Source: a virus (taxonomy: Duplodnaviria > Caudoviricetes). Taken from it: a stretch of DNA of 58,558 nucleotides. The notes beneath the pieces are model-generated. The model worked only from the letters and a program-made list of their open reading frames with translations, searched no databases and was not told where the DNA came from. The stretch covers positions 1 to 58,558 of IMG/VR virus record IMGVR_UViG_3300010403_000180; one strand, given 5' to 3'. Both the position numbers and the translations under genes were made by a program. Positions 1 to 58,558 of the stretch are shown one piece after another. Every line of letters begins with the position of its first letter. Within the stretch, counting starts at the first letter, position 1.

Positions 1-983
1 TAATAAACAAGGACAACCACTCCACCATTTCCACCACCACCTCCGCCACCTGCCCCTCCGTTTCCTGCACCGCCAGTTCCGTCAAATCCGTTTCCTCCAT
101 TGCCTCCATTTCCTCCTTTTGATTCAATAGCTGCCGAAGCACCGATAACAATTACTGCGAAGGCAATAAAGATAGTACCTCCATTCGTACCTGGGGCTCC
201 TCCACCACCGCCCCCTCCACCAGCACCAGAAGTAATAGAACCTCCTCCACCACCGCCCCCACCAGCAGAATTTGCAGAACCTTTTAATTTAATAGTCGCA
301 CCCGTAGCAGTAATATCAAGCATCTCTCTCATTAGCCAACCTAAAATGAACTTAACTAATGCAAGCGTTGCCGTACCCCCAGTGCTTGAACCACCAGAAG
401 ACGGACCCGTTCCGTTTCCTTGGGTTCCACCACCACCAGCACCTCCAGCCACTCCATTCCCACCAATAGAGTTTGAAATAGGTGTACCAGTTTTAGAGCC
501 TCCTGCTTGACCAACGTTTACCGCCTCACTTCCGCCATTTCCACCATTCTCTGCTGGGAAACCAATTAAATATCCATCTGCCATAGCCACCCCAACACCA
601 CCATTAGCACCAGAATTGTTCGTGGCGTTTGAACCATTGCCACCATTGGGGCCATTCCTCTTAATTTTAGAAGTACCGTTCATGGTTAGCGTACCAGTAC
701 CAAAAATGCGGTATCCTGCGGGGTCTAGGGTAGTACCCGTAGCCATTGTCATATTCGTATAGTAAACATCTCTTGTAAGCGTATAATCGCTACCAGATTT
801 TGTTGAACCAGCAGGGGTTGAAGCTCCATCAAAGTCAGCCGTACCATCCGAGCCGTCTCCGTACATATTAAAAAGACGCTTGTAGGCATCTACAAATTGC
901 GTCCATATTTCGGTGAAGTTACTGTTCATATTGCTGGCATCCAACTCATCGCCAGCAGCGAAAGTTACGTTTGGCTTTGACAT
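1..983 (-). CDS. Glycine-rich tail fibre/receptor-binding-like protein, N-terminal part (runs off left edge, continues at 58558)
   Basis: ATG at 983; frame open to position 1 (read manually); MSKPNVTFAAGDELDASNMNSNF...YGDGSDG...GGNGG repeats; last gene of tail module. Confidence 0.8.
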   Translation of the reverse strand, partial: MSKPNVTFAAGDELDASNMNSNFTEIWTQFVDAYKRLFNMYGDGSDGTADFDGASTPAGSTKSGSDYTLTRDVYYTNMTMATGTTLDPAGYRIFGTGTLTMNGTSKIKRNGPNGGNGSNATNNSGANGGVGVAMADGYLIGFPAENGGNGGSEAVNVGQAGGSKTGTPISNSIGGNGVAGGAGGGGTQGNGTGPSSGGSSTGGTATLALVKFILGWLMREMLDITATGATIKLKGSANSAGGGGGGGGSITSGAGGGGGGGGAPGTNGGTIFIAFAVIVIGASAAIESKGGNGGNGGNGFDGTGGAGNGGAGGGGGGGNGGVVVLVY

Positions 984-988
984 ATTTT

Positions 989-1627
989 TTAACTAATAGT
1001 TACTTTGTAATCAACAGTTAAAGATTCTGTATTTGATTTCGTTAATGGAAGCTCTGCGGTTTCTGGGTCGGCAATTCGGCTAAATAACTGACCAGTGTTT
1101 ACAGTTCCAGTTCCGTCAATAAAATGACCAACTTCGTAATATGTTCCCGTGGTTTCTGTTGCCGTAAAGAAGGTTGAGATATAAGCTACGTTTGATGAAT
1201 ATGTTTTTGAACTGATAACTTTTCGGAAAACTTCCGTGCCAAGTTGGGTGTTTCCATTTGCCGAACCAGTTGCATCGCTTCCCAATGCACAATAATTTAA
1301 AATCCCCGTGTAGGTGGTTGTTCCTGCAAGAATCATGGCAAAAACAGTTCTTCCAACCGTTGGGATTATATTAGTTTTTACTATTTTTCTTTTAAGAAAT
1401 TTGCTGTGAAAAACTTCTTTTAAAGCATCAAATTCTTTTCCTCTTAGCGTTGCAAGTTTCGCCTCCATGGCCTTAGCCTCTGGGGTGCTGACATCGCAAA
1501 AGTAAAATGTTGCTTCGCCCTTCATTTGTAAAGTGTCATTCATAGTTTTATGCGACAAAGTTGCAGCCCCTATTAAAGAATGCTGGTCGCTTCCTGTCAG
1601 CATCGCTGGCGGGAAAGTACGGAGCAT
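989..1627 (-). CDS. Putative tail/baseplate fibre-attachment protein (start probably ATG at 1543)
   Basis: Beta/Thr-rich; YCALGS..LGTEVFRK..EVGHF pattern seen in tail-collar-like proteins; position in tail module. Confidence 0.55.
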   Translation of the reverse strand: MLRTFPPAMLTGSDQHSLIGAATLSHKTMNDTLQMKGEATFYFCDVSTPEAKAMEAKLATLRGKEFDALKEVFHSKFLKRKIVKTNIIPTVGRTVFAMILAGTTTYTGILNYCALGSDATGSANGNTQLGTEVFRKVISSKTYSSNVAYISTFFTATETTGTYYEVGHFIDGTGTVNTGQLFSRIADPETAELPLTKSNTESLTVDYKVTIS

Positions 1628-3827
1628 ACACCCAAGTGGGTGGGCTGTCTTTAATCATTCTAATTAACGTTTCGCCGACAACCATTGTGTCAAGCGTTAC
1701 TAAACTAATTCTATCAAGAGTTTGATTAAAGTGCAATTCTTCTGCAAACGTCATGGTGTCAATATCTTCTAGGTTTATGGTAATATCCAATACTTCACCC
1801 TCCTGTCTAAACACTCCAACCTTTTTGTTGGTGTCATCAATTTGCTTCATCAAAAATTCCACGATTCCAATCACTCGTGCCGTTGAACATTCTATTTTGT
1901 AATCCAGTCTTTCTGGGGTTTTGGTGGTCGTGATAACCTTGTTAATGGTGAAATCTTGGTTGAGCGTTCGTATATCCGATTGGATATTGATATGCTGACC
2001 AGAGCGTAAGCCATTTCTTGCTGTTTTGAATGTCGCCTTTTTAATCGGTAACGCATAATCGGTAAATTCCGCTTGGGCTCGCTGTCTTGCCGCTTCTTTG
2101 GTCTTAATTAACTTATCCACAACCACCCATTCATGTTCTCCGTAAGTTGCAACCGAAGCACTATTTTTTGCCTTTACCAATACCACTATCAATGGACTGC
2201 CTGTAACAACAACGTCTCCACTGCCTGGGGCAGAGTTAAATTTGATAACCTTTTCTTGGTAGTTCCACAAACAATCAAAACTTGTTGGGTCATCAATAAA
2301 GTCAACGCCAACAGTTTTTCCAACACCTCCAACGGTTACGGTAGGAGAAACATCATATCGGTATGGAAGTTTGAAGCTCTTAGTGGTTCCATCGCCCGTG
2401 CCAACCTTGTCGCTTCGGCTGTCGCCAACATACTCACCGCCTCGCACATAGACAATATTTCTAATTTGTTTATTGTCATCGTTCACTTCTAAACTGTTAA
2501 AAACATAGTTTCCGTTGGTGTCGGTTAGGTCAAACGGTGCAACCTCTCCCGTAGTCTTTGGGAAAAAATGAATGTCTTTGTTGTAATCAATGTACCAATC
2601 AAAGCCTATAAGTTCAGCAAGTTGCTGGATGCAATCAGATGGCTTTTTGTAGTTAAACAAAATATATTCTAGGGTAACTCCGCTGGCCTGCACGTTTGCC
2701 ACAGTAAATCCCGTGGTGTAGGTGGAAATAATATCGGTTACGATATCTTCCACAGCCATGCTTTCATAGGTATCAAAAACCAGCTTTCGGTTAAGCGTAT
2801 AAGTGTAATCAGAACATTCAACATCATAGCTGATGAGTTTTCCTCTAATGCTTTCGGTAACTTTGATAATCACTCCCGCAAAAATCTTTTCTCCGTGATA
2901 GTAAACAATGATTTCGCTCTCAATCCCTGGCTTCCAAATTCTGCCTTCGTAGCTCTTGGTGGTAAATTGCAGGTTATCAATTTGAGAGGTGATGATGTCT
3001 TCTTTTCTAAAAGAATCCCAATCAATGAAGTCAACTTTATCCACACCATCAACCATCACAATAAAAGCCTGCGACCCAGGCGAAGGGCTGGGGCTAATAG
3101 AAGGACTGACTGATGGTGATACTGATGGTGAAACAGAAGGGCTTACTGATGGACTTGCCGAGGGGCTAATAGATGGACTTCTTGATGCAGAGGGGGATTG
3201 GCTAGGAGATGAACTTGGTGAAACAGATGGCGATACCGAAGGAGAGCTAGAAGGAGAAACCGAGGGGCTAGCGGAGGGGCTTGCAGAAGGACTTTTTGAA
3301 GCGGAGGGAGAAGCGGAAGGGCTTGAACTGGGTGAGGAAGATGGCGAAGCTGAAGGGCTAATTGATGGAGATTTTGAAGCAGAAGGTGATAAAGAAGCTG
3401 ATGGTGATGCGGATGGGGAGGAAGATGGAGATGAAGAAGGGCTAACGGAAGCCGAAGGTGATGCGGAAGGGCTAGAACTTGGTGATATTGAAGGGGATTT
3501 TGATGGGGAAATTGATGCCGAGGGTGAGGCAGAGGGTGAGGAAGATGGCGAGACGGAGGCACTAGGCGAGGCGGAGGGACTTGATGAAGGAGAGACGGAG
3601 GCGGAGGGGGAGGCCGATGGTGAGGAGGAAGGAGAAACAGATGGTGAGCGTGAAGCGGAGGCCGCTCCAATAAAGTATTTTGGAATGGCTAAATTGTTCT
3701 GCTCAAACCACCAGCAAAGGTGGATAGGTTTCCAGTTTAATAGCGTTTCTTCTTTAACAAAAAGCGACAGAAGTTTGTGGCTCCAACTCGTCAGATTTTC
3801 TATTGTCTTTGCTAAAAAAGTTTTCAT
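1548..3827 (-). CDS. Tail/baseplate hub-like protein with N-terminal conserved leader and ~190-aa Ser-Pro (SPS) repeat
   Basis: 759 aa; SPSxSPS tract, then hub-like domain (IQQLAELIGFDWYIDYNKDIHF, GLRSGQHINI); downstream of tape measure. Confidence 0.75.
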   Translation of the reverse strand: MKTFLAKTIENLTSWSHKLLSLFVKEETLLNWKPIHLCWWFEQNNLAIPKYFIGAASASRSPSVSPSSSPSASPSASVSPSSSPSASPSASVSPSSSPSASPSASISPSKSPSISPSSSPSASPSASVSPSSSPSSSPSASPSASLSPSASKSPSISPSASPSSSPSSSPSASPSASKSPSASPSASPSVSPSSSPSVSPSVSPSSSPSQSPSASRSPSISPSASPSVSPSVSPSVSPSVSPSISPSPSPGSQAFIVMVDGVDKVDFIDWDSFRKEDIITSQIDNLQFTTKSYEGRIWKPGIESEIIVYYHGEKIFAGVIIKVTESIRGKLISYDVECSDYTYTLNRKLVFDTYESMAVEDIVTDIISTYTTGFTVANVQASGVTLEYILFNYKKPSDCIQQLAELIGFDWYIDYNKDIHFFPKTTGEVAPFDLTDTNGNYVFNSLEVNDDNKQIRNIVYVRGGEYVGDSRSDKVGTGDGTTKSFKLPYRYDVSPTVTVGGVGKTVGVDFIDDPTSFDCLWNYQEKVIKFNSAPGSGDVVVTGSPLIVVLVKAKNSASVATYGEHEWVVVDKLIKTKEAARQRAQAEFTDYALPIKKATFKTARNGLRSGQHINIQSDIRTLNQDFTINKVITTTKTPERLDYKIECSTARVIGIVEFLMKQIDDTNKKVGVFRQEGEVLDITINLEDIDTMTFAEELHFNQTLDRISLVTLDTMVVGETLIRMIKDSPPTWVYAPYFPASDADRKRPAFFNRGCNFVA

Positions 3828-4342
3828 TTAAGTAAGGGTTCTGGGATAATTTCTCTCGTTCCAAAATAATAAATTCGGTTTGAAAGTCGGTTGGGTTTGT
3901 TTGAGCCATATCGGATAAATCTTTTTCGGTATGCAGAAACATCGGCATCATCAATGGTGTTTAAGATTATGTAGTTGCAGATTTTTCCTACGGCTTTGGC
4001 AAACTCATCGGTCAAAACAAATTCGCACATTCTTCCATCAAACAAATCTACAATGCAAACGTCAAAGTGTCCGCAATGTTTTATATATTCTCGTGCATCC
4101 TGCTGAATAAATTCTACTCCGAATTGTTCCTGGCATGGCTTAATATCCACTGCGGTTATTGGGACGGCTCCATAAATAAGTCGTGTGAGTCCTGCCACGG
4201 TTCCACCTGCAAATCCCAAAATGAGTACACTCTCTGGCTTAAACTGTGGCACCATATAAATCCAAACTCCGTTCGTCAGATAAGCAGTCGGTGGATTCAC
4301 GGAGTCTATTAAGCCTTCCGAGTTTCTCATTTTTTCAATCAT
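3824..4342 (-). CDS. Class I SAM-dependent methyltransferase (spermidine-synthase-like fold)
   Basis: VLILGFAGGTVA, ITAVDI, DAREYI, FDVCIVDLF motifs; paralog at 51224-51763. Confidence 0.75.
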   Translation of the reverse strand: MIEKMRNSEGLIDSVNPPTAYLTNGVWIYMVPQFKPESVLILGFAGGTVAGLTRLIYGAVPITAVDIKPCQEQFGVEFIQQDAREYIKHCGHFDVCIVDLFDGRMCEFVLTDEFAKAVGKICNYIILNTIDDADVSAYRKRFIRYGSNKPNRLSNRIYYFGTREIIPEPLLK

Positions 4343-6372
4343 ACCCGTATGTTCAGTTTTAATTTATCAATAATCATGTCGCCGATTTCTTCGGCAACAC
4401 TGCGGTCAAGGTAGGTTCCACCGTTAATGTTGACCACAATTCCTCCACCTCCTGCCAAAGCACCTGGATTTTGCATAGCAATAATAAAGTCCTTCGGGTC
4501 GGTGCTCACAATATGACCGCCTTGAACCACTCCGTCCTTGATTCCAAGGCTACTTTTAACACTGCTAACTGCCCCTCCAACGGCTCCGCCGATGTATTGG
4601 GCTGCTTTCTGCCCCCACTCATAAACCCTTTGAAAGGCGTTGGCTACGGCGTTTATAGCGTCTGCAAAGGCTTTAATCTGGGCACTGGCTTGTTGCACAA
4701 TGAAGTTCACCACTTGGGTTATGAGGGTCAGCACCCTTGCCAAGGTATCAAGCATGATACCAAGAATGCTTACCACTAACACGAATGCCCCATAGAGAGC
4801 CGCTCCGAAAACAATCACCAAAGGTTGGGCTGCTTTCCAAAGTTCCAGCAAGCTCGGTAAGAGTTGCGTGGCAATAGTGTTCCAAAGGTTCTTTAAAGCT
4901 GGGAAAAGTTTAGTGGAGAGGTCTTGCCACAGTTGGTTGAAAATCGGGGTAACAAAGGTAGCCAAGGTTTCCCACAGTGCCATTAAGACTGGCATAATAT
5001 TGGTGCTGAAATAATTATAGAGTTCGGTGGCTATGCCCATCAGACTTTTTACGGTGTCAATGAAAAATTCAAACGCATGGCGTAGGTCAGTCATTACTCC
5101 CTGTAAGAATTGCAATATATCAATCTTTGAAAACTCGGTCAGAAGGTCTTGCCAGTTTATATGCAGTTGGGAAACAATCGCTGCAAGACCAATCGCTACT
5201 GCAATAATAATTCCAATCGGCCCCGATAGAGCAACGAATCCTGCAATAATCGGACCAATTATTAAACCAAGCGTACCAACCGCTGCAACCACTCCCGATA
5301 CTGCCAAAGCCACCAGAATAATGTTTCTGGTGAGTTCTGGGTTGGCATTTATCCATTCCGTAATTTTTAAGATGACGGGGGCGATTGAGTTAAGCAGGCT
5401 TGAAATAACTGGGATAAAAGAATCACCAATCGCCTGTTTTAAGTTATTAAAAGTTTCTTTTAAGACAAGCAGTTGCACTTCCAAGGTGTTTTTTACGGCT
5501 TCTGCCCTGCCTCCTACGAGCTCTTGCACCTTTGCAAAAATCTCGGCTGCGGAAGCACCGTCTTCAAGCTTAATTCCGTATGCCGTTAAAATCCTCGCTT
5601 GTCCTGCGAGGGCTTTTGAAAGGCTGGTGGCCGCTTCTTCAAGGGTGATATTTTTTGCCCGTGCCAAGTCCATTGCCAAAGAAGTATCAGTGATAGATTT
5701 CTTTACATCACCCGTAACTTGGAAAAACTTTGACATGGCAACCGCCGCAGTCTCATCGTCAAATCCTAATTGCACCGCTGCTTTTGAAGCACTAATAAAA
5801 GCGTCCCTCGCTTTGTTTAATTCCTCTTGGGTTATTTTTATCGTCTTGGTAATCCCAATGGTCTTGGTATCTACCGCCCCAAGCTTACTTCCGTATTCCT
5901 GTATTTTTAAGTTAAGCCCCTCAATTTGGTTTCTGGTTGAGGCAACTTGGATAGCGTAATCAGCTTGTGATATTTTTCCCTTTGAAAGCTGGTTGTTAAG
6001 GTCTATGAGGTTTTGTTGCTTATCTCTGATGGCAATGCTAGCGGCTTGAATCTCATTCTTCATTTTCGCCGCTTCCACGCCTGTGATTTTCAGACTGCTA
6101 CTGGTAAGGGTTAATCCCGTTGCCACTTCAATCGCCCTTCCTTTCATAGAACTTAGGGCTGCGTCAAAGTTCGCCATTTTTAGTTGAGCATCAGCGGCCT
6201 CTTTAACACTCAATACTAAGCCTGCTGAAATCGCACCAAAAGCGGCAGTGCCAGCTATTGCCATGCCTTCAAATGCGGGTTTCATATCAGTCAGCGTTCC
6301 GCTAATTCTCTTAGCTACCGATGAAACCTCGTCCGTCATCCTTGCGATAATGTCTATGTATTGATTAGCCAT
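4339..6372 (-). CDS. Tail tape measure protein
   Basis: 677 aa, Ala-rich helical, AMDLARAK motif, Trp-spaced repeats, hydrophobic segments; follows tail chaperones. Confidence 0.9.
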   Translation of the reverse strand: MANQYIDIIARMTDEVSSVAKRISGTLTDMKPAFEGMAIAGTAAFGAISAGLVLSVKEAADAQLKMANFDAALSSMKGRAIEVATGLTLTSSSLKITGVEAAKMKNEIQAASIAIRDKQQNLIDLNNQLSKGKISQADYAIQVASTRNQIEGLNLKIQEYGSKLGAVDTKTIGITKTIKITQEELNKARDAFISASKAAVQLGFDDETAAVAMSKFFQVTGDVKKSITDTSLAMDLARAKNITLEEAATSLSKALAGQARILTAYGIKLEDGASAAEIFAKVQELVGGRAEAVKNTLEVQLLVLKETFNNLKQAIGDSFIPVISSLLNSIAPVILKITEWINANPELTRNIILVALAVSGVVAAVGTLGLIIGPIIAGFVALSGPIGIIIAVAIGLAAIVSQLHINWQDLLTEFSKIDILQFLQGVMTDLRHAFEFFIDTVKSLMGIATELYNYFSTNIMPVLMALWETLATFVTPIFNQLWQDLSTKLFPALKNLWNTIATQLLPSLLELWKAAQPLVIVFGAALYGAFVLVVSILGIMLDTLARVLTLITQVVNFIVQQASAQIKAFADAINAVANAFQRVYEWGQKAAQYIGGAVGGAVSSVKSSLGIKDGVVQGGHIVSTDPKDFIIAMQNPGALAGGGGIVVNINGGTYLDRSVAEEIGDMIIDKLKLNIRV

Positions 6373-6583
6373 CGTGGTTTGATTTATTCTTCTTATTTTG
6401 GAAAGCAGCTTCGGTGTTCCTCATTATCAGGATGCATTCAATAAACCAAGTTGGCTGGGAAAGATATTGTTGGTATGTCCATCCCATTTCACGGCAAATG
6501 GTAACTATCTTCATTTCTTCCGTGGCAGCACCACTTCCCGTTTGTAGAACATAGGCATAATCGTTAGCTACTTCGTTTTTTTT
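6365..6583 (-). CDS. Tail assembly chaperone frameshift extension (gpGT-like), reached by -1 frameshift
   Basis: A9 slippery run (T at +6576-6584); -1 frame encodes ...ICREMGWTYQQYLSQPTWFIECIL... to stop at 6365. Confidence 0.75.
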   Translation of the reverse strand, partial: KKNEVANDYAYVLQTGSGAATEEMKIVTICREMGWTYQQYLSQPTWFIECILIMRNTEAAFQNKKNKSNHDG

Positions 6584-6897
6584 TCCTCTAAGTTGGTGAT
6601 TTGCTTTACCTCGTCAAGAACAATTTTGAATTCTTCTGCTCTTAATTCAAGCAAAGCATCAAGCACGTTCTCTGCTTTGCCGTCAACTGATACCACCACC
6701 TGTGAGACCTGCTGATTTTCAATTTCGTCTACCACCTCGGCTGGAAAGGCATCAATTTTCGGTATTGATTCATTCATGTCAACCTTGACATATTTCATCA
6801 TTACGTTTCTGATAGCCCTATCCTCTTTAACATTCAGATAGGTTTTAAGCACTATCGTATGTTCCCCCGCCTTAATTTGTTTCGTTTCCCGTTCCAT
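6568..6897 (-). CDS. Tail assembly chaperone (gpG-like)
   Basis: 109 aa between tail tube and tape measure, ends EEKKTK at slippery site. Confidence 0.75.
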   Translation of the reverse strand: MERETKQIKAGEHTIVLKTYLNVKEDRAIRNVMMKYVKVDMNESIPKIDAFPAEVVDEIENQQVSQVVVSVDGKAENVLDALLELRAEEFKIVLDEVKQITNLEEKKTK

Positions 6898-6940
6898 TTT
6901 GTTTGGAGTTATTCGGTTTTTCCGAACAACTGGTTAATTA

Positions 6941-7915
6941 TTAGTAAGAAGATACTCCGTTGATAAGTTGGAGAGTGCTCCACAACCTTGTATTAGCAAG
7001 GTCAAAGTACACTTCAAAGTTAATGTTTTGAGCGGCGATGTCTCCAAGACCTCCCTTCTTTTCCCATGCGTCAAACATGACTTTTGGAAATACCATGTCT
7101 AAGGTTGGGAATTGGGTAGCTCCTAAAAGCTTTGGGCAAACCAGTTTAATCTCAACTGCTTTGACGGTGTTATTTAACATGTAGTCCCTCCATGTTCGGT
7201 CTTCGTAGTTCAGTTCCAAAGAGCCCTTAATCTTAAAGCCCTTAATTATAATATCCTCTGGTTCCAAGGTTCCCAGCACGTCAATTTTTCCAACGCTCTT
7301 GGCAATTTCAATGTTGAAGTTCTTCAAGCTAATGGCGGTGGCCGCAGACAATAGGCCAGTGTCGTTTGCCACTTTGAAAATCAAGTCGCTTCCAATGAAC
7401 CGCTTATCAATCTGGTAGCTGGCGGTCGGGGCGGTTTCATCTTGGTGCACCTTAGAGATAAAGTTAGCTACGAAGGTAGCAATCTTTCCAACTGCTATGT
7501 CAATTTTCAGGGAGTTAATCATCGCCATTCGGAAGTTAGAAGAACCAACTGGGTCTTTTAAGTGGATAGATAAGCTGGTGCCAGTTACATTGTTTGGCAG
7601 GGTGTAGTCGTGAGAATATACACCAGTCTCCAATAGAGTTGGAGTGTCGGTTCCGCAAAGAGCCAAGAGAATCAATCCGAAAGAGTTCACATTGATTTCT
7701 CCTTCAATATCTCCCTCCGCCCATTCGCTGGTAACGTAACCAGTCATGGCCGCATCGGTGATGTGCCCATAACTTGATTCCGTCATAGCTCTATTGACCT
7801 TGTCATCAAACGTCAGAGCTGTTTTAGGCAACCAATAAGTCGCCGCAACTCCCGTGCCTTTGCTGGATTCCTTTCCGATACCGACCTCCACTAAACGATT
7901 TACAAATTTTGTCAT
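6941..7915 (-). CDS. Major tail tube protein
   Basis: 324 aa; VGIGKESSKGT N-terminus, beta-rich; position. Confidence 0.8.
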   Translation of the reverse strand: MTKFVNRLVEVGIGKESSKGTGVAATYWLPKTALTFDDKVNRAMTESSYGHITDAAMTGYVTSEWAEGDIEGEINVNSFGLILLALCGTDTPTLLETGVYSHDYTLPNNVTGTSLSIHLKDPVGSSNFRMAMINSLKIDIAVGKIATFVANFISKVHQDETAPTASYQIDKRFIGSDLIFKVANDTGLLSAATAISLKNFNIEIAKSVGKIDVLGTLEPEDIIIKGFKIKGSLELNYEDRTWRDYMLNNTVKAVEIKLVCPKLLGATQFPTLDMVFPKVMFDAWEKKGGLGDIAAQNINFEVYFDLANTRLWSTLQLINGVSSY

Positions 7916-7947
7916 GTTTTTTTAGCCTAACTTCAACCGAGGTCTCA

Positions 7948-8382
7948 TTAAGCAGTTATGTTAATTGATATTTTTACTTTTATTTCCATTTCCGCTTTCA
8001 TGTATGGCGGTGAAGGAATTAACTCATCGGTCAATGCGGGCTGGCAGATAATCATCGTTTCATCGCTGGCTAGCTGTACGCTGGATAATTGCTGGTCTCG
8101 GTCAAAGGCGTATAAGATGTCGTCCACTGCTTGCAAAACCATGTCTCGTGCCTTTTTCTCGCTGATGGTGCCCTCTGCAACCTTCACAATGACTATCAGC
8201 TTATACACATACACTCTCTGGTTCTCAATCGTTGTTTCAAACTCTGAATCGTTCTTTTTGGCCGCAATCATCACGGCTGGGTAGCCATTAAATTCTTCGG
8301 TCGGGTAATCAGCCACTTCTTGGATAGTAGAGATGCTTTGTAGCTTGGCTTTAATTGCGTTTTGAATGCTATGAAATCCCAT
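7948..8382 (-). CDS. Tail completion/terminator protein
   Basis: 144 aa, YPAVMI motif; position before tail tube. Confidence 0.6.
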   Translation of the reverse strand: MGFHSIQNAIKAKLQSISTIQEVADYPTEEFNGYPAVMIAAKKNDSEFETTIENQRVYVYKLIVIVKVAEGTISEKKARDMVLQAVDDILYAFDRDQQLSSVQLASDETMIICQPALTDELIPSPPYMKAEMEIKVKISINITA

Positions 8383-8384
8383 GG

Positions 8385-8750
8385 TTACATCTCTAATAAT
8401 TTTTGTATTCTGTTGTTGATTATCTGTTCAAAGTTTGGCCTAAATTGCGTGGCTGGCTGTTCCAAAAACTTTGCTTGCCCTGTTCTGTGCCTTGCTCGTT
8501 CGTTCTCGTGAACGTAGAGGGCATAATCGGTGTGGGCACCCACCACCACTTCCAACCTATTTCTTTCCCAAACCTGGGTGGCTCCTCGCAATCTTCCTGT
8601 GTCTACTGGCACCAATGGCTTTGCTTTTCCTTCTAAGAAATAACCAACTTCCCACATCGCTTCGGACATTTCCTGCACAAAGTTTCTTGGCATGTCTTGG
8701 AATTTCTTCGTTACTTCCGATAGGTTTTTTATATTAAGTTGGATTTCCAT
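8385..8750 (-). CDS. HK97 gp10-like neck/tail component
   Basis: AKPLVPVDTGRLR, YALYVHE, AKFLE motifs. Confidence 0.85.
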   Translation of the reverse strand: MEIQLNIKNLSEVTKKFQDMPRNFVQEMSEAMWEVGYFLEGKAKPLVPVDTGRLRGATQVWERNRLEVVVGAHTDYALYVHENERARHRTGQAKFLEQPATQFRPNFEQIINNRIQKLLEM

Positions 8751-8751
8751 G

Positions 8752-9066
8752 CTATTTTACTTTCACCAAGACCACATATTTGTGCACCAGATTTCCAATC
8801 TCCGCTGGTATCGTTACGCTTCTGACTTTATATTCATTGTTGTCTTCATCTACAATTTTATCCCCAACCTCAATGTCGGTGTCCTCCTCGCAAAACATTT
8901 TGTAGGTTTTGCCTGGGGCTTCTCCCATTGCCAGGGTTTTCTCATCAGATACTCGTTGGATTGAAGCAATGTCGGCGGTGATGGTGCTGTAAATAAACTT
9001 ATCGGCTCCCAGCGGTGTCAGTCTTGAAATGATGATTTGATTTGTTAATAAGTTTCTTAAAGTCAT
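8752..9066 (-). CDS. Head closure/head-tail joining protein
   Basis: 104 aa, DIEVGDKIV..YKVRSV pattern; position. Confidence 0.65.
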   Translation of the reverse strand: MTLRNLLTNQIIISRLTPLGADKFIYSTITADIASIQRVSDEKTLAMGEAPGKTYKMFCEEDTDIEVGDKIVDEDNNEYKVRSVTIPAEIGNLVHKYVVLVKVK

Positions 9067-9656
9067 ACCACTATCTCTCGGTACGCATCTAAAATGTCAT
9101 AAATTCCTAGGCGGTCAGATGCTTTTTTGACACTTTGGTACGTTACAGAGTATTCACCTAAACTCTCCGACTTAATATCGCCTGTGGAATTTATATAATT
9201 ATCCTCTACCATCGCCGCAACCATCTGGGTCGCTGCGAAAGCTAGGTCGTCTGGGATGGCGGTGCTGAATCCGAACTTTCCTGTTACCACAATGTTCTGA
9301 TGGCCTCTCTGAAAGTGAGCTACCTGTGAACCAAGCCTCAATGTAATCTGGTTGAAATAGCTTTTATTTTCTGGGTAAAGTTTGTAATCGCTTGCGGTAA
9401 GAGTAAAGAGCAAATTGCCAGTATCATCATAAATTTTAATTGCGGTTATCTCGGTGGCATCGTCAATCAACAAGGTGTCGCTTCCGTCGCCGTCATATTT
9501 TCGGTCTTCGGAAGTCCCAGATTCAAAAGTCCTGCCCGTGTACTTATCAATAAAAGCTTTCACTGCCGCAATGAAGTCGGACAATGAAGTGAGCGGGCTT
9601 GGAAGGGCTGACAGTCCAAGGTATTGTAAGACTTTTGTTTGCGTGGTGTATCCCAT
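9063..9656 (-). CDS. Head-tail connector (gp6/gp15-like)
   Basis: FIDKYTGRTF, IPDDLAFAA, KSESLGEYSVTY, ILDAYR. Confidence 0.8.
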   Translation of the reverse strand: MGYTTQTKVLQYLGLSALPSPLTSLSDFIAAVKAFIDKYTGRTFESGTSEDRKYDGDGSDTLLIDDATEITAIKIYDDTGNLLFTLTASDYKLYPENKSYFNQITLRLGSQVAHFQRGHQNIVVTGKFGFSTAIPDDLAFAATQMVAAMVEDNYINSTGDIKSESLGEYSVTYQSVKKASDRLGIYDILDAYREIVV

Positions 9657-9657
9657 A

Positions 9658-9873
9658 CTAAATTACTTTCTTGGTTTTATATTTTTTATGTCCTTCGGTC
9701 TTCATCATCTTGTCGGCAGGGGCTTCTTGAAAATTAGAGGTCTGATACTTTTCCTCTTTGTATAAAATTGCTAAACCTCTATCAATATAAAAATGTGCTT
9801 CGTTGTTGCCAACTACTTTGACATCTCCCACTTCGTTATCTTGATAATTTTTTAGAAACTTTATTTTTTGCAT
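9658..9873 (-). CDS. Small protein with ribosomal L9 N-terminal-like motif
   Basis: IKFLKNY..GDVKVV..A..YI.RGLA, a pattern often found just after phage capsid genes. Confidence 0.5.
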   Translation of the reverse strand: MQKIKFLKNYQDNEVGDVKVVGNNEAHFYIDRGLAILYKEEKYQTSNFQEAPADKMMKTEGHKKYKTKKVI

Positions 9874-9900
9874 AATGTTTTTTACTTAACCCTTGGGAGT

Positions 9901-9930
9901 TGCTGGCGGAAGAAGATAAATCCGCCAGCA
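9901..9930. other. Perfect 10-bp stem-loop downstream of capsid gene
   Basis: TGCTGGCGGA-N10-TCCGCCAGCA; no clear U-tract, so mRNA stabiliser or weak terminator. Confidence 0.55.
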
Positions 9931-9949
9931 GAGCTCACAAAGTTAGGTT

Positions 9950-11116
9950 TTAAGGAATTGCGTCTAGCTTCCTCAAAGCTGCTTCTAGCACGCATGTGCC
10001 ACCGATTCGCTCAACAACACGGATACCAACTTGGTCGTGTTCCCAAGCACTGCCCGCTTCGTTAGAAACGGTAACGGTGATGCTCCTTCGGTCGCCCATC
10101 CAATAAGCTTGTTTCAAATCACCGAAATAAATCTCGGCATCAGAAACCCAGTTATTTTCGTAGACGGGGTGTCCAAGGATTGTCGCAGGTCCAGCTTGGC
10201 TGATGGGTTCTTGCCAAATATAACGACCATTGTTATCTTTGACTTTCCTCAACTCCATGATATTCGTATTGTTCATCAAGAATACTGCATTTCTGCGGTA
10301 CTTTTGAGGCAACGAGTACACCAAACGAATGATGTTATCAAAGTCAAGGTTCCCAGAGCAAGTAACAGACGTTAAGCTACAATTTGCGATACCAGTAGGC
10401 TGACCAGAACCAGTACCGATAGTCAAAACTTTGTCTTCCTCTTGCCTTAGGGCTTCGGAGAACAAACCAATGATTAACTGTACAATGTTCCAATCAGATG
10501 CATCTTCCACCAATTCCTCTGATGCATAAAGAATAGCAGCGACTTTGTATGCCGTAAGAGTTTTTTGATTAAACTCGGCAGAGGTCGTGGTTTTCTGCGT
10601 ATTCTCGGCTGTCCAGTAAACTTTTGGTTTGGCAGTTAAGGTAGGAATGTTCATTGATAGCCTTAACATCGGGACAACTCTCACTAAACTTCGCATCGTA
10701 GTTGGGTCTTCCAAATCTGCGATAAGTTCAGCTCTGAACTCGGTTGGGACTAGGTATCCACCATCGGCGGAAACGCCTTCGGCTAATGCTTTCACAACAG
10801 CCTTGTCGTTTTGTACCAATCCCATGAAGAATCCGACAATTTTCTCCTCCTTGGTCAACGCTTTCACGTCTTCCTTAGAGAAGTCCTCTTTTCCAAAAAT
10901 TTTGGTCAACAAGGTAGCTTCTATCTCCTTGCCTTGAACTTTTTCAAGTAAACCTTTTACTTTGTTCAGACCTAATTTTTTCTCCACCTTGGACACGATG
11001 GCATCAACCATCTTGTCAACTTCCTTTTCGTCGGCTCCTTCCTCCCCTTCTGGGGCATCAGAACCTTCTACTTCCTCCTTTTCAATGTCTTCTTCTTTTT
11101 CTAAATCTTTGTTCAT
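9950..11116 (-). CDS. Major capsid protein, HK97 fold
   Basis: DGGYLVP, SEELVED, LRKVKDNNGRYIWQ, TILGHPV, IYFGDL, RVVERIGG. Confidence 0.95.
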   Translation of the reverse strand: MNKDLEKEEDIEKEEVEGSDAPEGEEGADEKEVDKMVDAIVSKVEKKLGLNKVKGLLEKVQGKEIEATLLTKIFGKEDFSKEDVKALTKEEKIVGFFMGLVQNDKAVVKALAEGVSADGGYLVPTEFRAELIADLEDPTTMRSLVRVVPMLRLSMNIPTLTAKPKVYWTAENTQKTTTSAEFNQKTLTAYKVAAILYASEELVEDASDWNIVQLIIGLFSEALRQEEDKVLTIGTGSGQPTGIANCSLTSVTCSGNLDFDNIIRLVYSLPQKYRRNAVFLMNNTNIMELRKVKDNNGRYIWQEPISQAGPATILGHPVYENNWVSDAEIYFGDLKQAYWMGDRRSITVTVSNEAGSAWEHDQVGIRVVERIGGTCVLEAALRKLDAIP

Positions 11117-11137
11117 TGTGGGTTGAAAAACTATAAA

Positions 11138-12088
11138 CTATTCTTGCTCCTTTTCTTGTCGCAAGATTTCGTTTATGTTCTTCGCTATTTTTTGCAGTGC
11201 CCGTACTTTAATTCGGTTCTTCCGTGATTTATGTACCTCCACTGGGCGACCTTTTGCTGATTTATCTTCTCCATCCATTTCAGGAGATGCAGTTTTCTGC
11301 AACTCTTGAAGGACGGAAATCGCATTTGTCATGGAACCTATGGCGTCATCCATCAATGCCAACGTTTTTTTAGAGAGAACTCTACCCTCCTTTGCCATTA
11401 AACCAATCTCCTCCATTGCTAATTCCATAGCGGATATTTCCATTTCTTCAATTTTCTTTTCAGCTTTTTCTTCCACTTTTTCCTCCAATCCTGCTTCGGG
11501 GGTTTTTTCCTCTGCTGGTTTTTGTTCTTCTTTGGGTGCTTCTGGTTTTTCTTCTGCCTTTGGTTCTTCTAGCTTTTCCTCGCCATCAATCTGCTTAGCC
11601 ATCTTCTCAAACCACCCATGTACTTCCTTTTCTTCGGTTGGGTTAAAAGATTTTGCGGCCATCATCAAAGCTTCTTGGTTTGCTGGGACGGGAACCGCAG
11701 AAACCTCTAAGAGTTCAGACTCGGTGATAATGTGAAAATCCTTTTCATCAAATTTCTTGGGGATAAATCCAACTGACCATGACTGCATGATAGCTGGGTC
11801 AGCCATAAACATGGCTTTTATCTCACGGGCAAGCTGGGTGATTTCATGGAAGACTGGTTCAAAGATAAGTTGCTTATCAACTACCTTAATGTTTTTGGCA
11901 TAGCCAATCGGTGGCTCATCATATTTATGAGCAAACAAAAGCACGGGGTTCTTCTTGAAATTTTTCAAGTCCCAGCCATCGGCCTTAACCACGTCCCCCA
12001 TTCTGTCTACTGCCTCGGTTGAACCGATAGCAATCAACTTTCCGTCCACCTTTTTTGACTCAATTAAGAGTTCCCGTTTTGTATTCAT
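11138..12088 (-). CDS. HK97-type prohead protease with acidic C-terminal extension
   Basis: DRMGDVV, NPVLLFAH, SVGF, LLEVSAVPVPANQEA. Confidence 0.93.
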   Translation of the reverse strand: MNTKRELLIESKKVDGKLIAIGSTEAVDRMGDVVKADGWDLKNFKKNPVLLFAHKYDEPPIGYAKNIKVVDKQLIFEPVFHEITQLAREIKAMFMADPAIMQSWSVGFIPKKFDEKDFHIITESELLEVSAVPVPANQEALMMAAKSFNPTEEKEVHGWFEKMAKQIDGEEKLEEPKAEEKPEAPKEEQKPAEEKTPEAGLEEKVEEKAEKKIEEMEISAMELAMEEIGLMAKEGRVLSKKTLALMDDAIGSMTNAISVLQELQKTASPEMDGEDKSAKGRPVEVHKSRKNRIKVRALQKIAKNINEILRQEKEQE

Positions 12089-12167
12089 AAATTTTAATCT
12101 GAAAAAAACCGAAGAAAAGCACGCTGGCTCATCTTCGGTTCTTCCGTAAGATAGATTTAATTATTTT

Positions 12168-12196
12168 ATTGTATGAAACGCTGTGTAGAGTGTCAA
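12168..12196 (-). promoter_or_regulatory. Sigma70-type promoter upstream of prohead protease
   Basis: TTGACA (12196-12191)-17 nt-TACAAT (12173-12168). Confidence 0.75.
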
Positions 12197-12199
12197 GCC

Positions 12200-12976
12200 T
12201 TAGAAAACATTTTCAAAGTAATCATAGCTTAACCCTGCCCTGCCTGTCCAATTTGTTGGGAAGTCGCTACTGCCCTTAATGTAGCGATAAGTGTCTGCTC
12301 CTGCCGATATTGTTTCCTTTAAAATATACCAGTTGCCGTCTTTGTCGGTGAAGCCGTAGTAGTTTGGAGTGCCGTCATCATCCTTGTTGGCAATCTTGTA
12401 TTTATCCAATGGGTTTTGGTTTCCGCCGATGTCTTGCAGAAGCTTACTCTGGTTTTCAAAGTCTCCGCCAGCTCCGTACTGCACATTCATGGCCGCATCA
12501 TAGAAAGCCTTTCCACTTTTATCTACCAGCCTTACGGGGATAGCCTCTTTGGGTGTCTGGTTCCCTATGAATGCCGTGATGGCGGTTTTAAACCTCGCCA
12601 CGAGGCTCTCAATCGCTTTAACAACGAGCGGGGCATCGGACTTGGGGAAGTTGTTGACCTCAATTTCGGTTGGGAAATCCTTTTGGTTTTTTACGAGTAC
12701 CTCCTGCGGTTTTTTGCGGGCGTTCTGGCTGTCTTCTAACATCAGGTCAATGCCGTTTGCCATTTTTTCCAGCACTTCGGTTTGCTCCTGGGTCAGCAAC
12801 TTGCTCTGCTCAAACTGCTTGCTGTTATTTTCCTCGCCAGTAGAAAGCACCGCCTTTAAATCTTTTAGGAAGTTGCCAAGTTGAAGTGAGATTTTATTCT
12901 CGTTGTCTTTTTCGTTTTCTTCCAAGAACTTATCAATCTCCTCCGTGAGTTGTTTCTTTTTATTTTTGTCCGCCAT
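12200..12976 (-). CDS. Hypothetical protein in head module
   Basis: 258-aa ORF overlapping portal end; C-terminal YYGFTDKDGNWYILKE...YRY beta domain. Confidence 0.65.
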   Translation of the reverse strand: MADKNKKKQLTEEIDKFLEENEKDNENKISLQLGNFLKDLKAVLSTGEENNSKQFEQSKLLTQEQTEVLEKMANGIDLMLEDSQNARKKPQEVLVKNQKDFPTEIEVNNFPKSDAPLVVKAIESLVARFKTAITAFIGNQTPKEAIPVRLVDKSGKAFYDAAMNVQYGAGGDFENQSKLLQDIGGNQNPLDKYKIANKDDDGTPNYYGFTDKDGNWYILKETISAGADTYRYIKGSSDFPTNWTGRAGLSYDYFENVF

Positions 12977-15317
12977 CTTCTTTTAATTCCTTAGCAATTT
13001 TTCTTCGCATCTTTTTTATTTTGCCAAGCTCTTGCTCTTTTTCAATAGCAATTTCTTTTTTAGCTTCGGCAACAATTTCGTTTTTGATTGCTTCTTTATC
13101 AATGACTTCAACCTTCATGCTCTTAGCTCCGATAATTGGAACAATAGTGCATCGGCAGTTTACATGCAACGGTGGGTAGGTTACGTTTCCGTAGTCTACG
13201 GTTACGTTTGCAATGGTGTCGCCGTCTTTTAAGAAGTCATTATCCAGTTGCACAATCTTTCCATTCATTTCAACACAAGCCTCGTCGGTGCGTTCGTCCA
13301 AAGCGGTCAGCCATTGCTTGCCAGTTACTACGCCAGACTGCTTGTAGCCCTCGTCAGTGGCAAAGTTAGTTGAGCGTGAGGTCTCGGTGCGGGCAATCTT
13401 GAATGACCGTGTGGTTTCGTAACCATCAAATAAATCATTGATTCTTTTGGCAATCTTTCCAATACCCTCCCCCTCCCCTACCCCAGTGGAGATGGCATCC
13501 CTTATCCCTTCATTGGTGGTTTGGGTTATTTCTGTTGAGAACTTAATAGGGGTTTCGTTCAGGTACTTAATAATGCGGGCAACCGTCATATCAATCGGCT
13601 CGTTAATACCAACCAGCTCCAAAGCCAGCTTGCCTTCCTCTTTAATGATTCCTCGGATAAGAGGCTTCAAAGAAATAGCAAACGTGGTGGCTTCGTCTTC
13701 CACATCAAATAGGAAATCATTGGGGTTAATGGCTTTGCCTTCCAGCTTCCTTAATACGGCCATGCGTTGAATGTGGAATAGTTTCTTTAAGATTTTAGCA
13801 AAGCGGATTTCAAACTTGCCAGACAGATTTGTCTGTCGTACCCAGAATTGTTCTTCCTTTGTCAGTGGTTTCTCTGCTTCTTTTTTGGTTTTCTTCTTGC
13901 CGTTCTTTTTAACAAGGAAGTCTTTTACAATCTTGCGAATCTCATCATGGATGACCATGTTTTTCTTTTTATCTCGGTTGCCGATTCTTCTCAAAAGCAT
14001 TTTGCCTGTGTTGTTTGCGGGCGGAACTACTGGTTCGTTTACCGTTCCAATCGGACTATAATTGAAAGGCTTTAAAATCTCATCACCACCGTCAATATTA
14101 TCCAAACCTTCTTCCTGTCGCACTTCGTTGGTTGTCATCCATCCTTGGGTTAAGGCAGAATTGTATCGTGAGAGTTTTGCTTCAACATTTTCTGGCACTG
14201 GGTCTTCAAAATCAAGCCAGAGATTATCTCCAAACAAAGGTACTAAGAACTCATTGAGCTGTTCAATGATTCTTTCCATCTTAGGTTTAATGGTTCGCTT
14301 TGCAAAAACGTAATCGGCAGTTTCGGCGTTAGCTCTATTAACATCGTCAGTGATAGCCACGATAGTTTTAGGCACACGGAAAATAGAAAGGATTTTATCC
14401 CTCGTGAATTTCTGTTGCTCTAAGAAATCCATATCCTTGGCCGTCATTTGCAAGCGTTCTACGCCAACACCTTTCTGTAACACAGTGGTCTTGTGAGCAT
14501 TCTCGGTGCCTCGGTATTTTTTATCCCAGCGTTCGGTAATTCTTTTAATCTCGTCTTTCTCCAAAGTCTTATCGGTCTTTAAAACAAAATCTGGGGTGGC
14601 AGAGTTTCGGAAAAAGTTTTCATTATAGCGTTCAGCATTCTCATCAATAGCGATAGTGGTTCTTAAAGCTTCCAAGGTTCCACGTCCACGCATGGGCTTG
14701 GCTGGGTTTGGGTACTTAATTAAAATCACGTCCTCGGCATCAAGTTTGCTTTCACTGCCGTCGTCTTTCTTGTATTTGTAGCCATTCAAAAGCCCCTTAG
14801 CATCAAACAAAGGGGTCAAACGGTCGGGTCTCAATAAATAAACTGCGGTGGGGGCTCCTCCATTTCCGCCCGTCCTATCAAGAAGCCAAGGGGCTTCTCC
14901 TGCCAGCTCTAAATATTGCTGGGTCAAATGAATATGGTCAAATTTCGTAGTAAAAGGATTAACCCTATAAAGTAAATCAAGAAGCTCGTGTTCATAAAGC
15001 TCCTTCATGTCTCCGTTTGGTTTTATAGAATAGAGTTTGAATTCTATTGAAGCAACGTCATCAGCAATGGCGGTAACACAAGCGTATACCCAGCTTTTTG
15101 CAGCCTTCAAGTAATCGTCAGGTTTTGCAACCTTCACTGATTCGTAGGTTCCATTGTAATCTTCTGGGATAGCGTCCCAAGAAATTCCACGTTCCCGTTT
15201 ACCGCCTTTTTCGGAAACTTCTTCAACCTCCTGCTCCTGCCTAGGTGAGCCGAGCTCTCTGAAAAATTTCACTGGATGTAAGATAGGATTCTCCATAAAA
15301 AATAAACCGAATAACAA
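12960..15317 (-). CDS. HK97-type portal fused to Mu gpF-like minor head domain (start probably ATG at 15296)
   Basis: WVYACVTAIA, DMDFLE, IFRVP, GWMTTNEVR; C-terminal IARTETSR, KQWLT..DERT, PPLHVNCRC. Confidence 0.92.
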   Translation of the reverse strand: MLFGLFFMENPILHPVKFFRELGSPRQEQEVEEVSEKGGKRERGISWDAIPEDYNGTYESVKVAKPDDYLKAAKSWVYACVTAIADDVASIEFKLYSIKPNGDMKELYEHELLDLLYRVNPFTTKFDHIHLTQQYLELAGEAPWLLDRTGGNGGAPTAVYLLRPDRLTPLFDAKGLLNGYKYKKDDGSESKLDAEDVILIKYPNPAKPMRGRGTLEALRTTIAIDENAERYNENFFRNSATPDFVLKTDKTLEKDEIKRITERWDKKYRGTENAHKTTVLQKGVGVERLQMTAKDMDFLEQQKFTRDKILSIFRVPKTIVAITDDVNRANAETADYVFAKRTIKPKMERIIEQLNEFLVPLFGDNLWLDFEDPVPENVEAKLSRYNSALTQGWMTTNEVRQEEGLDNIDGGDEILKPFNYSPIGTVNEPVVPPANNTGKMLLRRIGNRDKKKNMVIHDEIRKIVKDFLVKKNGKKKTKKEAEKPLTKEEQFWVRQTNLSGKFEIRFAKILKKLFHIQRMAVLRKLEGKAINPNDFLFDVEDEATTFAISLKPLIRGIIKEEGKLALELVGINEPIDMTVARIIKYLNETPIKFSTEITQTTNEGIRDAISTGVGEGEGIGKIAKRINDLFDGYETTRSFKIARTETSRSTNFATDEGYKQSGVVTGKQWLTALDERTDEACVEMNGKIVQLDNDFLKDGDTIANVTVDYGNVTYPPLHVNCRCTIVPIIGAKSMKVEVIDKEAIKNEIVAEAKKEIAIEKEQELGKIKKMRRKIAKELKEDGGQK

Positions 15318-15361
15318 CTAGATGTTGCCTTCGGTTCTTCCGTAAGGGTTAGTATTGTTTA

Positions 15362-15390
15362 ATGATATGAAATGCATTATAGGGTGTCAA
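15362..15390 (-). promoter_or_regulatory. Sigma70-type promoter upstream of portal
   Basis: TTGACA (15390-15385)-17 nt-TATCAT (15367-15362). Confidence 0.72.
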
Positions 15391-15391
15391 G

Positions 15392-15580
15392 TTAGTCAAG
15401 GCTGATGGATTCTTCAATGGTAATAAATCGGGGTTTGTTTTTCTTCACTTCAATTTCCTTCACGTCTTTTCCCGCAAACTTGAACTTGCCAAAGCCCGTT
15501 GATTCTAATTTATCAACAAGATTGTACATTTCCTTGTCTGCTTTCTTATCAATAATAATTTTGTCAGACTGTTTTTCCAT
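15392..15580 (-). CDS. Hypothetical protein
   Basis: 62-aa ORF overlapping upstream gene. Confidence 0.5.
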   Translation of the reverse strand: MEKQSDKIIIDKKADKEMYNLVDKLESTGFGKFKFAGKDVKEIEVKKNKPRFITIEESISLD

Positions 15581-16517
15581 TTTTAATTTGTGCGATTAAA
15601 TCCTTCAACTCTTGAACGCTTTGCTTGACATCAAATTTCTCTCTGACTTCATTGTATCTTAATTCCCCTTCACTTACACGTTCATCCTCATTTAAGAAAC
15701 GTTCAAGGTCGGCCTTGTTGCGGGCGACTGGCATTCCCAGCGTCCACGCAGTGAGCGTTTTATTCGTTGATTTGTATTTTCCTCTTGGGCGAATATCTGG
15801 CGGAAGTAAAACAATGTCGTGTTCTAAAATCACATCATCAAAGCTCCATTGCGGATTCTCCCACTGATATTTTACGTTACGAATGAAGTTATTATTTTCC
15901 TCATCAACTTTCTTTTGCATCTCCTCAATCTGTTCTGGTGTTTCGTTTCCTTTTAAAATTAGCTTCTCGTATGCGGCCACAGACGAATAGGGCGGACGGC
16001 ATTCAGAAAGCACCGTCAACTGCAATCCCATTTTCTTTAAGCTTCGCAATGTTGGGTCAAGCAGTTTTGCATTTTGTGAGTAGCCAAACCAAATCACTTT
16101 TTTGGCTTTCCCTTGGCCCTTATGGTCTTTCTTTTTGGTGTGGAAAGAAAGGTCTTGGCGGTCAGGAATAAACACCACTGGCTTATCAGTGAACTCTTGC
16201 ATGGCTTTCTGCAAGCCTTCTGATGAAACAGTAATGGCATCGCAATTATCAATCATCTCCTTAACTGAAACGGTGTCCAACCAATCTGGGTCGCACACAT
16301 CCAAAATCTTTACGCCCTTAAATTCTTTGGCATATTCTTTCCAGTAAACCTTTTGAAAAATAATCACCTCGTATTGTGCACCATTGCGGAACTGTTCCGC
16401 TTCTTCCCAATTCTTAATATACCAATGACCTCGTAAACGTGAAGAACCAACGTCCTCTCGGTTGTGCCATTGCTCAAATAATAAGATGCCTACTGGCTTT
16501 TTGTTGTATACAGACAT
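15564..16517 (-). CDS. GT-B-fold glycosyltransferase-like protein
   Basis: GSSRLRG, DVCDPDW, VIWFGYS, KSTNKTLTAWTLGMPV. Confidence 0.7.
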   Translation of the reverse strand: MSVYNKKPVGILLFEQWHNREDVGSSRLRGHWYIKNWEEAEQFRNGAQYEVIIFQKVYWKEYAKEFKGVKILDVCDPDWLDTVSVKEMIDNCDAITVSSEGLQKAMQEFTDKPVVFIPDRQDLSFHTKKKDHKGQGKAKKVIWFGYSQNAKLLDPTLRSLKKMGLQLTVLSECRPPYSSVAAYEKLILKGNETPEQIEEMQKKVDEENNNFIRNVKYQWENPQWSFDDVILEHDIVLLPPDIRPRGKYKSTNKTLTAWTLGMPVARNKADLERFLNEDERVSEGELRYNEVREKFDVKQSVQELKDLIAQIKNGKTV

Positions 16518-16518
16518 G

Positions 16519-17592
16519 TTATTGGATGTTAGTTTTTAATACTTTTTCAACCAGATTCTTCCAGTCGTTTCTGAAACGCTCACCCGAAAATATTTTCAGG
16601 GCGGTTTCCTTACCACGTTGACCAATGGCAATACTTTCTTTGTAGTGCTCCAAAGCGTAGGCAATCTTTTCAGCCGCATCTTCGGGGTTGTCTTTGCAAA
16701 TGTAGCCGTTCACACCGTGTTCAATAAACTTGTCTGCATCCTGGTGGCGGGTCGTAACCAAGCAAGACCCAGAGAACATGGCTTCCGTGCGTGTGCGGGG
16801 CATAGGTGAGGCTAGGGTGGGGTTAAAGTACACTAGGGTTCGGGACATGAAGTCTCGGTACTCGTCAAAAGAATTAAACAAAGCGTCCTGGGCAATCCAA
16901 ATAGTTTCCATTCCGTACTTCTCCTTTAAAATGTCCCTTGTTTCTTGGAACAAATTTCTGCCGTAATATTTATCGCCGATTCCTGCCGCTGAAATAAACG
17001 TGGCAATGCGTGGGTCTTTTTCTTTATCCCACCAGTCTTCTTTATCCATCCCGTGGATAATGACCTCTCCCCCACCCCACTGTTCCTTTGCCTCGTTTGA
17101 GTTCACCACGGTGGCAACAATGTTTGGGTACTCTTTCATTAAGTGAAACATTTTATCCCGTGCCCATTTAAGGGCTGAATCTTCGTTGGCTGGATATCCA
17201 TCTTCAACACACATCTGCATAAACATTTCGGGGTAGACGGGGGTGCCATGGTTGACCACAATTACTGGTATGTCGGTAACTTGGCTCATCAAATCCTTGA
17301 ACAATTTTGTTTTTCCCAACCTTGGGATTAAGCATTGCTGGTCAACGTGTAAAATGGCAAGGTCGTATTTTCCCTTTTCGTAGTAGGGTACCCATTTTAA
17401 GTGTTTGGGAATCGGACGGGTTCGCTTATCAAATTTCCTAACGTGGTTAATGCAATACGTCCAATCAATCCAGTCTATTTTGAGCAACTCGGTTTGATGA
17501 GCTTGGTGCCAAGGGACTGAAAACACTCTTATTTTTTTACCCTTGTCTGGTGTTGGTGATACTGTGCCCGATGGGCTTGAATTTACCGTCAT
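16519..17592 (-). CDS. Glycosyltransferase, GT4-like
   Basis: SPMPRTRTEAMFSGSCLV, IEHGVNGY, IGQRGKETA. Confidence 0.85.
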   Translation of the reverse strand: MTVNSSPSGTVSPTPDKGKKIRVFSVPWHQAHQTELLKIDWIDWTYCINHVRKFDKRTRPIPKHLKWVPYYEKGKYDLAILHVDQQCLIPRLGKTKLFKDLMSQVTDIPVIVVNHGTPVYPEMFMQMCVEDGYPANEDSALKWARDKMFHLMKEYPNIVATVVNSNEAKEQWGGGEVIIHGMDKEDWWDKEKDPRIATFISAAGIGDKYYGRNLFQETRDILKEKYGMETIWIAQDALFNSFDEYRDFMSRTLVYFNPTLASPMPRTRTEAMFSGSCLVTTRHQDADKFIEHGVNGYICKDNPEDAAEKIAYALEHYKESIAIGQRGKETALKIFSGERFRNDWKNLVEKVLKTNIQ

Positions 17593-18005
17593 GTTTTTTT
17601 TGGTTTTAATATTACTACTACATCGGGTCGCTCGTTCTTTGCCACCTCTATAATTTGCCAGCTTTTTTTGTATTGGTACTCTAATGTGTCAAAGGAATGT
17701 TCATTGAAGTAGGCGGTGTGGTCAATCACATAGGCTTTCGGATTTTCCATGTGAGGCACGATAATCGTCAGCTTGCCGTCAGGTTTTAGCACTCGCCAGA
17801 ACTCATTGATAACGTTGATGGGATGGCAAATATGTTCTAGGACATGCTGACAAAGAATTTCGTCTACCGAGTCATCGGCATAGGGCAGAGCGGTCTTCTC
17901 AATATCCATGACATGCTGTTGCCCCCAGTCCTCTGCGTCAATTCCAATGTAGCCCTCTCGGTTTATATCAGCTCCGCATCCCACATTCAGTTTTATTTCG
18001 CTCAT
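17589..18005 (-). CDS. SAM-dependent methyltransferase (type 11)
   Basis: LNVGCG, LPYADDSVD, HVLEH, RVLKPDG. Confidence 0.88.
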   Translation of the reverse strand: MSEIKLNVGCGADINREGYIGIDAEDWGQQHVMDIEKTALPYADDSVDEILCQHVLEHICHPINVINEFWRVLKPDGKLTIIVPHMENPKAYVIDHTAYFNEHSFDTLEYQYKKSWQIIEVAKNERPDVVVILKPKKT

Positions 18006-19588
18006 ATATTTAGCCTATAAATTAAATCTTTCATCTTGATGATATCCTTGGTTCGCTTCTGCCACTTGTGAGCGGTCATAATCTCTTTGCACATCACGTT
18101 AGGTAAAAATACCATCTCAAATCCTTGGGCATCAAAACGTTCACGCAGTTCTTGGGACTGTCCGCCATACTTATCTATGCGTTCGTTGAACATACCAGCC
18201 TTAATTAAATTCTGCCTGCTGATAAAAGAAAAGTTCTCAACGAATGACTTTTTGTTGGCTCCCTTGTTTCCAAACCACCAGAGTTTATCGTAGGGAACTT
18301 TTACTTTCTGGGCTTCCTCAACAAATAAACGAATAGTATCTTTCTCTGGTGCGAAACGGCTATCTAAAAACATCAGGTACTTTCCATCGGATGCAATCAC
18401 GCCTAGGTTTCGTGCCCGTGCAATGTTGTAGCCGTCAGTCATTTTAGTGTTCACATATTTGACTGGGTACCACGCTGTCTGTACCCACTCTTTAACCTTT
18501 TCTTCTAAGCCATCGTCAGAGCCGTCATCGCAACAAACGAATTCAATGTTTTTGTATTCTTGAAAATGCAGTGCCGCCATGATTTCGGCAATCTTATCCT
18601 TTCGGTTTCGCACGGGGGTAATGACAGAGACCAATGGTTGACCAGGAAACATCACTTCGTTGTAGAGCCGTGCATACATGTTCGCCATGCGTTCGGCTGA
18701 ATAAGTTTTCACTACATCAAATCCCGCCTTGATGATTTTAATTCTGCGTTCTGGGTTTTCCATTAAAGATTTCATTTCTTTTTCTAGGTCGTCTACATCA
18801 GAACGTTCACCTCCACGCACTACCATGTTTTCCTCTTTGTAAATGTCTGGCACAATGCCAACCCTGCGAGTAAGCACGGGTACGCCAACCGCCATGGCTT
18901 CTAAAATAGGCATGGGGCCAGATTCAAACCCGTCCTTGGAATTACAAACCAGCATACTCATCTGGGCATAGGCTTGCCGAAGCTGTCCCTCTGAAATATC
19001 CAGTCGCACGTCAATGTTCACGCCTGTTTCCACGATAGACTGATAATATAATGGGTCTGAAATATGCCCGACCAGCAAGAAGGTGTAGCCGAGCTTCTTG
19101 CAAACTTGTGCCACTTCTAAAATGCCCTTTGAGCTCTCAATTCTAAACGCAACCATACCAACCACGTTGCCGTCTATATTGTAATCCTCATTGAAGGTCA
19201 TGGCGTTAAAATCTACGGCGTGCGGTATGAGCCTAGCCGTCGGTAGTTTCTCAACTTGGGTAAAATTCTTTACCACCATAGCGTCAACCAATGCTGGCGG
19301 TATCTTGTCAAGGTCATAGGGATTATGGTGGGTGATTATCTTTTTAAATTTACTGATGACATGGGGCACCATGTTCCAAATCACCTCAAAGGATTTCCAG
19401 TATTCAAAATCAATCAGGTCAGAGCCCTTAATGGCTTCTTGCAGGTCTTGGATATCTTTATTGTTAAAACGCTTCCCGTGAAATGGAAAAATATTGATAT
19501 CTAAATGCGGATTATAGTCTTTAATCATGCCCGCTAGCTTATCAATAGCTGACCCTTTTAGCACGGTTACAATAGTTATTTTTTTCAT
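18002..19588 (-). CDS. Bifunctional glycosyltransferase (GT4 + GT2)
   Basis: ESGPMPILEAMAVGVPV (GT4); VSVITPVRN, DDGSDDG, ARNLG, FLDS (GT2). Confidence 0.9.
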   Translation of the reverse strand: MKKITIVTVLKGSAIDKLAGMIKDYNPHLDINIFPFHGKRFNNKDIQDLQEAIKGSDLIDFEYWKSFEVIWNMVPHVISKFKKIITHHNPYDLDKIPPALVDAMVVKNFTQVEKLPTARLIPHAVDFNAMTFNEDYNIDGNVVGMVAFRIESSKGILEVAQVCKKLGYTFLLVGHISDPLYYQSIVETGVNIDVRLDISEGQLRQAYAQMSMLVCNSKDGFESGPMPILEAMAVGVPVLTRRVGIVPDIYKEENMVVRGGERSDVDDLEKEMKSLMENPERRIKIIKAGFDVVKTYSAERMANMYARLYNEVMFPGQPLVSVITPVRNRKDKIAEIMAALHFQEYKNIEFVCCDDGSDDGLEEKVKEWVQTAWYPVKYVNTKMTDGYNIARARNLGVIASDGKYLMFLDSRFAPEKDTIRLFVEEAQKVKVPYDKLWWFGNKGANKKSFVENFSFISRQNLIKAGMFNERIDKYGGQSQELRERFDAQGFEMVFLPNVMCKEIMTAHKWQKRTKDIIKMKDLIYRLNI

Positions 19589-20082
19589 CCTTGAAAATGT
19601 TTATTTATTTCGTGCTTTCTTAAATTATGATAGCCGTCTATGGCTTTCTGAATTAAACCAGAGCTTGATTGGCTCTTGCCTCCACCAACACCAAACACCA
19701 TCTTCACTCCAAGCTGTTTGCAGATTTCTTTTTCAGGAATGTTTTTGAGCGTGCGGTCTCCACCCTTTGCAAAGATAAATTCCAGTTCGGAGGTTGGATA
19801 AAGAAACCTAAAAGTAGCAACAACCAATTTTATTGTTTCACAAACAGTGGCATCATGGTCAACCGATTCAACAACGTAATTCACGCCCTGTATTTGGCTG
19901 ACAATATGCATCCTTTCTTTGCAATCCATAAAAGGCACCGTACCTTTTACCACAACCTGCTGGTTATTATTTACAATCACCACCTCCCACCAGCCGAGCT
20001 TCTGTGCGTCTCGTAGATACTCAATATGCCCGCTGTGAATTGGGTTGAAATAGCCACTGGTAATTACAATGCTTTTTTTCAT
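19585..20082 (-). CDS. Cytidylyltransferase-like nucleotidyltransferase
   Basis: GYFNPIHSGH (HIGH-type), FAKGGDR. Confidence 0.85.
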   Translation of the reverse strand: MKKSIVITSGYFNPIHSGHIEYLRDAQKLGWWEVVIVNNNQQVVVKGTVPFMDCKERMHIVSQIQGVNYVVESVDHDATVCETIKLVVATFRFLYPTSELEFIFAKGGDRTLKNIPEKEICKQLGVKMVFGVGGGKSQSSSGLIQKAIDGYHNLRKHEINKHFQG

Positions 20083-20633
20083 TTTGTTGCTTCAACGATT
20101 AGTTTGTGAATATGTTCTTTAAGCGTAATGTTTTTGAAACCTGCCTTAGTAAGATAATCTATCATAGACTCATGGGTAAAATGATTCCTATGTACGTCAA
20201 ACTCGTGCTTTTGGGCTCCCGTGAACGTGTATATCCATCGCCTAGGGTTAATTTTGGCCTTACCTTGGCACTTCGGGCAGGCGGGGTTAGCTTTGAAGCC
20301 TTCCACGCTGTCGGCCTTGTGGGGCACGCATTCACAGATTTCCTTATTCGCATAATAAACCATGGCCTTGCCTGCATCAGGTACCTGTATTTTAAGCTTA
20401 CCGCCGTAGTTTAAAATCCTATACCATTCAGCTAGTACCTTCTCGGTGTCCCTAAAAGAAATGTGTTCCAAGAATTCTATGGAAGTAATCTCCTCCGCTT
20501 CGTTGGCTTTGGCAAACGGATATGGCACATCCGTGAGGTCGTGTACCAGCTCCACGTTGCCGATTTCGTTTTGGCTATCAATGTTAAGATAGCCATTCAT
20601 TGATTTTTTACCGCATCCTAGGTTTAGTTTCAT
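20079..20633 (-). CDS. SAM-dependent methyltransferase
   Basis: MKLNLGCG, FLEH, RILNYGG..VPD. Confidence 0.85.
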   Translation of the reverse strand: MKLNLGCGKKSMNGYLNIDSQNEIGNVELVHDLTDVPYPFAKANEAEEITSIEFLEHISFRDTEKVLAEWYRILNYGGKLKIQVPDAGKAMVYYANKEICECVPHKADSVEGFKANPACPKCQGKAKINPRRWIYTFTGAQKHEFDVHRNHFTHESMIDYLTKAGFKNITLKEHIHKLIVEATK

Positions 20634-20634
20634 G

Positions 20635-20811
20635 TTAGTTGATGTGTTCGGTTATGATGAATAATTTTAACGCTGCGACCCACAAGAAGTTAGGCAACCA
20701 CTTGGGTTTGGGTTTAATCAGGCCAGTGTATTTCTCGGCAATCTTTTCAACCTTTGCCTGGTAGGTCTTTCGCATGAATTTTCTTAGCTTTTTGTCTTGT
20801 CTTGAACTCAT
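20635..20811 (-). CDS. Small basic hypothetical protein (not in ORF track)
   Basis: 58 aa MSSRQDKKLRK...KPKPKWLPNFLW; exactly fills the gap between neighbours. Confidence 0.5.
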   Translation of the reverse strand: MSSRQDKKLRKFMRKTYQAKVEKIAEKYTGLIKPKPKWLPNFLWVAALKLFIITEHIN

Positions 20812-20813
20812 GA

Positions 20814-21338
20814 TTAAGTAATTTCGGTATATTTAATATTGTTTGCTTTTATGAATTCCTTGATTTCTTTTTCTTGCTGTGCGTACTTTGGGTCAGTCAT
20901 TTTACGGCTGTGCCATTCAACTTCTAAAAATTCAACCCGTTCCATCATTCCGTCCTTAATCATTTTTATCAGCACTGGGTACTCGGCTCCCTCAATGTCC
21001 ATGCGTAGGTAAATTCGGTGCTTCTTGATGTACTTAATGTAGTCTGCAAAGTCAAAGCAATCTACCGTATAAATCCTCCCGTTTTTAAACCGTATCTTTT
21101 CTTTCATCACCGATGACTTTACGTCATCCGACCTTTCCGAAAACTCTATCTCACCGTTAAAATCCAATGCCGCACGCTTCATAAATAGTGTCCCATATTC
21201 TAGCCGTATCGCATCCCATTCCTTGGGATATTTTTCTCCTAGTGGGTCAATGCCGATAGACTTAATACTCCTATCGTGGTTCTTGTAAAAGTCTATAATG
21301 GTCTTTCCGTTGTTGCACCCAAGGTCAATGTAAATCAT
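20814..21338 (-). CDS. FkbM-family methyltransferase
   Basis: IDLGCNNG, LRMDIEGAEY, VEWH. Confidence 0.85.
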   Translation of the reverse strand: MIYIDLGCNNGKTIIDFYKNHDRSIKSIGIDPLGEKYPKEWDAIRLEYGTLFMKRAALDFNGEIEFSERSDDVKSSVMKEKIRFKNGRIYTVDCFDFADYIKYIKKHRIYLRMDIEGAEYPVLIKMIKDGMMERVEFLEVEWHSRKMTDPKYAQQEKEIKEFIKANNIKYTEIT

Positions 21339-22063
21339 TTGAATTCCCAGCCCGACAGAACCAGCATCTTAAACGCTCTGGCCTTGATGTGCTTGTATTT
21401 GTAATTTGAGCCGACTTTATCGTCTATCAATTTGCACTTTGGGGCGACTGACCGTAGCGTCATTCCTTGCTTGCGGGCTAGGTAGCTTAGGAAGATATCT
21501 TCACATTGATTTTGGTCGTAAAATATTTCATTTTCAATCACTATTTTCTGGTCAAAGAATTTTCGGCTTCCTACCATCCCGCCCGTGCCGATGTAATCCA
21601 CCTCCATCCCTGCGGGGCAAAGCGAGAATGTGTCTTTGTGATAATCGGTCTCGCCTTTCTTCCAGCGTTTGCTATACCAGCCCAGTAAACAGTTCTCACC
21701 GTATTGCTTGTACATTTTCAGGTTGTATTCCAGGAAGTCTGGCTCTAGGCTCATGTCGTCATCTATTGAAATAATGGGGTCTCCATGGGTCAGGGGTATT
21801 AACTTCCATCGGTCGCCCCCGCTGATGTTCTTAGGGCTTCGCACAATCCTTACCTTCTCTCTGGGGAAATGACCAAGGTCTAAAACGACATCGCTGTTAT
21901 TCCAAACGTTTAACATAAAATCCTGCTCGGTTTGTTTCTTCAAATCACTAAGGATTTGCTTGAACCGATGTGGCCTCTGGTAAATTGGCAGGATTATGCT
22001 AATCATTTTTTGTAAAAATAGTAATAAAGCTTCTTGTGGCAGTCCCAGCGGTAGCCAATCCAC
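21335..22063 (-). CDS. GT2 glycosyltransferase (start probably MISIILP near 22007)
   Basis: ISIILPIYQR, IDDD, CEDIFLS. Confidence 0.8.
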   Translation of the reverse strand: MDWLPLGLPQEALLLFLQKMISIILPIYQRPHRFKQILSDLKKQTEQDFMLNVWNNSDVVLDLGHFPREKVRIVRSPKNISGGDRWKLIPLTHGDPIISIDDDMSLEPDFLEYNLKMYKQYGENCLLGWYSKRWKKGETDYHKDTFSLCPAGMEVDYIGTGGMVGSRKFFDQKIVIENEIFYDQNQCEDIFLSYLARKQGMTLRSVAPKCKLIDDKVGSNYKYKHIKARAFKMLVLSGWEFK

Positions 22064-22635
22064 CTAACCATTTCTTCCACTTGCCATTTTTCCATCATCT
22101 CGTTGTGAACCTCCATGGAAATCTGGTTGATTCGGTATAGGGTAGACTGTAATGCTTTGGTGATAATGTTGTACTCGGAACCCTCGCAATCCAACTTCAT
22201 AAAATCAACCTCCATTAAGTGATTCAGTTCAATAATGTCGTCCAGCTTTACGGTTTTTACATCTTGGAATCTTTTCTTGCCCTTCAAAAATAGGCTGTGG
22301 CAACCGCTATCCTCCTCGCTTAAATACAGCATCCGTTCACCCCTTTCAGAATCAACAGCAACATTAAAGCACTTAATCCTTTTCTCAAAGTGATTAAGCT
22401 TTACGTTCTCAACGAGCAGTTCAAAGTTCTCTTTGTTCGGCTCGTAAGCATATACTACCGCCCCCCTCTCGGCACACTTAATGGCCGTGCCGCCAATGTG
22501 GGCACCAATATCAATAGCCACTTTCATGGCTTTGGGTATGCGGTACGCATCCTGCTCAACCTCATTGCGAAGGATTTCTTCGTCTCGCTTGTTTCTTACC
22601 TTGAATTTTAGATGCCCGATTTCTATTATTTCCAT
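22003..22635 (-). CDS. FkbM-family methyltransferase
   Basis: IDIGAHIG, YEP, MKLDCEGSEY, MEVH. Confidence 0.9.
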   Translation of the reverse strand: MEIIEIGHLKFKVRNKRDEEILRNEVEQDAYRIPKAMKVAIDIGAHIGGTAIKCAERGAVVYAYEPNKENFELLVENVKLNHFEKRIKCFNVAVDSERGERMLYLSEEDSGCHSLFLKGKKRFQDVKTVKLDDIIELNHLMEVDFMKLDCEGSEYNIITKALQSTLYRINQISMEVHNEMMEKWQVEEMVRWIGYRWDCHKKLYYYFYKK

Positions 22636-22639
22636 GGTT

Positions 22640-22828
22640 TTAATTTGTTAATACTGTTCCTTTTAAATTAGCTTGCTCAAACTTTTTCTTCATTATGATA
22701 ACTTCAAGCAGTTGCTCCTTTGTCCATTCCTTGTGCGGGCATCCGATTTCGTGTTGGTCTCGGCGGTGGATACAATTCCACACAACAATTTGCCCTGCCA
22801 TTTTTTCTCTCATTTCTTCTATTGTCAT
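22640..22828 (-). CDS. Hypothetical protein
   Basis: 62-aa ORF coupled to neighbours. Confidence 0.5.
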   Translation of the reverse strand: MTIEEMREKMAGQIVVWNCIHRRDQHEIGCPHKEWTKEQLLEVIIMKKKFEQANLKGTVLTN

Positions 22829-23409
22829 TTCTTTTTTGCTGTTACTAAATAACCAGTCTCATTGTGGTGCTTGTAATTGTTCATCGGCCGCATCCGTTCT
22901 CGCTTGAAAAAGTCCATCAATAGGTTTCCCTCTTTGGTGTCTCTGATGACAATGTCTTTAATCTCAAACCCAGCTTCGTGCATAAGCTTCTGAACGCCCC
23001 ATTTTGTGTATCGTAGATAGTCTTCGTTAATTGGCCCGTGGATTGGAGTGATAAAGTGAAAGCTCATGTACAGCGTGCCGTCTCTCTCCATCAGCTCGGC
23101 TATATTCTTCAATGCCTGGACTGGGTTCCAAAGATATTCTGAAACCTCTAAACAAAAGACCGTCTCAAACTTTTTCCAATGCTCTGCCAGCACCAAACCC
23201 TGTGGCACATTCAGGTCTGCAATAATGTCTGGGTACTTAATGCAAGAATGTGGCTGTTGCATGTCAAGGATTTTTATTTCCTTCACGTTCCAGCTCTTTA
23301 CCCTGTTAGCTTCCATGGGCAACTGGCTTCCGCCCACGTCTAAAACAATCCCAGCCACGTCTATGGTTTTAAGCCAGCTATTTAATTGTTCTCGTTGTAT
23401 GCTACTCAT
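22825..23409 (-). CDS. SAM-dependent methyltransferase
   Basis: VLDVGGS, CLEVSEY, H..DYLRYT. Confidence 0.82.
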   Translation of the reverse strand: MSSIQREQLNSWLKTIDVAGIVLDVGGSQLPMEANRVKSWNVKEIKILDMQQPHSCIKYPDIIADLNVPQGLVLAEHWKKFETVFCLEVSEYLWNPVQALKNIAELMERDGTLYMSFHFITPIHGPINEDYLRYTKWGVQKLMHEAGFEIKDIVIRDTKEGNLLMDFFKRERMRPMNNYKHHNETGYLVTAKKK

Positions 23410-23620
23410 CTGATTCTGGTTTACTTGATTTGCCGTTTTTCCAATCTATGTAAGCTTGCCCAGTTAGATTAACCCATTCAGGTAACTTGTTAAAAAAGAT
23501 TCCCTTAATAGCCAACGCTATCAATGACCCCGCAATAAATCCAATAAGAATTATGAACATCCAGCTATAAATATCCATAGGAACATTTTTCGTTAATGAT
23601 TCCGAAGGCGTTATAGCCAA
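23402..23620 (-). CDS. Small membrane protein
   Basis: Single hydrophobic segment; true start probably downstream of 23620. Confidence 0.45.
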   Translation of the reverse strand: MAITPSESLTKNVPMDIYSWMFIILIGFIAGSLIALAIKGIFFNKLPEWVNLTGQAYIDWKNGKSSKPESDE

Positions 23621-24503
23621 ACATGTCTGGCTTAATCGTTCTCACCTTTTCTCTGATGTGAACCGAATGATAATCCAGCGGTACAATGCTTTGCCTCCTT
23701 TCAAAATTTGCTCTAGTTTCTCCTTTCCATAGGTCATAGACATATTCCCTATCGCCACGAACTCGTTCAGGTGTGGCTATGGGCTTGCGAACCGTAACCT
23801 TGCCATATTCAAGGTGAGCCTGTTTCGTAAGTGCGTAGTAGTTCCTGTAACGTAGTTCTTTGAGCTGTTCCTCATTCATAAAGCTGAAATCGTAAGCATG
23901 AATTTCGCCAACTATCGCATCCATATCTACATTGGCAATCTTGTGTCCGAAATTGGTGCCGTTCTCGGTGAACTTATGAATGATGGGTATATTACCCCAA
24001 CCCCACTGCTCCATGTCTAAACCCCACTTAATTTTAAATCCCCTGCTCTCGCAGTTCCTTTTGAACACGAGAAATGGGCTATCCTTCTTTGTAAAATGCC
24101 TGTCTAAAATAACGTAATGAATCTTGTTTGCCTGCAACGCCAGCTTCCCTCGGCTCTGCATTAACTCACAATAGTCTTTGAACTTTTTCTGCGGGTCTGC
24201 CTTGTAAATCCAATCAATATCAAACTTGAATACCACGTCGCCCGTGCATTCCTCATAGCCTCGGTTAAAGTTATGGCTCATGCGTGAGTATGTCCAGTCT
24301 TCTTCCCACTTGGTGTCTTCGTCGCAGATAATTCTAACCTTCGGGTCGCCAATGCTTCTAATTGCTTCTAATGTGCCATCGGTGCTACCACCGTCAATTA
24401 CTACGAGTTCATCCACAATCGCAAGAAAGCTCCTAATGCTTTCAATCACGGGATAATTAAACTTTAAGGCGTTGGTTGTGGCACAGAAGGCTGATATTTT
24501 CAT
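23565..24503 (-). CDS. GT2 glycosyltransferase
   Basis: DELVVIDGGSTDGT, CTGDVVFKFDID. Confidence 0.87.
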   Translation of the reverse strand: MKISAFCATTNALKFNYPVIESIRSFLAIVDELVVIDGGSTDGTLEAIRSIGDPKVRIICDEDTKWEEDWTYSRMSHNFNRGYEECTGDVVFKFDIDWIYKADPQKKFKDYCELMQSRGKLALQANKIHYVILDRHFTKKDSPFLVFKRNCESRGFKIKWGLDMEQWGWGNIPIIHKFTENGTNFGHKIANVDMDAIVGEIHAYDFSFMNEEQLKELRYRNYYALTKQAHLEYGKVTVRKPIATPERVRGDREYVYDLWKGETRANFERRQSIVPLDYHSVHIREKVRTIKPDMFGYNAFGIINEKCSYGYL

Positions 24504-25108
24504 TTGATTGTTTTTAGTAAAACGTAGAACTGCGGGAACATGTTCTTTAAGTTAGGCAGTTGCTTTTCCCACACCTTTACCAGCTTAAATTTATCACTCG
24601 GAAATAGTTCTGATAAATCCTTTGGGTCAAAACTGTACATATCTGCTGGGCTAGTATGACCAGATGACGATAACTGCAAGTATAAAAACTTCTGGTTCTT
24701 CAGTATCTTGTGCCACTCCATGATAGTGGTTTTCACATCAAACGCATGGTCAAGCGAATTGGAATACACCATATCAAACTTGTTTACCCACTCATCTGGC
24801 ATCTTGTTAAAGTCCATGCAATATAGGTTTGGTTCTGTCAATGCCTTAATCTTTTCGTTTATTTCCACGCCCCACATTTCTGACTTCTTGAACTTATCAA
24901 CCTTTTTAAAGCCGAAATATTCGTTGCCATTGCGTACACCCATGCAGATTATCTTGCCAAGTTCGCCTGTTATTTCTCCGACCTCTTTTGTTACCTTCTC
25001 AAAATCAGCCCAGTTCCTATCAAAACTCATCTCTCCCCACTTGTGGTCAGACCTGCTGATTTGCTGTGCAGTATATTTTTCGTAGTCGTTGTTCTCGTGC
25101 CGTTTCAT
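24500..25108 (-). CDS. SAM-dependent methyltransferase
   Basis: ICMGVRNG, FDMVYSNSLDH, WHKILK. Confidence 0.75.
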   Translation of the reverse strand: MKRHENNDYEKYTAQQISRSDHKWGEMSFDRNWADFEKVTKEVGEITGELGKIICMGVRNGNEYFGFKKVDKFKKSEMWGVEINEKIKALTEPNLYCMDFNKMPDEWVNKFDMVYSNSLDHAFDVKTTIMEWHKILKNQKFLYLQLSSSGHTSPADMYSFDPKDLSELFPSDKFKLVKVWEKQLPNLKNMFPQFYVLLKTIK

Positions 25109-25947
25109 AGTTTCTTAAATTCTTTAAGATAATTTTCAGCCATAATTTCAACAGAAATCACTCCCGCCTCAACTTGTTCAGGTATTCCACCACCATCTCT
25201 AGTATCATAGATAATCTTTAATCCGCAGGCCATAGCTTCGGCTACGGTGTTGGAACATGCTTCAAATGAAAATGGGCAAAGCAAGAAGTCCGCTGACCTC
25301 ATCAGCTCTGCTATCTCGTGAGGGTTCTCTAAAAATCCGATATGGGTATATGCCTTTTCTGCCCCTCCGAAAAAGTCAAAAGCGTACTTGTCATTGTCTG
25401 TTGAAAACTTACCTGCTATCCACAAGTGGATTTTTGGGTTCTCAAAGAACCATTTTTGGAAGTGATACCATGCCGTCTCCCACCTCTTAATCTCGTCCCT
25501 GCTGCTTCTAATATATAAATACTGCACTTCCCCCTGTTGTGGCACCTTCGCCCCTTCTGGCTTAAATATGGAGGTATCAACACCGTTTAGGATTACTTCT
25601 CCGTCCTTCTTAATGAATGGTTGCAAGAATTCTTTTGCCCACTTTGATTGATAGATAATCAAGTCTGCCATTTGAGCGTAGTCATATAGTCTTGTTACCC
25701 CTGTGTTCCTGTTGCGTGCGTTGCGTGGGGCATTGTCCACCCGAAGCACAATCTTTTTACCAAGTTGCTTTGCCATCTTCACTTCTTCTTTCTCTGCAAG
25801 GGTTGGTCCCGTAATAAAGTAAATATCGCAGTCTTCCAGTTTACCCACAAACTGAACCTGCCCAGCCAGTGCCTTCATGATGTTACGGGTGAATGTCCAT
25901 CCACCACCAACCCCCTTCCTTGCTTTTTCGGGTATAAATATCTTCAT
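25105..25947 (-). CDS. GT4 glycosyltransferase
   Basis: ILNGVDTSIF, EACSNTVAEAMACGL. Confidence 0.88.
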   Translation of the reverse strand: MKIFIPEKARKGVGGGWTFTRNIMKALAGQVQFVGKLEDCDIYFITGPTLAEKEEVKMAKQLGKKIVLRVDNAPRNARNRNTGVTRLYDYAQMADLIIYQSKWAKEFLQPFIKKDGEVILNGVDTSIFKPEGAKVPQQGEVQYLYIRSSRDEIKRWETAWYHFQKWFFENPKIHLWIAGKFSTDNDKYAFDFFGGAEKAYTHIGFLENPHEIAELMRSADFLLCPFSFEACSNTVAEAMACGLKIIYDTRDGGGIPEQVEAGVISVEIMAENYLKEFKKL

Positions 25948-26693
25948 AACTTTTCAAGAATATAATTAGGGTCTCTAACGTAGTTAATCTTTTTCATTCC
26001 TTCATCCATGTACCATAGGAAATCTTCAAAGAACTCCCACTGGTTGTACTTCTCAATTTCCCAACTATGTCCCCAAATTTCAAAACGTCCTCCTTCGGCT
26101 AAAACTTTATCAAAGAGTTCTTTTGCTACTTCATGCCAGGTTCTCTTTTTGTAAATCTGGTGTTCAGCGTGGACATGAATGCTTGGGTTAGTCTCGTATG
26201 GGTCGCTGGCAAACTGGATATTTAATCCCCTAACAGTTCTACCCATTTCAAACCCACTCTCTCGGACAATGTCCTTGGTTTCAATGCTGAACCTTCCTCT
26301 TGGGTAACAGAATTTGGTTACGGGTTTTCCCGTCATTCTTTGCAATTCAACTTTACTATCGGCTATCTCCCTTGTTGCTTCGGCTCGGTCTAATAGCTGA
26401 ATCTCCCGTGGGTGCGTGAGTGTGTGAGCACCAATTTCAAATAATGGGTCTTTGGATATTTCTCTAACTTGGTCGTCAGTAATTTCCTTAACTTTGGTAG
26501 GAATATAAAATATAGCAGGAATGTTGTACTTCCTAAGCAATGCAACTAATTGCATATCTTGTTTCCTGCCATCGTCCCATGAGCTGATGATTTGTATTTT
26601 TTTTGTTTCCATATCTAGTTTGATGCTAAGGTCAAGAAACTTATTTACCCTGCTTATCAATAGTTTCATAAATGACCATAGGGTTAGAAGCAA
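25944..26693 (-). CDS. Polysaccharide deacetylase (NodB/CE4-like)
   Basis: SWDDG, GAHTLTHP, FCYPRG, WGHSWE. Confidence 0.88.
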   Translation of the reverse strand: MLLTLWSFMKLLISRVNKFLDLSIKLDMETKKIQIISSWDDGRKQDMQLVALLRKYNIPAIFYIPTKVKEITDDQVREISKDPLFEIGAHTLTHPREIQLLDRAEATREIADSKVELQRMTGKPVTKFCYPRGRFSIETKDIVRESGFEMGRTVRGLNIQFASDPYETNPSIHVHAEHQIYKKRTWHEVAKELFDKVLAEGGRFEIWGHSWEIEKYNQWEFFEDFLWYMDEGMKKINYVRDPNYILEKL

Positions 26694-27063
26694 TTATTTT
26701 TTGAATATATGCGGTGAACTTTTCGTTGACCTCTAAGACAAATTCCAGCTTTTCCAATCGTTCTCTGATGGCTTTCTTCACTTCTTCCAGTCCCTTCCGT
26801 TTGTCTTCAAGCTCGTTCATCTGTGCCTCCCAAATCAATACCTTAGCCTTGTCGGTTTTATCGCCCTTAGCCTTTTCATCCTGTACAAACCGCTTGATGT
26901 TTTGAATCTCATCCTTCGTCTTGGCGATTGCATCATCGCCGCCATGCTCTGCGAAACTAACTAGGGCGTAGTGGTAATCAAGATTGGCACGAACCTCCTG
27001 TTTCTCTCGTTCTTCCACAACTCCTTCTAAGATTTTTACCGTTGTTTTTTTATCTATTTTCAT
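26641..27063 (-). CDS. Hypothetical coiled-coil protein
   Basis: 140-aa charged helical ORF within operon. Confidence 0.6.
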   Translation of the reverse strand: MKIDKKTTVKILEGVVEEREKQEVRANLDYHYALVSFAEHGGDDAIAKTKDEIQNIKRFVQDEKAKGDKTDKAKVLIWEAQMNELEDKRKGLEEVKKAIRERLEKLEFVLEVNEKFTAYIQKIIASNPMVIYETIDKQGK

Positions 27064-27067
27064 GGTC

Positions 27068-27967
27068 TTATATTATTTTTAATAATTCTTCTTTAAAATT
27101 ACGCTTTGGTTGCCAGCCAGTTGCCTGCTTGATTTTATCTACATTCGCCATATTCATTTGGGGGTCAACCTCTGGCTTCTTCACTTCTTCAACTTTGAGG
27201 TCGGGGTATTTGCTTCTAAAAATACTAATCAATTCATTCAGTGTTACAAGCTCGCTTCCGCCTAGGTTGAATATCTGAAAGTCCTTGTCGGGCATCGGGT
27301 AGTGTATGAGTGATTCAATTCCTTCGCACAAGTCATGCACGTTGGTATAGCCTCTTGCTGAACTGCCATCGCCAAACTTGGTGAATGGTTTGCCAGCTTC
27401 AAGGGCTTGCTTCATCTTGGCGACTACCATATCCTGCCTGCCGTTTTCGCCATACACTGTGAATGGTCGGAAAACAACCACGGGAATTCTATCACCAAAG
27501 TATTGGCAAACCATTTCAGTTCCCTTCTTGCTTACTGCGTATGGTGAGAGCTGGTGATTGCATGGCAAAGTTTCTTTCAAGCCCATGCCTCCGTTTCCGT
27601 ACACTGATGATGATGAGGCAACCAATACCCTAGCCTTGTATTTCTCGGCGAATAGTAAGACCCAATAGGTTCCCGTAACGTTTGTCTCAAAATATTTGTC
27701 GGGTGCCATTAAGGAATTACGCACGCCAGCGAGTGCCGCTAAGTGGATAACCACTTCTGGTTTGGTTTCCTCAAATATCGCTCTAACATTCTCAACCTTG
27801 CGAATATCGTCTTGCTGACCACGTTTAATATCCATACCGAAAACCTCGTGTCCTAATGAAACAAGGTATTTGCAAAGATGCGTCCCAATAAACCCGTTGT
27901 CGCCCGTTACAAGTATTCGCATGTTATATGAATTTTTTATACCCCTGCTTGTCCAACAACTCGTCAT
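27068..27967 (-). CDS. NAD-dependent nucleotide-sugar epimerase (UDP-glucuronate 4-epimerase-like)
   Basis: TGDNGFIG, HLAALAGVRNS, ASSSSVYG, YAVSK, FTVYG..GRQDM. Confidence 0.88.
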   Translation of the reverse strand: MTSCWTSRGIKNSYNMRILVTGDNGFIGTHLCKYLVSLGHEVFGMDIKRGQQDDIRKVENVRAIFEETKPEVVIHLAALAGVRNSLMAPDKYFETNVTGTYWVLLFAEKYKARVLVASSSSVYGNGGMGLKETLPCNHQLSPYAVSKKGTEMVCQYFGDRIPVVVFRPFTVYGENGRQDMVVAKMKQALEAGKPFTKFGDGSSARGYTNVHDLCEGIESLIHYPMPDKDFQIFNLGGSELVTLNELISIFRSKYPDLKVEEVKKPEVDPQMNMANVDKIKQATGWQPKRNFKEELLKII

Positions 27968-28739
27968 TGAATTTGTCGGTGGCTGCTAGCACGGGCATTT
28001 CAACTCCGTTAGCTTTTGCAAAATCTAGGATTGCCTTTGCATCTTTCGGTAAACACTTTCCCCAATAGCCTCTCTTGCCTTTGTGCATGATGGTCAAATG
28101 TGTCCTACCTACCCTTTTGTCGGCTGCTAAACCATCAACAACTCCGTCCCATTGTTCCTCGGTAAAGCCAATCTTCTTGCATAGGTCATAGATTTCGTTG
28201 TTCTTGGCAACCTTCACGGAGAACCAAGTGTTCTTGGCGTACTTAATCATCTCGGCAACAATGGCTGGGACAATCCTTTCATGCGGGGCAAGCGGTAACT
28301 GTTGCATCACGTCCTTGGCAACGTTTAAGCTCTTTTCGGTGTAGCCCAATACTTGGCTGTCTGGGTGGTTCATGTCTTGGTCGCTGGTTTCCTCGGTTAA
28401 GAACTCTGGGTTAAACAGTATCTTATGCTGTGGGAATTTAGCTTGCAGTTTGTCAGTGGTGCCTGGGGTAATCGTTGATTTTAAGATGATGGTCTTCTCT
28501 CCTGTGATATGGGTCAATGCTTCCTCAACAATGCTGGTGTTGCATCCTACGCCCATCACATACGGGGTTGGCAGGGCAACGTAAATAAAGTCTGCCGCAT
28601 TCACGTCCTCAATTTTTCCTACTCCTTTTAAGTCAAAACAGAAAAGTTCATAGTGAGGCTTGTTCTCAAAGTACCTTCGCAATGCACCGCCCACCATGCC
28701 ATGACTTCCAATGATTCCCACTTTGTATTTTTTATCCAT
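27924..28739 (-). CDS. UDP-glucose/GDP-mannose dehydrogenase family protein (short form)
   Basis: GSHGMVG, LPTP, KSTITPGTT, NPEFL, AEMIKY..N, GYWGKCLPKD. Confidence 0.88.
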   Translation of the reverse strand: MDKKYKVGIIGSHGMVGGALRRYFENKPHYELFCFDLKGVGKIEDVNAADFIYVALPTPYVMGVGCNTSIVEEALTHITGEKTIILKSTITPGTTDKLQAKFPQHKILFNPEFLTEETSDQDMNHPDSQVLGYTEKSLNVAKDVMQQLPLAPHERIVPAIVAEMIKYAKNTWFSVKVAKNNEIYDLCKKIGFTEEQWDGVVDGLAADKRVGRTHLTIMHKGKRGYWGKCLPKDAKAILDFAKANGVEMPVLAATDKFNDELLDKQGYKKFI

Positions 28740-28743
28740 ATTT

Positions 28744-29745
28744 TTATATGAGTTTTTTAGTCCACGTTTGTGGAGTTTTCTCGTTAATAATTTCTATTGG
28801 TAAATGATATTTGAAACTCTTGGTTCCTCGGCCTTTAATGTAAAGCACCATCTCACGCAACCCGTCTTCCATCTTCCATTTTGGTTTATAGGCAAACAAA
28901 GCCCGTGCCTTATCAGCCGAGCAGTTTGCTTCCTTCACTTCTTGGGGTCGTCCTGTAATATATATTGGCTTTAAATCAAAGTTTAGGATATTGGCAATTA
29001 CCCGTGCCAACTCATTGATGGTTACGAATTCTTTATCGGGTCCAATGTTAATGACCTCGCCCACAACGTCTGGGTGGGTTGCCATCTGATAGAGCGGGTC
29101 AATGCAGTCCTGCACAAAGCTGAAACATCGCTTCTGTTCTCCGTCTCCGTAAATGATTGGCTGTTCGCCTTTGAGCATCTTGTTGATAAAGATACTGGCT
29201 ACATTTCGGAATGGGTCATCATACTTCTGGCGTGGACCAATGATGTTGTGTGGTACGGCAATCACATACTCCATGCCGTGAACTTCTGATAAGTTCCTAA
29301 GCATCAGCTCTGCCGCATACTTGGCAATGCCGTAGGGGTCTTGCGGGTTAGGCACCATGTCTTCTCTGAATGGCGTTTCGTTCGTTCCATAGCGAGCCAT
29401 AGATGAACAAAGCACAAACCTCTTTACTTTGTTTTGAATGGCCGCTGATATTACACTGGCACTCGCCAATGAGATATTAGCGGTAATGAGGTGTGGACTG
29501 AACACGCTTAATCCTTCATAGGCGGTTGCGGCACAATGGTAAACCACATCCACGTCCTTCATGCAGTTGACCATGCTGTTTAAGTATTTGCAGTCAAGGA
29601 AATGAAAATCAACCTTGTCTGAAACATTGTCTTGGTAGCCACCTATTAAATTATCGCACCCAGCAACTTCGTGCCCTTCTGCTAGGAACTTGTCGGCAAG
29701 ATGACTCCCCAAGAAACCTGCCACCCCTGTAATAAACACTTTCAT
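28744..29745 (-). CDS. NAD-dependent nucleotide-sugar epimerase/dehydratase
   Basis: TGVAGFLGSH, YGIAK, GDGEQKRCFSFV. Confidence 0.92.
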   Translation of the reverse strand: MKVFITGVAGFLGSHLADKFLAEGHEVAGCDNLIGGYQDNVSDKVDFHFLDCKYLNSMVNCMKDVDVVYHCAATAYEGLSVFSPHLITANISLASASVISAAIQNKVKRFVLCSSMARYGTNETPFREDMVPNPQDPYGIAKYAAELMLRNLSEVHGMEYVIAVPHNIIGPRQKYDDPFRNVASIFINKMLKGEQPIIYGDGEQKRCFSFVQDCIDPLYQMATHPDVVGEVINIGPDKEFVTINELARVIANILNFDLKPIYITGRPQEVKEANCSADKARALFAYKPKWKMEDGLREMVLYIKGRGTKSFKYHLPIEIINEKTPQTWTKKLI

Positions 29746-30920
29746 TAAATGAATATTACTGCGTCCCCCCCTTCGTCAGTAAATGGTAATGATGCATATC
29801 TTCCTGCGTCCATGCCGTGGTCATTGACCTTGACTGGGTCGTCGGTAGATTTGCCGTCTTTTGTTTTCCATGAATAACTTTTTGCTTCCTTCTGTAAATT
29901 TATTGAATCCTTCGTTATATAAAACTTGTGGCTCTTAACATAATCAATGCCCGCCTTCACATCCTTGTCTGCCGATTCAATGCTGTACCCTGCCCGTTCA
30001 ATCGCCTCAATTCGGGCTGGCTCGGTGTCGGAGAATATCGTCGTTGACTTATCAATCCCCAGGCTATTCATTAGGTCAATTAAGTCATCATTGGTTAAGT
30101 GGCTCTGGTAAATATGTTCCTTCCAGTACAAGTCTTTGTCCTTCTCTCTGACTTCAATCAATGCGGTCGGGTTGTTAAAGCCAAAGTCTAAGCCGTAGTG
30201 CCTTCTGTCATACTTCTCTGGCAGTTCATTGACCAGCTCCCAGTGGGTGTAAATGTTGCTCTCGGCCAATCCTCTCTCGCCTAAGCCGTAAATCTTCCAG
30301 TAGTTTTGGTCTTTGTCTTTGTATCCTTCAATTTCATTAACAATGCTCTTGGGTAAAAATGGGTTGTCCTTATAGCTTGACCTGTGGATAATGCAGTCCT
30401 TCCTTGGCAATACCTCATCGTAAATCCAGTGGAACTGATAGCTGGGGTTGTAGTCCATAAAAATCATCTTGCTCGTTCGGAGTGCTAGCTGTCGGAAATC
30501 TTCAAGCTTGAATTCGTTTGCCTCGTTCATCCATAGGTAGTGTCTCTTTCGTGAGCGGACCTTCATCGGTTGGTCAACCGCTAAGAATTCTATCTGGCTT
30601 CCAGTCTTCGGATAGGTGAACGTGTGGGTGGCCTTATTGTGAAACTGCTCGTCGTATATTCCCATCTCGTCTAGCTGGGCAATCACATCCTTCATGGTGG
30701 TGGCTACTAAGGCGGGAAAAGTCTTTCTGGCTATCGTAATTAAAACGCCTTCTTCCTCTTGCAGAATATAGCAACATAGTTGAGCCAAGCTGATTGATTT
30801 ACTACTTCCCGTTCCGCCTTCCTCAACAATGATTTTATATTCTTTCTTCTGGTATTCTGCATAGGCTCGTCTAAATACCCTCGTTATCGGAATTTCTATT
30901 TCGTCGGTTGTTGAATTCAT
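29745..30920 (-). CDS. terL: Terminase large subunit (PBSX/SPP1-like)
   Basis: EGGTGSSKS Walker A, WMNEANE, DYNP, YKDNPFL, GLDFGF, NDHGMDAGRY. Confidence 0.93.
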   Translation of the reverse strand: MNSTTDEIEIPITRVFRRAYAEYQKKEYKIIVEEGGTGSSKSISLAQLCCYILQEEEGVLITIARKTFPALVATTMKDVIAQLDEMGIYDEQFHNKATHTFTYPKTGSQIEFLAVDQPMKVRSRKRHYLWMNEANEFKLEDFRQLALRTSKMIFMDYNPSYQFHWIYDEVLPRKDCIIHRSSYKDNPFLPKSIVNEIEGYKDKDQNYWKIYGLGERGLAESNIYTHWELVNELPEKYDRRHYGLDFGFNNPTALIEVREKDKDLYWKEHIYQSHLTNDDLIDLMNSLGIDKSTTIFSDTEPARIEAIERAGYSIESADKDVKAGIDYVKSHKFYITKDSINLQKEAKSYSWKTKDGKSTDDPVKVNDHGMDAGRYASLPFTDEGGDAVIFI

Positions 30921-31320
30921 TGGCTTGTTCTTCTGTTTCTACTAAGGTGAATTTCACCCTTGCGATGTCGCCGTCCTTTCCTTTGCCGATTTCAACACTG
31001 CCTTTCTTGGTAACTGGAACCTTTCTAAATTCGTTGTCCTTATGTTCAAGATACCATTTAGCCGTCATCAAGTCTCCCTTCTGAATTTCATCATAAACCA
31101 CGTCCTTTGACTTCATGTTCTGGGTCTTCTTAAAACCAGCTAAACGCCTCCGAAAGCCTTCATTTGCCTTTAAATAACGGAGGAGACCACTCTCTGAAAT
31201 CCTGCAATACGTTACAGTTTCTGTCAATGTATACCCCCTTGAATAGGCGTACTCTAAATCAGCCTTGACCTTGCTTATTTCCTTCCCATCAAACCATTGT
31301 CTTCCTCCTTTGTTTTTCAT
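30871..31320 (-). CDS. Terminase small subunit (putative)
   Basis: HTH-like N-terminus, AKWYLE motif; directly upstream of terL. Confidence 0.7.
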   Translation of the reverse strand: MKNKGGRQWFDGKEISKVKADLEYAYSRGYTLTETVTYCRISESGLLRYLKANEGFRRRLAGFKKTQNMKSKDVVYDEIQKGDLMTAKWYLEHKDNEFRKVPVTKKGSVEIGKGKDGDIARVKFTLVETEEQANEFNNRRNRNSDNEGI

Positions 31321-31322
31321 GG

Positions 31323-31787
31323 TTACATTTTCTTATGGCATTCAGCACATAGAGTTTTGTTGTGCTTAATTAAGTTTTGAAACAATTTGTTTTTTATCTC
31401 CGTTGATGAGATGCCCTTAAAGTAAGGAAGCACCACTACCTTACCGCCAATCTTTCTCATGTATTCACGTTCCTTGTCCTTGGTTTTATCCCACTCTTGA
31501 CAAATTACATAAGTGTTTACCTTATACTTCTTGAGTATAGCCAGTGGGCTCATCACATCCCGCTTCCCTACCCCGATTACTTTATCCACATACCGCAATC
31601 CCTCAATGGTTTTCTTTCTGAAATTGAATGGGATAACGGTCTCTTTATTCTTGTAAAACCTAATTGCTTCATCGGTGTTCACACCAACAATCAGATAACC
31701 AAAATCCTTTGCTCTTTTAATAGCTACCAGTTGTCCGTAGTGAAACATATCAAACGCTCCTTGGAAAAATACAATATTCTTTTTCAT
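31323..31787 (-). CDS. Cytidylyltransferase (TagD/RfaE-like)
   Basis: GAFDMFHYG, LIVGVNTD, YVDKVI, GISSTEI. Confidence 0.88.
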   Translation of the reverse strand: MKKNIVFFQGAFDMFHYGQLVAIKRAKDFGYLIVGVNTDEAIRFYKNKETVIPFNFRKKTIEGLRYVDKVIGVGKRDVMSPLAILKKYKVNTYVICQEWDKTKDKEREYMRKIGGKVVVLPYFKGISSTEIKNKLFQNLIKHNKTLCAECHKKM

Positions 31788-31790
31788 ATC

Positions 31791-31953
31791 AATAATGCCC
31801 TTAGTGCTAAAGTGCTATCGGATGGAATCCGCTAGGGGCGACCAGTCAAACACGTTCCCCTTACTGCCACCATCGCAACTAAGTGTGTTTAATTCTTCTC
31901 TTACCCAGAGCTACCAGGTTAAGCGACAGCACCCCAGCACCAAAGACACTATT
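31791..31953 (-). ncRNA. Putative structured RNA leader closed by a 30-bp helix
   Basis: 31953-31924 pairs with 31820-31791 at 30/30 positions (22 Watson-Crick, 8 G-U) only on the minus strand. Confidence 0.6.
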
Positions 31954-32405
31954 TTTTACTTTTAATAAATCTAATAAACAGCCGTCGGGTAAAAATCATC
32001 AATAGGATGTGCCTTAATGGTAAATCTTTAATCTTTACAAATATACCAGCACTGTCTCTGGGAAGGCTATCTGGGTCAACGTCAACGGTGAATTTAGTCC
32101 ACTGCAATTTCATTTTTCTTTGATTCAATAATTAAATTACTCTTGTGTCGTTTACGGCTCCAAGAACCATTGCCGTGAAGTTCTTTTCTCTTTTGACCCC
32201 GCCTTCTTGGGGTATGGAATTTATGTTTCATAATTTCGCCGTAGCGGGGTCGCCCTTCCGCCATTCTCCGCATGAGAACTACCGAGCTAGCGAGGCTTCG
32301 GTATTTTTCTTCTTACAATCTTCGCAATAGATATTCTTTTTGTTTGCCGTCCGATATCCATTGCCGCACATTTTGCAATTTGTTCTTTCCTTTTTCTTGC
32401 TCATG

Positions 32406-32732
32406 CTATCCGTGAACGTCATCAAAGGGCACCGTATAAACTACAGTTCCGATTTTTGTGTTATGCAACTCGTCCTCAATGATAACTTGTATCGCATTCA
32501 AGTTTGGAATTGTTTTTACCAAAAAGCTGATAATCATTTCTTCCGTCTCTAACTTTTGCAGGCATTCTCTTACCGTCTTAATTACGAATGCTCCGTCCTC
32601 AACCTTGTACTTGTTTTTAGTAATATCAATCCAAAGGCGAACAACCGTCTTCCCATGCTTCAATTCAATAGTTTTTTCTACGCAAGGATAATTCATGTGT
32701 TTATTATACCACCTTGTCAATATTTTATGCAA
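32406..32732 (-). CDS. Hypothetical protein
   Basis: ORF track; start probably the second Met. Confidence 0.55.
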   Translation of the reverse strand: MHKILTRWYNKHMNYPCVEKTIELKHGKTVVRLWIDITKNKYKVEDGAFVIKTVRECLQKLETEEMIISFLVKTIPNLNAIQVIIEDELHNTKIGTVVYTVPFDDVHG

Positions 32733-32749
32733 CCCCTTTTATGCACAAA

Positions 32750-32769
32750 GGGCTACCGTTTGGTAGCCC
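32750..32769 (-). terminator. Putative intrinsic terminator
   Basis: GGGCTACC-N4-GGTAGCCC stem followed by TTTGT on minus strand. Confidence 0.5.
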
Positions 32770-32963
32770 CCTGCTTTTGCTAGGTCGTTTTTTCTTTTAC
32801 GGCACCATTGCCACGAGACACCTTCTGAACCATCGTAAACATGGTCTCATCTTCCTTAACAGAATATACATCAAAGTTTTCATGGTCTAATAAATGTTTG
32901 TAAGATTCGGTATCCGAATCTTTTTCAACAATCAATTTTACTAAATATACTCTTGGCATGAAT

Positions 32964-33167
32964 TTATTTATTTAACTCTTTTTCTAATGTGGCAACCGCC
33001 TTCTTTGCTTCATTAAGCTGACGCATTTTTTTGTCGTAGTCAGCTAACCTTATTATGCAACCAGAAATGATTGAACGACCATACTTTTTTACCAATCTCT
33101 TAACCTCTGGCATGGCTTGTTCTCGCAACTGTTTTCCTTTTTCAATTTTGCCGATTTTTGTGTTCAT
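32964..33167 (-). CDS. Hypothetical protein
   Basis: 67-aa ORF. Confidence 0.55.
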   Translation of the reverse strand: MNTKIGKIEKGKQLREQAMPEVKRLVKKYGRSIISGCIIRLADYDKKMRQLNEAKKAVATLEKELNK

Positions 33168-33319
33168 GGTTTTTTATCTTAATTATTTTCTTTGGGTCTT
33201 CCCATCTTTTTATTTCCTCACAATAAACATAGTGCCGTGGAAGAATCAGATATTTACCCCATAGTTTGCCTCCACGCCAGTACGTTTCCATTAAAATTTG
33301 CTTGACTTCAAATGCCATG

Positions 33320-33571
33320 CTACCAAGTTTTAATCCGTTTATTTTGCCCGTCTCTGAATTCACCAGCAATGATGATTACAAAGTCAATGAAAGCCCATGG
33401 TGCCGATATGACCGCACCAAAGAAGGTAAGGGTCAGTATCAACTGAATAATTGCCGTTCCCGTCTTGCCAACGTAGAATCTGTGGATTCCTAAACCGCCT
33501 AGAAAGAATGCAAATAGCAATGCCGCTGTTCTTGATTTCTCTGAAATATCGTTTTGTAGATTATTTTCCAT
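33320..33571 (-). CDS. TM2-domain membrane protein
   Basis: KSRTAALLFAFFLGGLGIHRFYVGK..WAFIDF. Confidence 0.9.
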   Translation of the reverse strand: MENNLQNDISEKSRTAALLFAFFLGGLGIHRFYVGKTGTAIIQLILTLTFFGAVISAPWAFIDFVIIIAGEFRDGQNKRIKTW

Positions 33572-33758
33572 TTTTTTATCTCTTAATTTTTTTAACGCAT
33601 CCTGCCGACCTTTATTCCTTTCGTCTCTTTGCCGCAGTCATTACACCATGCCCGTTGGTTTTCATCCAAGTAAGCTGATGTCATCTTATTACAATGCTCG
33701 CAGTGGTGTTTATCCCAAGTGAATTTAACTCCAAACCTAGTTACGATTTCTCTGATAG

Positions 33759-33944
33759 TCATGGTTTTTTAAATACATCTTCTTCGCCCTTTGGCATTTT
33801 GTAATCTTTTTTCCACGTCCCGTGCCATTTCTTTTGGGCAGGGCAACACTCCGAACAAAGTGGATTATCAATCTGGCTCCAACTGCATAGGGTTAAAGCA
33901 GTATTCTCAATGGCTCCACATTCTCGGCATTTAAATAGTCCCAT
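33759..33944 (-). CDS. Small Cys-rich protein
   Basis: CRECG..ENTA..LCSEC..WHG. Confidence 0.6.
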   Translation of the reverse strand: MGLFKCRECGAIENTALTLCSWSQIDNPLCSECCPAQKKWHGTWKKDYKMPKGEEDVFKKP

Positions 33945-34152
33945 CTGATTTGTTTATCTTTATCTTTTTTGTTAATTCAAACGTAAGCATTTCGGAATCA
34001 ATAGCAAAGCCATTTGAAATCATATTTACGTTATAGCCAGCATCAGAGAATACCTTTACAAAGAAATCATCGTACTGGAAACCTGGTCCCGTTTCTTCCA
34101 AGACATCTTCATCTTCATCAGCAATAATCTCTAAGATAAACTTTGTTTTCAT
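33931..34152 (-). CDS. Hypothetical protein
   Basis: 73-aa ORF coupled to neighbours. Confidence 0.5.
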   Translation of the reverse strand: MKTKFILEIIADEDEDVLEETGPGFQYDDFFVKVFSDAGYNVNMISNGFAIDSEMLTFELTKKIKINKSDGTI

Positions 34153-34556
34153 TTTTTCTTTTGCTCCTTAGCTTTTTTCTTTAACCAGCCCCAATCGTAG
34201 CCTTGCTTGACTACCAATATTTTATCCTCTGGGTGCTGGCGGAAGTCCTTATCAAACACGATTTCAAAGAAGTCCCGTTTCAGTTTAAATTCCCTATCCT
34301 CCATGCCCTTGGCCTCAATGAATTCTCTGCTACCATCGGCTAATGTAGCCACGAAGTCTATCTTCCAAGTTTTCCACAGCTTGCCGTAAATTCTTAATTC
34401 AAGTGGCACTTGCCTTTGAATGTTTACAATCTCGCCAGCTTTTAAACGCATGTCTAAGTCATAGGCAACCCCAGCCTCAAATTTGCTGTCGTAGGTGATG
34501 CCGTTGAATTCCGTCTTCTTGGCGTTATATTTGTTTCGGTACTTCTGAATGTACAT
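34149..34556 (-). CDS. DUF1064-like PD-(D/E)XK endonuclease
   Basis: NKYNAKKT..GITYDSKFEA, IDF, IEAKG. Confidence 0.82.
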   Translation of the reverse strand: MYIQKYRNKYNAKKTEFNGITYDSKFEAGVAYDLDMRLKAGEIVNIQRQVPLELRIYGKLWKTWKIDFVATLADGSREFIEAKGMEDREFKLKRDFFEIVFDKDFRQHPEDKILVVKQGYDWGWLKKKAKEQKKK

Positions 34557-34980
34557 CCTTTTGAAGTTTAGTTAATTTTGACCTTGGAACGATATACAAG
34601 TCTACATTTTTTCCATAGACGGGTCTTACAGGAAATGTCTGCACCATGGCCGACCTGATATAATATTTCGTTTCAGCATCTTTCCCGAATGAAACCCAGA
34701 CAATTATGCCTTTGCTCGCCAATGCGTCAATGCGGTCTTTGTGAAGTCCAATTCCCCAATCGTCCTTTGCCCATCCGTACTCTACCCAGGCACCGTAATA
34801 AGGTTCGTGAATGTGGAAATAGTTTGCATCCTTCTCTCTGATATCAATATTTTTAAGTGGCTTATCACGTTTTGTTCCGCACTTTCCACATTGCCAGTAA
34901 ATTTTCCTGATGCTCCGCTTTACTTCGTAAAAGTAAGGCTCTTTGCAGAATGGACATGTATGCTCATTTTGGTTTTCCAT
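34525..34980 (-). CDS. Hypothetical protein with N-terminal Zn ribbon
   Basis: CPFC..CGKC. Confidence 0.55.
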   Translation of the reverse strand: MENQNEHTCPFCKEPYFYEVKRSIRKIYWQCGKCGTKRDKPLKNIDIREKDANYFHIHEPYYGAWVEYGWAKDDWGIGLHKDRIDALASKGIIVWVSFGKDAETKYYIRSAMVQTFPVRPVYGKNVDLYIVPRSKLTKLQKDVHSEVPKQI

Positions 34981-35344
34981 GTTGTTCTTCGTCCTCCTTA
35001 ATTCTAATTTGAAAAAGTAGTTCTTCTAGTGAAGGAAACGGCACCGTGAATCCCCAGTTTTCAGAAACGAACTTGTTGACCGCATCGTACACCTGCTCAA
35101 TTTCTTCCAGCTTTAATAGGTCTTTGGTGCTACGCTTGCCAAGCATCTGTTCCTGTACTGCCCGCCAGATGTATTCTTTCATTCCGTACTTTGTGGCTGG
35201 TGCGTCAAAGGTGGCTTTTGAAAGGATAACTTTCATTCCAATCCCCTCCTCGTTAAACGCTTTCGCAAGCTTCGTAAAATACAGATGCAGTGCTTTGTTC
35301 TGTTGGCGGGTTCTCTTTTGAATTTCTTTTTCTTCTTGGTTCAT
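34964..35344 (-). CDS. NinB/DUF1367-like protein
   Basis: RTRQQNKALHLY, STKDL, VPFPS. Confidence 0.6.
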   Translation of the reverse strand: MNQEEKEIQKRTRQQNKALHLYFTKLAKAFNEEGIGMKVILSKATFDAPATKYGMKEYIWRAVQEQMLGKRSTKDLLKLEEIEQVYDAVNKFVSENWGFTVPFPSLEELLFQIRIKEDEEQHGKPK

Positions 35345-35357
35345 GATTTGAAAAAAT

Positions 35358-35956
35358 AGCTTAGCCTAACATATCTCATCAGAGCGGTTCTTAACGTAAC
35401 CCGACAAAGCACGTCATATCCCGACTGAACCCATTATAGGATTTTTACATCCTATGCGAAGCCACCATGGGTGGCTCGTGCACAGAAGATAACGCAACAT
35501 AACAAAACGTAACGATTCCCGACCTAACCCAACAGAACAAATGCCAACTCGTCAAAACACAACACCGCTCATCCCGACATAACTCAACGTATATAGGATT
35601 TACATCCTATGCAAGAAACATATAAATGTTCCTCGCATAAAAAGTAAAATAACGAAACGGAACATGGCTTACCTTAACCCACTCTATCGCATCCGAACTC
35701 AACTTAACAAAACATATCGCACTAGGGTTTTTACCCTATCCCAATTCCCCTTAAAGAGAATTAGGGATAAAGCAGAACCTACCTCATCTCAACCAGTCCC
35801 TTCCCGTCATAACTCAACACGGTATAGCCTAGCTTAATCCTAATAGGACTTACGCCCTACCCCAATCTGCCGTAAAGCAGATTCGGGGCAAAGCACAACA
35901 ATTCTCGGCTGAACTCAACTCAACATAACTTGACAAGACTCAACGCAACGTATCCA
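35358..35956 (-). ncRNA. Array of five pentamer-periodic tracts (NN+GUU-like units) separated by four double hairpins; putative guide-RNA array
   Basis: Tracts 35358-35432 (15 units), 35491-35590 (20), 35651-35720 (14), 35771-35835 (13), 35892-35956 (13); 72/75 units have + strand C at position 3 and 36/75 begin AAC; linker stems need G-U pairs and carry GUAA loops on the minus strand. Confidence 0.85.
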
Positions 35957-35965
35957 AGAAAATTA

Positions 35966-36214
35966 CTACTTCACCTCTCTAATCGTTTTTATTTTGTCAG
36001 CCACGCCAGTCAATCTAAAATATCCAGTCTTGGTATGAAATGCCTTTATGTAGGCGTTCAAGAATCCGAGAGTCAGTTTCATATTCCTTGCTCTTTCATC
36101 ATCCATGGGCATTCTTGAATATGCATCGGCCGATACAATAATTGCATCAAGCAAATCCTTTGCTGGCACAACTAGGTCAAACTCTTTTAATGAACCAAAT
36201 GTTTCTTTTGCCAT
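35966..36214 (-). CDS. Hypothetical protein between RAMP gene and array
   Basis: 82 aa, starts 1 nt after RAMP stop. Confidence 0.65.
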   Translation of the reverse strand: MAKETFGSLKEFDLVVPAKDLLDAIIVSADAYSRMPMDDERARNMKLTLGFLNAYIKAFHTKTGYFRLTGVADKIKTIREVK

Positions 36215-36215
36215 G

Positions 36216-36746
36216 TTACTTTACAACTTTAAATTCTTTAACCTCAAACCGACCGTACCTTGGTCTCTTGTCTCCAATGCCGCAGTAGAGACCAGCATAC
36301 TCTAAGGCTTCTTTTACAACACGCTCTCCAATTCTATCGTCAATGACATCAATCTGAAAGGTGGCTTCCCACTTATCAAACCTTGGTCTTGCCCTCATAA
36401 TTCTAGCCCTTCCAACAACCTCTGGCTGTCTATCAATTTCGTACTTTGGGTACTTGTGCGGGATTAGTAATTGGTTGATGAATATCCCCCCCTTGAAAGC
36501 ATCCTTGTAGGTCTTTTTGCCTTCAAACTTGAAGTTCACAGAAGACTTAATCATGGCCGCTTCAAAGTGCTTTGCGGGAATACAGTTTTCCCCTTTCTCG
36601 TTTTTATACAATGCTGCTTCCGCATCTTTTTTCGCATCGTAATTCTTCTCTTTAAATTTCGTCCCGCCTTCTGGGTGCTGTTCATCTGGGAACCTGTGCT
36701 GTAATAATGGTGCAACTCCTACTACCGTCGCTTTAATTTTTAACAT
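36216..36746 (-). CDS. Stand-alone RAMP/Cas7-like RNA-binding protein
   Basis: N-terminal strand + PLL (IKATVVGVAPLLQH), CIPAKHFEAAM (IPxxxxKxA-like), RPRF..W..TFQI, C-terminal Gly loop GIGDKRPRYGRFEV. Confidence 0.75.
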   Translation of the reverse strand: MLKIKATVVGVAPLLQHRFPDEQHPEGGTKFKEKNYDAKKDAEAALYKNEKGENCIPAKHFEAAMIKSSVNFKFEGKKTYKDAFKGGIFINQLLIPHKYPKYEIDRQPEVVGRARIMRARPRFDKWEATFQIDVIDDRIGERVVKEALEYAGLYCGIGDKRPRYGRFEVKEFKVVK

Positions 36747-36788
36747 TTTAGTAAATTTATTTAATTCTATTAACCGTCTATGACTATT

Positions 36789-37055
36789 TTAGAATGGGTC
36801 GCTACCGCCGTCTTGGAGATTGTCTCCTTCTGGCTTCTGGCTCCGCTTCCATGTGTTTAATTTGCCGTACCACGTTCCTTTTTCCTTAGATTCTAGGATA
36901 TCAATGTTCACCCAGCCTTGTGAATTCTTGTTTGCCATTAAGAATTTAACAAAGCTTTCCACGTTGATTCCTAGTTTCCCCTTTACAAAGCTCGGTGTTT
37001 TTACCGTTGGCTTTTCAATTCTCAAACCCTCTGCGAATATTGTTTCTTCTGTCAT
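36789..37055 (-). CDS. Putative small ssDNA-binding protein
   Basis: Beta-rich, acidic tail ending DPF; in recombination cluster. Confidence 0.45.
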   Translation of the reverse strand: MTEETIFAEGLRIEKPTVKTPSFVKGKLGINVESFVKFLMANKNSQGWVNIDILESKEKGTWYGKLNTWKRSQKPEGDNLQDGGSDPF

Positions 37056-37059
37056 ATTT

Positions 37060-37245
37060 TTATATTGCGTTTACTTTTTTACAGAATGCACATTCAACGA
37101 GACTGTCATGGCAAGTGTAGAATTTTTCCCCAGTCGCATCTTCTACGCATACCATGTTTTCTCCACAGCCTTCACACTTAATTATTTCTTCAAATGTGCC
37201 TTCAACTATTTTGACTGGGTTTACTGGTTTTCTTTCATTGCTCAT
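37060..37245 (-). CDS. Small Cys-rich protein
   Basis: CEGC..CAFC. Confidence 0.5.
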   Translation of the reverse strand: MSNERKPVNPVKIVEGTFEEIIKCEGCGENMVCVEDATGEKFYTCHDSLVECAFCKKVNAI

Positions 37246-37249
37246 AGAA

Positions 37250-37630
37250 TTATTTTATTAACTCTGGGTTCTCGTGAATATTGCCGATGAATTCAATATA
37301 CTTTTCCGCCATTCCCGAAAGTTCATAAATGTTCGCTGCCGAATTTTTCACACACCAACCACCGTCTTCAAATCTTACCTCCATGTTCCAATCGTGAGCA
37401 CCAAAAGTATAATGCACAATATCCCCCTCGTAAATCTCCTTGCCGTTTTTGTCTTTGAGGCCAGTGAATTGCATCAGCTCAACATCTTCAAACACCTCCG
37501 TACTATACTGCCACTTGCCTTCTTTCATTCCACTAATTTTCATTACACTGCCGTCGGGGTGAATTCTGAAATCCCCAAGCCAACTTTTTATAGTTTTATC
37601 CCATGCTCTAAATTTGAATGTTCTGGTCAT
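37250..37630 (-). CDS. YopX family protein
   Basis: KFRAWD, LMQFTGLKDKNGKEIYEGDIV, IGNIHENPEL. Confidence 0.93.
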   Translation of the reverse strand: MTRTFKFRAWDKTIKSWLGDFRIHPDGSVMKISGMKEGKWQYSTEVFEDVELMQFTGLKDKNGKEIYEGDIVHYTFGAHDWNMEVRFEDGGWCVKNSAANIYELSGMAEKYIEFIGNIHENPELIK

Positions 37631-38280
37631 AGTAATTCTTTTTCCGCATAGGCTAGGCTTTCCTTCCAGTACCGTTTAATTCGTGAACGCATTTTGATGA
37701 TATCAATCATTGTGCGTTTGGTTTTGAAAGTGAAGATGTCGCCCGTTAAGAATAATTTACCGCCCTCCTCGTAGTCCGTTAATGCCTGGCAAAGCTCTAT
37801 ATCGTCTGGCAATTTACCAGTGGCTAGGTGCATGGCTGTGGCATAAAAGGTTATCTGTCCGCTCTCGTCCACCTGCTTTTGTGTCCACTTGCCCGTGCTG
37901 GTTTTATATTCCTTGAATGCCGAATAATCTTTCTTGGCGGTGTCGGGTTTGGCTAACAGCGGGATTTTCTCTTTGCCTTCCAGCAAGAAAGGAAGGCTGT
38001 AAGTTTTCCCGTCGTTGGCATCCATAATTTCAATCCCGTTTTTCATTTCCACCACCTTGTCCATCAGCTCAAACTTGGGGAGGCGGAAGACAATCATATC
38101 AGTCATGTGGTCTCCCGTCTCCTCACCGTTTTCCAGCATTGTTGCCACTTGGCTACCAAGAGCAATGTTTCGGCTTATCCTCTGCTTTTTTCCGTAGAGG
38201 TATTTCTCTGCCCACTTTTTCGGACTCATTTCAAAAGTGGTCATTGATGAGAAGCTCACATAGGGTCTTGGTCTAAACAT
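37627..38280 (-). CDS. PD-(D/E)XK exonuclease (recombination partner)
   Basis: SFSS, KPD..FKEYKT, QITFYA; adjacent to recombinase. Confidence 0.75.
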   Translation of the reverse strand: MFRPRPYVSFSSMTTFEMSPKKWAEKYLYGKKQRISRNIALGSQVATMLENGEETGDHMTDMIVFRLPKFELMDKVVEMKNGIEIMDANDGKTYSLPFLLEGKEKIPLLAKPDTAKKDYSAFKEYKTSTGKWTQKQVDESGQITFYATAMHLATGKLPDDIELCQALTDYEEGGKLFLTGDIFTFKTKRTMIDIIKMRSRIKRYWKESLAYAEKELL

Positions 38281-38281
38281 A

Positions 38282-39196
38282 TTATTGTGTCTTCTCTTTA
38301 AAATCTCCTTCTTGAATAATTGGTATCTCGTCTCCCTTCGGTTTGCTTAGCTCGGCAATCCTCGCATCGGCCAATCTGATAAACTCATCCTTCTGCTCCT
38401 TAGTGTACTTTTCTGATTTGAGCATTTTTTCCTTGTACTCTTTCAGTTGTTCCAGTGGCATCTTTGCAATAGAGTTCACTAAGTTCACAAAGTTCATCTG
38501 GTTCTTTTCGGCATCGGTGTTTTCTTCTGCACCACGTTCCATCTCCTCTGGCACATAGATACCGCTTAGAAGGGCTGGAAATGCCTTACGCAAAGCCAAA
38601 GCCTCGGCACACTTACCAAGCATCAAGAATGGTCTAACGTGCCACTGGAAGGCCAATCTACCGCCTGGGTAGTATTCGCTCCATCGGGCGGTGGCTGTGA
38701 ATGGATATCGCACCCCTTCCACAATCTTGTAAACTGTAACGGTGGCTTTGTTTGGTGCAGTAACGGTTTTCTTATCTTTCTTTTCCCCAACGGTATATTC
38801 AATCACTTGCTCTCCATCAAATACAGCGTCATCATTCCCTGCGTACTTTCCCGTCTTCTCTGCGGTTGCTCGGAAGCCGTCAATGCCAACTTGGATTTGC
38901 CGCACGTCTTTTCCAAGTTTGCTGTCCCATCTTGGAACCAAGTGAACCTGCTTTGAGAATGGGCTAAGCTGTAATCCGTGGCAGACAGAGATAAAGAGTT
39001 TCAGTTCGTCATCGTTTGCTCCCTTGGCAATCGTTCTTTTAATGAGCTCCACTTGGGCTCGGTTCAGTTTGCCGAATGCGTCATGCGGTGCAATCTCTCG
39101 GTTTTCAATGATGCGTTCAATTACCTTCACTTCTTTTTCCTCTGCCTTGGTTGGTTCAACTTTCTCAACCTCCTTTTTAGTTTTTTCTTTTACCAT
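38282..39196 (-). CDS. bet: Phage recombination protein Bet/RecT family
   Basis: GANDDELKLF..L.PFSKQ, GIDGFR..A, MLGKCAEALALRKAFP..GIY..EEM. Confidence 0.9.
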   Translation of the reverse strand: MVKEKTKKEVEKVEPTKAEEKEVKVIERIIENREIAPHDAFGKLNRAQVELIKRTIAKGANDDELKLFISVCHGLQLSPFSKQVHLVPRWDSKLGKDVRQIQVGIDGFRATAEKTGKYAGNDDAVFDGEQVIEYTVGEKKDKKTVTAPNKATVTVYKIVEGVRYPFTATARWSEYYPGGRLAFQWHVRPFLMLGKCAEALALRKAFPALLSGIYVPEEMERGAEENTDAEKNQMNFVNLVNSIAKMPLEQLKEYKEKMLKSEKYTKEQKDEFIRLADARIAELSKPKGDEIPIIQEGDFKEKTQ

Positions 39197-39200
39197 AGGT

Positions 39201-39797
39201 TTATATTTTTACGTTCGCCATGGTTTCTTCTTCCCATGCTCTAACACCAGGAATTTCCTTGTTAGCTTGCACGGCTTTCCAAATGGCACCCATGTTAGGT
39301 TCAAGGTACTCCCTAGGAAGGAGAGAAACATCAACGACTTCGTACTTTTTAACTTTTCTTACTTGCAGTCCGCCAGATTCGGTTCTGACCGTGTTATCCA
39401 CACGTTCAATTTTTTCAACCCTTTTCTCCGCCGTTTCAACTTTCTTAATCTTTCCAGCTTCTAAGTCTGATGCAATCTTGGCTTCTGCTTTGGCCGCATC
39501 TTCTCTGACCTTTTGATGGTAGGCGAGTGCCTTGCCATTCACTATTTGCTGTGCCTTTTCATAGGCTTCCTCCATGGGCTTAAATAAAGCACGGACGCTT
39601 TTGAGAGTGTTGTTCAGAGGCTTCGTGATAGACTCTTTTTTTTCAGTTAATTTAGAGCTAATATCTTCAAGCTGTGAACTAATCTCTGTTGCTTTTTTTA
39701 AGTCGTCCTCGGTCTTTATTTCTAATGCTAGTGCCTGTTCTTCAAGCACGCTGATTCTCCCTTGAAATTCCGCTACCTCCTTTTTTTCTATTTCCAT
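39201..39797 (-). CDS. Conserved phage coiled-coil protein
   Basis: ITKPLN, VVDVSLLPREYL, EIPGVRAWEE. Confidence 0.7.
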   Translation of the reverse strand: MEIEKKEVAEFQGRISVLEEQALALEIKTEDDLKKATEISSQLEDISSKLTEKKESITKPLNNTLKSVRALFKPMEEAYEKAQQIVNGKALAYHQKVREDAAKAEAKIASDLEAGKIKKVETAEKRVEKIERVDNTVRTESGGLQVRKVKKYEVVDVSLLPREYLEPNMGAIWKAVQANKEIPGVRAWEEETMANVKI

Positions 39798-40019
39798 ATA
39801 TTTAGTTTGTTACCATCACTACGATTCCAGTTTGATGAAGCAACACCATCACTCCTACAAACAAGATTGTTAGCAATGTAATTAGTAATTTATTTCTCTC
39901 AAAGAACATGTCCCACTTTATCTCGTTTACTTTTTGCAGTCGGTACCTCCGACCCTCGCTCATTAAATGTCTTGTCATAATTATTTTTATTTAATTAACT
40001 CGCCGACCTTTATGAGTTA

Positions 40020-40047
40020 ATTGTAGTCCAACCAAATCCATTGTCAA
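40020..40047 (-). promoter_or_regulatory. Sigma70-type promoter for recombination/RAMP operon
   Basis: TTGACA (40047-40042)-16 nt-TACAAT (40025-40020); TTATCCACA at 40057-40065. Confidence 0.6.
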
Positions 40048-40052
40048 CCCCC

Positions 40053-40256
40053 CTACTTATCCACAGCCCCGTGTCTCGTATATTTCCGCTTCTTTACTCC
40101 TCTTGCCTTGCATTCTTTGTAATAAATTTCTTTCACTCTCCATTCAGAAAGGTTAAACATCGTGGCTAGGGTTTTGAAAGTGGTCTTGATTTCCTTGTCC
40201 TGTTTCAGCAGGAAAATCTTTTGGTTGCGTTCGCTTTTTGTTGGTGTTATTTCCAT
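40053..40256 (-). CDS. Small HTH protein (Mor-like)
   Basis: ERNQKI..TFKTLATMFNLSEWRVKEI. Confidence 0.65.
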   Translation of the reverse strand: MEITPTKSERNQKIFLLKQDKEIKTTFKTLATMFNLSEWRVKEIYYKECKARGVKKRKYTRHGAVDK

Positions 40257-41245
40257 AGTAGTCTTTTTATTATTTCACTTATTACATTGACCGTAACAGC
40301 ATTTCCCAAACATTTATAGCGTTGGGTTTCGCTGATTCCCGAAGTCCAGTCATCTGGGAATCCTTGTAAACGTTCACACTCTTTTGGCGTTAATCTTCTG
40401 ATTCCAAATCCCTGCATTACCCCTCCCGTATTTAATCCATCAACAGTAAAACTATAATCTCCTTGATAATTTCTCTGGTTCCTGTTTAAAAATTTAAGTG
40501 GCACTGCTATCACTGGCTGACCACTTCCGTCTTCTCTCGCCCGTGCGGGTAACGTTGGTGCGTTTCCGCTTTTTACTTCTCTGAATCCTTGTCCGTCTTT
40601 GTGGGTTCTAAGGGTGCCGATGTGCGTCCTTTGGCCGTGGTTGTCAATACCTTTGTAATAGTTGCAGTCAATCGTGTTACTGATATTTTTTTGGTTATCT
40701 TCTTCATGGTCTCCGCTGAAAGGAAATATTTGTCGTCTGGGTTTTCCTCTAAGATATCCGACAATAAACACTCTTTCCCGATTCTGCGGGACTCCGAAAT
40801 TCTTGCTGTTAAGCACACTCCATTCACAATCATACCCCAGTTCATCAAGGGTGCTGACGATTGTCGCAAAGGTATTACCTTTGTCGTGGTTAAGGAGTCC
40901 TTTAACGTTTTCAAGAAGTAGATACGAAGGTCTTTTCCTTTCAATGATTCTTGCGATGTCAAAAAATAAAGTGCCTCGTGTATCTTTGAATCCTCCCCGC
41001 TTTCCAGCAACGCTGAAACTTTGGCAAGGAAATCCGCCCACGAGAAGGTCAAAGTTTGGGAGTTCGTCGGGAATAATTGTGGTTGCATCTCCATAGTTTT
41101 TGTAGTGGGGAAAGTGTTTCTCAAAGATTTGAATGGCGTACTTATCTACCTCTGAATATCCAATGCACGTTCCCCTGTCGCCAATACCCAGTTCAAACCC
41201 GCCAATCCCCGTGAACATGCTGAAATATTTAACTTCCATCACCAA
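40247..41245 (-). CDS. dcm: DNA (cytosine-5) methyltransferase
   Basis: FTGIGG, GGFPCQSFS, ENVKG, PQNRER, RRLTPKECERLQGF, GNAV. Confidence 0.95.
   Translation of the reverse strand: MVMEVKYFSMFTGIGGFELGIGDRGTCIGYSEVDKYAIQIFEKHFPHYKNYGDATTIIPDELPNFDLLVGGFPCQSFSVAGKRGGFKDTRGTLFFDIARIIERKRPSYLLLENVKGLLNHDKGNTFATIVSTLDELGYDCEWSVLNSKNFGVPQNRERVFIVGYLRGKPRRQIFPFSGDHEEDNQKNISNTIDCNYYKGIDNHGQRTHIGTLRTHKDGQGFREVKSGNAPTLPARAREDGSGQPVIAVPLKFLNRNQRNYQGDYSFTVDGLNTGGVMQGFGIRRLTPKECERLQGFPDDWTSGISETQRYKCLGNAVTVNVISEIIKRLLWK
40573..41124 (-). CDS. Alternative-frame ORF nested in the C5 methyltransferase (EcoHK31I beta-subunit-like)
   Basis: 183-aa open frame ending LSDILEENPDDKYFLS, a C5-MTase-associated motif. 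Confidence 0.55.
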   Translation of the reverse strand: MRNTFPTTKTMEMQPQLFPTNSQTLTFSWADFLAKVSALLESGEDSKIHEALYFLTSQESLKGKDLRIYFLKTLKDSLTTTKVIPLRQSSAPLMNWGMIVNGVCLTARISESRRIGKECLLSDILEENPDDKYFLSAETMKKITKKISVTRLTATITKVLTTTAKGRTSAPLEPTKTDKDSEK

Positions 41246-41657
41246 GTAAAAATTTATTGTCTAGCATTTTGTCGTAAATCGTTTGACCTTTTGAATCGGT
41301 GGCAAAGGGAAGAAACACCTGCGGAAGTTCTACAATAGTGGTTTCATAGAGTGCCATCTGTGCTAAAACCCAGTCCCGAATGTTTCTCCATGCTACCCTA
41401 TAAACATAATCTTCCTCGTCCCACCTTCTTACTTCCTGCTTTTTTAACACCTCTTGGAAGTTACGCCAGTTCACTGGCAATGAGAATGAAACCAACCTTT
41501 CGTTGACCTGTAATCTGAATGCCAAAGCTTGAATCCTACCTGTGCCTTTCTCGTACTGATACATCACTCCAACGGCACCGTTTTTAACAAGGGCATTTTG
41601 AATTTCTTCTATGCTTCGGCTGGCTGGCACTACGGTTGTATAGTTTTTAATTGGCAT
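41229..41657 (-). CDS. Conserved hypothetical phage protein
   Basis: NYTTVVPASRSI.EIQ..L, RVAWRNIRDWV.AQ, QVFLPF. Confidence 0.7.
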   Translation of the reverse strand: MPIKNYTTVVPASRSIEEIQNALVKNGAVGVMYQYEKGTGRIQALAFRLQVNERLVSFSLPVNWRNFQEVLKKQEVRRWDEEDYVYRVAWRNIRDWVLAQMALYETTIVELPQVFLPFATDSKGQTIYDKMLDNKFLLGDGS

Positions 41658-42024
41658 TTCTTTTTAGTCTTTTACCCTTCGCACATTTGCAATACACTTT
41701 AATCACTTCGGCTCCGCTAAACTTTATCTTTTTCAATGCACCCCAGTCGGTGTAGCCTTCGGTGCCGCCAATCATTTTAGTGAAATAACCTTTATCGTAG
41801 CAATCAAAACACTTGGCGGTTGGGTAGCCATCCGTCCCAAATTTCTTGCCTTGTAACATCATTTCAATGTAGCTCAACATGACCAAGGCTCTGCCACGCT
41901 CTTTGCATTTTCCTTTTGGAAACTGGGCTTCTAAGATATCCACCATGGTCTCCCAGTATTTACTTCTCTTATTATTTTGTTTCATAGAAACAGTTCCCAC
42001 AAATGGCCCCGAAGATGCTGACAA
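41647..42024 (-). CDS. Hypothetical Cys-containing protein
   Basis: ORF track; CFDC..CKC. Confidence 0.5.
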   Translation of the reverse strand: MSASSGPFVGTVSMKQNNKRSKYWETMVDILEAQFPKGKCKERGRALVMLSYIEMMLQGKKFGTDGYPTAKCFDCYDKGYFTKMIGGTEGYTDWGALKKIKFSGAEVIKVYCKCAKGKRLKRNAN

Positions 42025-42253
42025 TCAGTTTATTCTGTTTGCAACTCGGGCACTTGTTGAGTTTTAATTTTCCCTTTACGATTCTGCTAGCTCGGCATTT
42101 TCCTCCCTTAAATTCAGCTCCGCACTTTGAGCAAAAATACATGGGCACGCCCAATAGCATTTCTGGTTCCGTTGCTGCACGAGACCTTGCCCCACAGCAT
42201 TTTGAAAATCTTTCTGGGCAGTCTGAACCCAAACATGTTATTTGTGCTTTCAT
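41972..42253 (-). CDS. Hypothetical Cys-rich protein
   Basis: SKCCGA, CSKCG, CPSC. Confidence 0.55.
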   Translation of the reverse strand: MKAQITCLGSDCPERFSKCCGARSRAATEPEMLLGVPMYFCSKCGAEFKGGKCRASRIVKGKLKLNKCPSCKQNKLIVSIFGAICGNCFYETK

Positions 42254-42259
42254 GGTTTT

Positions 42260-43058
42260 ATTGACAAACTATTATAGTATCTGTCTAGTTAATTATATCA
42301 GAACAGTTTTACTCTGTTCTCTATCGCATTGTGATGGTTGTAAATCTTTTCAAGCTGTCGCATGTATTCTTCCACATACGGCGAGTCTTTTAAGAACTTG
42401 TCCTTAAAGAGAACAAATTTATCAATCATCTGCCCATGATTATACTGCGGGTTAGTCGCAATGCGTTTGAAGGCAAGTGCGAAAACCCTAGTATCTCCAC
42501 GAGCGTAGTACCTTTTAATATCATCTAGTTGTTTGGCAAGTCGGTGAGCCAGTTTTAAGTCTCCCACCACAAACTTTCCTTTTCGGAACGTCGCTGTCGT
42601 GGCACCACTATTATTCATTCTTGAAGTTAGAATCATCAGCAAGACCATGTGGGTAAGGTGGTAAGTGTTCTTGAATTCAAGATAAATCTTGTAGTTTTCA
42701 TTTCCAAGTTCCGCAAAAGACCTTGCATAATCAGAGGGTGCCCAACTCTTGGTTGATGAATTTATTCTTTGAACGTCTTCAAGTTTTAGCCCGTCAACCT
42801 GGTAAAACCAAATTGGCAATCCAAGCTGTTTTAAGGCTGCGAATCTATGTTGCCCGTCAACGATTTCCATTTTGTCGTTTACTGTTATGGGAACAGCCGA
42901 AGCTATATCAGGATGTTCATTAAAGCTGTCGTAAAGTTTTTTTACTTGTGCTTTGTTGATAGTCCTGTTCCCTTCAATCCTTTTGAAAGAGGAATAATCC
43001 TCTGTTTGTTGGATTTTATTCATAGTTTGAACGACAGATACTATAATAGGTTGTCAAT
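42260..43058. repeat. 26-bp inverted repeats (42260-42285 and 43033-43058) flanking the ParB-like gene
   Basis: ATTGACAAACTATTATAGTATCTGTC vs GACAGATACTATAATAGGTTGTCAAT; 25/26 reverse-complement identity. Confidence 0.85.
42298..43023 (-). CDS. ParB/Srx N-terminal domain protein
   Basis: GNRTIN, PITVN..IVDGQHRFAALKQLGLP. Confidence 0.85.
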   Translation of the reverse strand: MNKIQQTEDYSSFKRIEGNRTINKAQVKKLYDSFNEHPDIASAVPITVNDKMEIVDGQHRFAALKQLGLPIWFYQVDGLKLEDVQRINSSTKSWAPSDYARSFAELGNENYKIYLEFKNTYHLTHMVLLMILTSRMNNSGATTATFRKGKFVVGDLKLAHRLAKQLDDIKRYYARGDTRVFALAFKRIATNPQYNHGQMIDKFVLFKDKFLKDSPYVEEYMRQLEKIYNHHNAIENRVKLF

Positions 43059-43228
43059 GAGCTTAATTCCCGTATTCTTCAATGACTGCATCAATCAAAT
43101 CGTCCAATGCTTGTTTATAGGTGTGGTGCTTTTCTTTGCTAATCTGCTCCATCTTGTACTTAGTGTTGTTCAGTTCTTTTAAATTCTTTGCCACGTCCCT
43201 TAATTGTTTTCCTGTAATTTTCATAGGT

Positions 43229-43489
43229 TTATAGAATTACCCAATCGGTTCCCGTGAGGTCGCCCTCACTGATAATCCAATCGTGGTAATTCCCCGTTGG
43301 TTTGTGTAGTTTTACTATGCCATCTTTTAGCTCCCCGTAGAATCCCTTGTCCTTCCATTCAAGCTTGTGAATCTTTTTTCCGCCCATGAGCTCTTTGAAT
43401 GCTGTTAAGAAATCCAATCCTTCTGGCTTCTCCTTAGTTTCTTTTTTTGGTGGCAATGGTGATGCGTTTTTTTCTTCTTTATTTTCCAT
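43229..43489 (-). CDS. DUF2829/Tad2-like anti-defence sponge protein
   Basis: LDFLTAFKELMGGKKIHKLEW...WIISEGDLTGTDW matches F..A...L..G..V.R..W...W..S..D....DW. Confidence 0.7.
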   Translation of the reverse strand: MENKEEKNASPLPPKKETKEKPEGLDFLTAFKELMGGKKIHKLEWKDKGFYGELKDGIVKLHKPTGNYHDWIISEGDLTGTDWVIL

Positions 43490-43874
43490 GTTTTTAAATT
43501 TTAATTATATTTTACCTTTCTTCTGGTGATGAAATTCATCAACAAGAGAAAGGTGGGATACTGACTGGTGTCGGGTGGCAACCAGATTGTCGTACGGGTC
43601 AACCCAGTTATTCTCCACCCCACATCAATCAGTATCCCTTAACTTGAAAGAACTATGCACGCACATACTGAATATGATTGTGCCTTTTAAGATATTTGTA
43701 GCAATGCTTGTGAAACTTCACATTGCGAAATATTCCGCCAACCAGCTCCTTGAAATCTACGATTCTGCCTTTGTGGATGGGGGCTGAACATCTTCGGCAG
43801 TTGTAATAAGTCCCAATTTTGTAATTCATGTTTACCGTCTTTTAATTCTATTTACCTACGACCTTTACATATTA

Positions 43875-43903
43875 AGTATATTCCCATCAAGAATCATTGT
43901 CAA
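43875..43903 (-). promoter_or_regulatory. Sigma70-type early promoter
   Basis: TTGACA (43903-43898)-17 nt-TATACT (43880-43875); TGTGGATAA at 43923-43931. Confidence 0.7.
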
Positions 43904-43953
43904 CCCCCTACCAATCCCCAACTGTGGATAACTTTTTGTACCTAAAAAGAGCC

Positions 43954-44256
43954 TTAGACGGGCTCTTTAATAAGTTCAAGATACTTTTTAAAGCATGTCT
44001 CTATTGACCATTCCAATCCTCGGTCATTGCAATAATCGGCTACTCGCTGTAAAAATTCCTTTGCCTTTTCAAATTCGTCATTGAATAATTCTAAGAGTTG
44101 CTTGGCTGGCTTGACGTGCCGCCCATAAGAAATTTGATTCTCAATATAGAATTCCTTTGGCATGTCCGCCCATTCTTTTAATTCAAAAAAGAAATCTACA
44201 ATTTTCTCAAAATCTTTTTTTACTTTTATTGGTTTTGGAAACAAACTCAAATTCAT
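43954..44256 (-). CDS. Hypothetical protein, possibly replication-associated
   Basis: 100-aa helical ORF; function inferred only from position. Confidence 0.5.
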   Translation of the reverse strand: MNLSLFPKPIKVKKDFEKIVDFFFELKEWADMPKEFYIENQISYGRHVKPAKQLLELFNDEFEKAKEFLQRVADYCNDRGLEWSIETCFKKYLELIKEPV

Positions 44257-44629
44257 TTTTTAAAATTTTATATTGTATTTATTATTTTTTATCACCAGAG
44301 AGAGATATACGCCCCCCTACCCCCCAAAGAATTTTTGAAGTTTGCAATCGTATGATTTTTCATCACCGTCGCTTCGGCTGGACTAATGGTGCCAGCAACC
44401 AACGTCTTGCCTATTATTTAGTGTCGCTTGGCAAATTACCCCCTAGTTGCGACAAACAAAAAACCACCACCCGAAGGCTATGGTTTCCTGTGTATGATTT
44501 GGCTTCTAAACCAAGAAGAATCTACGGCTGCAAAATCGGCAATAAATTTTTCTTGAATTAGAAGTTTCATACAACACTGATAATAATTCAATCAAGAAAG
44601 TGTTGCAAGTACCTCACCTGTGGATAACT

Positions 44630-44827
44630 TTATTTTGAAATCTTCGTAACCTTGTAGCTGGCAATAAAGACTGCTGGGTTGCAAACCAATTCGCCTTCGG
44701 GCGTGGTCAAAATGTAGTCGCCAACTTTTGCATCCACGTTTCCGTCAACGGTCTTAATGATTTCTTGAATCTCCGAAACCCTAAACGTAATCTCAACTGG
44801 CTTTAAAATGGCTTTGCCTGTAATCAT
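44630..44827 (-). CDS. PGDYG-like small phage protein
   Basis: AKVGDYIL..GE..C.P.VF..SY. Confidence 0.6.
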   Translation of the reverse strand: MITGKAILKPVEITFRVSEIQEIIKTVDGNVDAKVGDYILTTPEGELVCNPAVFIASYKVTKISK

Positions 44828-44955
44828 ATTTGTGCTTATTTTAATTGACTTTTAATGTGTATATGTGTTATAGTGTAATAATTAAGGCGAAAGTTCGTCT
44901 TAATAATAATCCAAAGATATCTTAAAAACCTGAATTGTTTTTGCGGAGGCACACC

Positions 44956-45471
44956 CTAAGACCTCCGCTTTTTATTGCTCAAAAATCCTTTATAGAGTCC
45001 TCGGTATTTCTCACACTTCCAGTCTCCGTATAAGTCACAATACTTATCCCAGTGGTATTCTTTTCCTTCCGACCACATCCTGCCCATGCAATCCAATGCT
45101 TTGTATGGGTTTTTTCTGTCGTCCACTTTACTGCATTCGGCTAGCCAGGTGCTTAAAATAAACTGCGAAATTCCAACGCTGTTACCATTGTCTGCGTTGG
45201 GGTCGTAGGTTGATTCACCTAGCACGGTTCCATGGAATTTCTGGTAGTCCAATCCATATTTAACAACAACCTTACCAAGATATTCGTTTAAATCATTCAC
45301 AGAGGCTTTAATCAGTGGGCTGGGACGTTTTTGTGGTTTGGCTGGAATCTGCTTAGTATCTGTTAAGACGTTGTTTTTTTGCTGGGTCTTTTCGCTCTCA
45401 TTCTTGACCAAAGTGCTTTCTAGGTTAATCAAACTTTCACATCTGAATGGGTATAATACGCCTATGAGCAA
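44956..45471 (-). CDS. Lysozyme-like/transglycosylase-domain protein with N-terminal anchor
   Basis: GESTYDPNA..GISQFILSTW. Confidence 0.7.
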   Translation of the reverse strand: MLIGVLYPFRCESLINLESTLVKNESEKTQQKNNVLTDTKQIPAKPQKRPSPLIKASVNDLNEYLGKVVVKYGLDYQKFHGTVLGESTYDPNADNGNSVGISQFILSTWLAECSKVDDRKNPYKALDCMGRMWSEGKEYHWDKYCDLYGDWKCEKYRGLYKGFLSNKKRRS

Positions 45472-45604
45472 TGCCGAGATTGCGAGAACCCCTGCTATTT
45501 TTTTGATGTCTTCATAGTGAAGCCAGCGAAATGTTCCTTGGGGGAAGGAACAATTCGCCAGTTCCGCTAGGAACTGACTGGTAATACGTCAATATAATTA
45601 TACC

Positions 45605-45898
45605 CTATCCCTTTTTTCCCATCAATGCCTGCTGAACAATGGCTTTGTAGAACACGTCGTACAAAGTGATAGCACCCGCAAAGATTATTCCAGCATTTTC
45701 TACGAAGTTTGCTGGTAAAAATTGCATGTACCACATTGCAACTGCGATAACTGCTGAAACAATCAACAATGCCAACTGCGTAACCAGCGAACCGTATCGT
45801 GTTTCAACGTCTGCCCATAGTTTCTTGGCTAACTGGATAATCAAGGTCGCTGCCAAGGAACCTCCGCCTAAAAATGTCAATAATGTTATGGTATCCAT
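45605..45898 (-). CDS. Putative holin
   Basis: 97 aa, 2-3 transmembrane segments, lysis context. Confidence 0.65.
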   Translation of the reverse strand: MDTITLLTFLGGGSLAATLIIQLAKKLWADVETRYGSLVTQLALLIVSAVIAVAMWYMQFLPANFVENAGIIFAGAITLYDVFYKAIVQQALMGKKG

Positions 45899-46112
45899 AT
45901 TTTTAACGTTACTAATATTATCTTTCTACTACGACCTTTTAGAACCCATCTACCCTACCAAGCCGAAGCACCCAAAAGATTGCAAGAATGATTATGATAA
46001 TTTTTGCAATGAACTGCACATGATACTCGGCAGGTAGTAATGGGATTAAGAAAAAGTAGGCGATGATAAGAGCAAGAACTCCAATAACAATTTGTTTTGT
46101 GTTCATAGATTT

Positions 46113-47105
46113 TTAGTTAATGGCAAACCTTTTATTAAGGTCTAGCCTTGTTAGTATTCCAACGAACCCCGTGGCTGGGATGCCATGTCGCTTCTGGTAA
46201 ACCTTCACGGCCGCAGTGGTCTTTGGTCCGTAATACCCAAGGTTGGCACCTACTTCCTCACGGTGAAGTTCCCCATCGTAAATCAAGCACTCCTGCAAAA
46301 TCTTCGTTTCGGGGTTTAGCTTCTGGCTTGGGCCAAGGTTATTTCCAAAGAAGTAAGCTGGCTTGTTGGTTGGGTCGGGCAATAATTCCTGCCAATTATT
46401 TGGCAGGTCTTTTAGTATAGCCCAGGCTTCAAATGGGGTGTAGTTAAGCGGTGCTTTGAAAAGTCCGCTATCTCCCCAAAATTCTCCCCAGCTATTCTGA
46501 CCAATAATAAATTCTTTGAAGTATCCGTGCTCTTTTACGGCATGTCCCCAGATAGTTTCTCCTGCCATCGGTGGTCTAATCAATCCTGTCTGCCATCCGC
46601 CATTAGAGCCATGAAAACCCACCATAACGGCTCCTAGGGTGTATACCGCACGCTTAATGGCCTCTGGGGTAGGTTCAACCCGTACAAAGCCTTTAATGCG
46701 GTACTTGGCTATTAACGGTGCATCGTTGGGGTCTCCGCCTTTGGGCAGGCATCCGATGTTCTTCATTATCAGCATGGCGGTTCTTAAAAATGTGCCATCT
46801 AAGCTTGGAAAACCGTCAACCAGTTTGCACTGTTCATACATCCAGTCATCATCAAATTCCATTAGATTTCCTTCTTCTTTTTCCTTGCCCTCTTTTACAG
46901 AACAAGAGGAACAGCCAACGCATTTTGGTTTCTGTCCCTGATTCTTTTGGGTGGTCTTTCCCAAATCAAATTGGTCTGGGATTGGATTCTCTCCCAAAAT
47001 ATTTTCAATCACCGCCTCGGCGGGAATGTCTCTATGGTCAGTTAATGAAGGAAACACATTGTTCACTCTCACATCAACTGGCAGTTTTGGTTCTTCTACT
47101 GGCAT
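46113..47105 (-). CDS. Papain-like (C1) peptidase with C-terminal peptidoglycan-binding domain; probable endolysin
   Basis: NQGQKPKCVG, GHAV, QNSWGEFWGDSG; GYYGPKTTAAVKVYQ..GFVGILTR. Confidence 0.85.
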   Translation of the reverse strand: MPVEEPKLPVDVRVNNVFPSLTDHRDIPAEAVIENILGENPIPDQFDLGKTTQKNQGQKPKCVGCSSCSVKEGKEKEEGNLMEFDDDWMYEQCKLVDGFPSLDGTFLRTAMLIMKNIGCLPKGGDPNDAPLIAKYRIKGFVRVEPTPEAIKRAVYTLGAVMVGFHGSNGGWQTGLIRPPMAGETIWGHAVKEHGYFKEFIIGQNSWGEFWGDSGLFKAPLNYTPFEAWAILKDLPNNWQELLPDPTNKPAYFFGNNLGPSQKLNPETKILQECLIYDGELHREEVGANLGYYGPKTTAAVKVYQKRHGIPATGFVGILTRLDLNKRFAIN

Positions 47106-47384
47106 AGTTTTTTTGTTTAATAATATTGTTTAAATTTTGAATGGAGGGGCGTGCTAAGCAACCTCCTTGATGCCAATGGCAAAATGTTTGAGAGGGATAA
47201 TTGCACGCCCCATAATAGTGGGGCTTCCATGCCCCGAAGCAGCAAAATGACTTATATCTCCCCAACACGATTGGGGGAATCCGACTAAGACTCTTTTGCT
47301 GTTCCTTACGCATTCGCTGTTCCTGACGGTACACAGGTGGTAGCGAAGCACCAGTGTTTTATCGGGGAATCCGTTCCCCATGGG

Positions 47385-47624
47385 TTAATTATTCCACGAA
47401 CTCTCGCCAGCCACAAGGGGCTTGGGTTCTTCGGTTGCTTTTTTGGTAACGCTTCTCTGGGCGACCACCTTGCCCACTTCTGCCCACAAGTCCATTTCCA
47501 AGGACTCGCCTTTGGTAATCGCCAGATTGGCGTAGAACTCCAGGTCGCTCATGGCCTGTTTGAGGTCAGCCCTCGTCCTTATGACAAGGGTCGGATTGAC
47601 CTGTTCCTTCGTTGCGGTCAGCAT
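47385..47624 (-). CDS. Hypothetical protein
   Basis: 79-aa ORF preceded by GGAGG. Confidence 0.5.
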   Translation of the reverse strand: MLTATKEQVNPTLVIRTRADLKQAMSDLEFYANLAITKGESLEMDLWAEVGKVVAQRSVTKKATEEPKPLVAGESSWNN

Positions 47625-47764
47625 GGGAGAGAACCTCCAAAAGAAGTGAAATGTTATCAGCCCTGTTGGCGGGCAGGCAGACGGACGGTACCACCAGAAG
47701 TGGTGATTGGTCGGGGAATTACTCCGCCAATTCTTTATCTGCCCTCCGCCAACGGGAATGACAA

Positions 47765-48175
47765 CTATAATGATTTTTTGATAACCTCTTGATGCTCCTT
47801 CTCTAAAATAGAAGTTCTGGCAACGTTCAAGTCGTTAATGTTTTTCATAAAGTTCCTAATATCTTTAAGGACATTTTCTAAGTCTGGGTTTCGGTTCGTA
47901 GCAATTTGATTAAGCGTTTGAATCTGCTTATCTTTTTCACTGACTATTCCTTCAAGCTTTGAAATCCTTCCCGTAAATCTATTTTCCAGTTCGTGCATGG
48001 CCTTTGTCGCCCCAACCAAATTATCACGGCATTCCTGAATGTTTGCCTTTTGTTGTTTGTCTAATGTATCGTAGTTTGCAATAACCTCTTGGGTTATTTT
48101 TTTTGAACCTGACCTCCATTCTTTGAAGCCGAGGAATGCTACTACCAGAAGTGTTGTTACTGCTGTCCAATCCAT
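47765..48175 (-). CDS. Membrane-anchored coiled-coil protein (holin/lysis accessory-like)
   Basis: N-terminal TM segment then coiled coil. Confidence 0.6.
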   Translation of the reverse strand: MDWTAVTTLLVVAFLGFKEWRSGSKKITQEVIANYDTLDKQQKANIQECRDNLVGATKAMHELENRFTGRISKLEGIVSEKDKQIQTLNQIATNRNPDLENVLKDIRNFMKNINDLNVARTSILEKEHQEVIKKSL

Positions 48176-48179
48176 TTTT

Positions 48180-51100
48180 TTACTGACTTAATTCTATAGG
48201 TTTAACCTCCCAAAAGATAGCGGCAAACTGACCAGACTTGACTTCAACCCAGTGTTTTCCAAACCAGTGTCTTACCAGTTCGTAAATAATAGTTTGAAAT
48301 GGCGGTGCTGAAGGGGAAGCGGAGGCACTTATGCTTGGGCTAACAGAGGGAGAAGCACTCGGACTTGCTGAAGGGCTTACTGACGGACTGACTGATGCGG
48401 AAGGTGATTGACTGGGTGAAGAAGAGGGGCTGGAAGAAGGCGAGGCAGAAGCACTCGGGCTTTGGCTTGGTGAAGAACTTGGCGACTGGCTAGGTGAAGA
48501 ACTTGGTGAAACCGAAGGAGAAACACTCGCTGACGGGCTTTGTGAGGGACTGCTGGAAGGGCTGGCAGAAGGAGATGAAGATGGCGAACTGCTTGGCGAA
48601 GCCGAAGCGGAAGGACTTTGACTGGGACTTGAAGAAGGTGAAGATGATGGGCTTGCGGAGGCACTCGGTGATTGTGATGGCGAAGAAGATGGACTTGCAG
48701 ACGGACTGGCAGAGGGCGAAGCTGATGGTGATACGGAAGCTGAAGGTGAGGCACTCGGTGAAGAACTCGGAGATGAGCTTGGTGATGCGGAAGCAGACGG
48801 AGATAATGATGGTGATGCACTCGCACCATCACTCGGTGAGGCGGAAGGGGAAGATGATGGACTTACAGAAGCACTTGGTGAGGCTGACGGAGATGGTGAG
48901 GGGGAAACGGAAGGTGAAGGACTAGGAGAAACTGATGCACTCGGACTTTGTGAGGGACTGCTACTTGGTGAAGCGGACGGACTTACCGAGGGCGATACGC
49001 TGGCGGATGGTGATTGGGAGGGAGAAGGAGATGGTGAAACGGAGGGTGAAACTGAAGGACTAACCGAGGCTGAAGGACTTTGACTGGGAGACGCTGACGG
49101 ACTTACACTGGCACTAGGGCTTTGACTTGGTGAACTGGATGGAGAAGCTGAAGGACTTTCTGACGGGCTTTTAGAAGACGATGGACTGGCTGAAGGTGAT
49201 GAGCTAGGTGATACGGAAGCTGAAGGCGAAGCGGATGGAGAGACTGAAGCACTTGGAGACTGGCTAGGGCTTGGAGAGGGTGAAATTGAGGCACTCGGAG
49301 ATTGGGATGGAGAAGAGGAAGGGCTTACAGAAGGAGACTGTGATGGGCTGCTGGACGGAGAGGCACTCGCACTCGGTGATACCGAGGCGGAGGGGCTTTG
49401 TGAAGGACTACTTGATGGACTAGAACTAGGGCTTGCACTAGGGCTTACGCTCGGAGATACTGATGCAGAGGGAGATTGTGAGGCTGACGGGCTTTGGCTC
49501 GGAGATGAACTTGGCGAGGCGGATGGACTAACCGAAGCGGAGGGTGATTGGCTTGGAGAAGATGATGGAGAGGCGGAGGCGGAGGGTGACTGGGATGCCG
49601 AAGGCGACTGACTGGGTGATGATGAGGGGCTGGATGAGGGAGAGGCGGAGGCACTAGGAGAGGCGGAGGGTGATGAACTTGGACTTGATGATGGTGAAGA
49701 AGATGCGGATGGGGAAGCAGACGGGCTTGAAGAAGGGGATGCTGACGCACTAGGACTTGCTGAGGGAGAGGAGGATGGGGAAGCGGACGGAGAACCAGAT
49801 GCAGAGCCAGCAGTTGGAATATATACAATTAAAATTCCTATTTCATATACCTTGTAGGTATCAGATACCGACTTTGTAGCAAGTCCAATATCGGCACCAC
49901 TACCACTAGGATATGAAGTAATGTTTCCAGCATTAAAGGCTAAAGTTGGAGAAGCTGCTGGGGAACTGATATCTTGAGGCGAGCCGTTAATAATTAGAGA
50001 TATAGTTCTTGGTAAAGTAAGGGACTGAACATTAGCCCAACCAATTACATCAATGATACTAAAACCTGTAATGTTAATATCCCCTTCTGATGCAGTTTCT
50101 ATATTGTATTCTTCAGTCAGGGCTCCCGCAGTGGCTATAGACCAGCCATTAGCAATATCAGTTGCTCTTTCATTAACTTGTGGAGAATGCCCCGTGCCGT
50201 AACCAGAACCACCAGAACCAATTTGAGTAGTCCAATCATTTGCCGTTCCATTCGCCTTTGGACGCTTTGCCGTTACCCAAATATCCCCCGTATCTATCAA
50301 TCCAGCGTAATCATCAACATAAATATCGCTAAGACGGGTAGCCATGGTAGTTGGTGCTCCGCTAACTGCAAAAGTCAATGTGGATGTCCCTGTATTGGTT
50401 ATGGTTGCATTCGTTACCGAAATTGCAGAAACTCCATCCTTGAAAACTTCAAACCTATTATGGGTAGTATCGGTAATGGTATATGCTAAAGAAATTCTAT
50501 ACCATTGCCCAGTTGAAAGAGTTGGACCATCGCCTCCTATTTGATTCGTAGTCTCAAATAACTGTAGAACACCAGCACTTGTAACCTTCAAAGAAGCAAC
50601 AACCGAACCACTACCATTCACCATCTGTAAGATAACTTGTGAACCAGAAGATGGTAAGGTTTCAATATATATATAGTGACTTACTCTTCTACCAGCATCA
50701 TTAAGTATTGCAGATTTTTGTATAAAATTAGAACTACCTCCTGGTAACTTAATTGACTTTATATGCCCCCCATGGACAAAATCTGTTGCCAAGGAAGCAC
50801 CAGAAACAGTGCCCCAAAATCCACCAGCTGTAGTTATGGCAACATTAAAACCAGCATCTCCACCTGGGTCAGCAAAAATTGTATTAGGAGTTCCAGGAGA
50901 AAATGAAGGCGATATTGAGGGACTTACAGATGGAGAAACCGAGGCGGAGGGGCTAGCGGAGGGCGAAGAAGATGGGGAGACGGATGCAGAAGGTGAAGCT
51001 GACGGGCTGGCGGAGGGGCTTCTTGAGGCTGAAGGCGAGAGTGAAGGTGATGCGGAAGGCGAGGCAGATTTTCCAGCAATGAAGTATTTAGGGATTTCTA

Positions 51101-51236
51101 AACCATGTTTTTCAAACCACCAGCACAAGTGAATTGGCTTGTAGTTTAATAGGATTTCTTCACGAACAAAACCCTTCAATAGCCAGTGAAGGGCGTTAGT
51201 AGTTTTGTGAATAATTTTTCCTATTAGTCTTTCCAT
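48180..51236 (-). CDS. Mucin-like Ser-Pro repeat protein with LamG/lectin-like beta domain (putative virion fibre)
   Basis: 1018 aa: conserved leader, short SPS tract, beta domain (LSTGQWYRISL..EVFKDG..SDIYVDD), ~500-aa SPS tract, Trp-rich tail. Confidence 0.8.
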   Translation of the reverse strand: MERLIGKIIHKTTNALHWLLKGFVREEILLNYKPIHLCWWFEKHGLEIPKYFIAGKSASPSASPSLSPSASRSPSASPSASPSASVSPSSSPSASPSASVSPSVSPSISPSFSPGTPNTIFADPGGDAGFNVAITTAGGFWGTVSGASLATDFVHGGHIKSIKLPGGSSNFIQKSAILNDAGRRVSHYIYIETLPSSGSQVILQMVNGSGSVVASLKVTSAGVLQLFETTNQIGGDGPTLSTGQWYRISLAYTITDTTHNRFEVFKDGVSAISVTNATITNTGTSTLTFAVSGAPTTMATRLSDIYVDDYAGLIDTGDIWVTAKRPKANGTANDWTTQIGSGGSGYGTGHSPQVNERATDIANGWSIATAGALTEEYNIETASEGDINITGFSIIDVIGWANVQSLTLPRTISLIINGSPQDISSPAASPTLAFNAGNITSYPSGSGADIGLATKSVSDTYKVYEIGILIVYIPTAGSASGSPSASPSSSPSASPSASASPSSSPSASPSASSSPSSSPSSSPSASPSASASPSSSPSSSPSQSPSASQSPSASASPSSSPSQSPSASVSPSASPSSSPSQSPSASQSPSASVSPSVSPSASPSSSPSSSPSQSPSASVSPSASASPSSSPSQSPSVSPSSSPSQSPSASISPSPSPSQSPSASVSPSASPSASVSPSSSPSASPSSSKSPSESPSASPSSSPSQSPSASVSPSASPSQSPSASVSPSVSPSVSPSPSPSQSPSASVSPSVSPSASPSSSPSQSPSASVSPSPSPSVSPSPSPSASPSASVSPSSSPSASPSDGASASPSLSPSASASPSSSPSSSPSASPSASVSPSASPSASPSASPSSSPSQSPSASASPSSSPSSSPSQSPSASASPSSSPSSSPSASPSSSPSQSPSASVSPSVSPSSSPSQSPSSSPSQSPSASASPSSSPSSSPSQSPSASVSPSVSPSASPSASPSVSPSISASASPSAPPFQTIIYELVRHWFGKHWVEVKSGQFAAIFWEVKPIELSQ

Positions 51237-51763
51237 GGATGGAGATTAGGTATCGGCTTATTAACCTGATAATAAAAGATTTGTTCTGCCGAACCACTTG
51301 GCTTGTTAATTCCCATCCGTCTAAATTGATTATATGCTCCCATGTCGGAATGTAAACCATTCACGACAATGTAATTCGCAATTCTTCCAAGATTATTTAC
51401 AAACTCCTTTTTAGTAACAAAGGGACATGGACTTGAGCAGTCCTTAGTATCAAACAAATCTACCAAAACGGCATCAAACTTTCGGAAAGTTTCAACGTAT
51501 TTTTCCGCATCCATTTCAATAAATTCAACTCCGTAGCGGTTCTCTTTTATGGGTTCAATATCCACTGCCGTGATTGGGACATCACCATAGAGCAATCGGA
51601 TTAACCCCGCCACTGTTCCATCTCCATAGCCGAGCATCAAAACACTCTCTGGTTTATATTGCGGAACCATGTAAATCCAATAAGAGAAGGTTAAATACGT
51701 TGTTGGAGGGTATGCCGAATATGAATTACCATTATTGTCCTCCGTTAAGAGTAGATTGCTCAT
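51224..51763 (-). CDS. Class I SAM-dependent methyltransferase, paralog of 3824-4342
   Basis: WIYMVPQYKPESVLMLGYGDGTVAGL..VPITAVDI. Confidence 0.78.
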   Translation of the reverse strand: MSNLLLTEDNNGNSYSAYPPTTYLTFSYWIYMVPQYKPESVLMLGYGDGTVAGLIRLLYGDVPITAVDIEPIKENRYGVEFIEMDAEKYVETFRKFDAVLVDLFDTKDCSSPCPFVTKKEFVNNLGRIANYIVVNGLHSDMGAYNQFRRMGINKPSGSAEQIFYYQVNKPIPNLHPWKD

Positions 51764-52736
51764 GTGCTTTTAAGTTGTTCAGGGCTTCCTGTGTCCAACC
51801 TGGATTTTTTTCATTGTGGTAGGGTATAGGCCAGAACTTTTCTATTAACCACGATACTGGGTGAATGGCTTTCGGCCACTTATTATTAAAGATTAAATCT
51901 CGCACTTTGTCTCTTGTTTCTTGCTGACTTCTGCCGTTGGTAGGCCAAGGGAAGTGAAGTACGGTGTTGGTTCTAAAAAGGTGGGCATACCAAGTCTTGT
52001 GATTTACTAAAACCCTGCCTCCTGATAGCCATGTTTTACATGCCACTTCAATGCCCTGGCTTCCCCAGTTTCCTAGGGCTTCGTCGCAGATATTCAAGTC
52101 AAAATATTTCTCTCTGGTAAGCATAAAACATGACCCTTGCACTGACATGCTCTCGGTCAAACCTATCGTATCTCTGGCGTTAAAGTATTCTGGTCTGTTT
52201 CGGTATTCGTTAAAATACTGAAAATGCGGCTCTGAATCAAAGCTGTATGAGGTGCTCTGGGGGCTCTCCTTTCCAATCCAAACCATCTTTATTTTTATCC
52301 TTTTGCTTCCACAATTATCACACTTCGGCGGTTTATTTGCTTGGTACCATTTCTTTCCGCACCCATAGCATTTCCAGTCAAAGGCGTGCAGATTTCTCAT
52401 CACTGGTATCATTGTAACATTATCGCCAGCGACCTTAAATGCTTCCAACATTTTTCGGTCAAAACCTTGGTCAAAAGCACAGTGGGCATCCACTTTCATA
52501 ACGTATTTCCCTCTTGCTAATTTAGCGGCGTAATTAGTTGCGGCTCTCTGCCCAACCGACTTGGGAAGGTAAATAATATTCACTCTTTCGTTCTGCACAA
52601 TGGGAGGGTCTGTCCATTCGCCATCTAAAACCGCAATGACTTCGGTGTCTGCTTCTATGTGCTCAATGATATCTTGTATGGTTCTCGCCAGAAGCATTTC
52701 GTTTCTGGCTGGAATCAGTATTGATAAATCCTTCAT
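51732..52736 (-). CDS. GT-A glycosyltransferase with polypeptide-GalNAc-transferase-like motifs
   Basis: LSILIPARNE, VDAHC, GSCFML, WGSQGIEVACKTWLSGG, YAH. Confidence 0.85.
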   Translation of the reverse strand: MKDLSILIPARNEMLLARTIQDIIEHIEADTEVIAVLDGEWTDPPIVQNERVNIIYLPKSVGQRAATNYAAKLARGKYVMKVDAHCAFDQGFDRKMLEAFKVAGDNVTMIPVMRNLHAFDWKCYGCGKKWYQANKPPKCDNCGSKRIKIKMVWIGKESPQSTSYSFDSEPHFQYFNEYRNRPEYFNARDTIGLTESMSVQGSCFMLTREKYFDLNICDEALGNWGSQGIEVACKTWLSGGRVLVNHKTWYAHLFRTNTVLHFPWPTNGRSQQETRDKVRDLIFNNKWPKAIHPVSWLIEKFWPIPYHNEKNPGWTQEALNNLKAHEQSTLNGGQ

Positions 52737-53065
52737 CGTTTCTGCCTCATTTTTTTAATTTCTTTGAAATTCTTAATCAGCTTTAAGTTCCCACCAGAAC
52801 TTCCCGTTTCATCTTTATAGGTGTCTCGGTAGTAAGCCAACCGATTTACCATCTTGGTAGCTTGAACCATTGCAGTAACCAGATGCTCTGTTATTTTTTC
52901 CTTCAACTCTTTGTCTGGGTAATCTTGGATTTGGTCATAAATTACCCTTAGCGTTTCACAAATACATTCTTTCCAGTGGGTATCGTAAATAAGCGTCCTT
53001 CTTGCTTCTGCCCTTTCATTAGGTTCCATAAGTTTTAATAATTCCTGGTTGCTTAAATTCTTCAC
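52733..53065 (-). CDS. Hypothetical protein
   Basis: 110-aa ORF in cluster. Confidence 0.55.
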   Translation of the reverse strand: MKNLSNQELLKLMEPNERAEARRTLIYDTHWKECICETLRVIYDQIQDYPDKELKEKITEHLVTAMVQATKMVNRLAYYRDTYKDETGSSGGNLKLIKNFKEIKKMRQKR

Positions 53066-53225
53066 TCAATCCATTTTTTAGCTGGGCTCGGTATCGGTTT
53101 AAATCCTGAATCCTTTTGGCATCTTCTTTGGTGTGGATATTATCGGCCACCTTTTCTTCTAAAAAATAAATCTTGATGTTGGTGATGCTCAACTCGTCTA
53201 TTAAATCGGCAATGGTTTTGTTCAT
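53019..53225 (-). CDS. Hypothetical protein (small coiled coil)
   Basis: TIADLIDELSITNIKI..LNRYR. Confidence 0.55.
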   Translation of the reverse strand: MNKTIADLIDELSITNIKIYFLEEKVADNIHTKEDAKRIQDLNRYRAQLKNGLSEEFKQPGIIKTYGT

Positions 53226-54052
53226 AATTTTTGGTAGAGTTTACTGATATTTTCTATGTGATACTTTTCGGCTTCGTTAATTAACCTTTCTGCGTCCCAA
53301 CCCTTCTGTAGTTTCTTAACTTCTGAAACCAGCTCTCTCATATTCTTTGCCTTGTAATAAAAGCCATCAACATCTTTGTACCCTAATTTCTGTTCTGAAA
53401 CTGTGGGAATCCCAAACGACATGGCATTTATTATCTTATTAGGGTGGTAATAGGGGGCATGGGTTAAAAATCCGAACGACCCGATTACTTGAATATCTAT
53501 GCTTTCGTAAAACTTAATCGTGTCTTCTCGCTTCTCAAAAGTTAAAAGAGAAACAAATTTTATACCCTCCTTTTCTAAAACTTCTTTTAACTCGGCAACT
53601 ATCCTTCTTTGAAATGGTTGGTTTGCTCCGATGTATCCACAGGTGGTTATCTCTTTTCTGGTTTTTTTCTTTCTTTCAAAATTAACATGATGGTGGGGTA
53701 TGTGGATAACTTTATTCGGTAAAACACTTTCTAGCCATTGTTTATGCGGATTAGTAAGAGCAATAACTTTTAGTTCTGGTCTTCCTTTTAACATCTGCGT
53801 AACTGTCATATCGTCCATGACATCAATGTAGTCATTACTTTTAACTGGCCTAAAGTCTCTTGGTTTAAGGTGGATGCACACATCGTTCTCAAAACCCTCT
53901 GTGGGGTTCAATTTAGCCCCTAGAAACGATGCTATCTCCTTACCCCGAATAATACTTGAAACCCGTTGGAGTGTTTTCCCACTGGGTTTGTTTAAGATAA
54001 ATGGTTCTTTTGCAAAAAATGAAATCATACTAGGTCTTGTGGCATAAACCAC
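53222..54052 (-). CDS. GT-B-fold glycosyltransferase-like protein
   Basis: SSIIRG, CGYIG, PNKIINAMSFGIPTV. Confidence 0.7.
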   Translation of the reverse strand: MVYATRPSMISFFAKEPFILNKPSGKTLQRVSSIIRGKEIASFLGAKLNPTEGFENDVCIHLKPRDFRPVKSNDYIDVMDDMTVTQMLKGRPELKVIALTNPHKQWLESVLPNKVIHIPHHHVNFERKKKTRKEITTCGYIGANQPFQRRIVAELKEVLEKEGIKFVSLLTFEKREDTIKFYESIDIQVIGSFGFLTHAPYYHPNKIINAMSFGIPTVSEQKLGYKDVDGFYYKAKNMRELVSEVKKLQKGWDAERLINEAEKYHIENISKLYQKL

Positions 54053-54720
54053 CCTTTAAGATTTTGTATTTCGTCCTCCCTCCAACCAGTTGGCTTCTTT
54101 CGGAATCCCTCTTTGTTCATCTTCTTTGGGGTCATATTGTGGTTGTCCCGAATATCTATAATCGGAAAATCTGAAATCCATTCCTCTGCTTTTGCAAGTT
54201 CTAGGTGATTGCCTTTATGTCGGCCTGGCTCGTACCCCAAATTCCTTGCCCAGCTTGGATTCCCGCCTGTTGGTAATTTGTCCCAACCATTTTGGTAAAT
54301 CAGTTCCAGTCTCCGCTTAAAAAAAGCAAGTGCTAATTTTCGGTTAGCACACATTCCCGAAAGAGAAGCTTGATGGTCATAGGCAACAACCCTCTTGCCG
54401 CTGTAATCCCACTTCCAAATGTTCGTATTATAGTAAAAAGTATCATCTCGTGGCGGGGTAAATCCAAAATGAGAAGGATGGTAGAGCACATCATGTTCGC
54501 AAAAGAAAACGTAATCCTCTTTGCTATTTTCCAGTGCTGCAATTATCCTTTTGAAATATCCCACAATACTTGGGTCTGGCACCACCACGTTACTGCCAAA
54601 TTCCATGGGCTTCAAAGAAGCAGAGCTTATCGGCAATCCGCTTTTGAGAATCTGCTTTTGCACGCCATCCGTGATAGATGGCCTAGCCGAGTTGTTTGTA
54701 TAGTAGATTATTCCCTTCAT
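54025..54720 (-). CDS. GT-A-like glycosyltransferase
   Basis: GIIYYT, YVFFCEHDVLYHP. Confidence 0.65.
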   Translation of the reverse strand: MKGIIYYTNNSARPSITDGVQKQILKSGLPISSASLKPMEFGSNVVVPDPSIVGYFKRIIAALENSKEDYVFFCEHDVLYHPSHFGFTPPRDDTFYYNTNIWKWDYSGKRVVAYDHQASLSGMCANRKLALAFFKRRLELIYQNGWDKLPTGGNPSWARNLGYEPGRHKGNHLELAKAEEWISDFPIIDIRDNHNMTPKKMNKEGFRKKPTGWREDEIQNLKGWFMPQDLV

Positions 54721-54721
54721 T

Positions 54722-55372
54722 TTATGGTCTGAAGAAGAAGAAACTCCTCCACTTATCTCTTTTCATCCCTTTTGTTTTTTCTTTTGCCCCAAGCACATAC
54801 AGTTTTTGAATCTTCATAATCTGAACGCAAGCATCAACCCCTACTTTTACATGCACACCATCATAAATCATCGGATGCTTTAATTCTCCATAGCCCGTAA
54901 TGGTAGCGTAGTCATGTCCTGCAATAATTCCTCCATGCTTTACCTTTTTTTCCCACCCAAAAATATCCATGCAAACGTAGGGCAATGTATGATTCGCATC
55001 AATGTAAACGAAGTCCAAAGAATCATCGGGAAAGTCTTTAAGAGCATCCATTGAATACTTGTGGATGATAGTGTAATCTAATCCTTTTAAGTTTGCCTCT
55101 GCCAATTCTTTTTGGCTCTTGTAGGCTCCCTCACGCTTGTACCCTTCGTAGTTTTCCCAGCAATCCACCCCGTACATTTTGAGTCCCGCCTTGCATAGGG
55201 TTACACCGTACTCTCCGAAATTAACTCCTATTTCTACACCTTTTTTGAATCCGTTGTTAAAAAGAAATTTAGCAAACTCCTCTCTATCGGTATCGGGGAT
55301 ATCTACAATCCTGCTATTTTTTGCTGGTTTTAATTTTATGCCTTCTTCTATTTTCATGGTTTTACAAACCAC
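54722..55372 (-). CDS. Methyltransferase (Methyltransf_24-like)
   Basis: GVEIGV..G, SLDFVYIDANH, GGIIAGHDY. Confidence 0.9.
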   Translation of the reverse strand: MVCKTMKIEEGIKLKPAKNSRIVDIPDTDREEFAKFLFNNGFKKGVEIGVNFGEYGVTLCKAGLKMYGVDCWENYEGYKREGAYKSQKELAEANLKGLDYTIIHKYSMDALKDFPDDSLDFVYIDANHTLPYVCMDIFGWEKKVKHGGIIAGHDYATITGYGELKHPMIYDGVHVKVGVDACVQIMKIQKLYVLGAKEKTKGMKRDKWRSFFFFRP

Positions 55373-55917
55373 CAGTTTGGAACTTGGTAGTCGTTATTGA
55401 ATATAACATTTAGCGTTTTAATTTTGTGGGCTTTGACGTAAGTATCAACAGGGGTAATAACATCTCCCGTCTTGTGAGGTTTGTAATCATCTCCGAAAAC
55501 AATTCCCCCTTTTCGCACCCTCCTTGCCCACTCAATGATGTCAGTCATCACATAATCAAAAGTGTGAGCACCATCTATGTAGACAAAATCAAGCGAACCA
55601 TAATCAATATCTCTCACGGCTTCCATACTGGTCTTTCTGACGAACTCACAGACAGGATAGCCAGCAACATTTTTTCTTGCTGTCTCATAAAACTGCTCCT
55701 GCCTTTCGGGGGTGTATATCTTTGACCTTGGGTCTTCGGGTACGGTGGCGTAAGGGTCAACTAAGTACAGTTTTTCAAGAGACTTTATAGACTCACAAAG
55801 AATCTTAGAAAAATCTCCATGTCTCACTCCTATTTCCGCACCACGCTTAAAGCCCATCTCTCCAAACATCTTGGCTAGGTCGTTTCTACTCTTTTCCGTT
55901 GACTTATTTATCTCCAT
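55354..55917 (-). CDS. Methyltransferase (Methyltransf_24-like)
   Basis: GAEIGVRHG, SLDFVYIDGAH, GGIVFGDDY. Confidence 0.9.
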   Translation of the reverse strand: MEINKSTEKSRNDLAKMFGEMGFKRGAEIGVRHGDFSKILCESIKSLEKLYLVDPYATVPEDPRSKIYTPERQEQFYETARKNVAGYPVCEFVRKTSMEAVRDIDYGSLDFVYIDGAHTFDYVMTDIIEWARRVRKGGIVFGDDYKPHKTGDVITPVDTYVKAHKIKTLNVIFNNDYQVPNWWFVKP

Positions 55918-56800
55918 CTAATATATTTTGTTGATATTCTAGCCAACCCTTTTTCCCAAACTCTCCATAGGTCTCAATCCAACCCCAACCCATTTTTAAG
56001 TTTACTGGATAAACGGGTCCTCCAACTTTTTTCTTTCTCCAAGCAATTTCTGGCAAATACTGTTCAAGGATTTTCCTTAATGCGTATTTACCGTACTCTA
56101 CGTCCTTAATCTTTTCTTCTATCGGTAAGTTCCTCATGAAGTTATCTAACACAATGTTATCTTGATAAGGACGAATGTTCTTAATGCCAAAGTGAGCTGC
56201 AATCCCGTTGCTCATGTCATCCATATCCTTACGCATTTCAACGTCAGCTTCTAAAATGGTAAAAGCATGTGTGTTAGTTAATCTCCTAATCAAGATTGGG
56301 TAAAGCGGTGGAAGTATCTGGTCAATCAAAGGCTTGTAATGTTCAAAGGCTTCAAACTCGTACACCTTATACAAATAATTGATAATCAAATCCCGTGCGT
56401 AACCACACATGACCTCATCAGGACCATCACCCAAAATAACCTCCTTCACTCCCATTTCTGCTAGTTTTTGATACATGCAATAGAGCGGGAAAATGTTGAA
56501 GTGTGGGATAGGTCTGCCAATCGCTTTCACGGCAATCTTCACATACTCCTCAAACTTTGATTCGTCTGGCTTGACTATAACGTGTTCTATATTCAGCTGC
56601 TTAGCCACCTTTTTAGCCCACTCAATTTCGTTGTACTTATCCCCTTCTGGTAACTCAACTGAAATCGCAAACTTCGGCTTAATATGAACCGCAAGCAGTG
56701 AAGAATCAATCCCGCCCGAAAGACATAATGGTGTCCCCTCATATTTTTTACACTCCTCTACTATTTTTTGTTCTAATTTTTCCATAGTATTTCTTTCCAA
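55904..56800 (-). CDS. Asparagine-synthetase C-terminal (PP-loop) domain protein
   Basis: LSGGIDSS, LGDGPDE..GY, KYALRK, WRKK; no N-terminal Cys glutaminase domain. Confidence 0.85.
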   Translation of the reverse strand: MERNTMEKLEQKIVEECKKYEGTPLCLSGGIDSSLLAVHIKPKFAISVELPEGDKYNEIEWAKKVAKQLNIEHVIVKPDESKFEEYVKIAVKAIGRPIPHFNIFPLYCMYQKLAEMGVKEVILGDGPDEVMCGYARDLIINYLYKVYEFEAFEHYKPLIDQILPPLYPILIRRLTNTHAFTILEADVEMRKDMDDMSNGIAAHFGIKNIRPYQDNIVLDNFMRNLPIEEKIKDVEYGKYALRKILEQYLPEIAWRKKKVGGPVYPVNLKMGWGWIETYGEFGKKGWLEYQQNILDGDK

Positions 56801-57621
56801 TTATCGGGCCATCCTGGGATAGGCCAGAACTTTTGGATTAAGTTAATAAAACCGTCTTTGTTATCGTGAACCCAGTGCTGATAAGAATACTTATAGCACC
56901 TCCGTCTTAATTTATCGTCCATGTGGTAGCCACGTCCCTCCTGTTTAGTTTTATACTGATGGGCGTACCATGTGTTTTTATTCACAACCACCCGACCGCC
57001 AGCAAGCCAAGTGGCAGTGCCGATATAGGCGGCTTCTTGGGCATGTAGTTGGTTGTATCCTTCGTCATTCATAAAATCCATTTTGTTCCACCAGTCCCGT
57101 GTCATAAACCAAAATGAGCCTTGAAAGGTAAGTACATCGTCAATCATCACATCCTTTCGCTGTATGCCCCTTTCCAGCCATTTATAGCCGTGTAGCGAGG
57201 TAGTTGGGTACTTTGGTGGGAATACCCAATACTCGTAGTCAATCGGCACTTGTTCATCTTCAAAAAATGGTCGCCATTCTGATTCACAAAGTTTATACCT
57301 GCGGGGAATTTGTATCCAATTATCTTGGTGGTCTTTTTTTAATTGCACATCAAAACCTGGAGCAACAATGCAGTGAGCGTCAATTTTCATTACATATTTG
57401 CCAGTAGAAATTGCCACGGCTTCGTTAATGGAATACTTCATCCCGATGGCCTCTGGGTGGTAAATATATTTAACTCCCGCAATCTCGGTTGGATATGGTT
57501 TGCCTTCAACGATAACAATAATTTCAATCGGTTCTTTCGCCTTAGCCAAAAGGTCTTTGACCGTAACGTCAAGATATTTTTCGTTTCTGCTTGGGATTAT
57601 GATGCTGACTAAATTTTCCAT
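56773..57621 (-). CDS. GT-A glycosyltransferase (DAH paralog)
   Basis: VSIIIPSRNE, MKIDAHC, QGSFWFM, TWLAGG, NKNTWYAH. Confidence 0.85.
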   Translation of the reverse strand: MENLVSIIIPSRNEKYLDVTVKDLLAKAKEPIEIIVIVEGKPYPTEIAGVKYIYHPEAIGMKYSINEAVAISTGKYVMKIDAHCIVAPGFDVQLKKDHQDNWIQIPRRYKLCESEWRPFFEDEQVPIDYEYWVFPPKYPTTSLHGYKWLERGIQRKDVMIDDVLTFQGSFWFMTRDWWNKMDFMNDEGYNQLHAQEAAYIGTATWLAGGRVVVNKNTWYAHQYKTKQEGRGYHMDDKLRRRCYKYSYQHWVHDNKDGFINLIQKFWPIPGWPDNWKEILWKN

Positions 57622-58388
57622 AGAGGTTTGATGACGTTATTGTAATAATCTCCCCAAGCTTCTATGCAGTAGCCAATTTTGGGGTCATCTGATTGGCTTC
57701 CGTAGCGGTGAGTTCTTGGAAAGGTGTAATGCTTATGGGCAAACCAAGTATTTTTGTTAAGCATCATTTTCCCTCCTGCTTTCCATGTTTTGAAAATCAT
57801 TTCGTGCTGGTCTTGGTAGTGGTCTCCGTAGTGTTCCGCATCAAGCTCCACAATTACTTCGTCCCACCATTTCTTTGGCATTATCCAAAATGAACCTTGC
57901 ATTGCCATCGTTTCAGAAATAGGAACGTCCTTCATTTTCTCGTCCCTGCTAGGCCATCGCTGTCCTTCAAATTTGCCGTCTCTGATTTTTAGTTTCTCGT
58001 GAATGTAGGGTGGCACGTCCATCTTCTCCCACTTAATCGGGTCTAAGAAATATCTCGTGGCAGTCATTATCCAATTCGGCTGGCAACTCTCTGTCATGAT
58101 TTTATCAAAGCCTTTTCCAAAAATGCAGTGGGCATCCGTTCTCATTAAGAATTCTCCCTTAGCAATTTTAATACCAGCGTTAATAGCTCCCCGCATTCCT
58201 CGGTTTTCTCCTAAGTGAAGCTGAATAACTTTCTTATTATTTTCTTCACTAAAAACCAGCGGGGGGTTAGGCCAGCTTGCATTGTATACCGCAATAATTT
58301 CAATATCCCCTTCGGCGTTTTCAAGAATAGAGTCTATTGTTTTTTGCAGGTATGGGTCTTTGTATGCGGGTATAATTACTGAAAGCAT
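57609..58388 (-). CDS. GT-A glycosyltransferase (DAH paralog)
   Basis: LSVIIPAY, MRTDAHC, QGSFWIM, KTWKAGG, NKNTWFAH. Confidence 0.85.
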   Translation of the reverse strand: MLSVIIPAYKDPYLQKTIDSILENAEGDIEIIAVYNASWPNPPLVFSEENNKKVIQLHLGENRGMRGAINAGIKIAKGEFLMRTDAHCIFGKGFDKIMTESCQPNWIMTATRYFLDPIKWEKMDVPPYIHEKLKIRDGKFEGQRWPSRDEKMKDVPISETMAMQGSFWIMPKKWWDEVIVELDAEHYGDHYQDQHEMIFKTWKAGGKMMLNKNTWFAHKHYTFPRTHRYGSQSDDPKIGYCIEAWGDYYNNVIKPLWKI

Positions 58389-58411
58389 TTTTCCGTCCTT
58401 TCATTTAATTA

Positions 58412-58558
58412 CTATGGTTGAGTAAGTTGTTTCAAGTAGCTTGTTCCAGTGTTTCCAGTGCTTCCATTTGCTCCAGCTCCAGCTCCAGTGCCAGGCGTTC
58501 CATGGGTTCCGCCTGTTCCACCAGTAAGAGTGATAGCCCCACTGTTAGTCAATGAGTA
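58412..58558 (-). CDS. C-terminal fragment of the Gly-rich tail protein that begins at 983
   Basis: YSLTNSGAITLTGGTGGTHGTPGTGAGAGANGSTGNTGTSYLKQLTQP*; TAG at 58414-58412. Confidence 0.75.
   Translation of the reverse strand, partial: YSLTNSGAITLTGGTGGTHGTPGTGAGAGANGSTGNTGTSYLKQLTQP

Follow-up and report, generated by a model that had tools for sequence, protein, structure and literature searches.

A phage VIPR locus whose codon-register sense guides probably silence integrated satellite-like elements of Patescibacteria

A VIPR locus in a tailed phage

The minus strand at positions 35358–36746 of the window (the whole stretch of 58,558 nucleotides analysed here, IMG/VR record IMGVR_UViG_3300010403_000180) carries a gene for a RAMP protein, a small open reading frame (ORF) and an array of tracts with a five-base period, which on sequence grounds we assign to a phage VIPR system. 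VIPR, first described in 2026, is a DNA silencer related to CRISPR, as set out in the accessible text of 10.64898/2026.04.26.720920. The features are as follows, all on the minus strand.

36216–36746, minus: vipr, encoding a RAMP protein of 176 aa (phmmer to SUSP1 Vipr)
35966–36214, minus: 82-aa ORF immediately downstream of vipr, where a vap accessory gene would be expected (a similar ORF follows vipr in L001)
35892–35956, minus: guide tract T1; units 1–11 (35902–35956) read as a CTAGLKIDEQE motif, putatively of a Toprim primase-ATPase, with unit 4 mismatched (phylum scan, homologs)
35833–35894, minus: separator 1, predicted long hairpin including the last T1 units, plus short TAGG...CCTA hairpin (35844–35859); fold z −5.7 and alignment
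35771–35840, minus: guide tract T2, including a leading GG unit; target not found in viral, phylum and element searches
35721–35774, minus: separator 2, predicted long hairpin plus short hairpin (35723–35738); fold z −3.4
35651–35720, minus: guide tract T3; target not found in viral, phylum and element searches
35591–35650, minus: separator 3, predicted long hairpin plus short hairpin (35594–35609); fold z −7.2
35491–35590, minus: guide tract T4, 20 units; reads as N6/N4 methyltransferase motif I, nearest the TEIGD..DGFLGSG subfamily (scans)
35433–35492, minus: separator 4, predicted long hairpin plus short hairpin (35437–35454); fold z −4.3
35358–35432, minus: guide tract T5; units 1–13 (35368–35432) match GQGIVFGTKPLEI of a ParB-N6/N4 methyltransferase (gapped scans)
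35351–35356, minus: six-T run ending the array (sequence)

The window is that of a tailed phage, with portal, capsid, terminase and tape measure genes and a tool-estimated completeness of 94%. The product of the gene at 36216–36746 aligned with SUSP1 Vipr 36pp_D (phmmer E = 2.4e-9) over residues 110–170, from the end of the thumb to the G-loop, and Csm3/Cas7-type chains matched the fold of its model (pLDDT 89.6). R120 and D159 are the counterparts of R138 and D177 of SUSP1, and K160 (codon 36267–36269) occupies the position of W178; H17 corresponds to SUSP1 H17 by position only, lying outside the aligned stretch. The 82-aa ORF had no match in PHROG, Pfam, NCBIfam or Atlas and gave no alignment with the ORF after SUSP1 vipr. 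The phage has the minimal VIPR layout of vipr and a small ORF followed by a guide array. Neither CRISPR repeats nor other cas genes turned up among ORFs read around the array. The phage lacks a PF01555 gene, and one DNA run, which may be its source, shows no sequence variation.

Elsewhere in the window, long gene clusters at 15564–31787 and 51224–58388 resemble glycosyltransferases, methyltransferases and nucleotide-sugar enzymes, with two genes confirmed by PHROGs and the others read from translations. A C5 cytosine methyltransferase gene lies at 40247–41245 and is overlapped by a 183-aa ORF (40573–41124) on the same strand in another frame.

Anatomy and codon register of the guide array

The array (35358–35956, minus strand) comprises five tracts in which each five-base unit has three near-constant and two free bases. 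Among the 75 units the near-constant triplets include GTT (36), GAT (9), GCT (8) and GTC (6), giving a G-H-Y scaffold (G1 96%, G2 4%, Y3 93%) that is a related consensus and not the canonical GGY. Strong hairpins are predicted 3′ of four of the five tracts, and T5 has none (fold z +1.7). The long hairpin of all four separators includes the final units of the tract before it (z −3.4 to −7.2). The short TAGG...CCTA hairpin recurs in every separator, its inner pairs covary as read from sequence and alignment, and folding predictions have it competing with the base of the long stem. The separators had no Rfam match over threshold, and a hammerhead reading of them was dropped.

The original prediction decoded the free pairs as sense-strand codon positions 1–2, and recomputation on the minus strand returned the same degenerate peptides: [CW]TA[DE][FL][NK][IM][DE][DE][HQ][DE][FL]V for T1 (35892–35956), [KN][RS][IM]V[DE][IM]GG[WC][DE][DE][RS]L for T2 (35771–35835), A[IM][FL][KN][DE]RA[SR]G[KN][KN][IM]PS for T3 (35651–35720) and G[HQ]G[IM]V[FL]GT[KN]PL[DE][IM][SR][KN] for T5 (35358–35432). 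Its unit counts over the five tracts were likewise reproduced, with TA absent, TG found twice and 56 of 75 units starting with a purine (41 of 55 in T1, T2, T3 and T5); CA also occurs twice. TA is its own reverse complement, so its absence (P = 0.052 in either orientation) gives no information on strand. The sense-codon signal is the purine-first bias: the probability of at least 56 such units is 1e-5 under background, 3e-6 under an antisense 1–2 model and 0.06 under a sense 1–2 model. Compared with codon statistics from 61 long phage ORFs, as the prediction had proposed, the sense 1–2 model outperformed the six others for every tract (posteriors 0.84, 0.62, 0.55, 0.72 and 0.53 for T1 to T5). 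Pooled over all 75 units, its log-likelihood ratio against background came to 9.7 nats, and over the 55 units of T1, T2, T3 and T5 to 7.2. Single tracts are weak taken one at a time, since the antisense model attains the observed score in 4–8% of draws.

The phage does not appear to target itself, as had been claimed by eye: the best matches in the window with a 1-nt skip covered 17–18 of 26–30 bases, and 24 of 40. Read as peptides, all tracts matched the proteins of the phage at shuffle level only. Skip lengths other than 1 nt were tried on the phage genome and on VIPR loci.

Targets of the guide tracts

We scanned T5 in viral, metagenome and GTDB sets and T1–T3 in viral contigs and phylum genomes, with T2 and T3 also compared with fetched elements. 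An exact 11-unit scan with T5 gave eight matches in metagenome contigs, five of them perfect over 13 units (26/26), and a 10-unit scan of GTDB gave four, three of them perfect over 13 units, in records titled Parcubacteria, WWE3, Pacearchaeota and Bdellovibrionales. All 12 exact matches fall at one site, on the sense strand and at codon positions 1–2, of a gene with ParB_N and N6_N4_Mtase domains; eight of them reach 26/26 over 13 units, of which two or three lay beyond the search pattern. Conservation at codon positions 1, 2 and 3 across the 12 sequences was 0.97, 1.0 and 0.53, partly by construction. The final two or three units of T5 mismatch the site. In 60 regions picked by protein search, 28 sites scored 19–25 of 26 and none was perfect; the gene family is present in 54 of 401 genomes of the phylum of the Parcubacteria record. 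These matches argue strongly that T5 targets sense codons of a ParB-N6/N4 methyltransferase gene.

With three mismatches allowed, an 11-unit pattern of T1 matched in 9 of 391 genomes, against four for the reversed-pattern control. All nine matches are sense, in frame and on C[TS]AGL[KRQ][IT]DEQE or something very near it, within a gene for a 620–740-aa Toprim primase with an extra C-terminal region that we read as an ATPase. Unit 4 is mismatched in all nine, and the best DNA match seen was 20/22. Among 120 listed homologs of 2650, the decode agrees at 10 of 11 residues in 83, and D or E stands at position 4 in none. A 9-unit exact scan of viral contigs gave five matches, none extending; the constant mismatch at unit 4 accounts for this empty result. 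T1 has a good, if not certain, candidate target in the Toprim primase-ATPase motif of an integrated element. T1 had also been considered as an anti-vipr guide, with a peptide score of at most 40 among 98 Vipr homologs (scored without a shuffle control), and this idea was dropped for the primase motif.

T4 gave one exact 12-unit viral match, in a methyltransferase motif I, which was also its best DNA match and lies on a 41.7-kb viral contig. On related methyltransferase genes it scored 32–35 of 44, where shuffles reached at most 28, and it had no perfect full-length match in the sets searched. T4 and T5 fit two subfamilies of the ParB-N6/N4 methyltransferase.

For T2, the original reading as a class I methyltransferase motif I (35771–35835) found no support: none of 112 viral matches to its 8-unit core read so, as judged from translations. 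The best of these matched 7 of 12 flanking bases, and they fall in a ParB-domain end motif, a glycosyltransferase motif (IVEIGGWDESL) or a repeat protein; six of the 112 read NRLVEIGGWD, which on our own reading may be a ParB-like end motif. An 11-unit exact scan of viral contigs gave no match. In phylum genomes, 12 units of T2 matched in 0 of 401 and 11 units in 7 of 391, the same as the control (7); three of those seven read GNMIVDIGGG, which may be MreB-like. T3 gave 12 matches in an 8-unit exact scan of viral contigs, none extending, and matched in 4 of 391 phylum genomes (control 5) at unrelated sites. As degenerate peptides in both orientations, T2 and T3 matched the fetched elements at shuffle level. 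A reading of T3 as a recombinase helix-turn-helix was dropped, as it gave no match. T2 and T3 probably serve as guides in the same way, with targets that have drifted or have yet to be sampled. The claim that all five guides carry sense, in-register sequence of foreign coding regions thus stands strongly for T5, well for T1, and for T4; for T2 and T3 the composition fits and targets were not found.

Target elements and host

Two small integrated element families are seen in Patescibacteria (L254–L313 and L334–L341), each ending in a large serine recombinase. A literature search found no published description of either.

In the 60 methyltransferase regions, a large serine recombinase lies downstream on the same strand in 40, and small terminase, large terminase and recombinase all lie downstream on the same strand in 31. 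All eight primase regions have the recombinase, in the order primase, small ORFs, large serine recombinase, and the two element types never occurred together in the regions fetched. A phage satellite combines an integrase with genes for packaging or replication and lacks a capsid; with a recombinase and either terminase or primase present, these elements are candidate satellites. The locus thus supplies real target families for the guides of an uncultured phage. No guide of related loci matched the target elements (0 of 165; one shuffle did).

Phage head genes, searched with the head proteins of this phage as the only queries, matched in 1 of 72 element regions. That region is a related prophage flanked by host genes (L299, L352; G362:C1, about 361000–385993) in a Patescibacteria genome, with a capsid 53% identical and 8 of 81 proteins matched. 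It carries a ParB-methyltransferase before the terminase, a gene this phage lacks. Genome G362 had no Vipr match and no DNA match. The presence of a related prophage in the same phylum supports Patescibacteria as the presumed host of the phage, to which the target families of T5, T4 and T1 also point.

Scaffold letters and the Vipr G-loop

W178 of SUSP1 Vipr stacks on scaffold G2. In all 61 loci with an aromatic residue at that position, G2 was at least 63% (median 90%), and in the four non-aromatic loci it was 4% for K (this phage), 8% for E, 27% for M and 62% for H; this count leaves out three array loci in which the residue was missed by the pattern and six loci without an array under the first caller. 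The K and M loci lie in one clade of a quick tree and the E locus is distant, suggesting two independent losses of the aromatic residue. For SUSP1 Vipr, the accessible text of 10.64898/2026.04.26.720927 places H17 and D177 on G1 and R138 and W178 on G2. Three loci with Ala in place of D177 have N-G-Y arrays. A strict rule from Asp to G1 is ruled out, since L160 and L351 are without G1 though the Asp is kept. The loci in which the G-loop residue tracks the scaffold are L114, L168, L132, L134 and L145, together with K160 in the window.

From these sequences, the G-H-Y scaffold of this array appears to go with the absence of an aromatic residue to stack on G2. A G-loop recognition code may be at work, in which an aromatic residue demands G2, its loss (K, M or E, in two lineages) frees that position, and Asp-to-Ala goes with loss of G1. 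If so, protein sequence could suffice to recognise orthogonal Vipr/guide pairs, and a scaffold variant tied to one residue would be useful for engineering orthogonal VIPR tools. In the accessible parts of 10.64898/2026.04.26.720920 and 10.64898/2026.10.21.760802 we found no statement tying scaffold letters to the G-loop residue.

Sense bias across related loci

From 471 viral Vipr loci we took the 80 best, and in 66 of these we called 219 distinct tracts. A six-frame mixture over the 219 tracts gave sense 1–2 a weight of 0.81 (bootstrap 0.71–0.87) and antisense 1–2 a weight of 0.05 (0–0.14), and sense was favoured over antisense in 163 of 219 tracts and 54 of 66 loci. Sense 1–2 remained the best fit after removal of base composition (r = 0.55, 0.76 and 0.93), and GA exceeded both TC and AG about 2–4 fold in all three GC classes. 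This bias is one of composition and not of mapped targets. Several antisense-leaning loci cluster near SUSP1 in a quick tree, which agrees with the published account of targets on both strands. Away from SUSP1, the majority of natural guides may be sense copies (by composition, about 80% as opposed to 5% antisense). Matches of guides to VIPR loci were rare (1 of 209 at skip 1, and one each at skips 0 and 2).

Some tracts in related loci depart from the common pattern. The first tract of the closest relative (L001:3849–3908) has five TA among 12 units, unlike codon positions 1–2 either way, and may aim at non-coding DNA. In L115, L116, L117 and L124, back-to-back tracts shift register after a short GGA or GGATT joint, resembling the staggered arrays described in the accessible text of 10.64898/2026.04.26.720920. 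Two near-duplicate guides at L147:2193–2374 consist almost wholly of GT, TA, AA, GA and AT pairs.

The sense bias may reflect a rule governing where guides come from or how they are used, for example evasion of capture by target mRNA or derivation from transcripts, and it is relevant to how VIPR guides arise and come to be selected. Tentatively, we join three points: the G-loop code, the sense-copying rule, and two apparently undescribed satellite-like families that may be silenced by blocking the first gene of an operon for packaging or replication and excision. That all three hold together seems to us possible, at somewhat less than even odds.

Proposed mechanism

We propose, with a probability of roughly 75%, that codon-register sense guides of this phage VIPR system silence integrated satellite-like elements of Patescibacteria. 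Going by published VIPR work, the array would be transcribed together with vipr, each tract would be coated by Vipr, the variable pairs would bind the template strand with the wobble base skipped, and the bound filament would block transcription. Provided that the RNA is the minus strand, as we assume, sense guides would by that mechanism pair with the template strand. We further suggest that a block at the first gene could, by polarity, also silence the terminase and recombinase downstream, and could stop a satellite-like competitor of the phage from excising or packaging. The matches fall on motifs conserved across gene families, and none is to an element of the sample that yielded the phage.

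The guides could instead work by the same mechanism on competing full phages or prophages that share the methyltransferase and primase families, with the chromosomal elements merely sharing motifs. The related prophage, with its ParB-methyltransferase upstream of terminase, means that full prophages may also be targets; the viral contig carrying the best T4 match and some primase homologs named from other phyla lean the same way. Yet the gene of that prophage scores only 27/40 for T4 and nothing for T5, the 9-unit core of T5 had no exact match in viral contigs, every T5 match fetched with enough flank lies inside a small terminase module, and the tested head genes are confined to that one region, so we regard full phages as unlikely to be the true targets.

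Slightly less probable still is that T5 and T4 are the only real codon-register guides, with T1 a chance match, T2 and T3 antisense, non-coding or decayed, and the purine bias due in part to RNA selection. One of 100 shuffles equals the peptide score of T1 in regions partly chosen by T1, and the constant mismatch of T1, the low posteriors of T2 and T3 (0.55–0.62), the published hits on both strands and the 12 of 66 related loci that lean antisense are all compatible with it. Against it stand the nine T1 matches, which share one motif whereas those of T2 and T3 scatter, the excess of GA over both TC and AG, and the sense 1–2 fit that survives removal of base composition. That the array is a relic, its aromatic residue and scaffold G2 (4%) lost in a decayed, non-functional system, is very improbable, given an intact 176-aa gene, a non-aromatic residue common to most of the 28 closest homologs, a T5 that retains 26/26 and hairpin pairing kept despite changed bases. 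Silencing of integrated satellite-like elements by sense guides remains the reading we prefer.

Comparison with known systems

The accessible text of 10.64898/2026.04.26.720920 describes a 1-nt skip, located 'overwhelmingly' at the wobble base, together with alternative repeats and with targets in either strand; with codon-register, wobble-skipping guides already published, our core claim is a confirmation. As far as that text describes SUSP1 VIPR type II (Vipr, vap1, vrRNAs), the phage system resembles it in having a homologous RAMP protein with a small partner gene, a downstream array of guides with a 5-base period (tails predicted to be structured follow four of the five tracts, as counterparts of the structured 3′ tails of SUSP1), a 1-nt wobble skip, targets on putatively mobile elements and no self-targets. 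It differs in its G-H-Y scaffold (GGY in SUSP1), a partner ORF without alignment to that of SUSP1, separators that are predicted double hairpins and a host that is presumably a patescibacterium. Unlike the guides described there, which have targets on both strands, the three guides assigned here are all sense.

According to the accessible text of 10.64898/2026.10.15.759431, the wobble-aligned vrRNA4 of SUSP1 silences the recombinase of the F5 satellite. Our guides likewise appear to read codon positions 1–2, within a motif conserved in integrated elements that bear a recombinase, but here they match genes (methyltransferase, primase) situated upstream of it. One of the two element types also carries terminases; that text gives their occurrence in F5 satellites as 0%.

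Non-canonical repeats (NNNGG, YNNNG, NNNNG) and scaffolds (GAC, CAC, WGT, TGH) appear in the accessible parts of 10.64898/2026.04.26.720920 and 10.64898/2026.10.21.760802, respectively. As in those, non-GGY scaffold letters stand here beside a Vipr-like protein, and the G-H-Y scaffold may belong to the published NNNNG or GAC classes. The modelled fold of Vipr is like that of the CRISPR class 1 RAMPs Csm3 and Cas7; unlike in CRISPR class 1, the guide is non-contiguous, with neither CRISPR repeats nor other cas genes seen near the array. The system itself is known, and what the sequences appear to add is its target families, the link between scaffold and G-loop residue, and a family-wide sense bias.

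Follow-up and report, generated by a model that had tools for sequence, protein, structure and literature searches.

We propose, as the best explanation of its gene content, that an uncultured tailed phage encodes a soluble pathway of its own for protein O-glycosylation. Because enzymes resembling the initiators of animal mucin glycosylation adjoin proteins in which serine (Ser) alternates over hundreds of residues, those proteins are probably sugar-coated fibres. The window (the entire 58,558-nucleotide stretch of DNA that we analyzed) is a siphovirus-like phage genome whose host is probably a member of the Patescibacteria (CPR). Scans with Pfam and PHROG recovered genes for the tape measure, tail tube, adaptor, major head protein and portal, as well as TerL and TerS, RecT and an endolysin-like protein, and PHROG also matched a ParB-like gene. 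On the basis of sequence, predicted structure and gene order, we put the probability that the cassette directs cytoplasmic O-glycosylation and methylation of the Ser tracts at roughly 60%. Our literature search found no published description of this cassette.

At the heart of the cassette are three ORFs on the minus strand, GT334 (51732–52736, 334 amino acids), GT282 (56773–57621, 282 amino acids) and GT259 (57609–58388, 259 amino acids), which lie exactly where the initial annotation had placed them. That annotation had called them paralogs, and pairwise BLASTP put the relationship far beyond chance (E values of 4e-29, 9e-30 and 6e-37, with 27–32% identity across 235–309 residues). The motifs it had listed, DAHC, QGS[CF][FW], TWxxGG and TW[YF]AH, were borne out by our alignment, in which DAHC was common to all three proteins and the others read, for GT334, GT282 and GT259 respectively, QGSCF, QGSFW and QGSFW; KTWLSGG, ATWLAGG and KTWKAGG; and TWYAH, TWYAH and TWFAH. 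The alignment also contained WGSQGIEVACKTWLSGG in GT334, as reported. Within each family the residues corresponding to a metal site were invariant (D83, H85 and H252 in 32 GT334 sequences; D81, H83 and H221 in 40 GT282 sequences; D85, H87 and H218 in 42 GT259 sequences), and GT334 additionally carried a Zn-ribbon-like insert whose four cysteines, C123, C126, C139 and C142, were nearly invariant in its family.

Eukaryotic GT27 enzymes, the polypeptide GalNAc-transferases (ppGalNAc-Ts), initiate mucin-type O-glycosylation, and their lectin domain guides them on mucins. When GT334 was searched against PDB sequences with phmmer, 16 of the 18 sequences matched were ppGalNAc-Ts (best E 3.8e-6), and the match ran through the C-terminal WG..E..TW.GG..H region, with D-x-H and the C-terminal His in register and DAHC aligned to DAHC, WGSQGIEVACKTWLSGG to WGGENLEISFRIWQCGG, and TWYAHLFR to SHVGHVFR. 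For the two shorter paralogs, Pfam Glycos_transf_2 covered residues 6–95 of GT282 and only residues 3–98 of GT259, and the GT2 matches of their family profiles were likewise confined to the first ~100 positions. The only full-length alignments of the family profiles of all three paralogs were to ppGalNAc-Ts, with GalNAc-T4 the best PDB match of the 42-sequence GT259 profile (E 5.6e-11, positions 4–256) and E values of 1e-9 to 1e-6 for the 40-sequence GT282 profile (positions 6–256). The predicted fold agreed. With an AF2 model of GT334 (pLDDT 87.7) as the query, ranks 1–50 in Foldseek were all GalNAc-Ts, and VIA-align superposed the GT-A domain on 29 GT27 entries with Z-scores of 24.4–27.7 and rmsd of 2.3–3.1 Å over 258–282 residues, whereas the best glycosyltransferase outside GT27 reached a Z-score of 19.1. 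In an exhaustive VIA run over 48,161 chains, GT27 scored 26.8 and 25.3 and the next chain 18.1. The GT27-like signatures claimed in the initial annotation therefore held up, and its own check, whether the enzymes group with ordinary polysaccharide GT2s, came out for GT27 by sequence, fold and profile.

These enzymes are GT27-like, not members of GT27. Identity to the eukaryotic enzymes is only 16–20%, and the phage proteins lack a ricin-type lectin domain, a membrane anchor and a strict WGGENxE motif, and would work in the cytoplasm rather than the Golgi. GT334 retains the W-G, the last E and the TW.GG of the Gal/GalNAc-T motif but is altered at the central sugar-contacting positions (WGSQGIE versus WGGENLE, with SQG for GEN), and the motif is not recognisable in GT259 and GT282; the four-Cys insert of GT334 is another difference. 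The donor sugar need not be UDP-GalNAc, and the common fold does not fix the acceptor, as other GT-A enzymes built around a similar core use sugars and lipids. A further likeness to GT27 is that the paralogs occur as a group of several, next to genes for Ser/Pro-rich repeat proteins.

The first of these proteins, SP1018 (48180–51236, minus strand, 1018 amino acids), comprises an N-terminal 53-amino-acid domain, a Ser-x tract (residues 56–119), a lectin-like domain (116–475), a second Ser-x tract (473–979) and a short C-terminal end. Along the 507 residues of the long tract, 98% of the alternate positions of a single phase were Ser, its six codons all occurred in scrambled order and no DNA tandem repeat was found, which together indicate that the alternation is preserved in the protein itself. 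The central domain, for which we found 58 homologs, was modeled by AF2 as two beta-sandwiches (pLDDT 84.5) that Foldseek matched to ConA-like jelly-roll lectin, lyase and CBM folds (E about 1e-8). SP1018 has no recognised virion-attachment domain, and its gene lies between tail genes and lysis genes. The initial annotation had placed the glycosyltransferase cluster directly upstream of SP1018; this did not hold for GT334, because the gene for the 179-amino-acid protein U179 (51224–51763, minus strand) lies between them. U179 is a small Rossmann-type protein that weakly resembles spermidine synthases and methyltransferases (Methyltransf_25, E 0.015; the top four PDB profile matches, all sub-significant at E 0.013–0.27, were polyamine aminopropyltransferases), and its homologs immediately precede Ser-tract genes in three related loci (L033, L038 and L067).

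A second Ser-tract protein, absent from the initial annotation, is encoded in the tail module. SP759 (1548–3827, minus strand, 759 amino acids) begins with a 53-residue domain 58% identical to that of SP1018 (E 4e-17), followed by a 199-residue Ser-x tract (residues 56–254), which has Ser at 98% of alternate positions and scrambled codons as well, and then by a body whose residues 307–485 matched PHROG baseplate hubs (E 1.3e-6 and 1.9e-6). The body had no significant match among PDB sequences, and we call it baseplate-hub-like from the PHROG matches (E about 1e-6) and the position of the gene right after the tape-measure gene (4339–6372, PHROG). Here too a U179 paralog is found, U172 (3824–4342, minus strand; 51% identity, E 1e-51), directly after the tape-measure gene. 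The tracts of this phage have the composition (S-P/A/S/V/Q)n with almost no Thr, and such strict alternation of Ser also distinguishes the candidate phage acceptor from that of GT27. Neither SP1018 nor SP759 has a signal peptide-like start, and no Ser tract was found in the capsid and tail-tube proteins.

We next turn to how genes are arranged across 126 related loci (69 viral and 57 mostly from Patescibacteria MAGs), which were chosen by homology to GT334, so that this universal cassette member is present in all of them by construction. Counting assessable loci after de-duplication at 90% identity, and defining a Ser-rich neighbor as a Ser/Pro/Thr-rich ORF of at least 150 amino acids starting at most 2.5 kb downstream on the same strand, we found one in 32 of 43 viral and 21 of 35 genomic loci. 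The background among upstream ORFs was 21 of 563 (viral) and 1 of 470 (genomic), corresponding to a 20- to 280-fold enrichment. Together with SP759 in the tail module, this gene order supports the link between glycosyltransferases and Ser-rich proteins, and it bears on an alternative in which the enzymes synthesize or alter a glycan that is free, lipid-linked or part of the cell wall (for serotype conversion, receptor masking or a capsule-like polymer) and the Ser tracts are unmodified flexible spacers that travel along. Such a reading draws on the 11 of 43 viral and 14 of 35 genomic loci where no Ser-rich ORF starts within that distance (a quarter to two fifths), on Pfam and NCBIfam matches being limited to generic GT2/GT1, epimerase and dehydrogenase families of the kind usual in polysaccharide loci, and on the O-antigen-type auxiliary role given to nucleotide-sugar genes of Patescibacteria phages in published surveys (PMC12911398). 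We nevertheless judge it improbable: both fold and profile place the three core enzymes nearest to GT27, which acts on peptides, rather than to polysaccharide GT2s, strict alternation over 507 residues with scrambled codons exceeds what a spacer needs, and neither gene cluster encodes a transmembrane glycosyltransferase, flippase, polymerase or ligase.

The last point extends to the second glycan cluster, 14 kb between terminase and portal (15564–29745, minus strand; Pfam and PHROG matches, with all NCBIfam matches below cutoff), which encodes five glycosyltransferases, four methyltransferases, a polysaccharide deacetylase, two SDR epimerase/dehydratases, a nucleotide-sugar dehydrogenase and a cytidylyltransferase-like protein. 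A second cytidylyl/adenylyl-transferase-like gene (31323–31787, minus strand) matched CTP_transf_like (E 6.6e-13), and its TIGR01518 and rfaE_dom_II matches were below the NCBIfam cutoff. No transmembrane segment was predicted in any enzyme of either cluster, and there is therefore no flippase- or polymerase-like component; the sole multi-spanning membrane protein in the window is a two-TM holin candidate.

Patescibacteria MAGs, two of them recorded as chromosomes, carry the same cassette together with giant Ser-tract proteins. Among 5973 GT334 homologs the top ones were 62–79% identical and, where named, mostly from Patescibacteria; identity to cellular copies was 60–67%. A TatC gene follows the Ser-tract genes in three of the four cellular loci with scanned flanks (L096, L097 and L104), and the cellular versions appear to serve as a surface fibre or adhesin. 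The phage copy might accordingly be a host-derived moron whose glycosylated Ser-tract protein furnishes the infected or lysogenic cell with a surface fibre or adhesin, as the ParB-like gene, the lectin-like domain and the position of SP1018 at the usual moron site would also allow. Four observations make this unlikely, if somewhat less so than the other alternatives: no Tat or Sec component was found in the window, nor any multi-spanning membrane protein beyond the holin candidate; neither Ser-tract protein has a start resembling a signal peptide; SP759 fuses the same N-terminal domain and tract to a baseplate-hub-like body; and in L010, L018, L020 and L033 the cassette and its Ser-tract gene are found next to or inside structural modules of head and tail (portal, protease and capsid; adaptor, tube and tape measure).

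The remaining cassette genes all lie on the minus strand. The initial annotation had listed two Methyltransf_24-like genes and an AsnB-like gene, and Pfam identified all three: methyltransferases a (54722–55372, E 5.6e-15) and b (55354–55917, E 3.8e-16), which are paralogs (BLASTP E 6e-24) of a family found in 54 of 69 viral loci, and an amidotransferase with the synthetase (PP-loop) domain only (55904–56800; Asn_synthase E 5.8e-28 at residues 25–260; NCBIfam matches all below cutoff), whose homologs occur within the cassettes of L067 (69% identity) and L083 (63%). Of the two additional glycosyltransferase-like genes that it listed, one stood: U231 (54025–54720, 231 amino acids) had no Pfam match, and its ESM Atlas model (pTM 0.89) matched GT-A glycosyltransferase/PF00535 clusters (TM 0.66–0.91), marking a divergent GT-A enzyme whose homologs, often 2–4 per locus, occur in 67 of 69 viral loci. 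The other (53222–54052) is a possible GT-B enzyme, with a weak Glyco_trans_1_4 match (E 1.3e-4; 22.7 bits, under the cutoff of 27) and homologs of 33–48% identity in several cassettes. Also present are a conserved 68-amino-acid protein (53019–53225; weak DUF4254 similarity, E 0.0033; homologs of 48–70% identity in L062, L083, L084, L089 and L102) and a 110-amino-acid ORF (52733–53065) without a Pfam or PHROG match.

The closest known systems are eukaryotic GT27, Gram-positive serine-rich-repeat glycoproteins and mycobacteriophage virion glycosylation. Glycosylation of serine-rich-repeat proteins is initiated by GtfA/GtfB, which are GT-B enzymes. Four Glycos_transf_1-type genes lie in the window (at 16519, 18002, 25105 and, weakly, 53222), and because this is the class of those initiators, the GT27-like enzymes might instead extend glycans on sugar acceptors after a GT-B enzyme has initiated. 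Serine-rich-repeat proteins (GspB, Fap1, SraP and PsrP) resemble ours in their very long dipeptide-type Ser repeats; as described in PMC5578698, PMC7948813 and PMC6973325, they are glycosylated in the cell by a dedicated cluster before dedicated export (intracellular glycosylation in the first two), much as TatC adjoins the cellular Patescibacteria versions. Their export is by accessory Sec, whereas the phage version has no exporter, methyltransferases are prominent in the phage cassette, and its conserved core is GT27-like GT-A. We consider GT-B initiation quite doubtful, since the GT-B-like cassette gene occurs in a minority of loci while a GT259/GT282-type paralog and U231 are near-universal, and since GT334 is the glycosyltransferase encoded next to the Ser-tract protein.

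DNA is a frequent substrate of phage glycosyltransferases (as noted in PMC12619734 and PMC13326640), but hypermodification of phage DNA with sugars is very improbable here, as PHROG and Pfam scans revealed no gene for a hydroxymethylase or for base modification, cellular cassette homologs adjoin giant Ser-tract proteins and TatC, and the fold is closest to peptide-acting GT27. Protein targets have precedent: glycosyltransferase and O-methyltransferase genes among structural genes are described for phage-encoded virion glycosylation (PMC4351075, PMC12363180, PMC11256854, PMC12619734), including the Corndog glycosylation genes (PMC4351075), and virion glycosylation is reported for mycobacteriophages Che8, Corndog/cluster O and Myrna (Freeman et al., 2023, as cited in PMC12363180, PMC11256854 and PMC12619734). 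Those systems share with the pathway proposed here glycosyltransferases and an O-methyltransferase that are encoded by the phage among or next to its structural genes and that modify its virion proteins while these are in the host cytoplasm. They differ in host group and in the site of the glycans, which PMC12619734 places at the C-terminal ends of the subunits that form capsid and tail tube, whereas the candidate acceptors here are tracts of 64–507 residues in the hub-like SP759 and the lectin fibre SP1018. A tblastn search of 50,697 phage records with GT334 returned no match, and thus no homology to the mycobacteriophage enzymes was detectable at that sensitivity.

Our results support the initial proposal of phage-encoded O-glycosylation of the phage's own Ser-rich fibres; the acceptor, sugars, order of steps and display on the virion we infer as follows. 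The three GT-A paralogs, with their ppGalNAc-T architecture and predicted metal site of D-x-H and C-terminal His, would act in the host cytoplasm on the alternating-Ser tracts of SP759 and SP1018, with GT334 the best candidate for the first transfer to Ser. Extension of the glycan would then fall to U231, the GT-B-like protein and the remaining paralogs, and methylation of its sugars to the two Methyltransf_24 enzymes, while amidation of a uronic acid may be the role of the AsnB-like enzyme. Nucleotide sugars, and variety among them, would come from the second cluster through its dehydrogenase, epimerases, nucleotidyltransferases and additional glycosyltransferases. The outcome would be a mucin-like glycoprotein, shaped like a bottle-brush, on the phage tail or fibre.

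The three paralogous glycosyltransferases that the initial annotation had singled out, which we named by their lengths GT334 (51732–52736), GT282 (56773–57621) and GT259 (57609–58388), are minus-strand ORFs at exactly those positions. Their paralogy held up in pairwise BLASTP comparisons (E values of 4e-29, 9e-30 and 6e-37), and the motifs said to be common to them (DAHC, QGS[CF][FW], TWxxGG and TW[YF]AH) fall in register across a whole-length alignment of the three. Each scored above the cutoff of 23.3 for Pfam Glycos_transf_2 (PF00535; 54.1, 44.4 and 60.5 bits) over residues 3–110 only; what is matched there is the generic N-terminal half of the GT-A fold, which binds the nucleotide. When GT334 was searched with phmmer against all PDB sequences, 16 of the 18 matches (E up to 1) were polypeptide GalNAc-transferases (ppGalNAc-Ts, CAZy family GT27), the best at 3.8e-6, and the match ran through the C-terminal region: DAHC of GT334 aligned with DAHC of GalNAc-T1, WGSQGIEVACKTWLSGG paired with WGGENLEISFRIWQCGG, and TWYAHLFR paired with SHVGHVFR, the His of TWYAH falling on the His of SHVGHVFR. 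Single-sequence PDB searches with GT282 and GT259 gave little beyond N-terminal GT2-type matches (one GalNAc-T4 match at E 1e-3 and one spurious repeat-protein match), and family profiles were therefore needed for these two. The profiles of the GT259 family (42 sequences, E 5.6e-11) and the GT282 family (40 sequences, E about 1e-9) aligned end to end only with ppGalNAc-Ts; bacterial GT2 structures covered only the first ~100 positions of either.

For the fold comparison we used one AF2 model, that of GT334 (pLDDT 87.7, pTM 0.86). Foldseek ranks 1–50 were all GalNAc-T, and VIA-align placed 29 GT27 entries at Z 24.4–27.7 (rmsd 2.3–3.1 Å over 258–282 residues), with the next best at 19.1. An exhaustive, Foldseek-independent run over 48,161 representative chains returned the two GT27 representatives at 26.8 and 25.3 and the next chain at 18.1. 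The metal ligands in GT27 are D-x-H plus a C-terminal His, and none of these three residues (D and H of DxH, and the later His) varies in any of the three families (32, 42 and 40 sequences). The claimed likeness to GT27, as against a grouping with polysaccharide GT2s, was thus borne out by phmmer, family profiles, Foldseek and VIA-align alike. Nevertheless, because identity to ppGalNAc-Ts is only 16–20%, the strict WGGENxE motif is not kept (GT334 has WGSQGIE; GT282 and GT259 have only an acidic residue and no WGG at the aligned place), lectin domain and anchor are absent, and GT334 carries a four-Cys insert that is nearly invariant across its family, the three enzymes are, on sequence and model, GT27-like and not members of GT27. 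Regarding the lectin domain, the proteins of 259–334 aa end with the catalytic domain, compared with 436–546 residues for solved ppGalNAc-T chains, and a ricin-type C-terminal domain was absent, with no lectin-domain Pfam match. Regarding the type II membrane anchor and lumenal location of GT27 enzymes, no hydrophobic segment was found in the three paralogs, whose Rossmann strand begins at residue 3–5.

Of the other genes listed for the cassette (51224–58388), two Methyltransf_24 genes and an AsnB-like (Asn_synthase-domain) gene are present. As for the two further glycosyltransferase-like genes that had been proposed, the 231-aa protein U231 (54025–54720) stands as a predicted GT-A enzyme from its Atlas model (TM 0.66–0.91; no Pfam match), but the GT-B-like protein is weak, falling below the Pfam cutoff. 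The cluster does neighbor the Ser-Pro gene, but not directly, since the gene for a small Rossmann-type protein, U179 (51224–51763), intervenes between GT334 and the Ser-Pro gene. None of the three paralogs, U231, U179 and the GT-B-like protein belongs to a PHROG family.

When every minus-strand ORF was scanned for Ser/Pro tracts, exactly two proteins had them, SP759 (1548–3827) and SP1018 (48180–51236). SP1018 starts with an N-terminal domain of 53 aa, followed by a tract (residues 56–119), a central region (116–475), a second tract (473–979) and a short C-terminal end. SP759, encoded two genes after the tape measure, shares this N-terminal domain (58% identical over the 53 residues, E 4e-17) and carries a tract at 56–254 and a baseplate-hub-like body (PHROG baseplate-hub similarity, E 1.3e-6 and 1.9e-6; a PDB sequence search with the body returned nothing significant). 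Within the tracts, every second position, in one phase throughout, is Ser in 98% of cases (507 residues of SP1018 and 199 residues of SP759), and the positions between are filled by P, A, S, V or Q. Because all six Ser codons are in use and Tandem Repeats Finder reported no DNA tandem repeat, the alternate-Ser pattern is kept at the protein level. The central region of SP1018 has 58 homologs, most of which begin directly with that domain, and its AF2 model (pLDDT 84.5) consists of beta-sandwiches that matched modules of the ConA-like jelly-roll lectin, lyase and carbohydrate-binding kinds (E about 1e-8, TMq 0.3–0.4); the model is that of a generic sugar-binding fold, with nothing more implied. 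The GC content of 0.518 and GC skew of +0.364 at 48001–50000, compared with ~0.42 and negative skew elsewhere, are the footprint of SP1018's Ser/Pro codons and not a foreign island.

A small protein precedes each Ser-tract protein, making two paralogous pairs: U172 (3824–4342) with SP759, and U179 with SP1018. U179 and U172 are 51% identical (E 1e-51). Their likeness to spermidine synthase is sub-significant (E 0.013–0.27; Methyltransf_25, E 0.015) and is a lead only. A complex prediction, run without controls, paired U179 (5-row alignment) with the N-terminal 58 residues common to the Ser-tract proteins (3 rows); its score of 0.02 (mark 0.32) weighs neither for nor against a complex.

The window is a single contig and the entire record of this genome, with nearly all genes on the minus strand; neither a terminal repeat nor a tRNA was found on its 58,558 bp. 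PHROG and Pfam scans identify the phage as siphovirus-like, with matches for a tape measure (4339–6372), tail tube (6941–7915), adaptor and neck genes, major head protein (9950–11116), protease/scaffold (11138–12088), portal (12960–15317), TerL (29745–30920), TerS, RecT, an exonuclease, a DNA methyltransferase, a ParB-like gene and an endolysin candidate combining a papain-type peptidase with PG_binding_1 (peptidoglycan-binding; 46113–47105). The nearest relatives of the capsid among 50,697 deposited phages are only ~35% identical. A 97-aa ORF with two hydrophobic segments (45605–45898) is a holin candidate that may form a lysis pair with the endolysin candidate. Between portal and protease lies a 258-aa protein (12200–12976) with no Pfam or PDB match, homologs of which (31–49% identity) occur at the cassette's 5′ edge in about a dozen Patescibacteria loci (L075, L079, L080, L083, L087, L089, L095, L097, L101, L104 and L116 in our numbering of related loci). 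At the window start, a Gly-rich (GGNGG-type) ORF (3–983) runs off the end, and the final 147 bases (58412–58558) encode the C terminus of a Gly-rich protein, so the contig break probably falls within one Gly-rich tail-fibre gene split between the window ends. The direct end-to-start junction is out of frame, indicating that some fibre-gene sequence is missing. On a circular map, the cassette would therefore come after the tail-fibre genes and before the lysis genes.

A second glycan cluster of 14 kb (15564–29745; Pfam and NCBIfam) lies between TerL and portal and contains five glycosyltransferase genes (one a 528-aa GT1+GT2 fusion), four methyltransferases (two of them FkbM-type), a polysaccharide deacetylase, two SDR epimerase/dehydratases, a short nucleotide-sugar dehydrogenase and a cytidylyltransferase-like gene; a second cytidylyltransferase-like gene is at 31323–31787. 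By the sum of coordinates, the cassette and this cluster make up ~36% of the 58.6-kb genome. Every NCBIfam match in both clusters was below its curated cutoff, and thus no specific sugar or sugar pathway can be named. Transmembrane segments are absent from the enzymes of both clusters, as are genes for a flippase, a polymerase or an exporter. Any chemistry would therefore take place on soluble substrates in the cytoplasm.

Of 6380 candidates, 5973 qualified as homologs of GT334 (E up to 1e-3). The 120 best matches, the window's own copy apart, were 62–79% identical, and the few named sources among those 120 were all Patescibacteria metagenome-assembled genomes (MAGs), except for one Dehalococcoidia MAG. 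We mapped the window proteins onto all ORFs of 126 related loci, 69 on viral contigs and 57 from species-representative genomes; the informative names among the latter were nearly all Patescibacteria lineages, and two records were titled chromosomes. A module recurred, consisting of a paralog of the GT259 or GT282 type, U231 in one to four copies, Methyltransf_24, often a nucleotide-sugar dehydrogenase, then GT334, then a large Ser/Pro-rich ORF (U231 was present in 67 of 69 viral loci, Methyltransf_24 in 54 and nucleotide-sugar dehydrogenase in 20). To count the last element, we clustered the loci at 90% GT334 identity (116 clusters, 61 viral and 55 genomic) and required an ORF no shorter than 150 aa in which S+P+T made up 55% or more of a 100-residue window, starting on the same strand no more than 2.5 kb downstream. 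Such an ORF followed GT334 in 32 of 43 viral and 21 of 35 genomic clusters that had 2.5 kb of downstream sequence (38/49 and 22/36 before clustering), compared with 21 of 563 viral and 1 of 470 genomic ORFs upstream of GT334. The 11 viral and 14 genomic assessable loci without a downstream Ser-rich ORF count against a strict rule. GT27 enzymes move GalNAc from UDP-GalNAc onto Ser/Thr of polypeptides with retention, and on such an activity of the phage enzymes the gene order speaks only indirectly. Within the related loci, the motif YWNGSxW[VIL], in one to three copies, ended 11 of 95 Ser-tract proteins with complete C termini (for example, in L067:8918–11044, L002:11047–13920 and L096:14639–16228) versus 0 of 1655 other ORFs, and the SP1018 C terminus (window 48180–48300) has a divergent version.

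The related loci also bear on whether the cassette serves the virion or is a cell-surface moron. In four loci (L010, L018, L020 and L033) the module and Ser-tract gene sit beside or among homologs of portal, protease, capsid, adaptor, tube or tape-measure genes, and homologs of the window's head, tail or terminase genes occurred in the fetched flanks of 11 of 61 viral and 2 of 55 genomic clusters. Of four cellular loci with scanned flanks, three have a TatC gene directly after the giant Ser-tract genes (L096:16904–17635, L097:18898–19725 and L104:19737–20492); by eye, no twin-arginine leader was found at the N termini of 11 Ser-tract proteins, cellular ones included. The fourth of these loci, on a 568-kb MAG contig (L085, 115–18439), is prophage-like, with tail collar, collagen repeat, cassette, two Ser-tract proteins, peptidoglycan-binding and integrase genes, in the same tail–cassette–lysis order as the window. 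This prophage-like stretch supports Patescibacteria as hosts of this phage group.

Phage-encoded virion glycosylation has been documented for mycobacteriophages; Corndog has an O-methyltransferase and three glycosyltransferase genes between portal and protease (PMC4351075), and glycans have been reported on capsid and tail-tube C termini (Freeman et al., 2023, as cited in PMC12363180, PMC11256854 and PMC12619734). As in those phages, glycosyltransferase and methyltransferase genes here adjoin structural genes, the cassette after the tail-fibre genes and the second cluster between TerL and portal. The present system differs from theirs in enzyme class, in type of acceptor and in host group. With GT334 as the query, tblastn found nothing among 50,697 phage records at E 1e-3, and hence at that sensitivity no homology to mycobacteriophage glycosyltransferases. 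The window's capsid and tube ORFs have no Ser/Pro/Thr tract. The serine-rich-repeat glycoproteins found in Gram-positive bacteria are glycosylated inside the cell and then exported by a dedicated route (PMC5578698, PMC7948813, PMC6973325). They share with the candidate substrates here (507 and 199 residues) long dipeptide-type Ser repeats, but use other enzymes and accessory Sec. No SecA2/SecY2 family appeared in the window's PHROG/Pfam scans, and the only multi-spanning proteins are the tape measure and the two-TM holin candidate. Glycos_transf_1-type genes are present in the window (Pfam), and initiation by GT-B enzymes, as by the GtfA/GtfB-type pair of the Gram-positive systems, with the GT27-like enzymes acting later, is the rival to initiation by GT334 that they bring up. 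The literature that we searched contained no account, for phages or for Patescibacteria, of a GT27-like cassette accompanied by alternate-Ser proteins.

The simplest account, to which we give a probability of roughly 0.6, is cytoplasmic O-glycosylation of the alternate-Ser tracts, in which GT334, the likely initiator, would add the first sugar, the remaining enzymes would lengthen the glycan and methylate it, and assembly of the glycosylated tail and fibre proteins would come last. Well below this account in probability stand its rivals: a cell-surface moron, a glycan that is free or lipid-linked, chain initiation by GT-B enzymes, and modification of DNA. The pathway first proposed, phage-encoded O-glycosylation of the phage's own Ser-rich fibres, remains a predicted one, and every computational test that we ran supported it. 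A bolder and distinctly less probable version, offered tentatively, is that GT27-like enzymes prime every second residue of Ser tracts 200–500 residues long to yield a methylated bottle-brush glycoprotein on the tail and fibre of a phage of ultra-small bacteria, and that the family, in phages and Patescibacteria, is the prokaryotic/viral sister group of the eukaryotic mucin initiators. If that sister-group reading were true, mucin-type O-glycosylation would not be a eukaryotic invention. If the main proposal is right, the origin of mucin-type O-glycosylation would become testable, and glycoengineering would gain a ppGalNAc-T relative that is soluble, has no lectin domain, can be expressed in bacteria and acts on a simple (S-x)n acceptor. 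Phage virion glycosylation, known only from mycobacteriophages, would then extend to a different enzyme class, acceptor type and host group, and the glycoprotein fibres of tailed phages of the largely uncultured Patescibacteria would be mucin-like and methylated, made by enzymes of animal mucin-initiator architecture, which would bear on how these phages, and cells with the same cassette, adhere to their partners or escape them.
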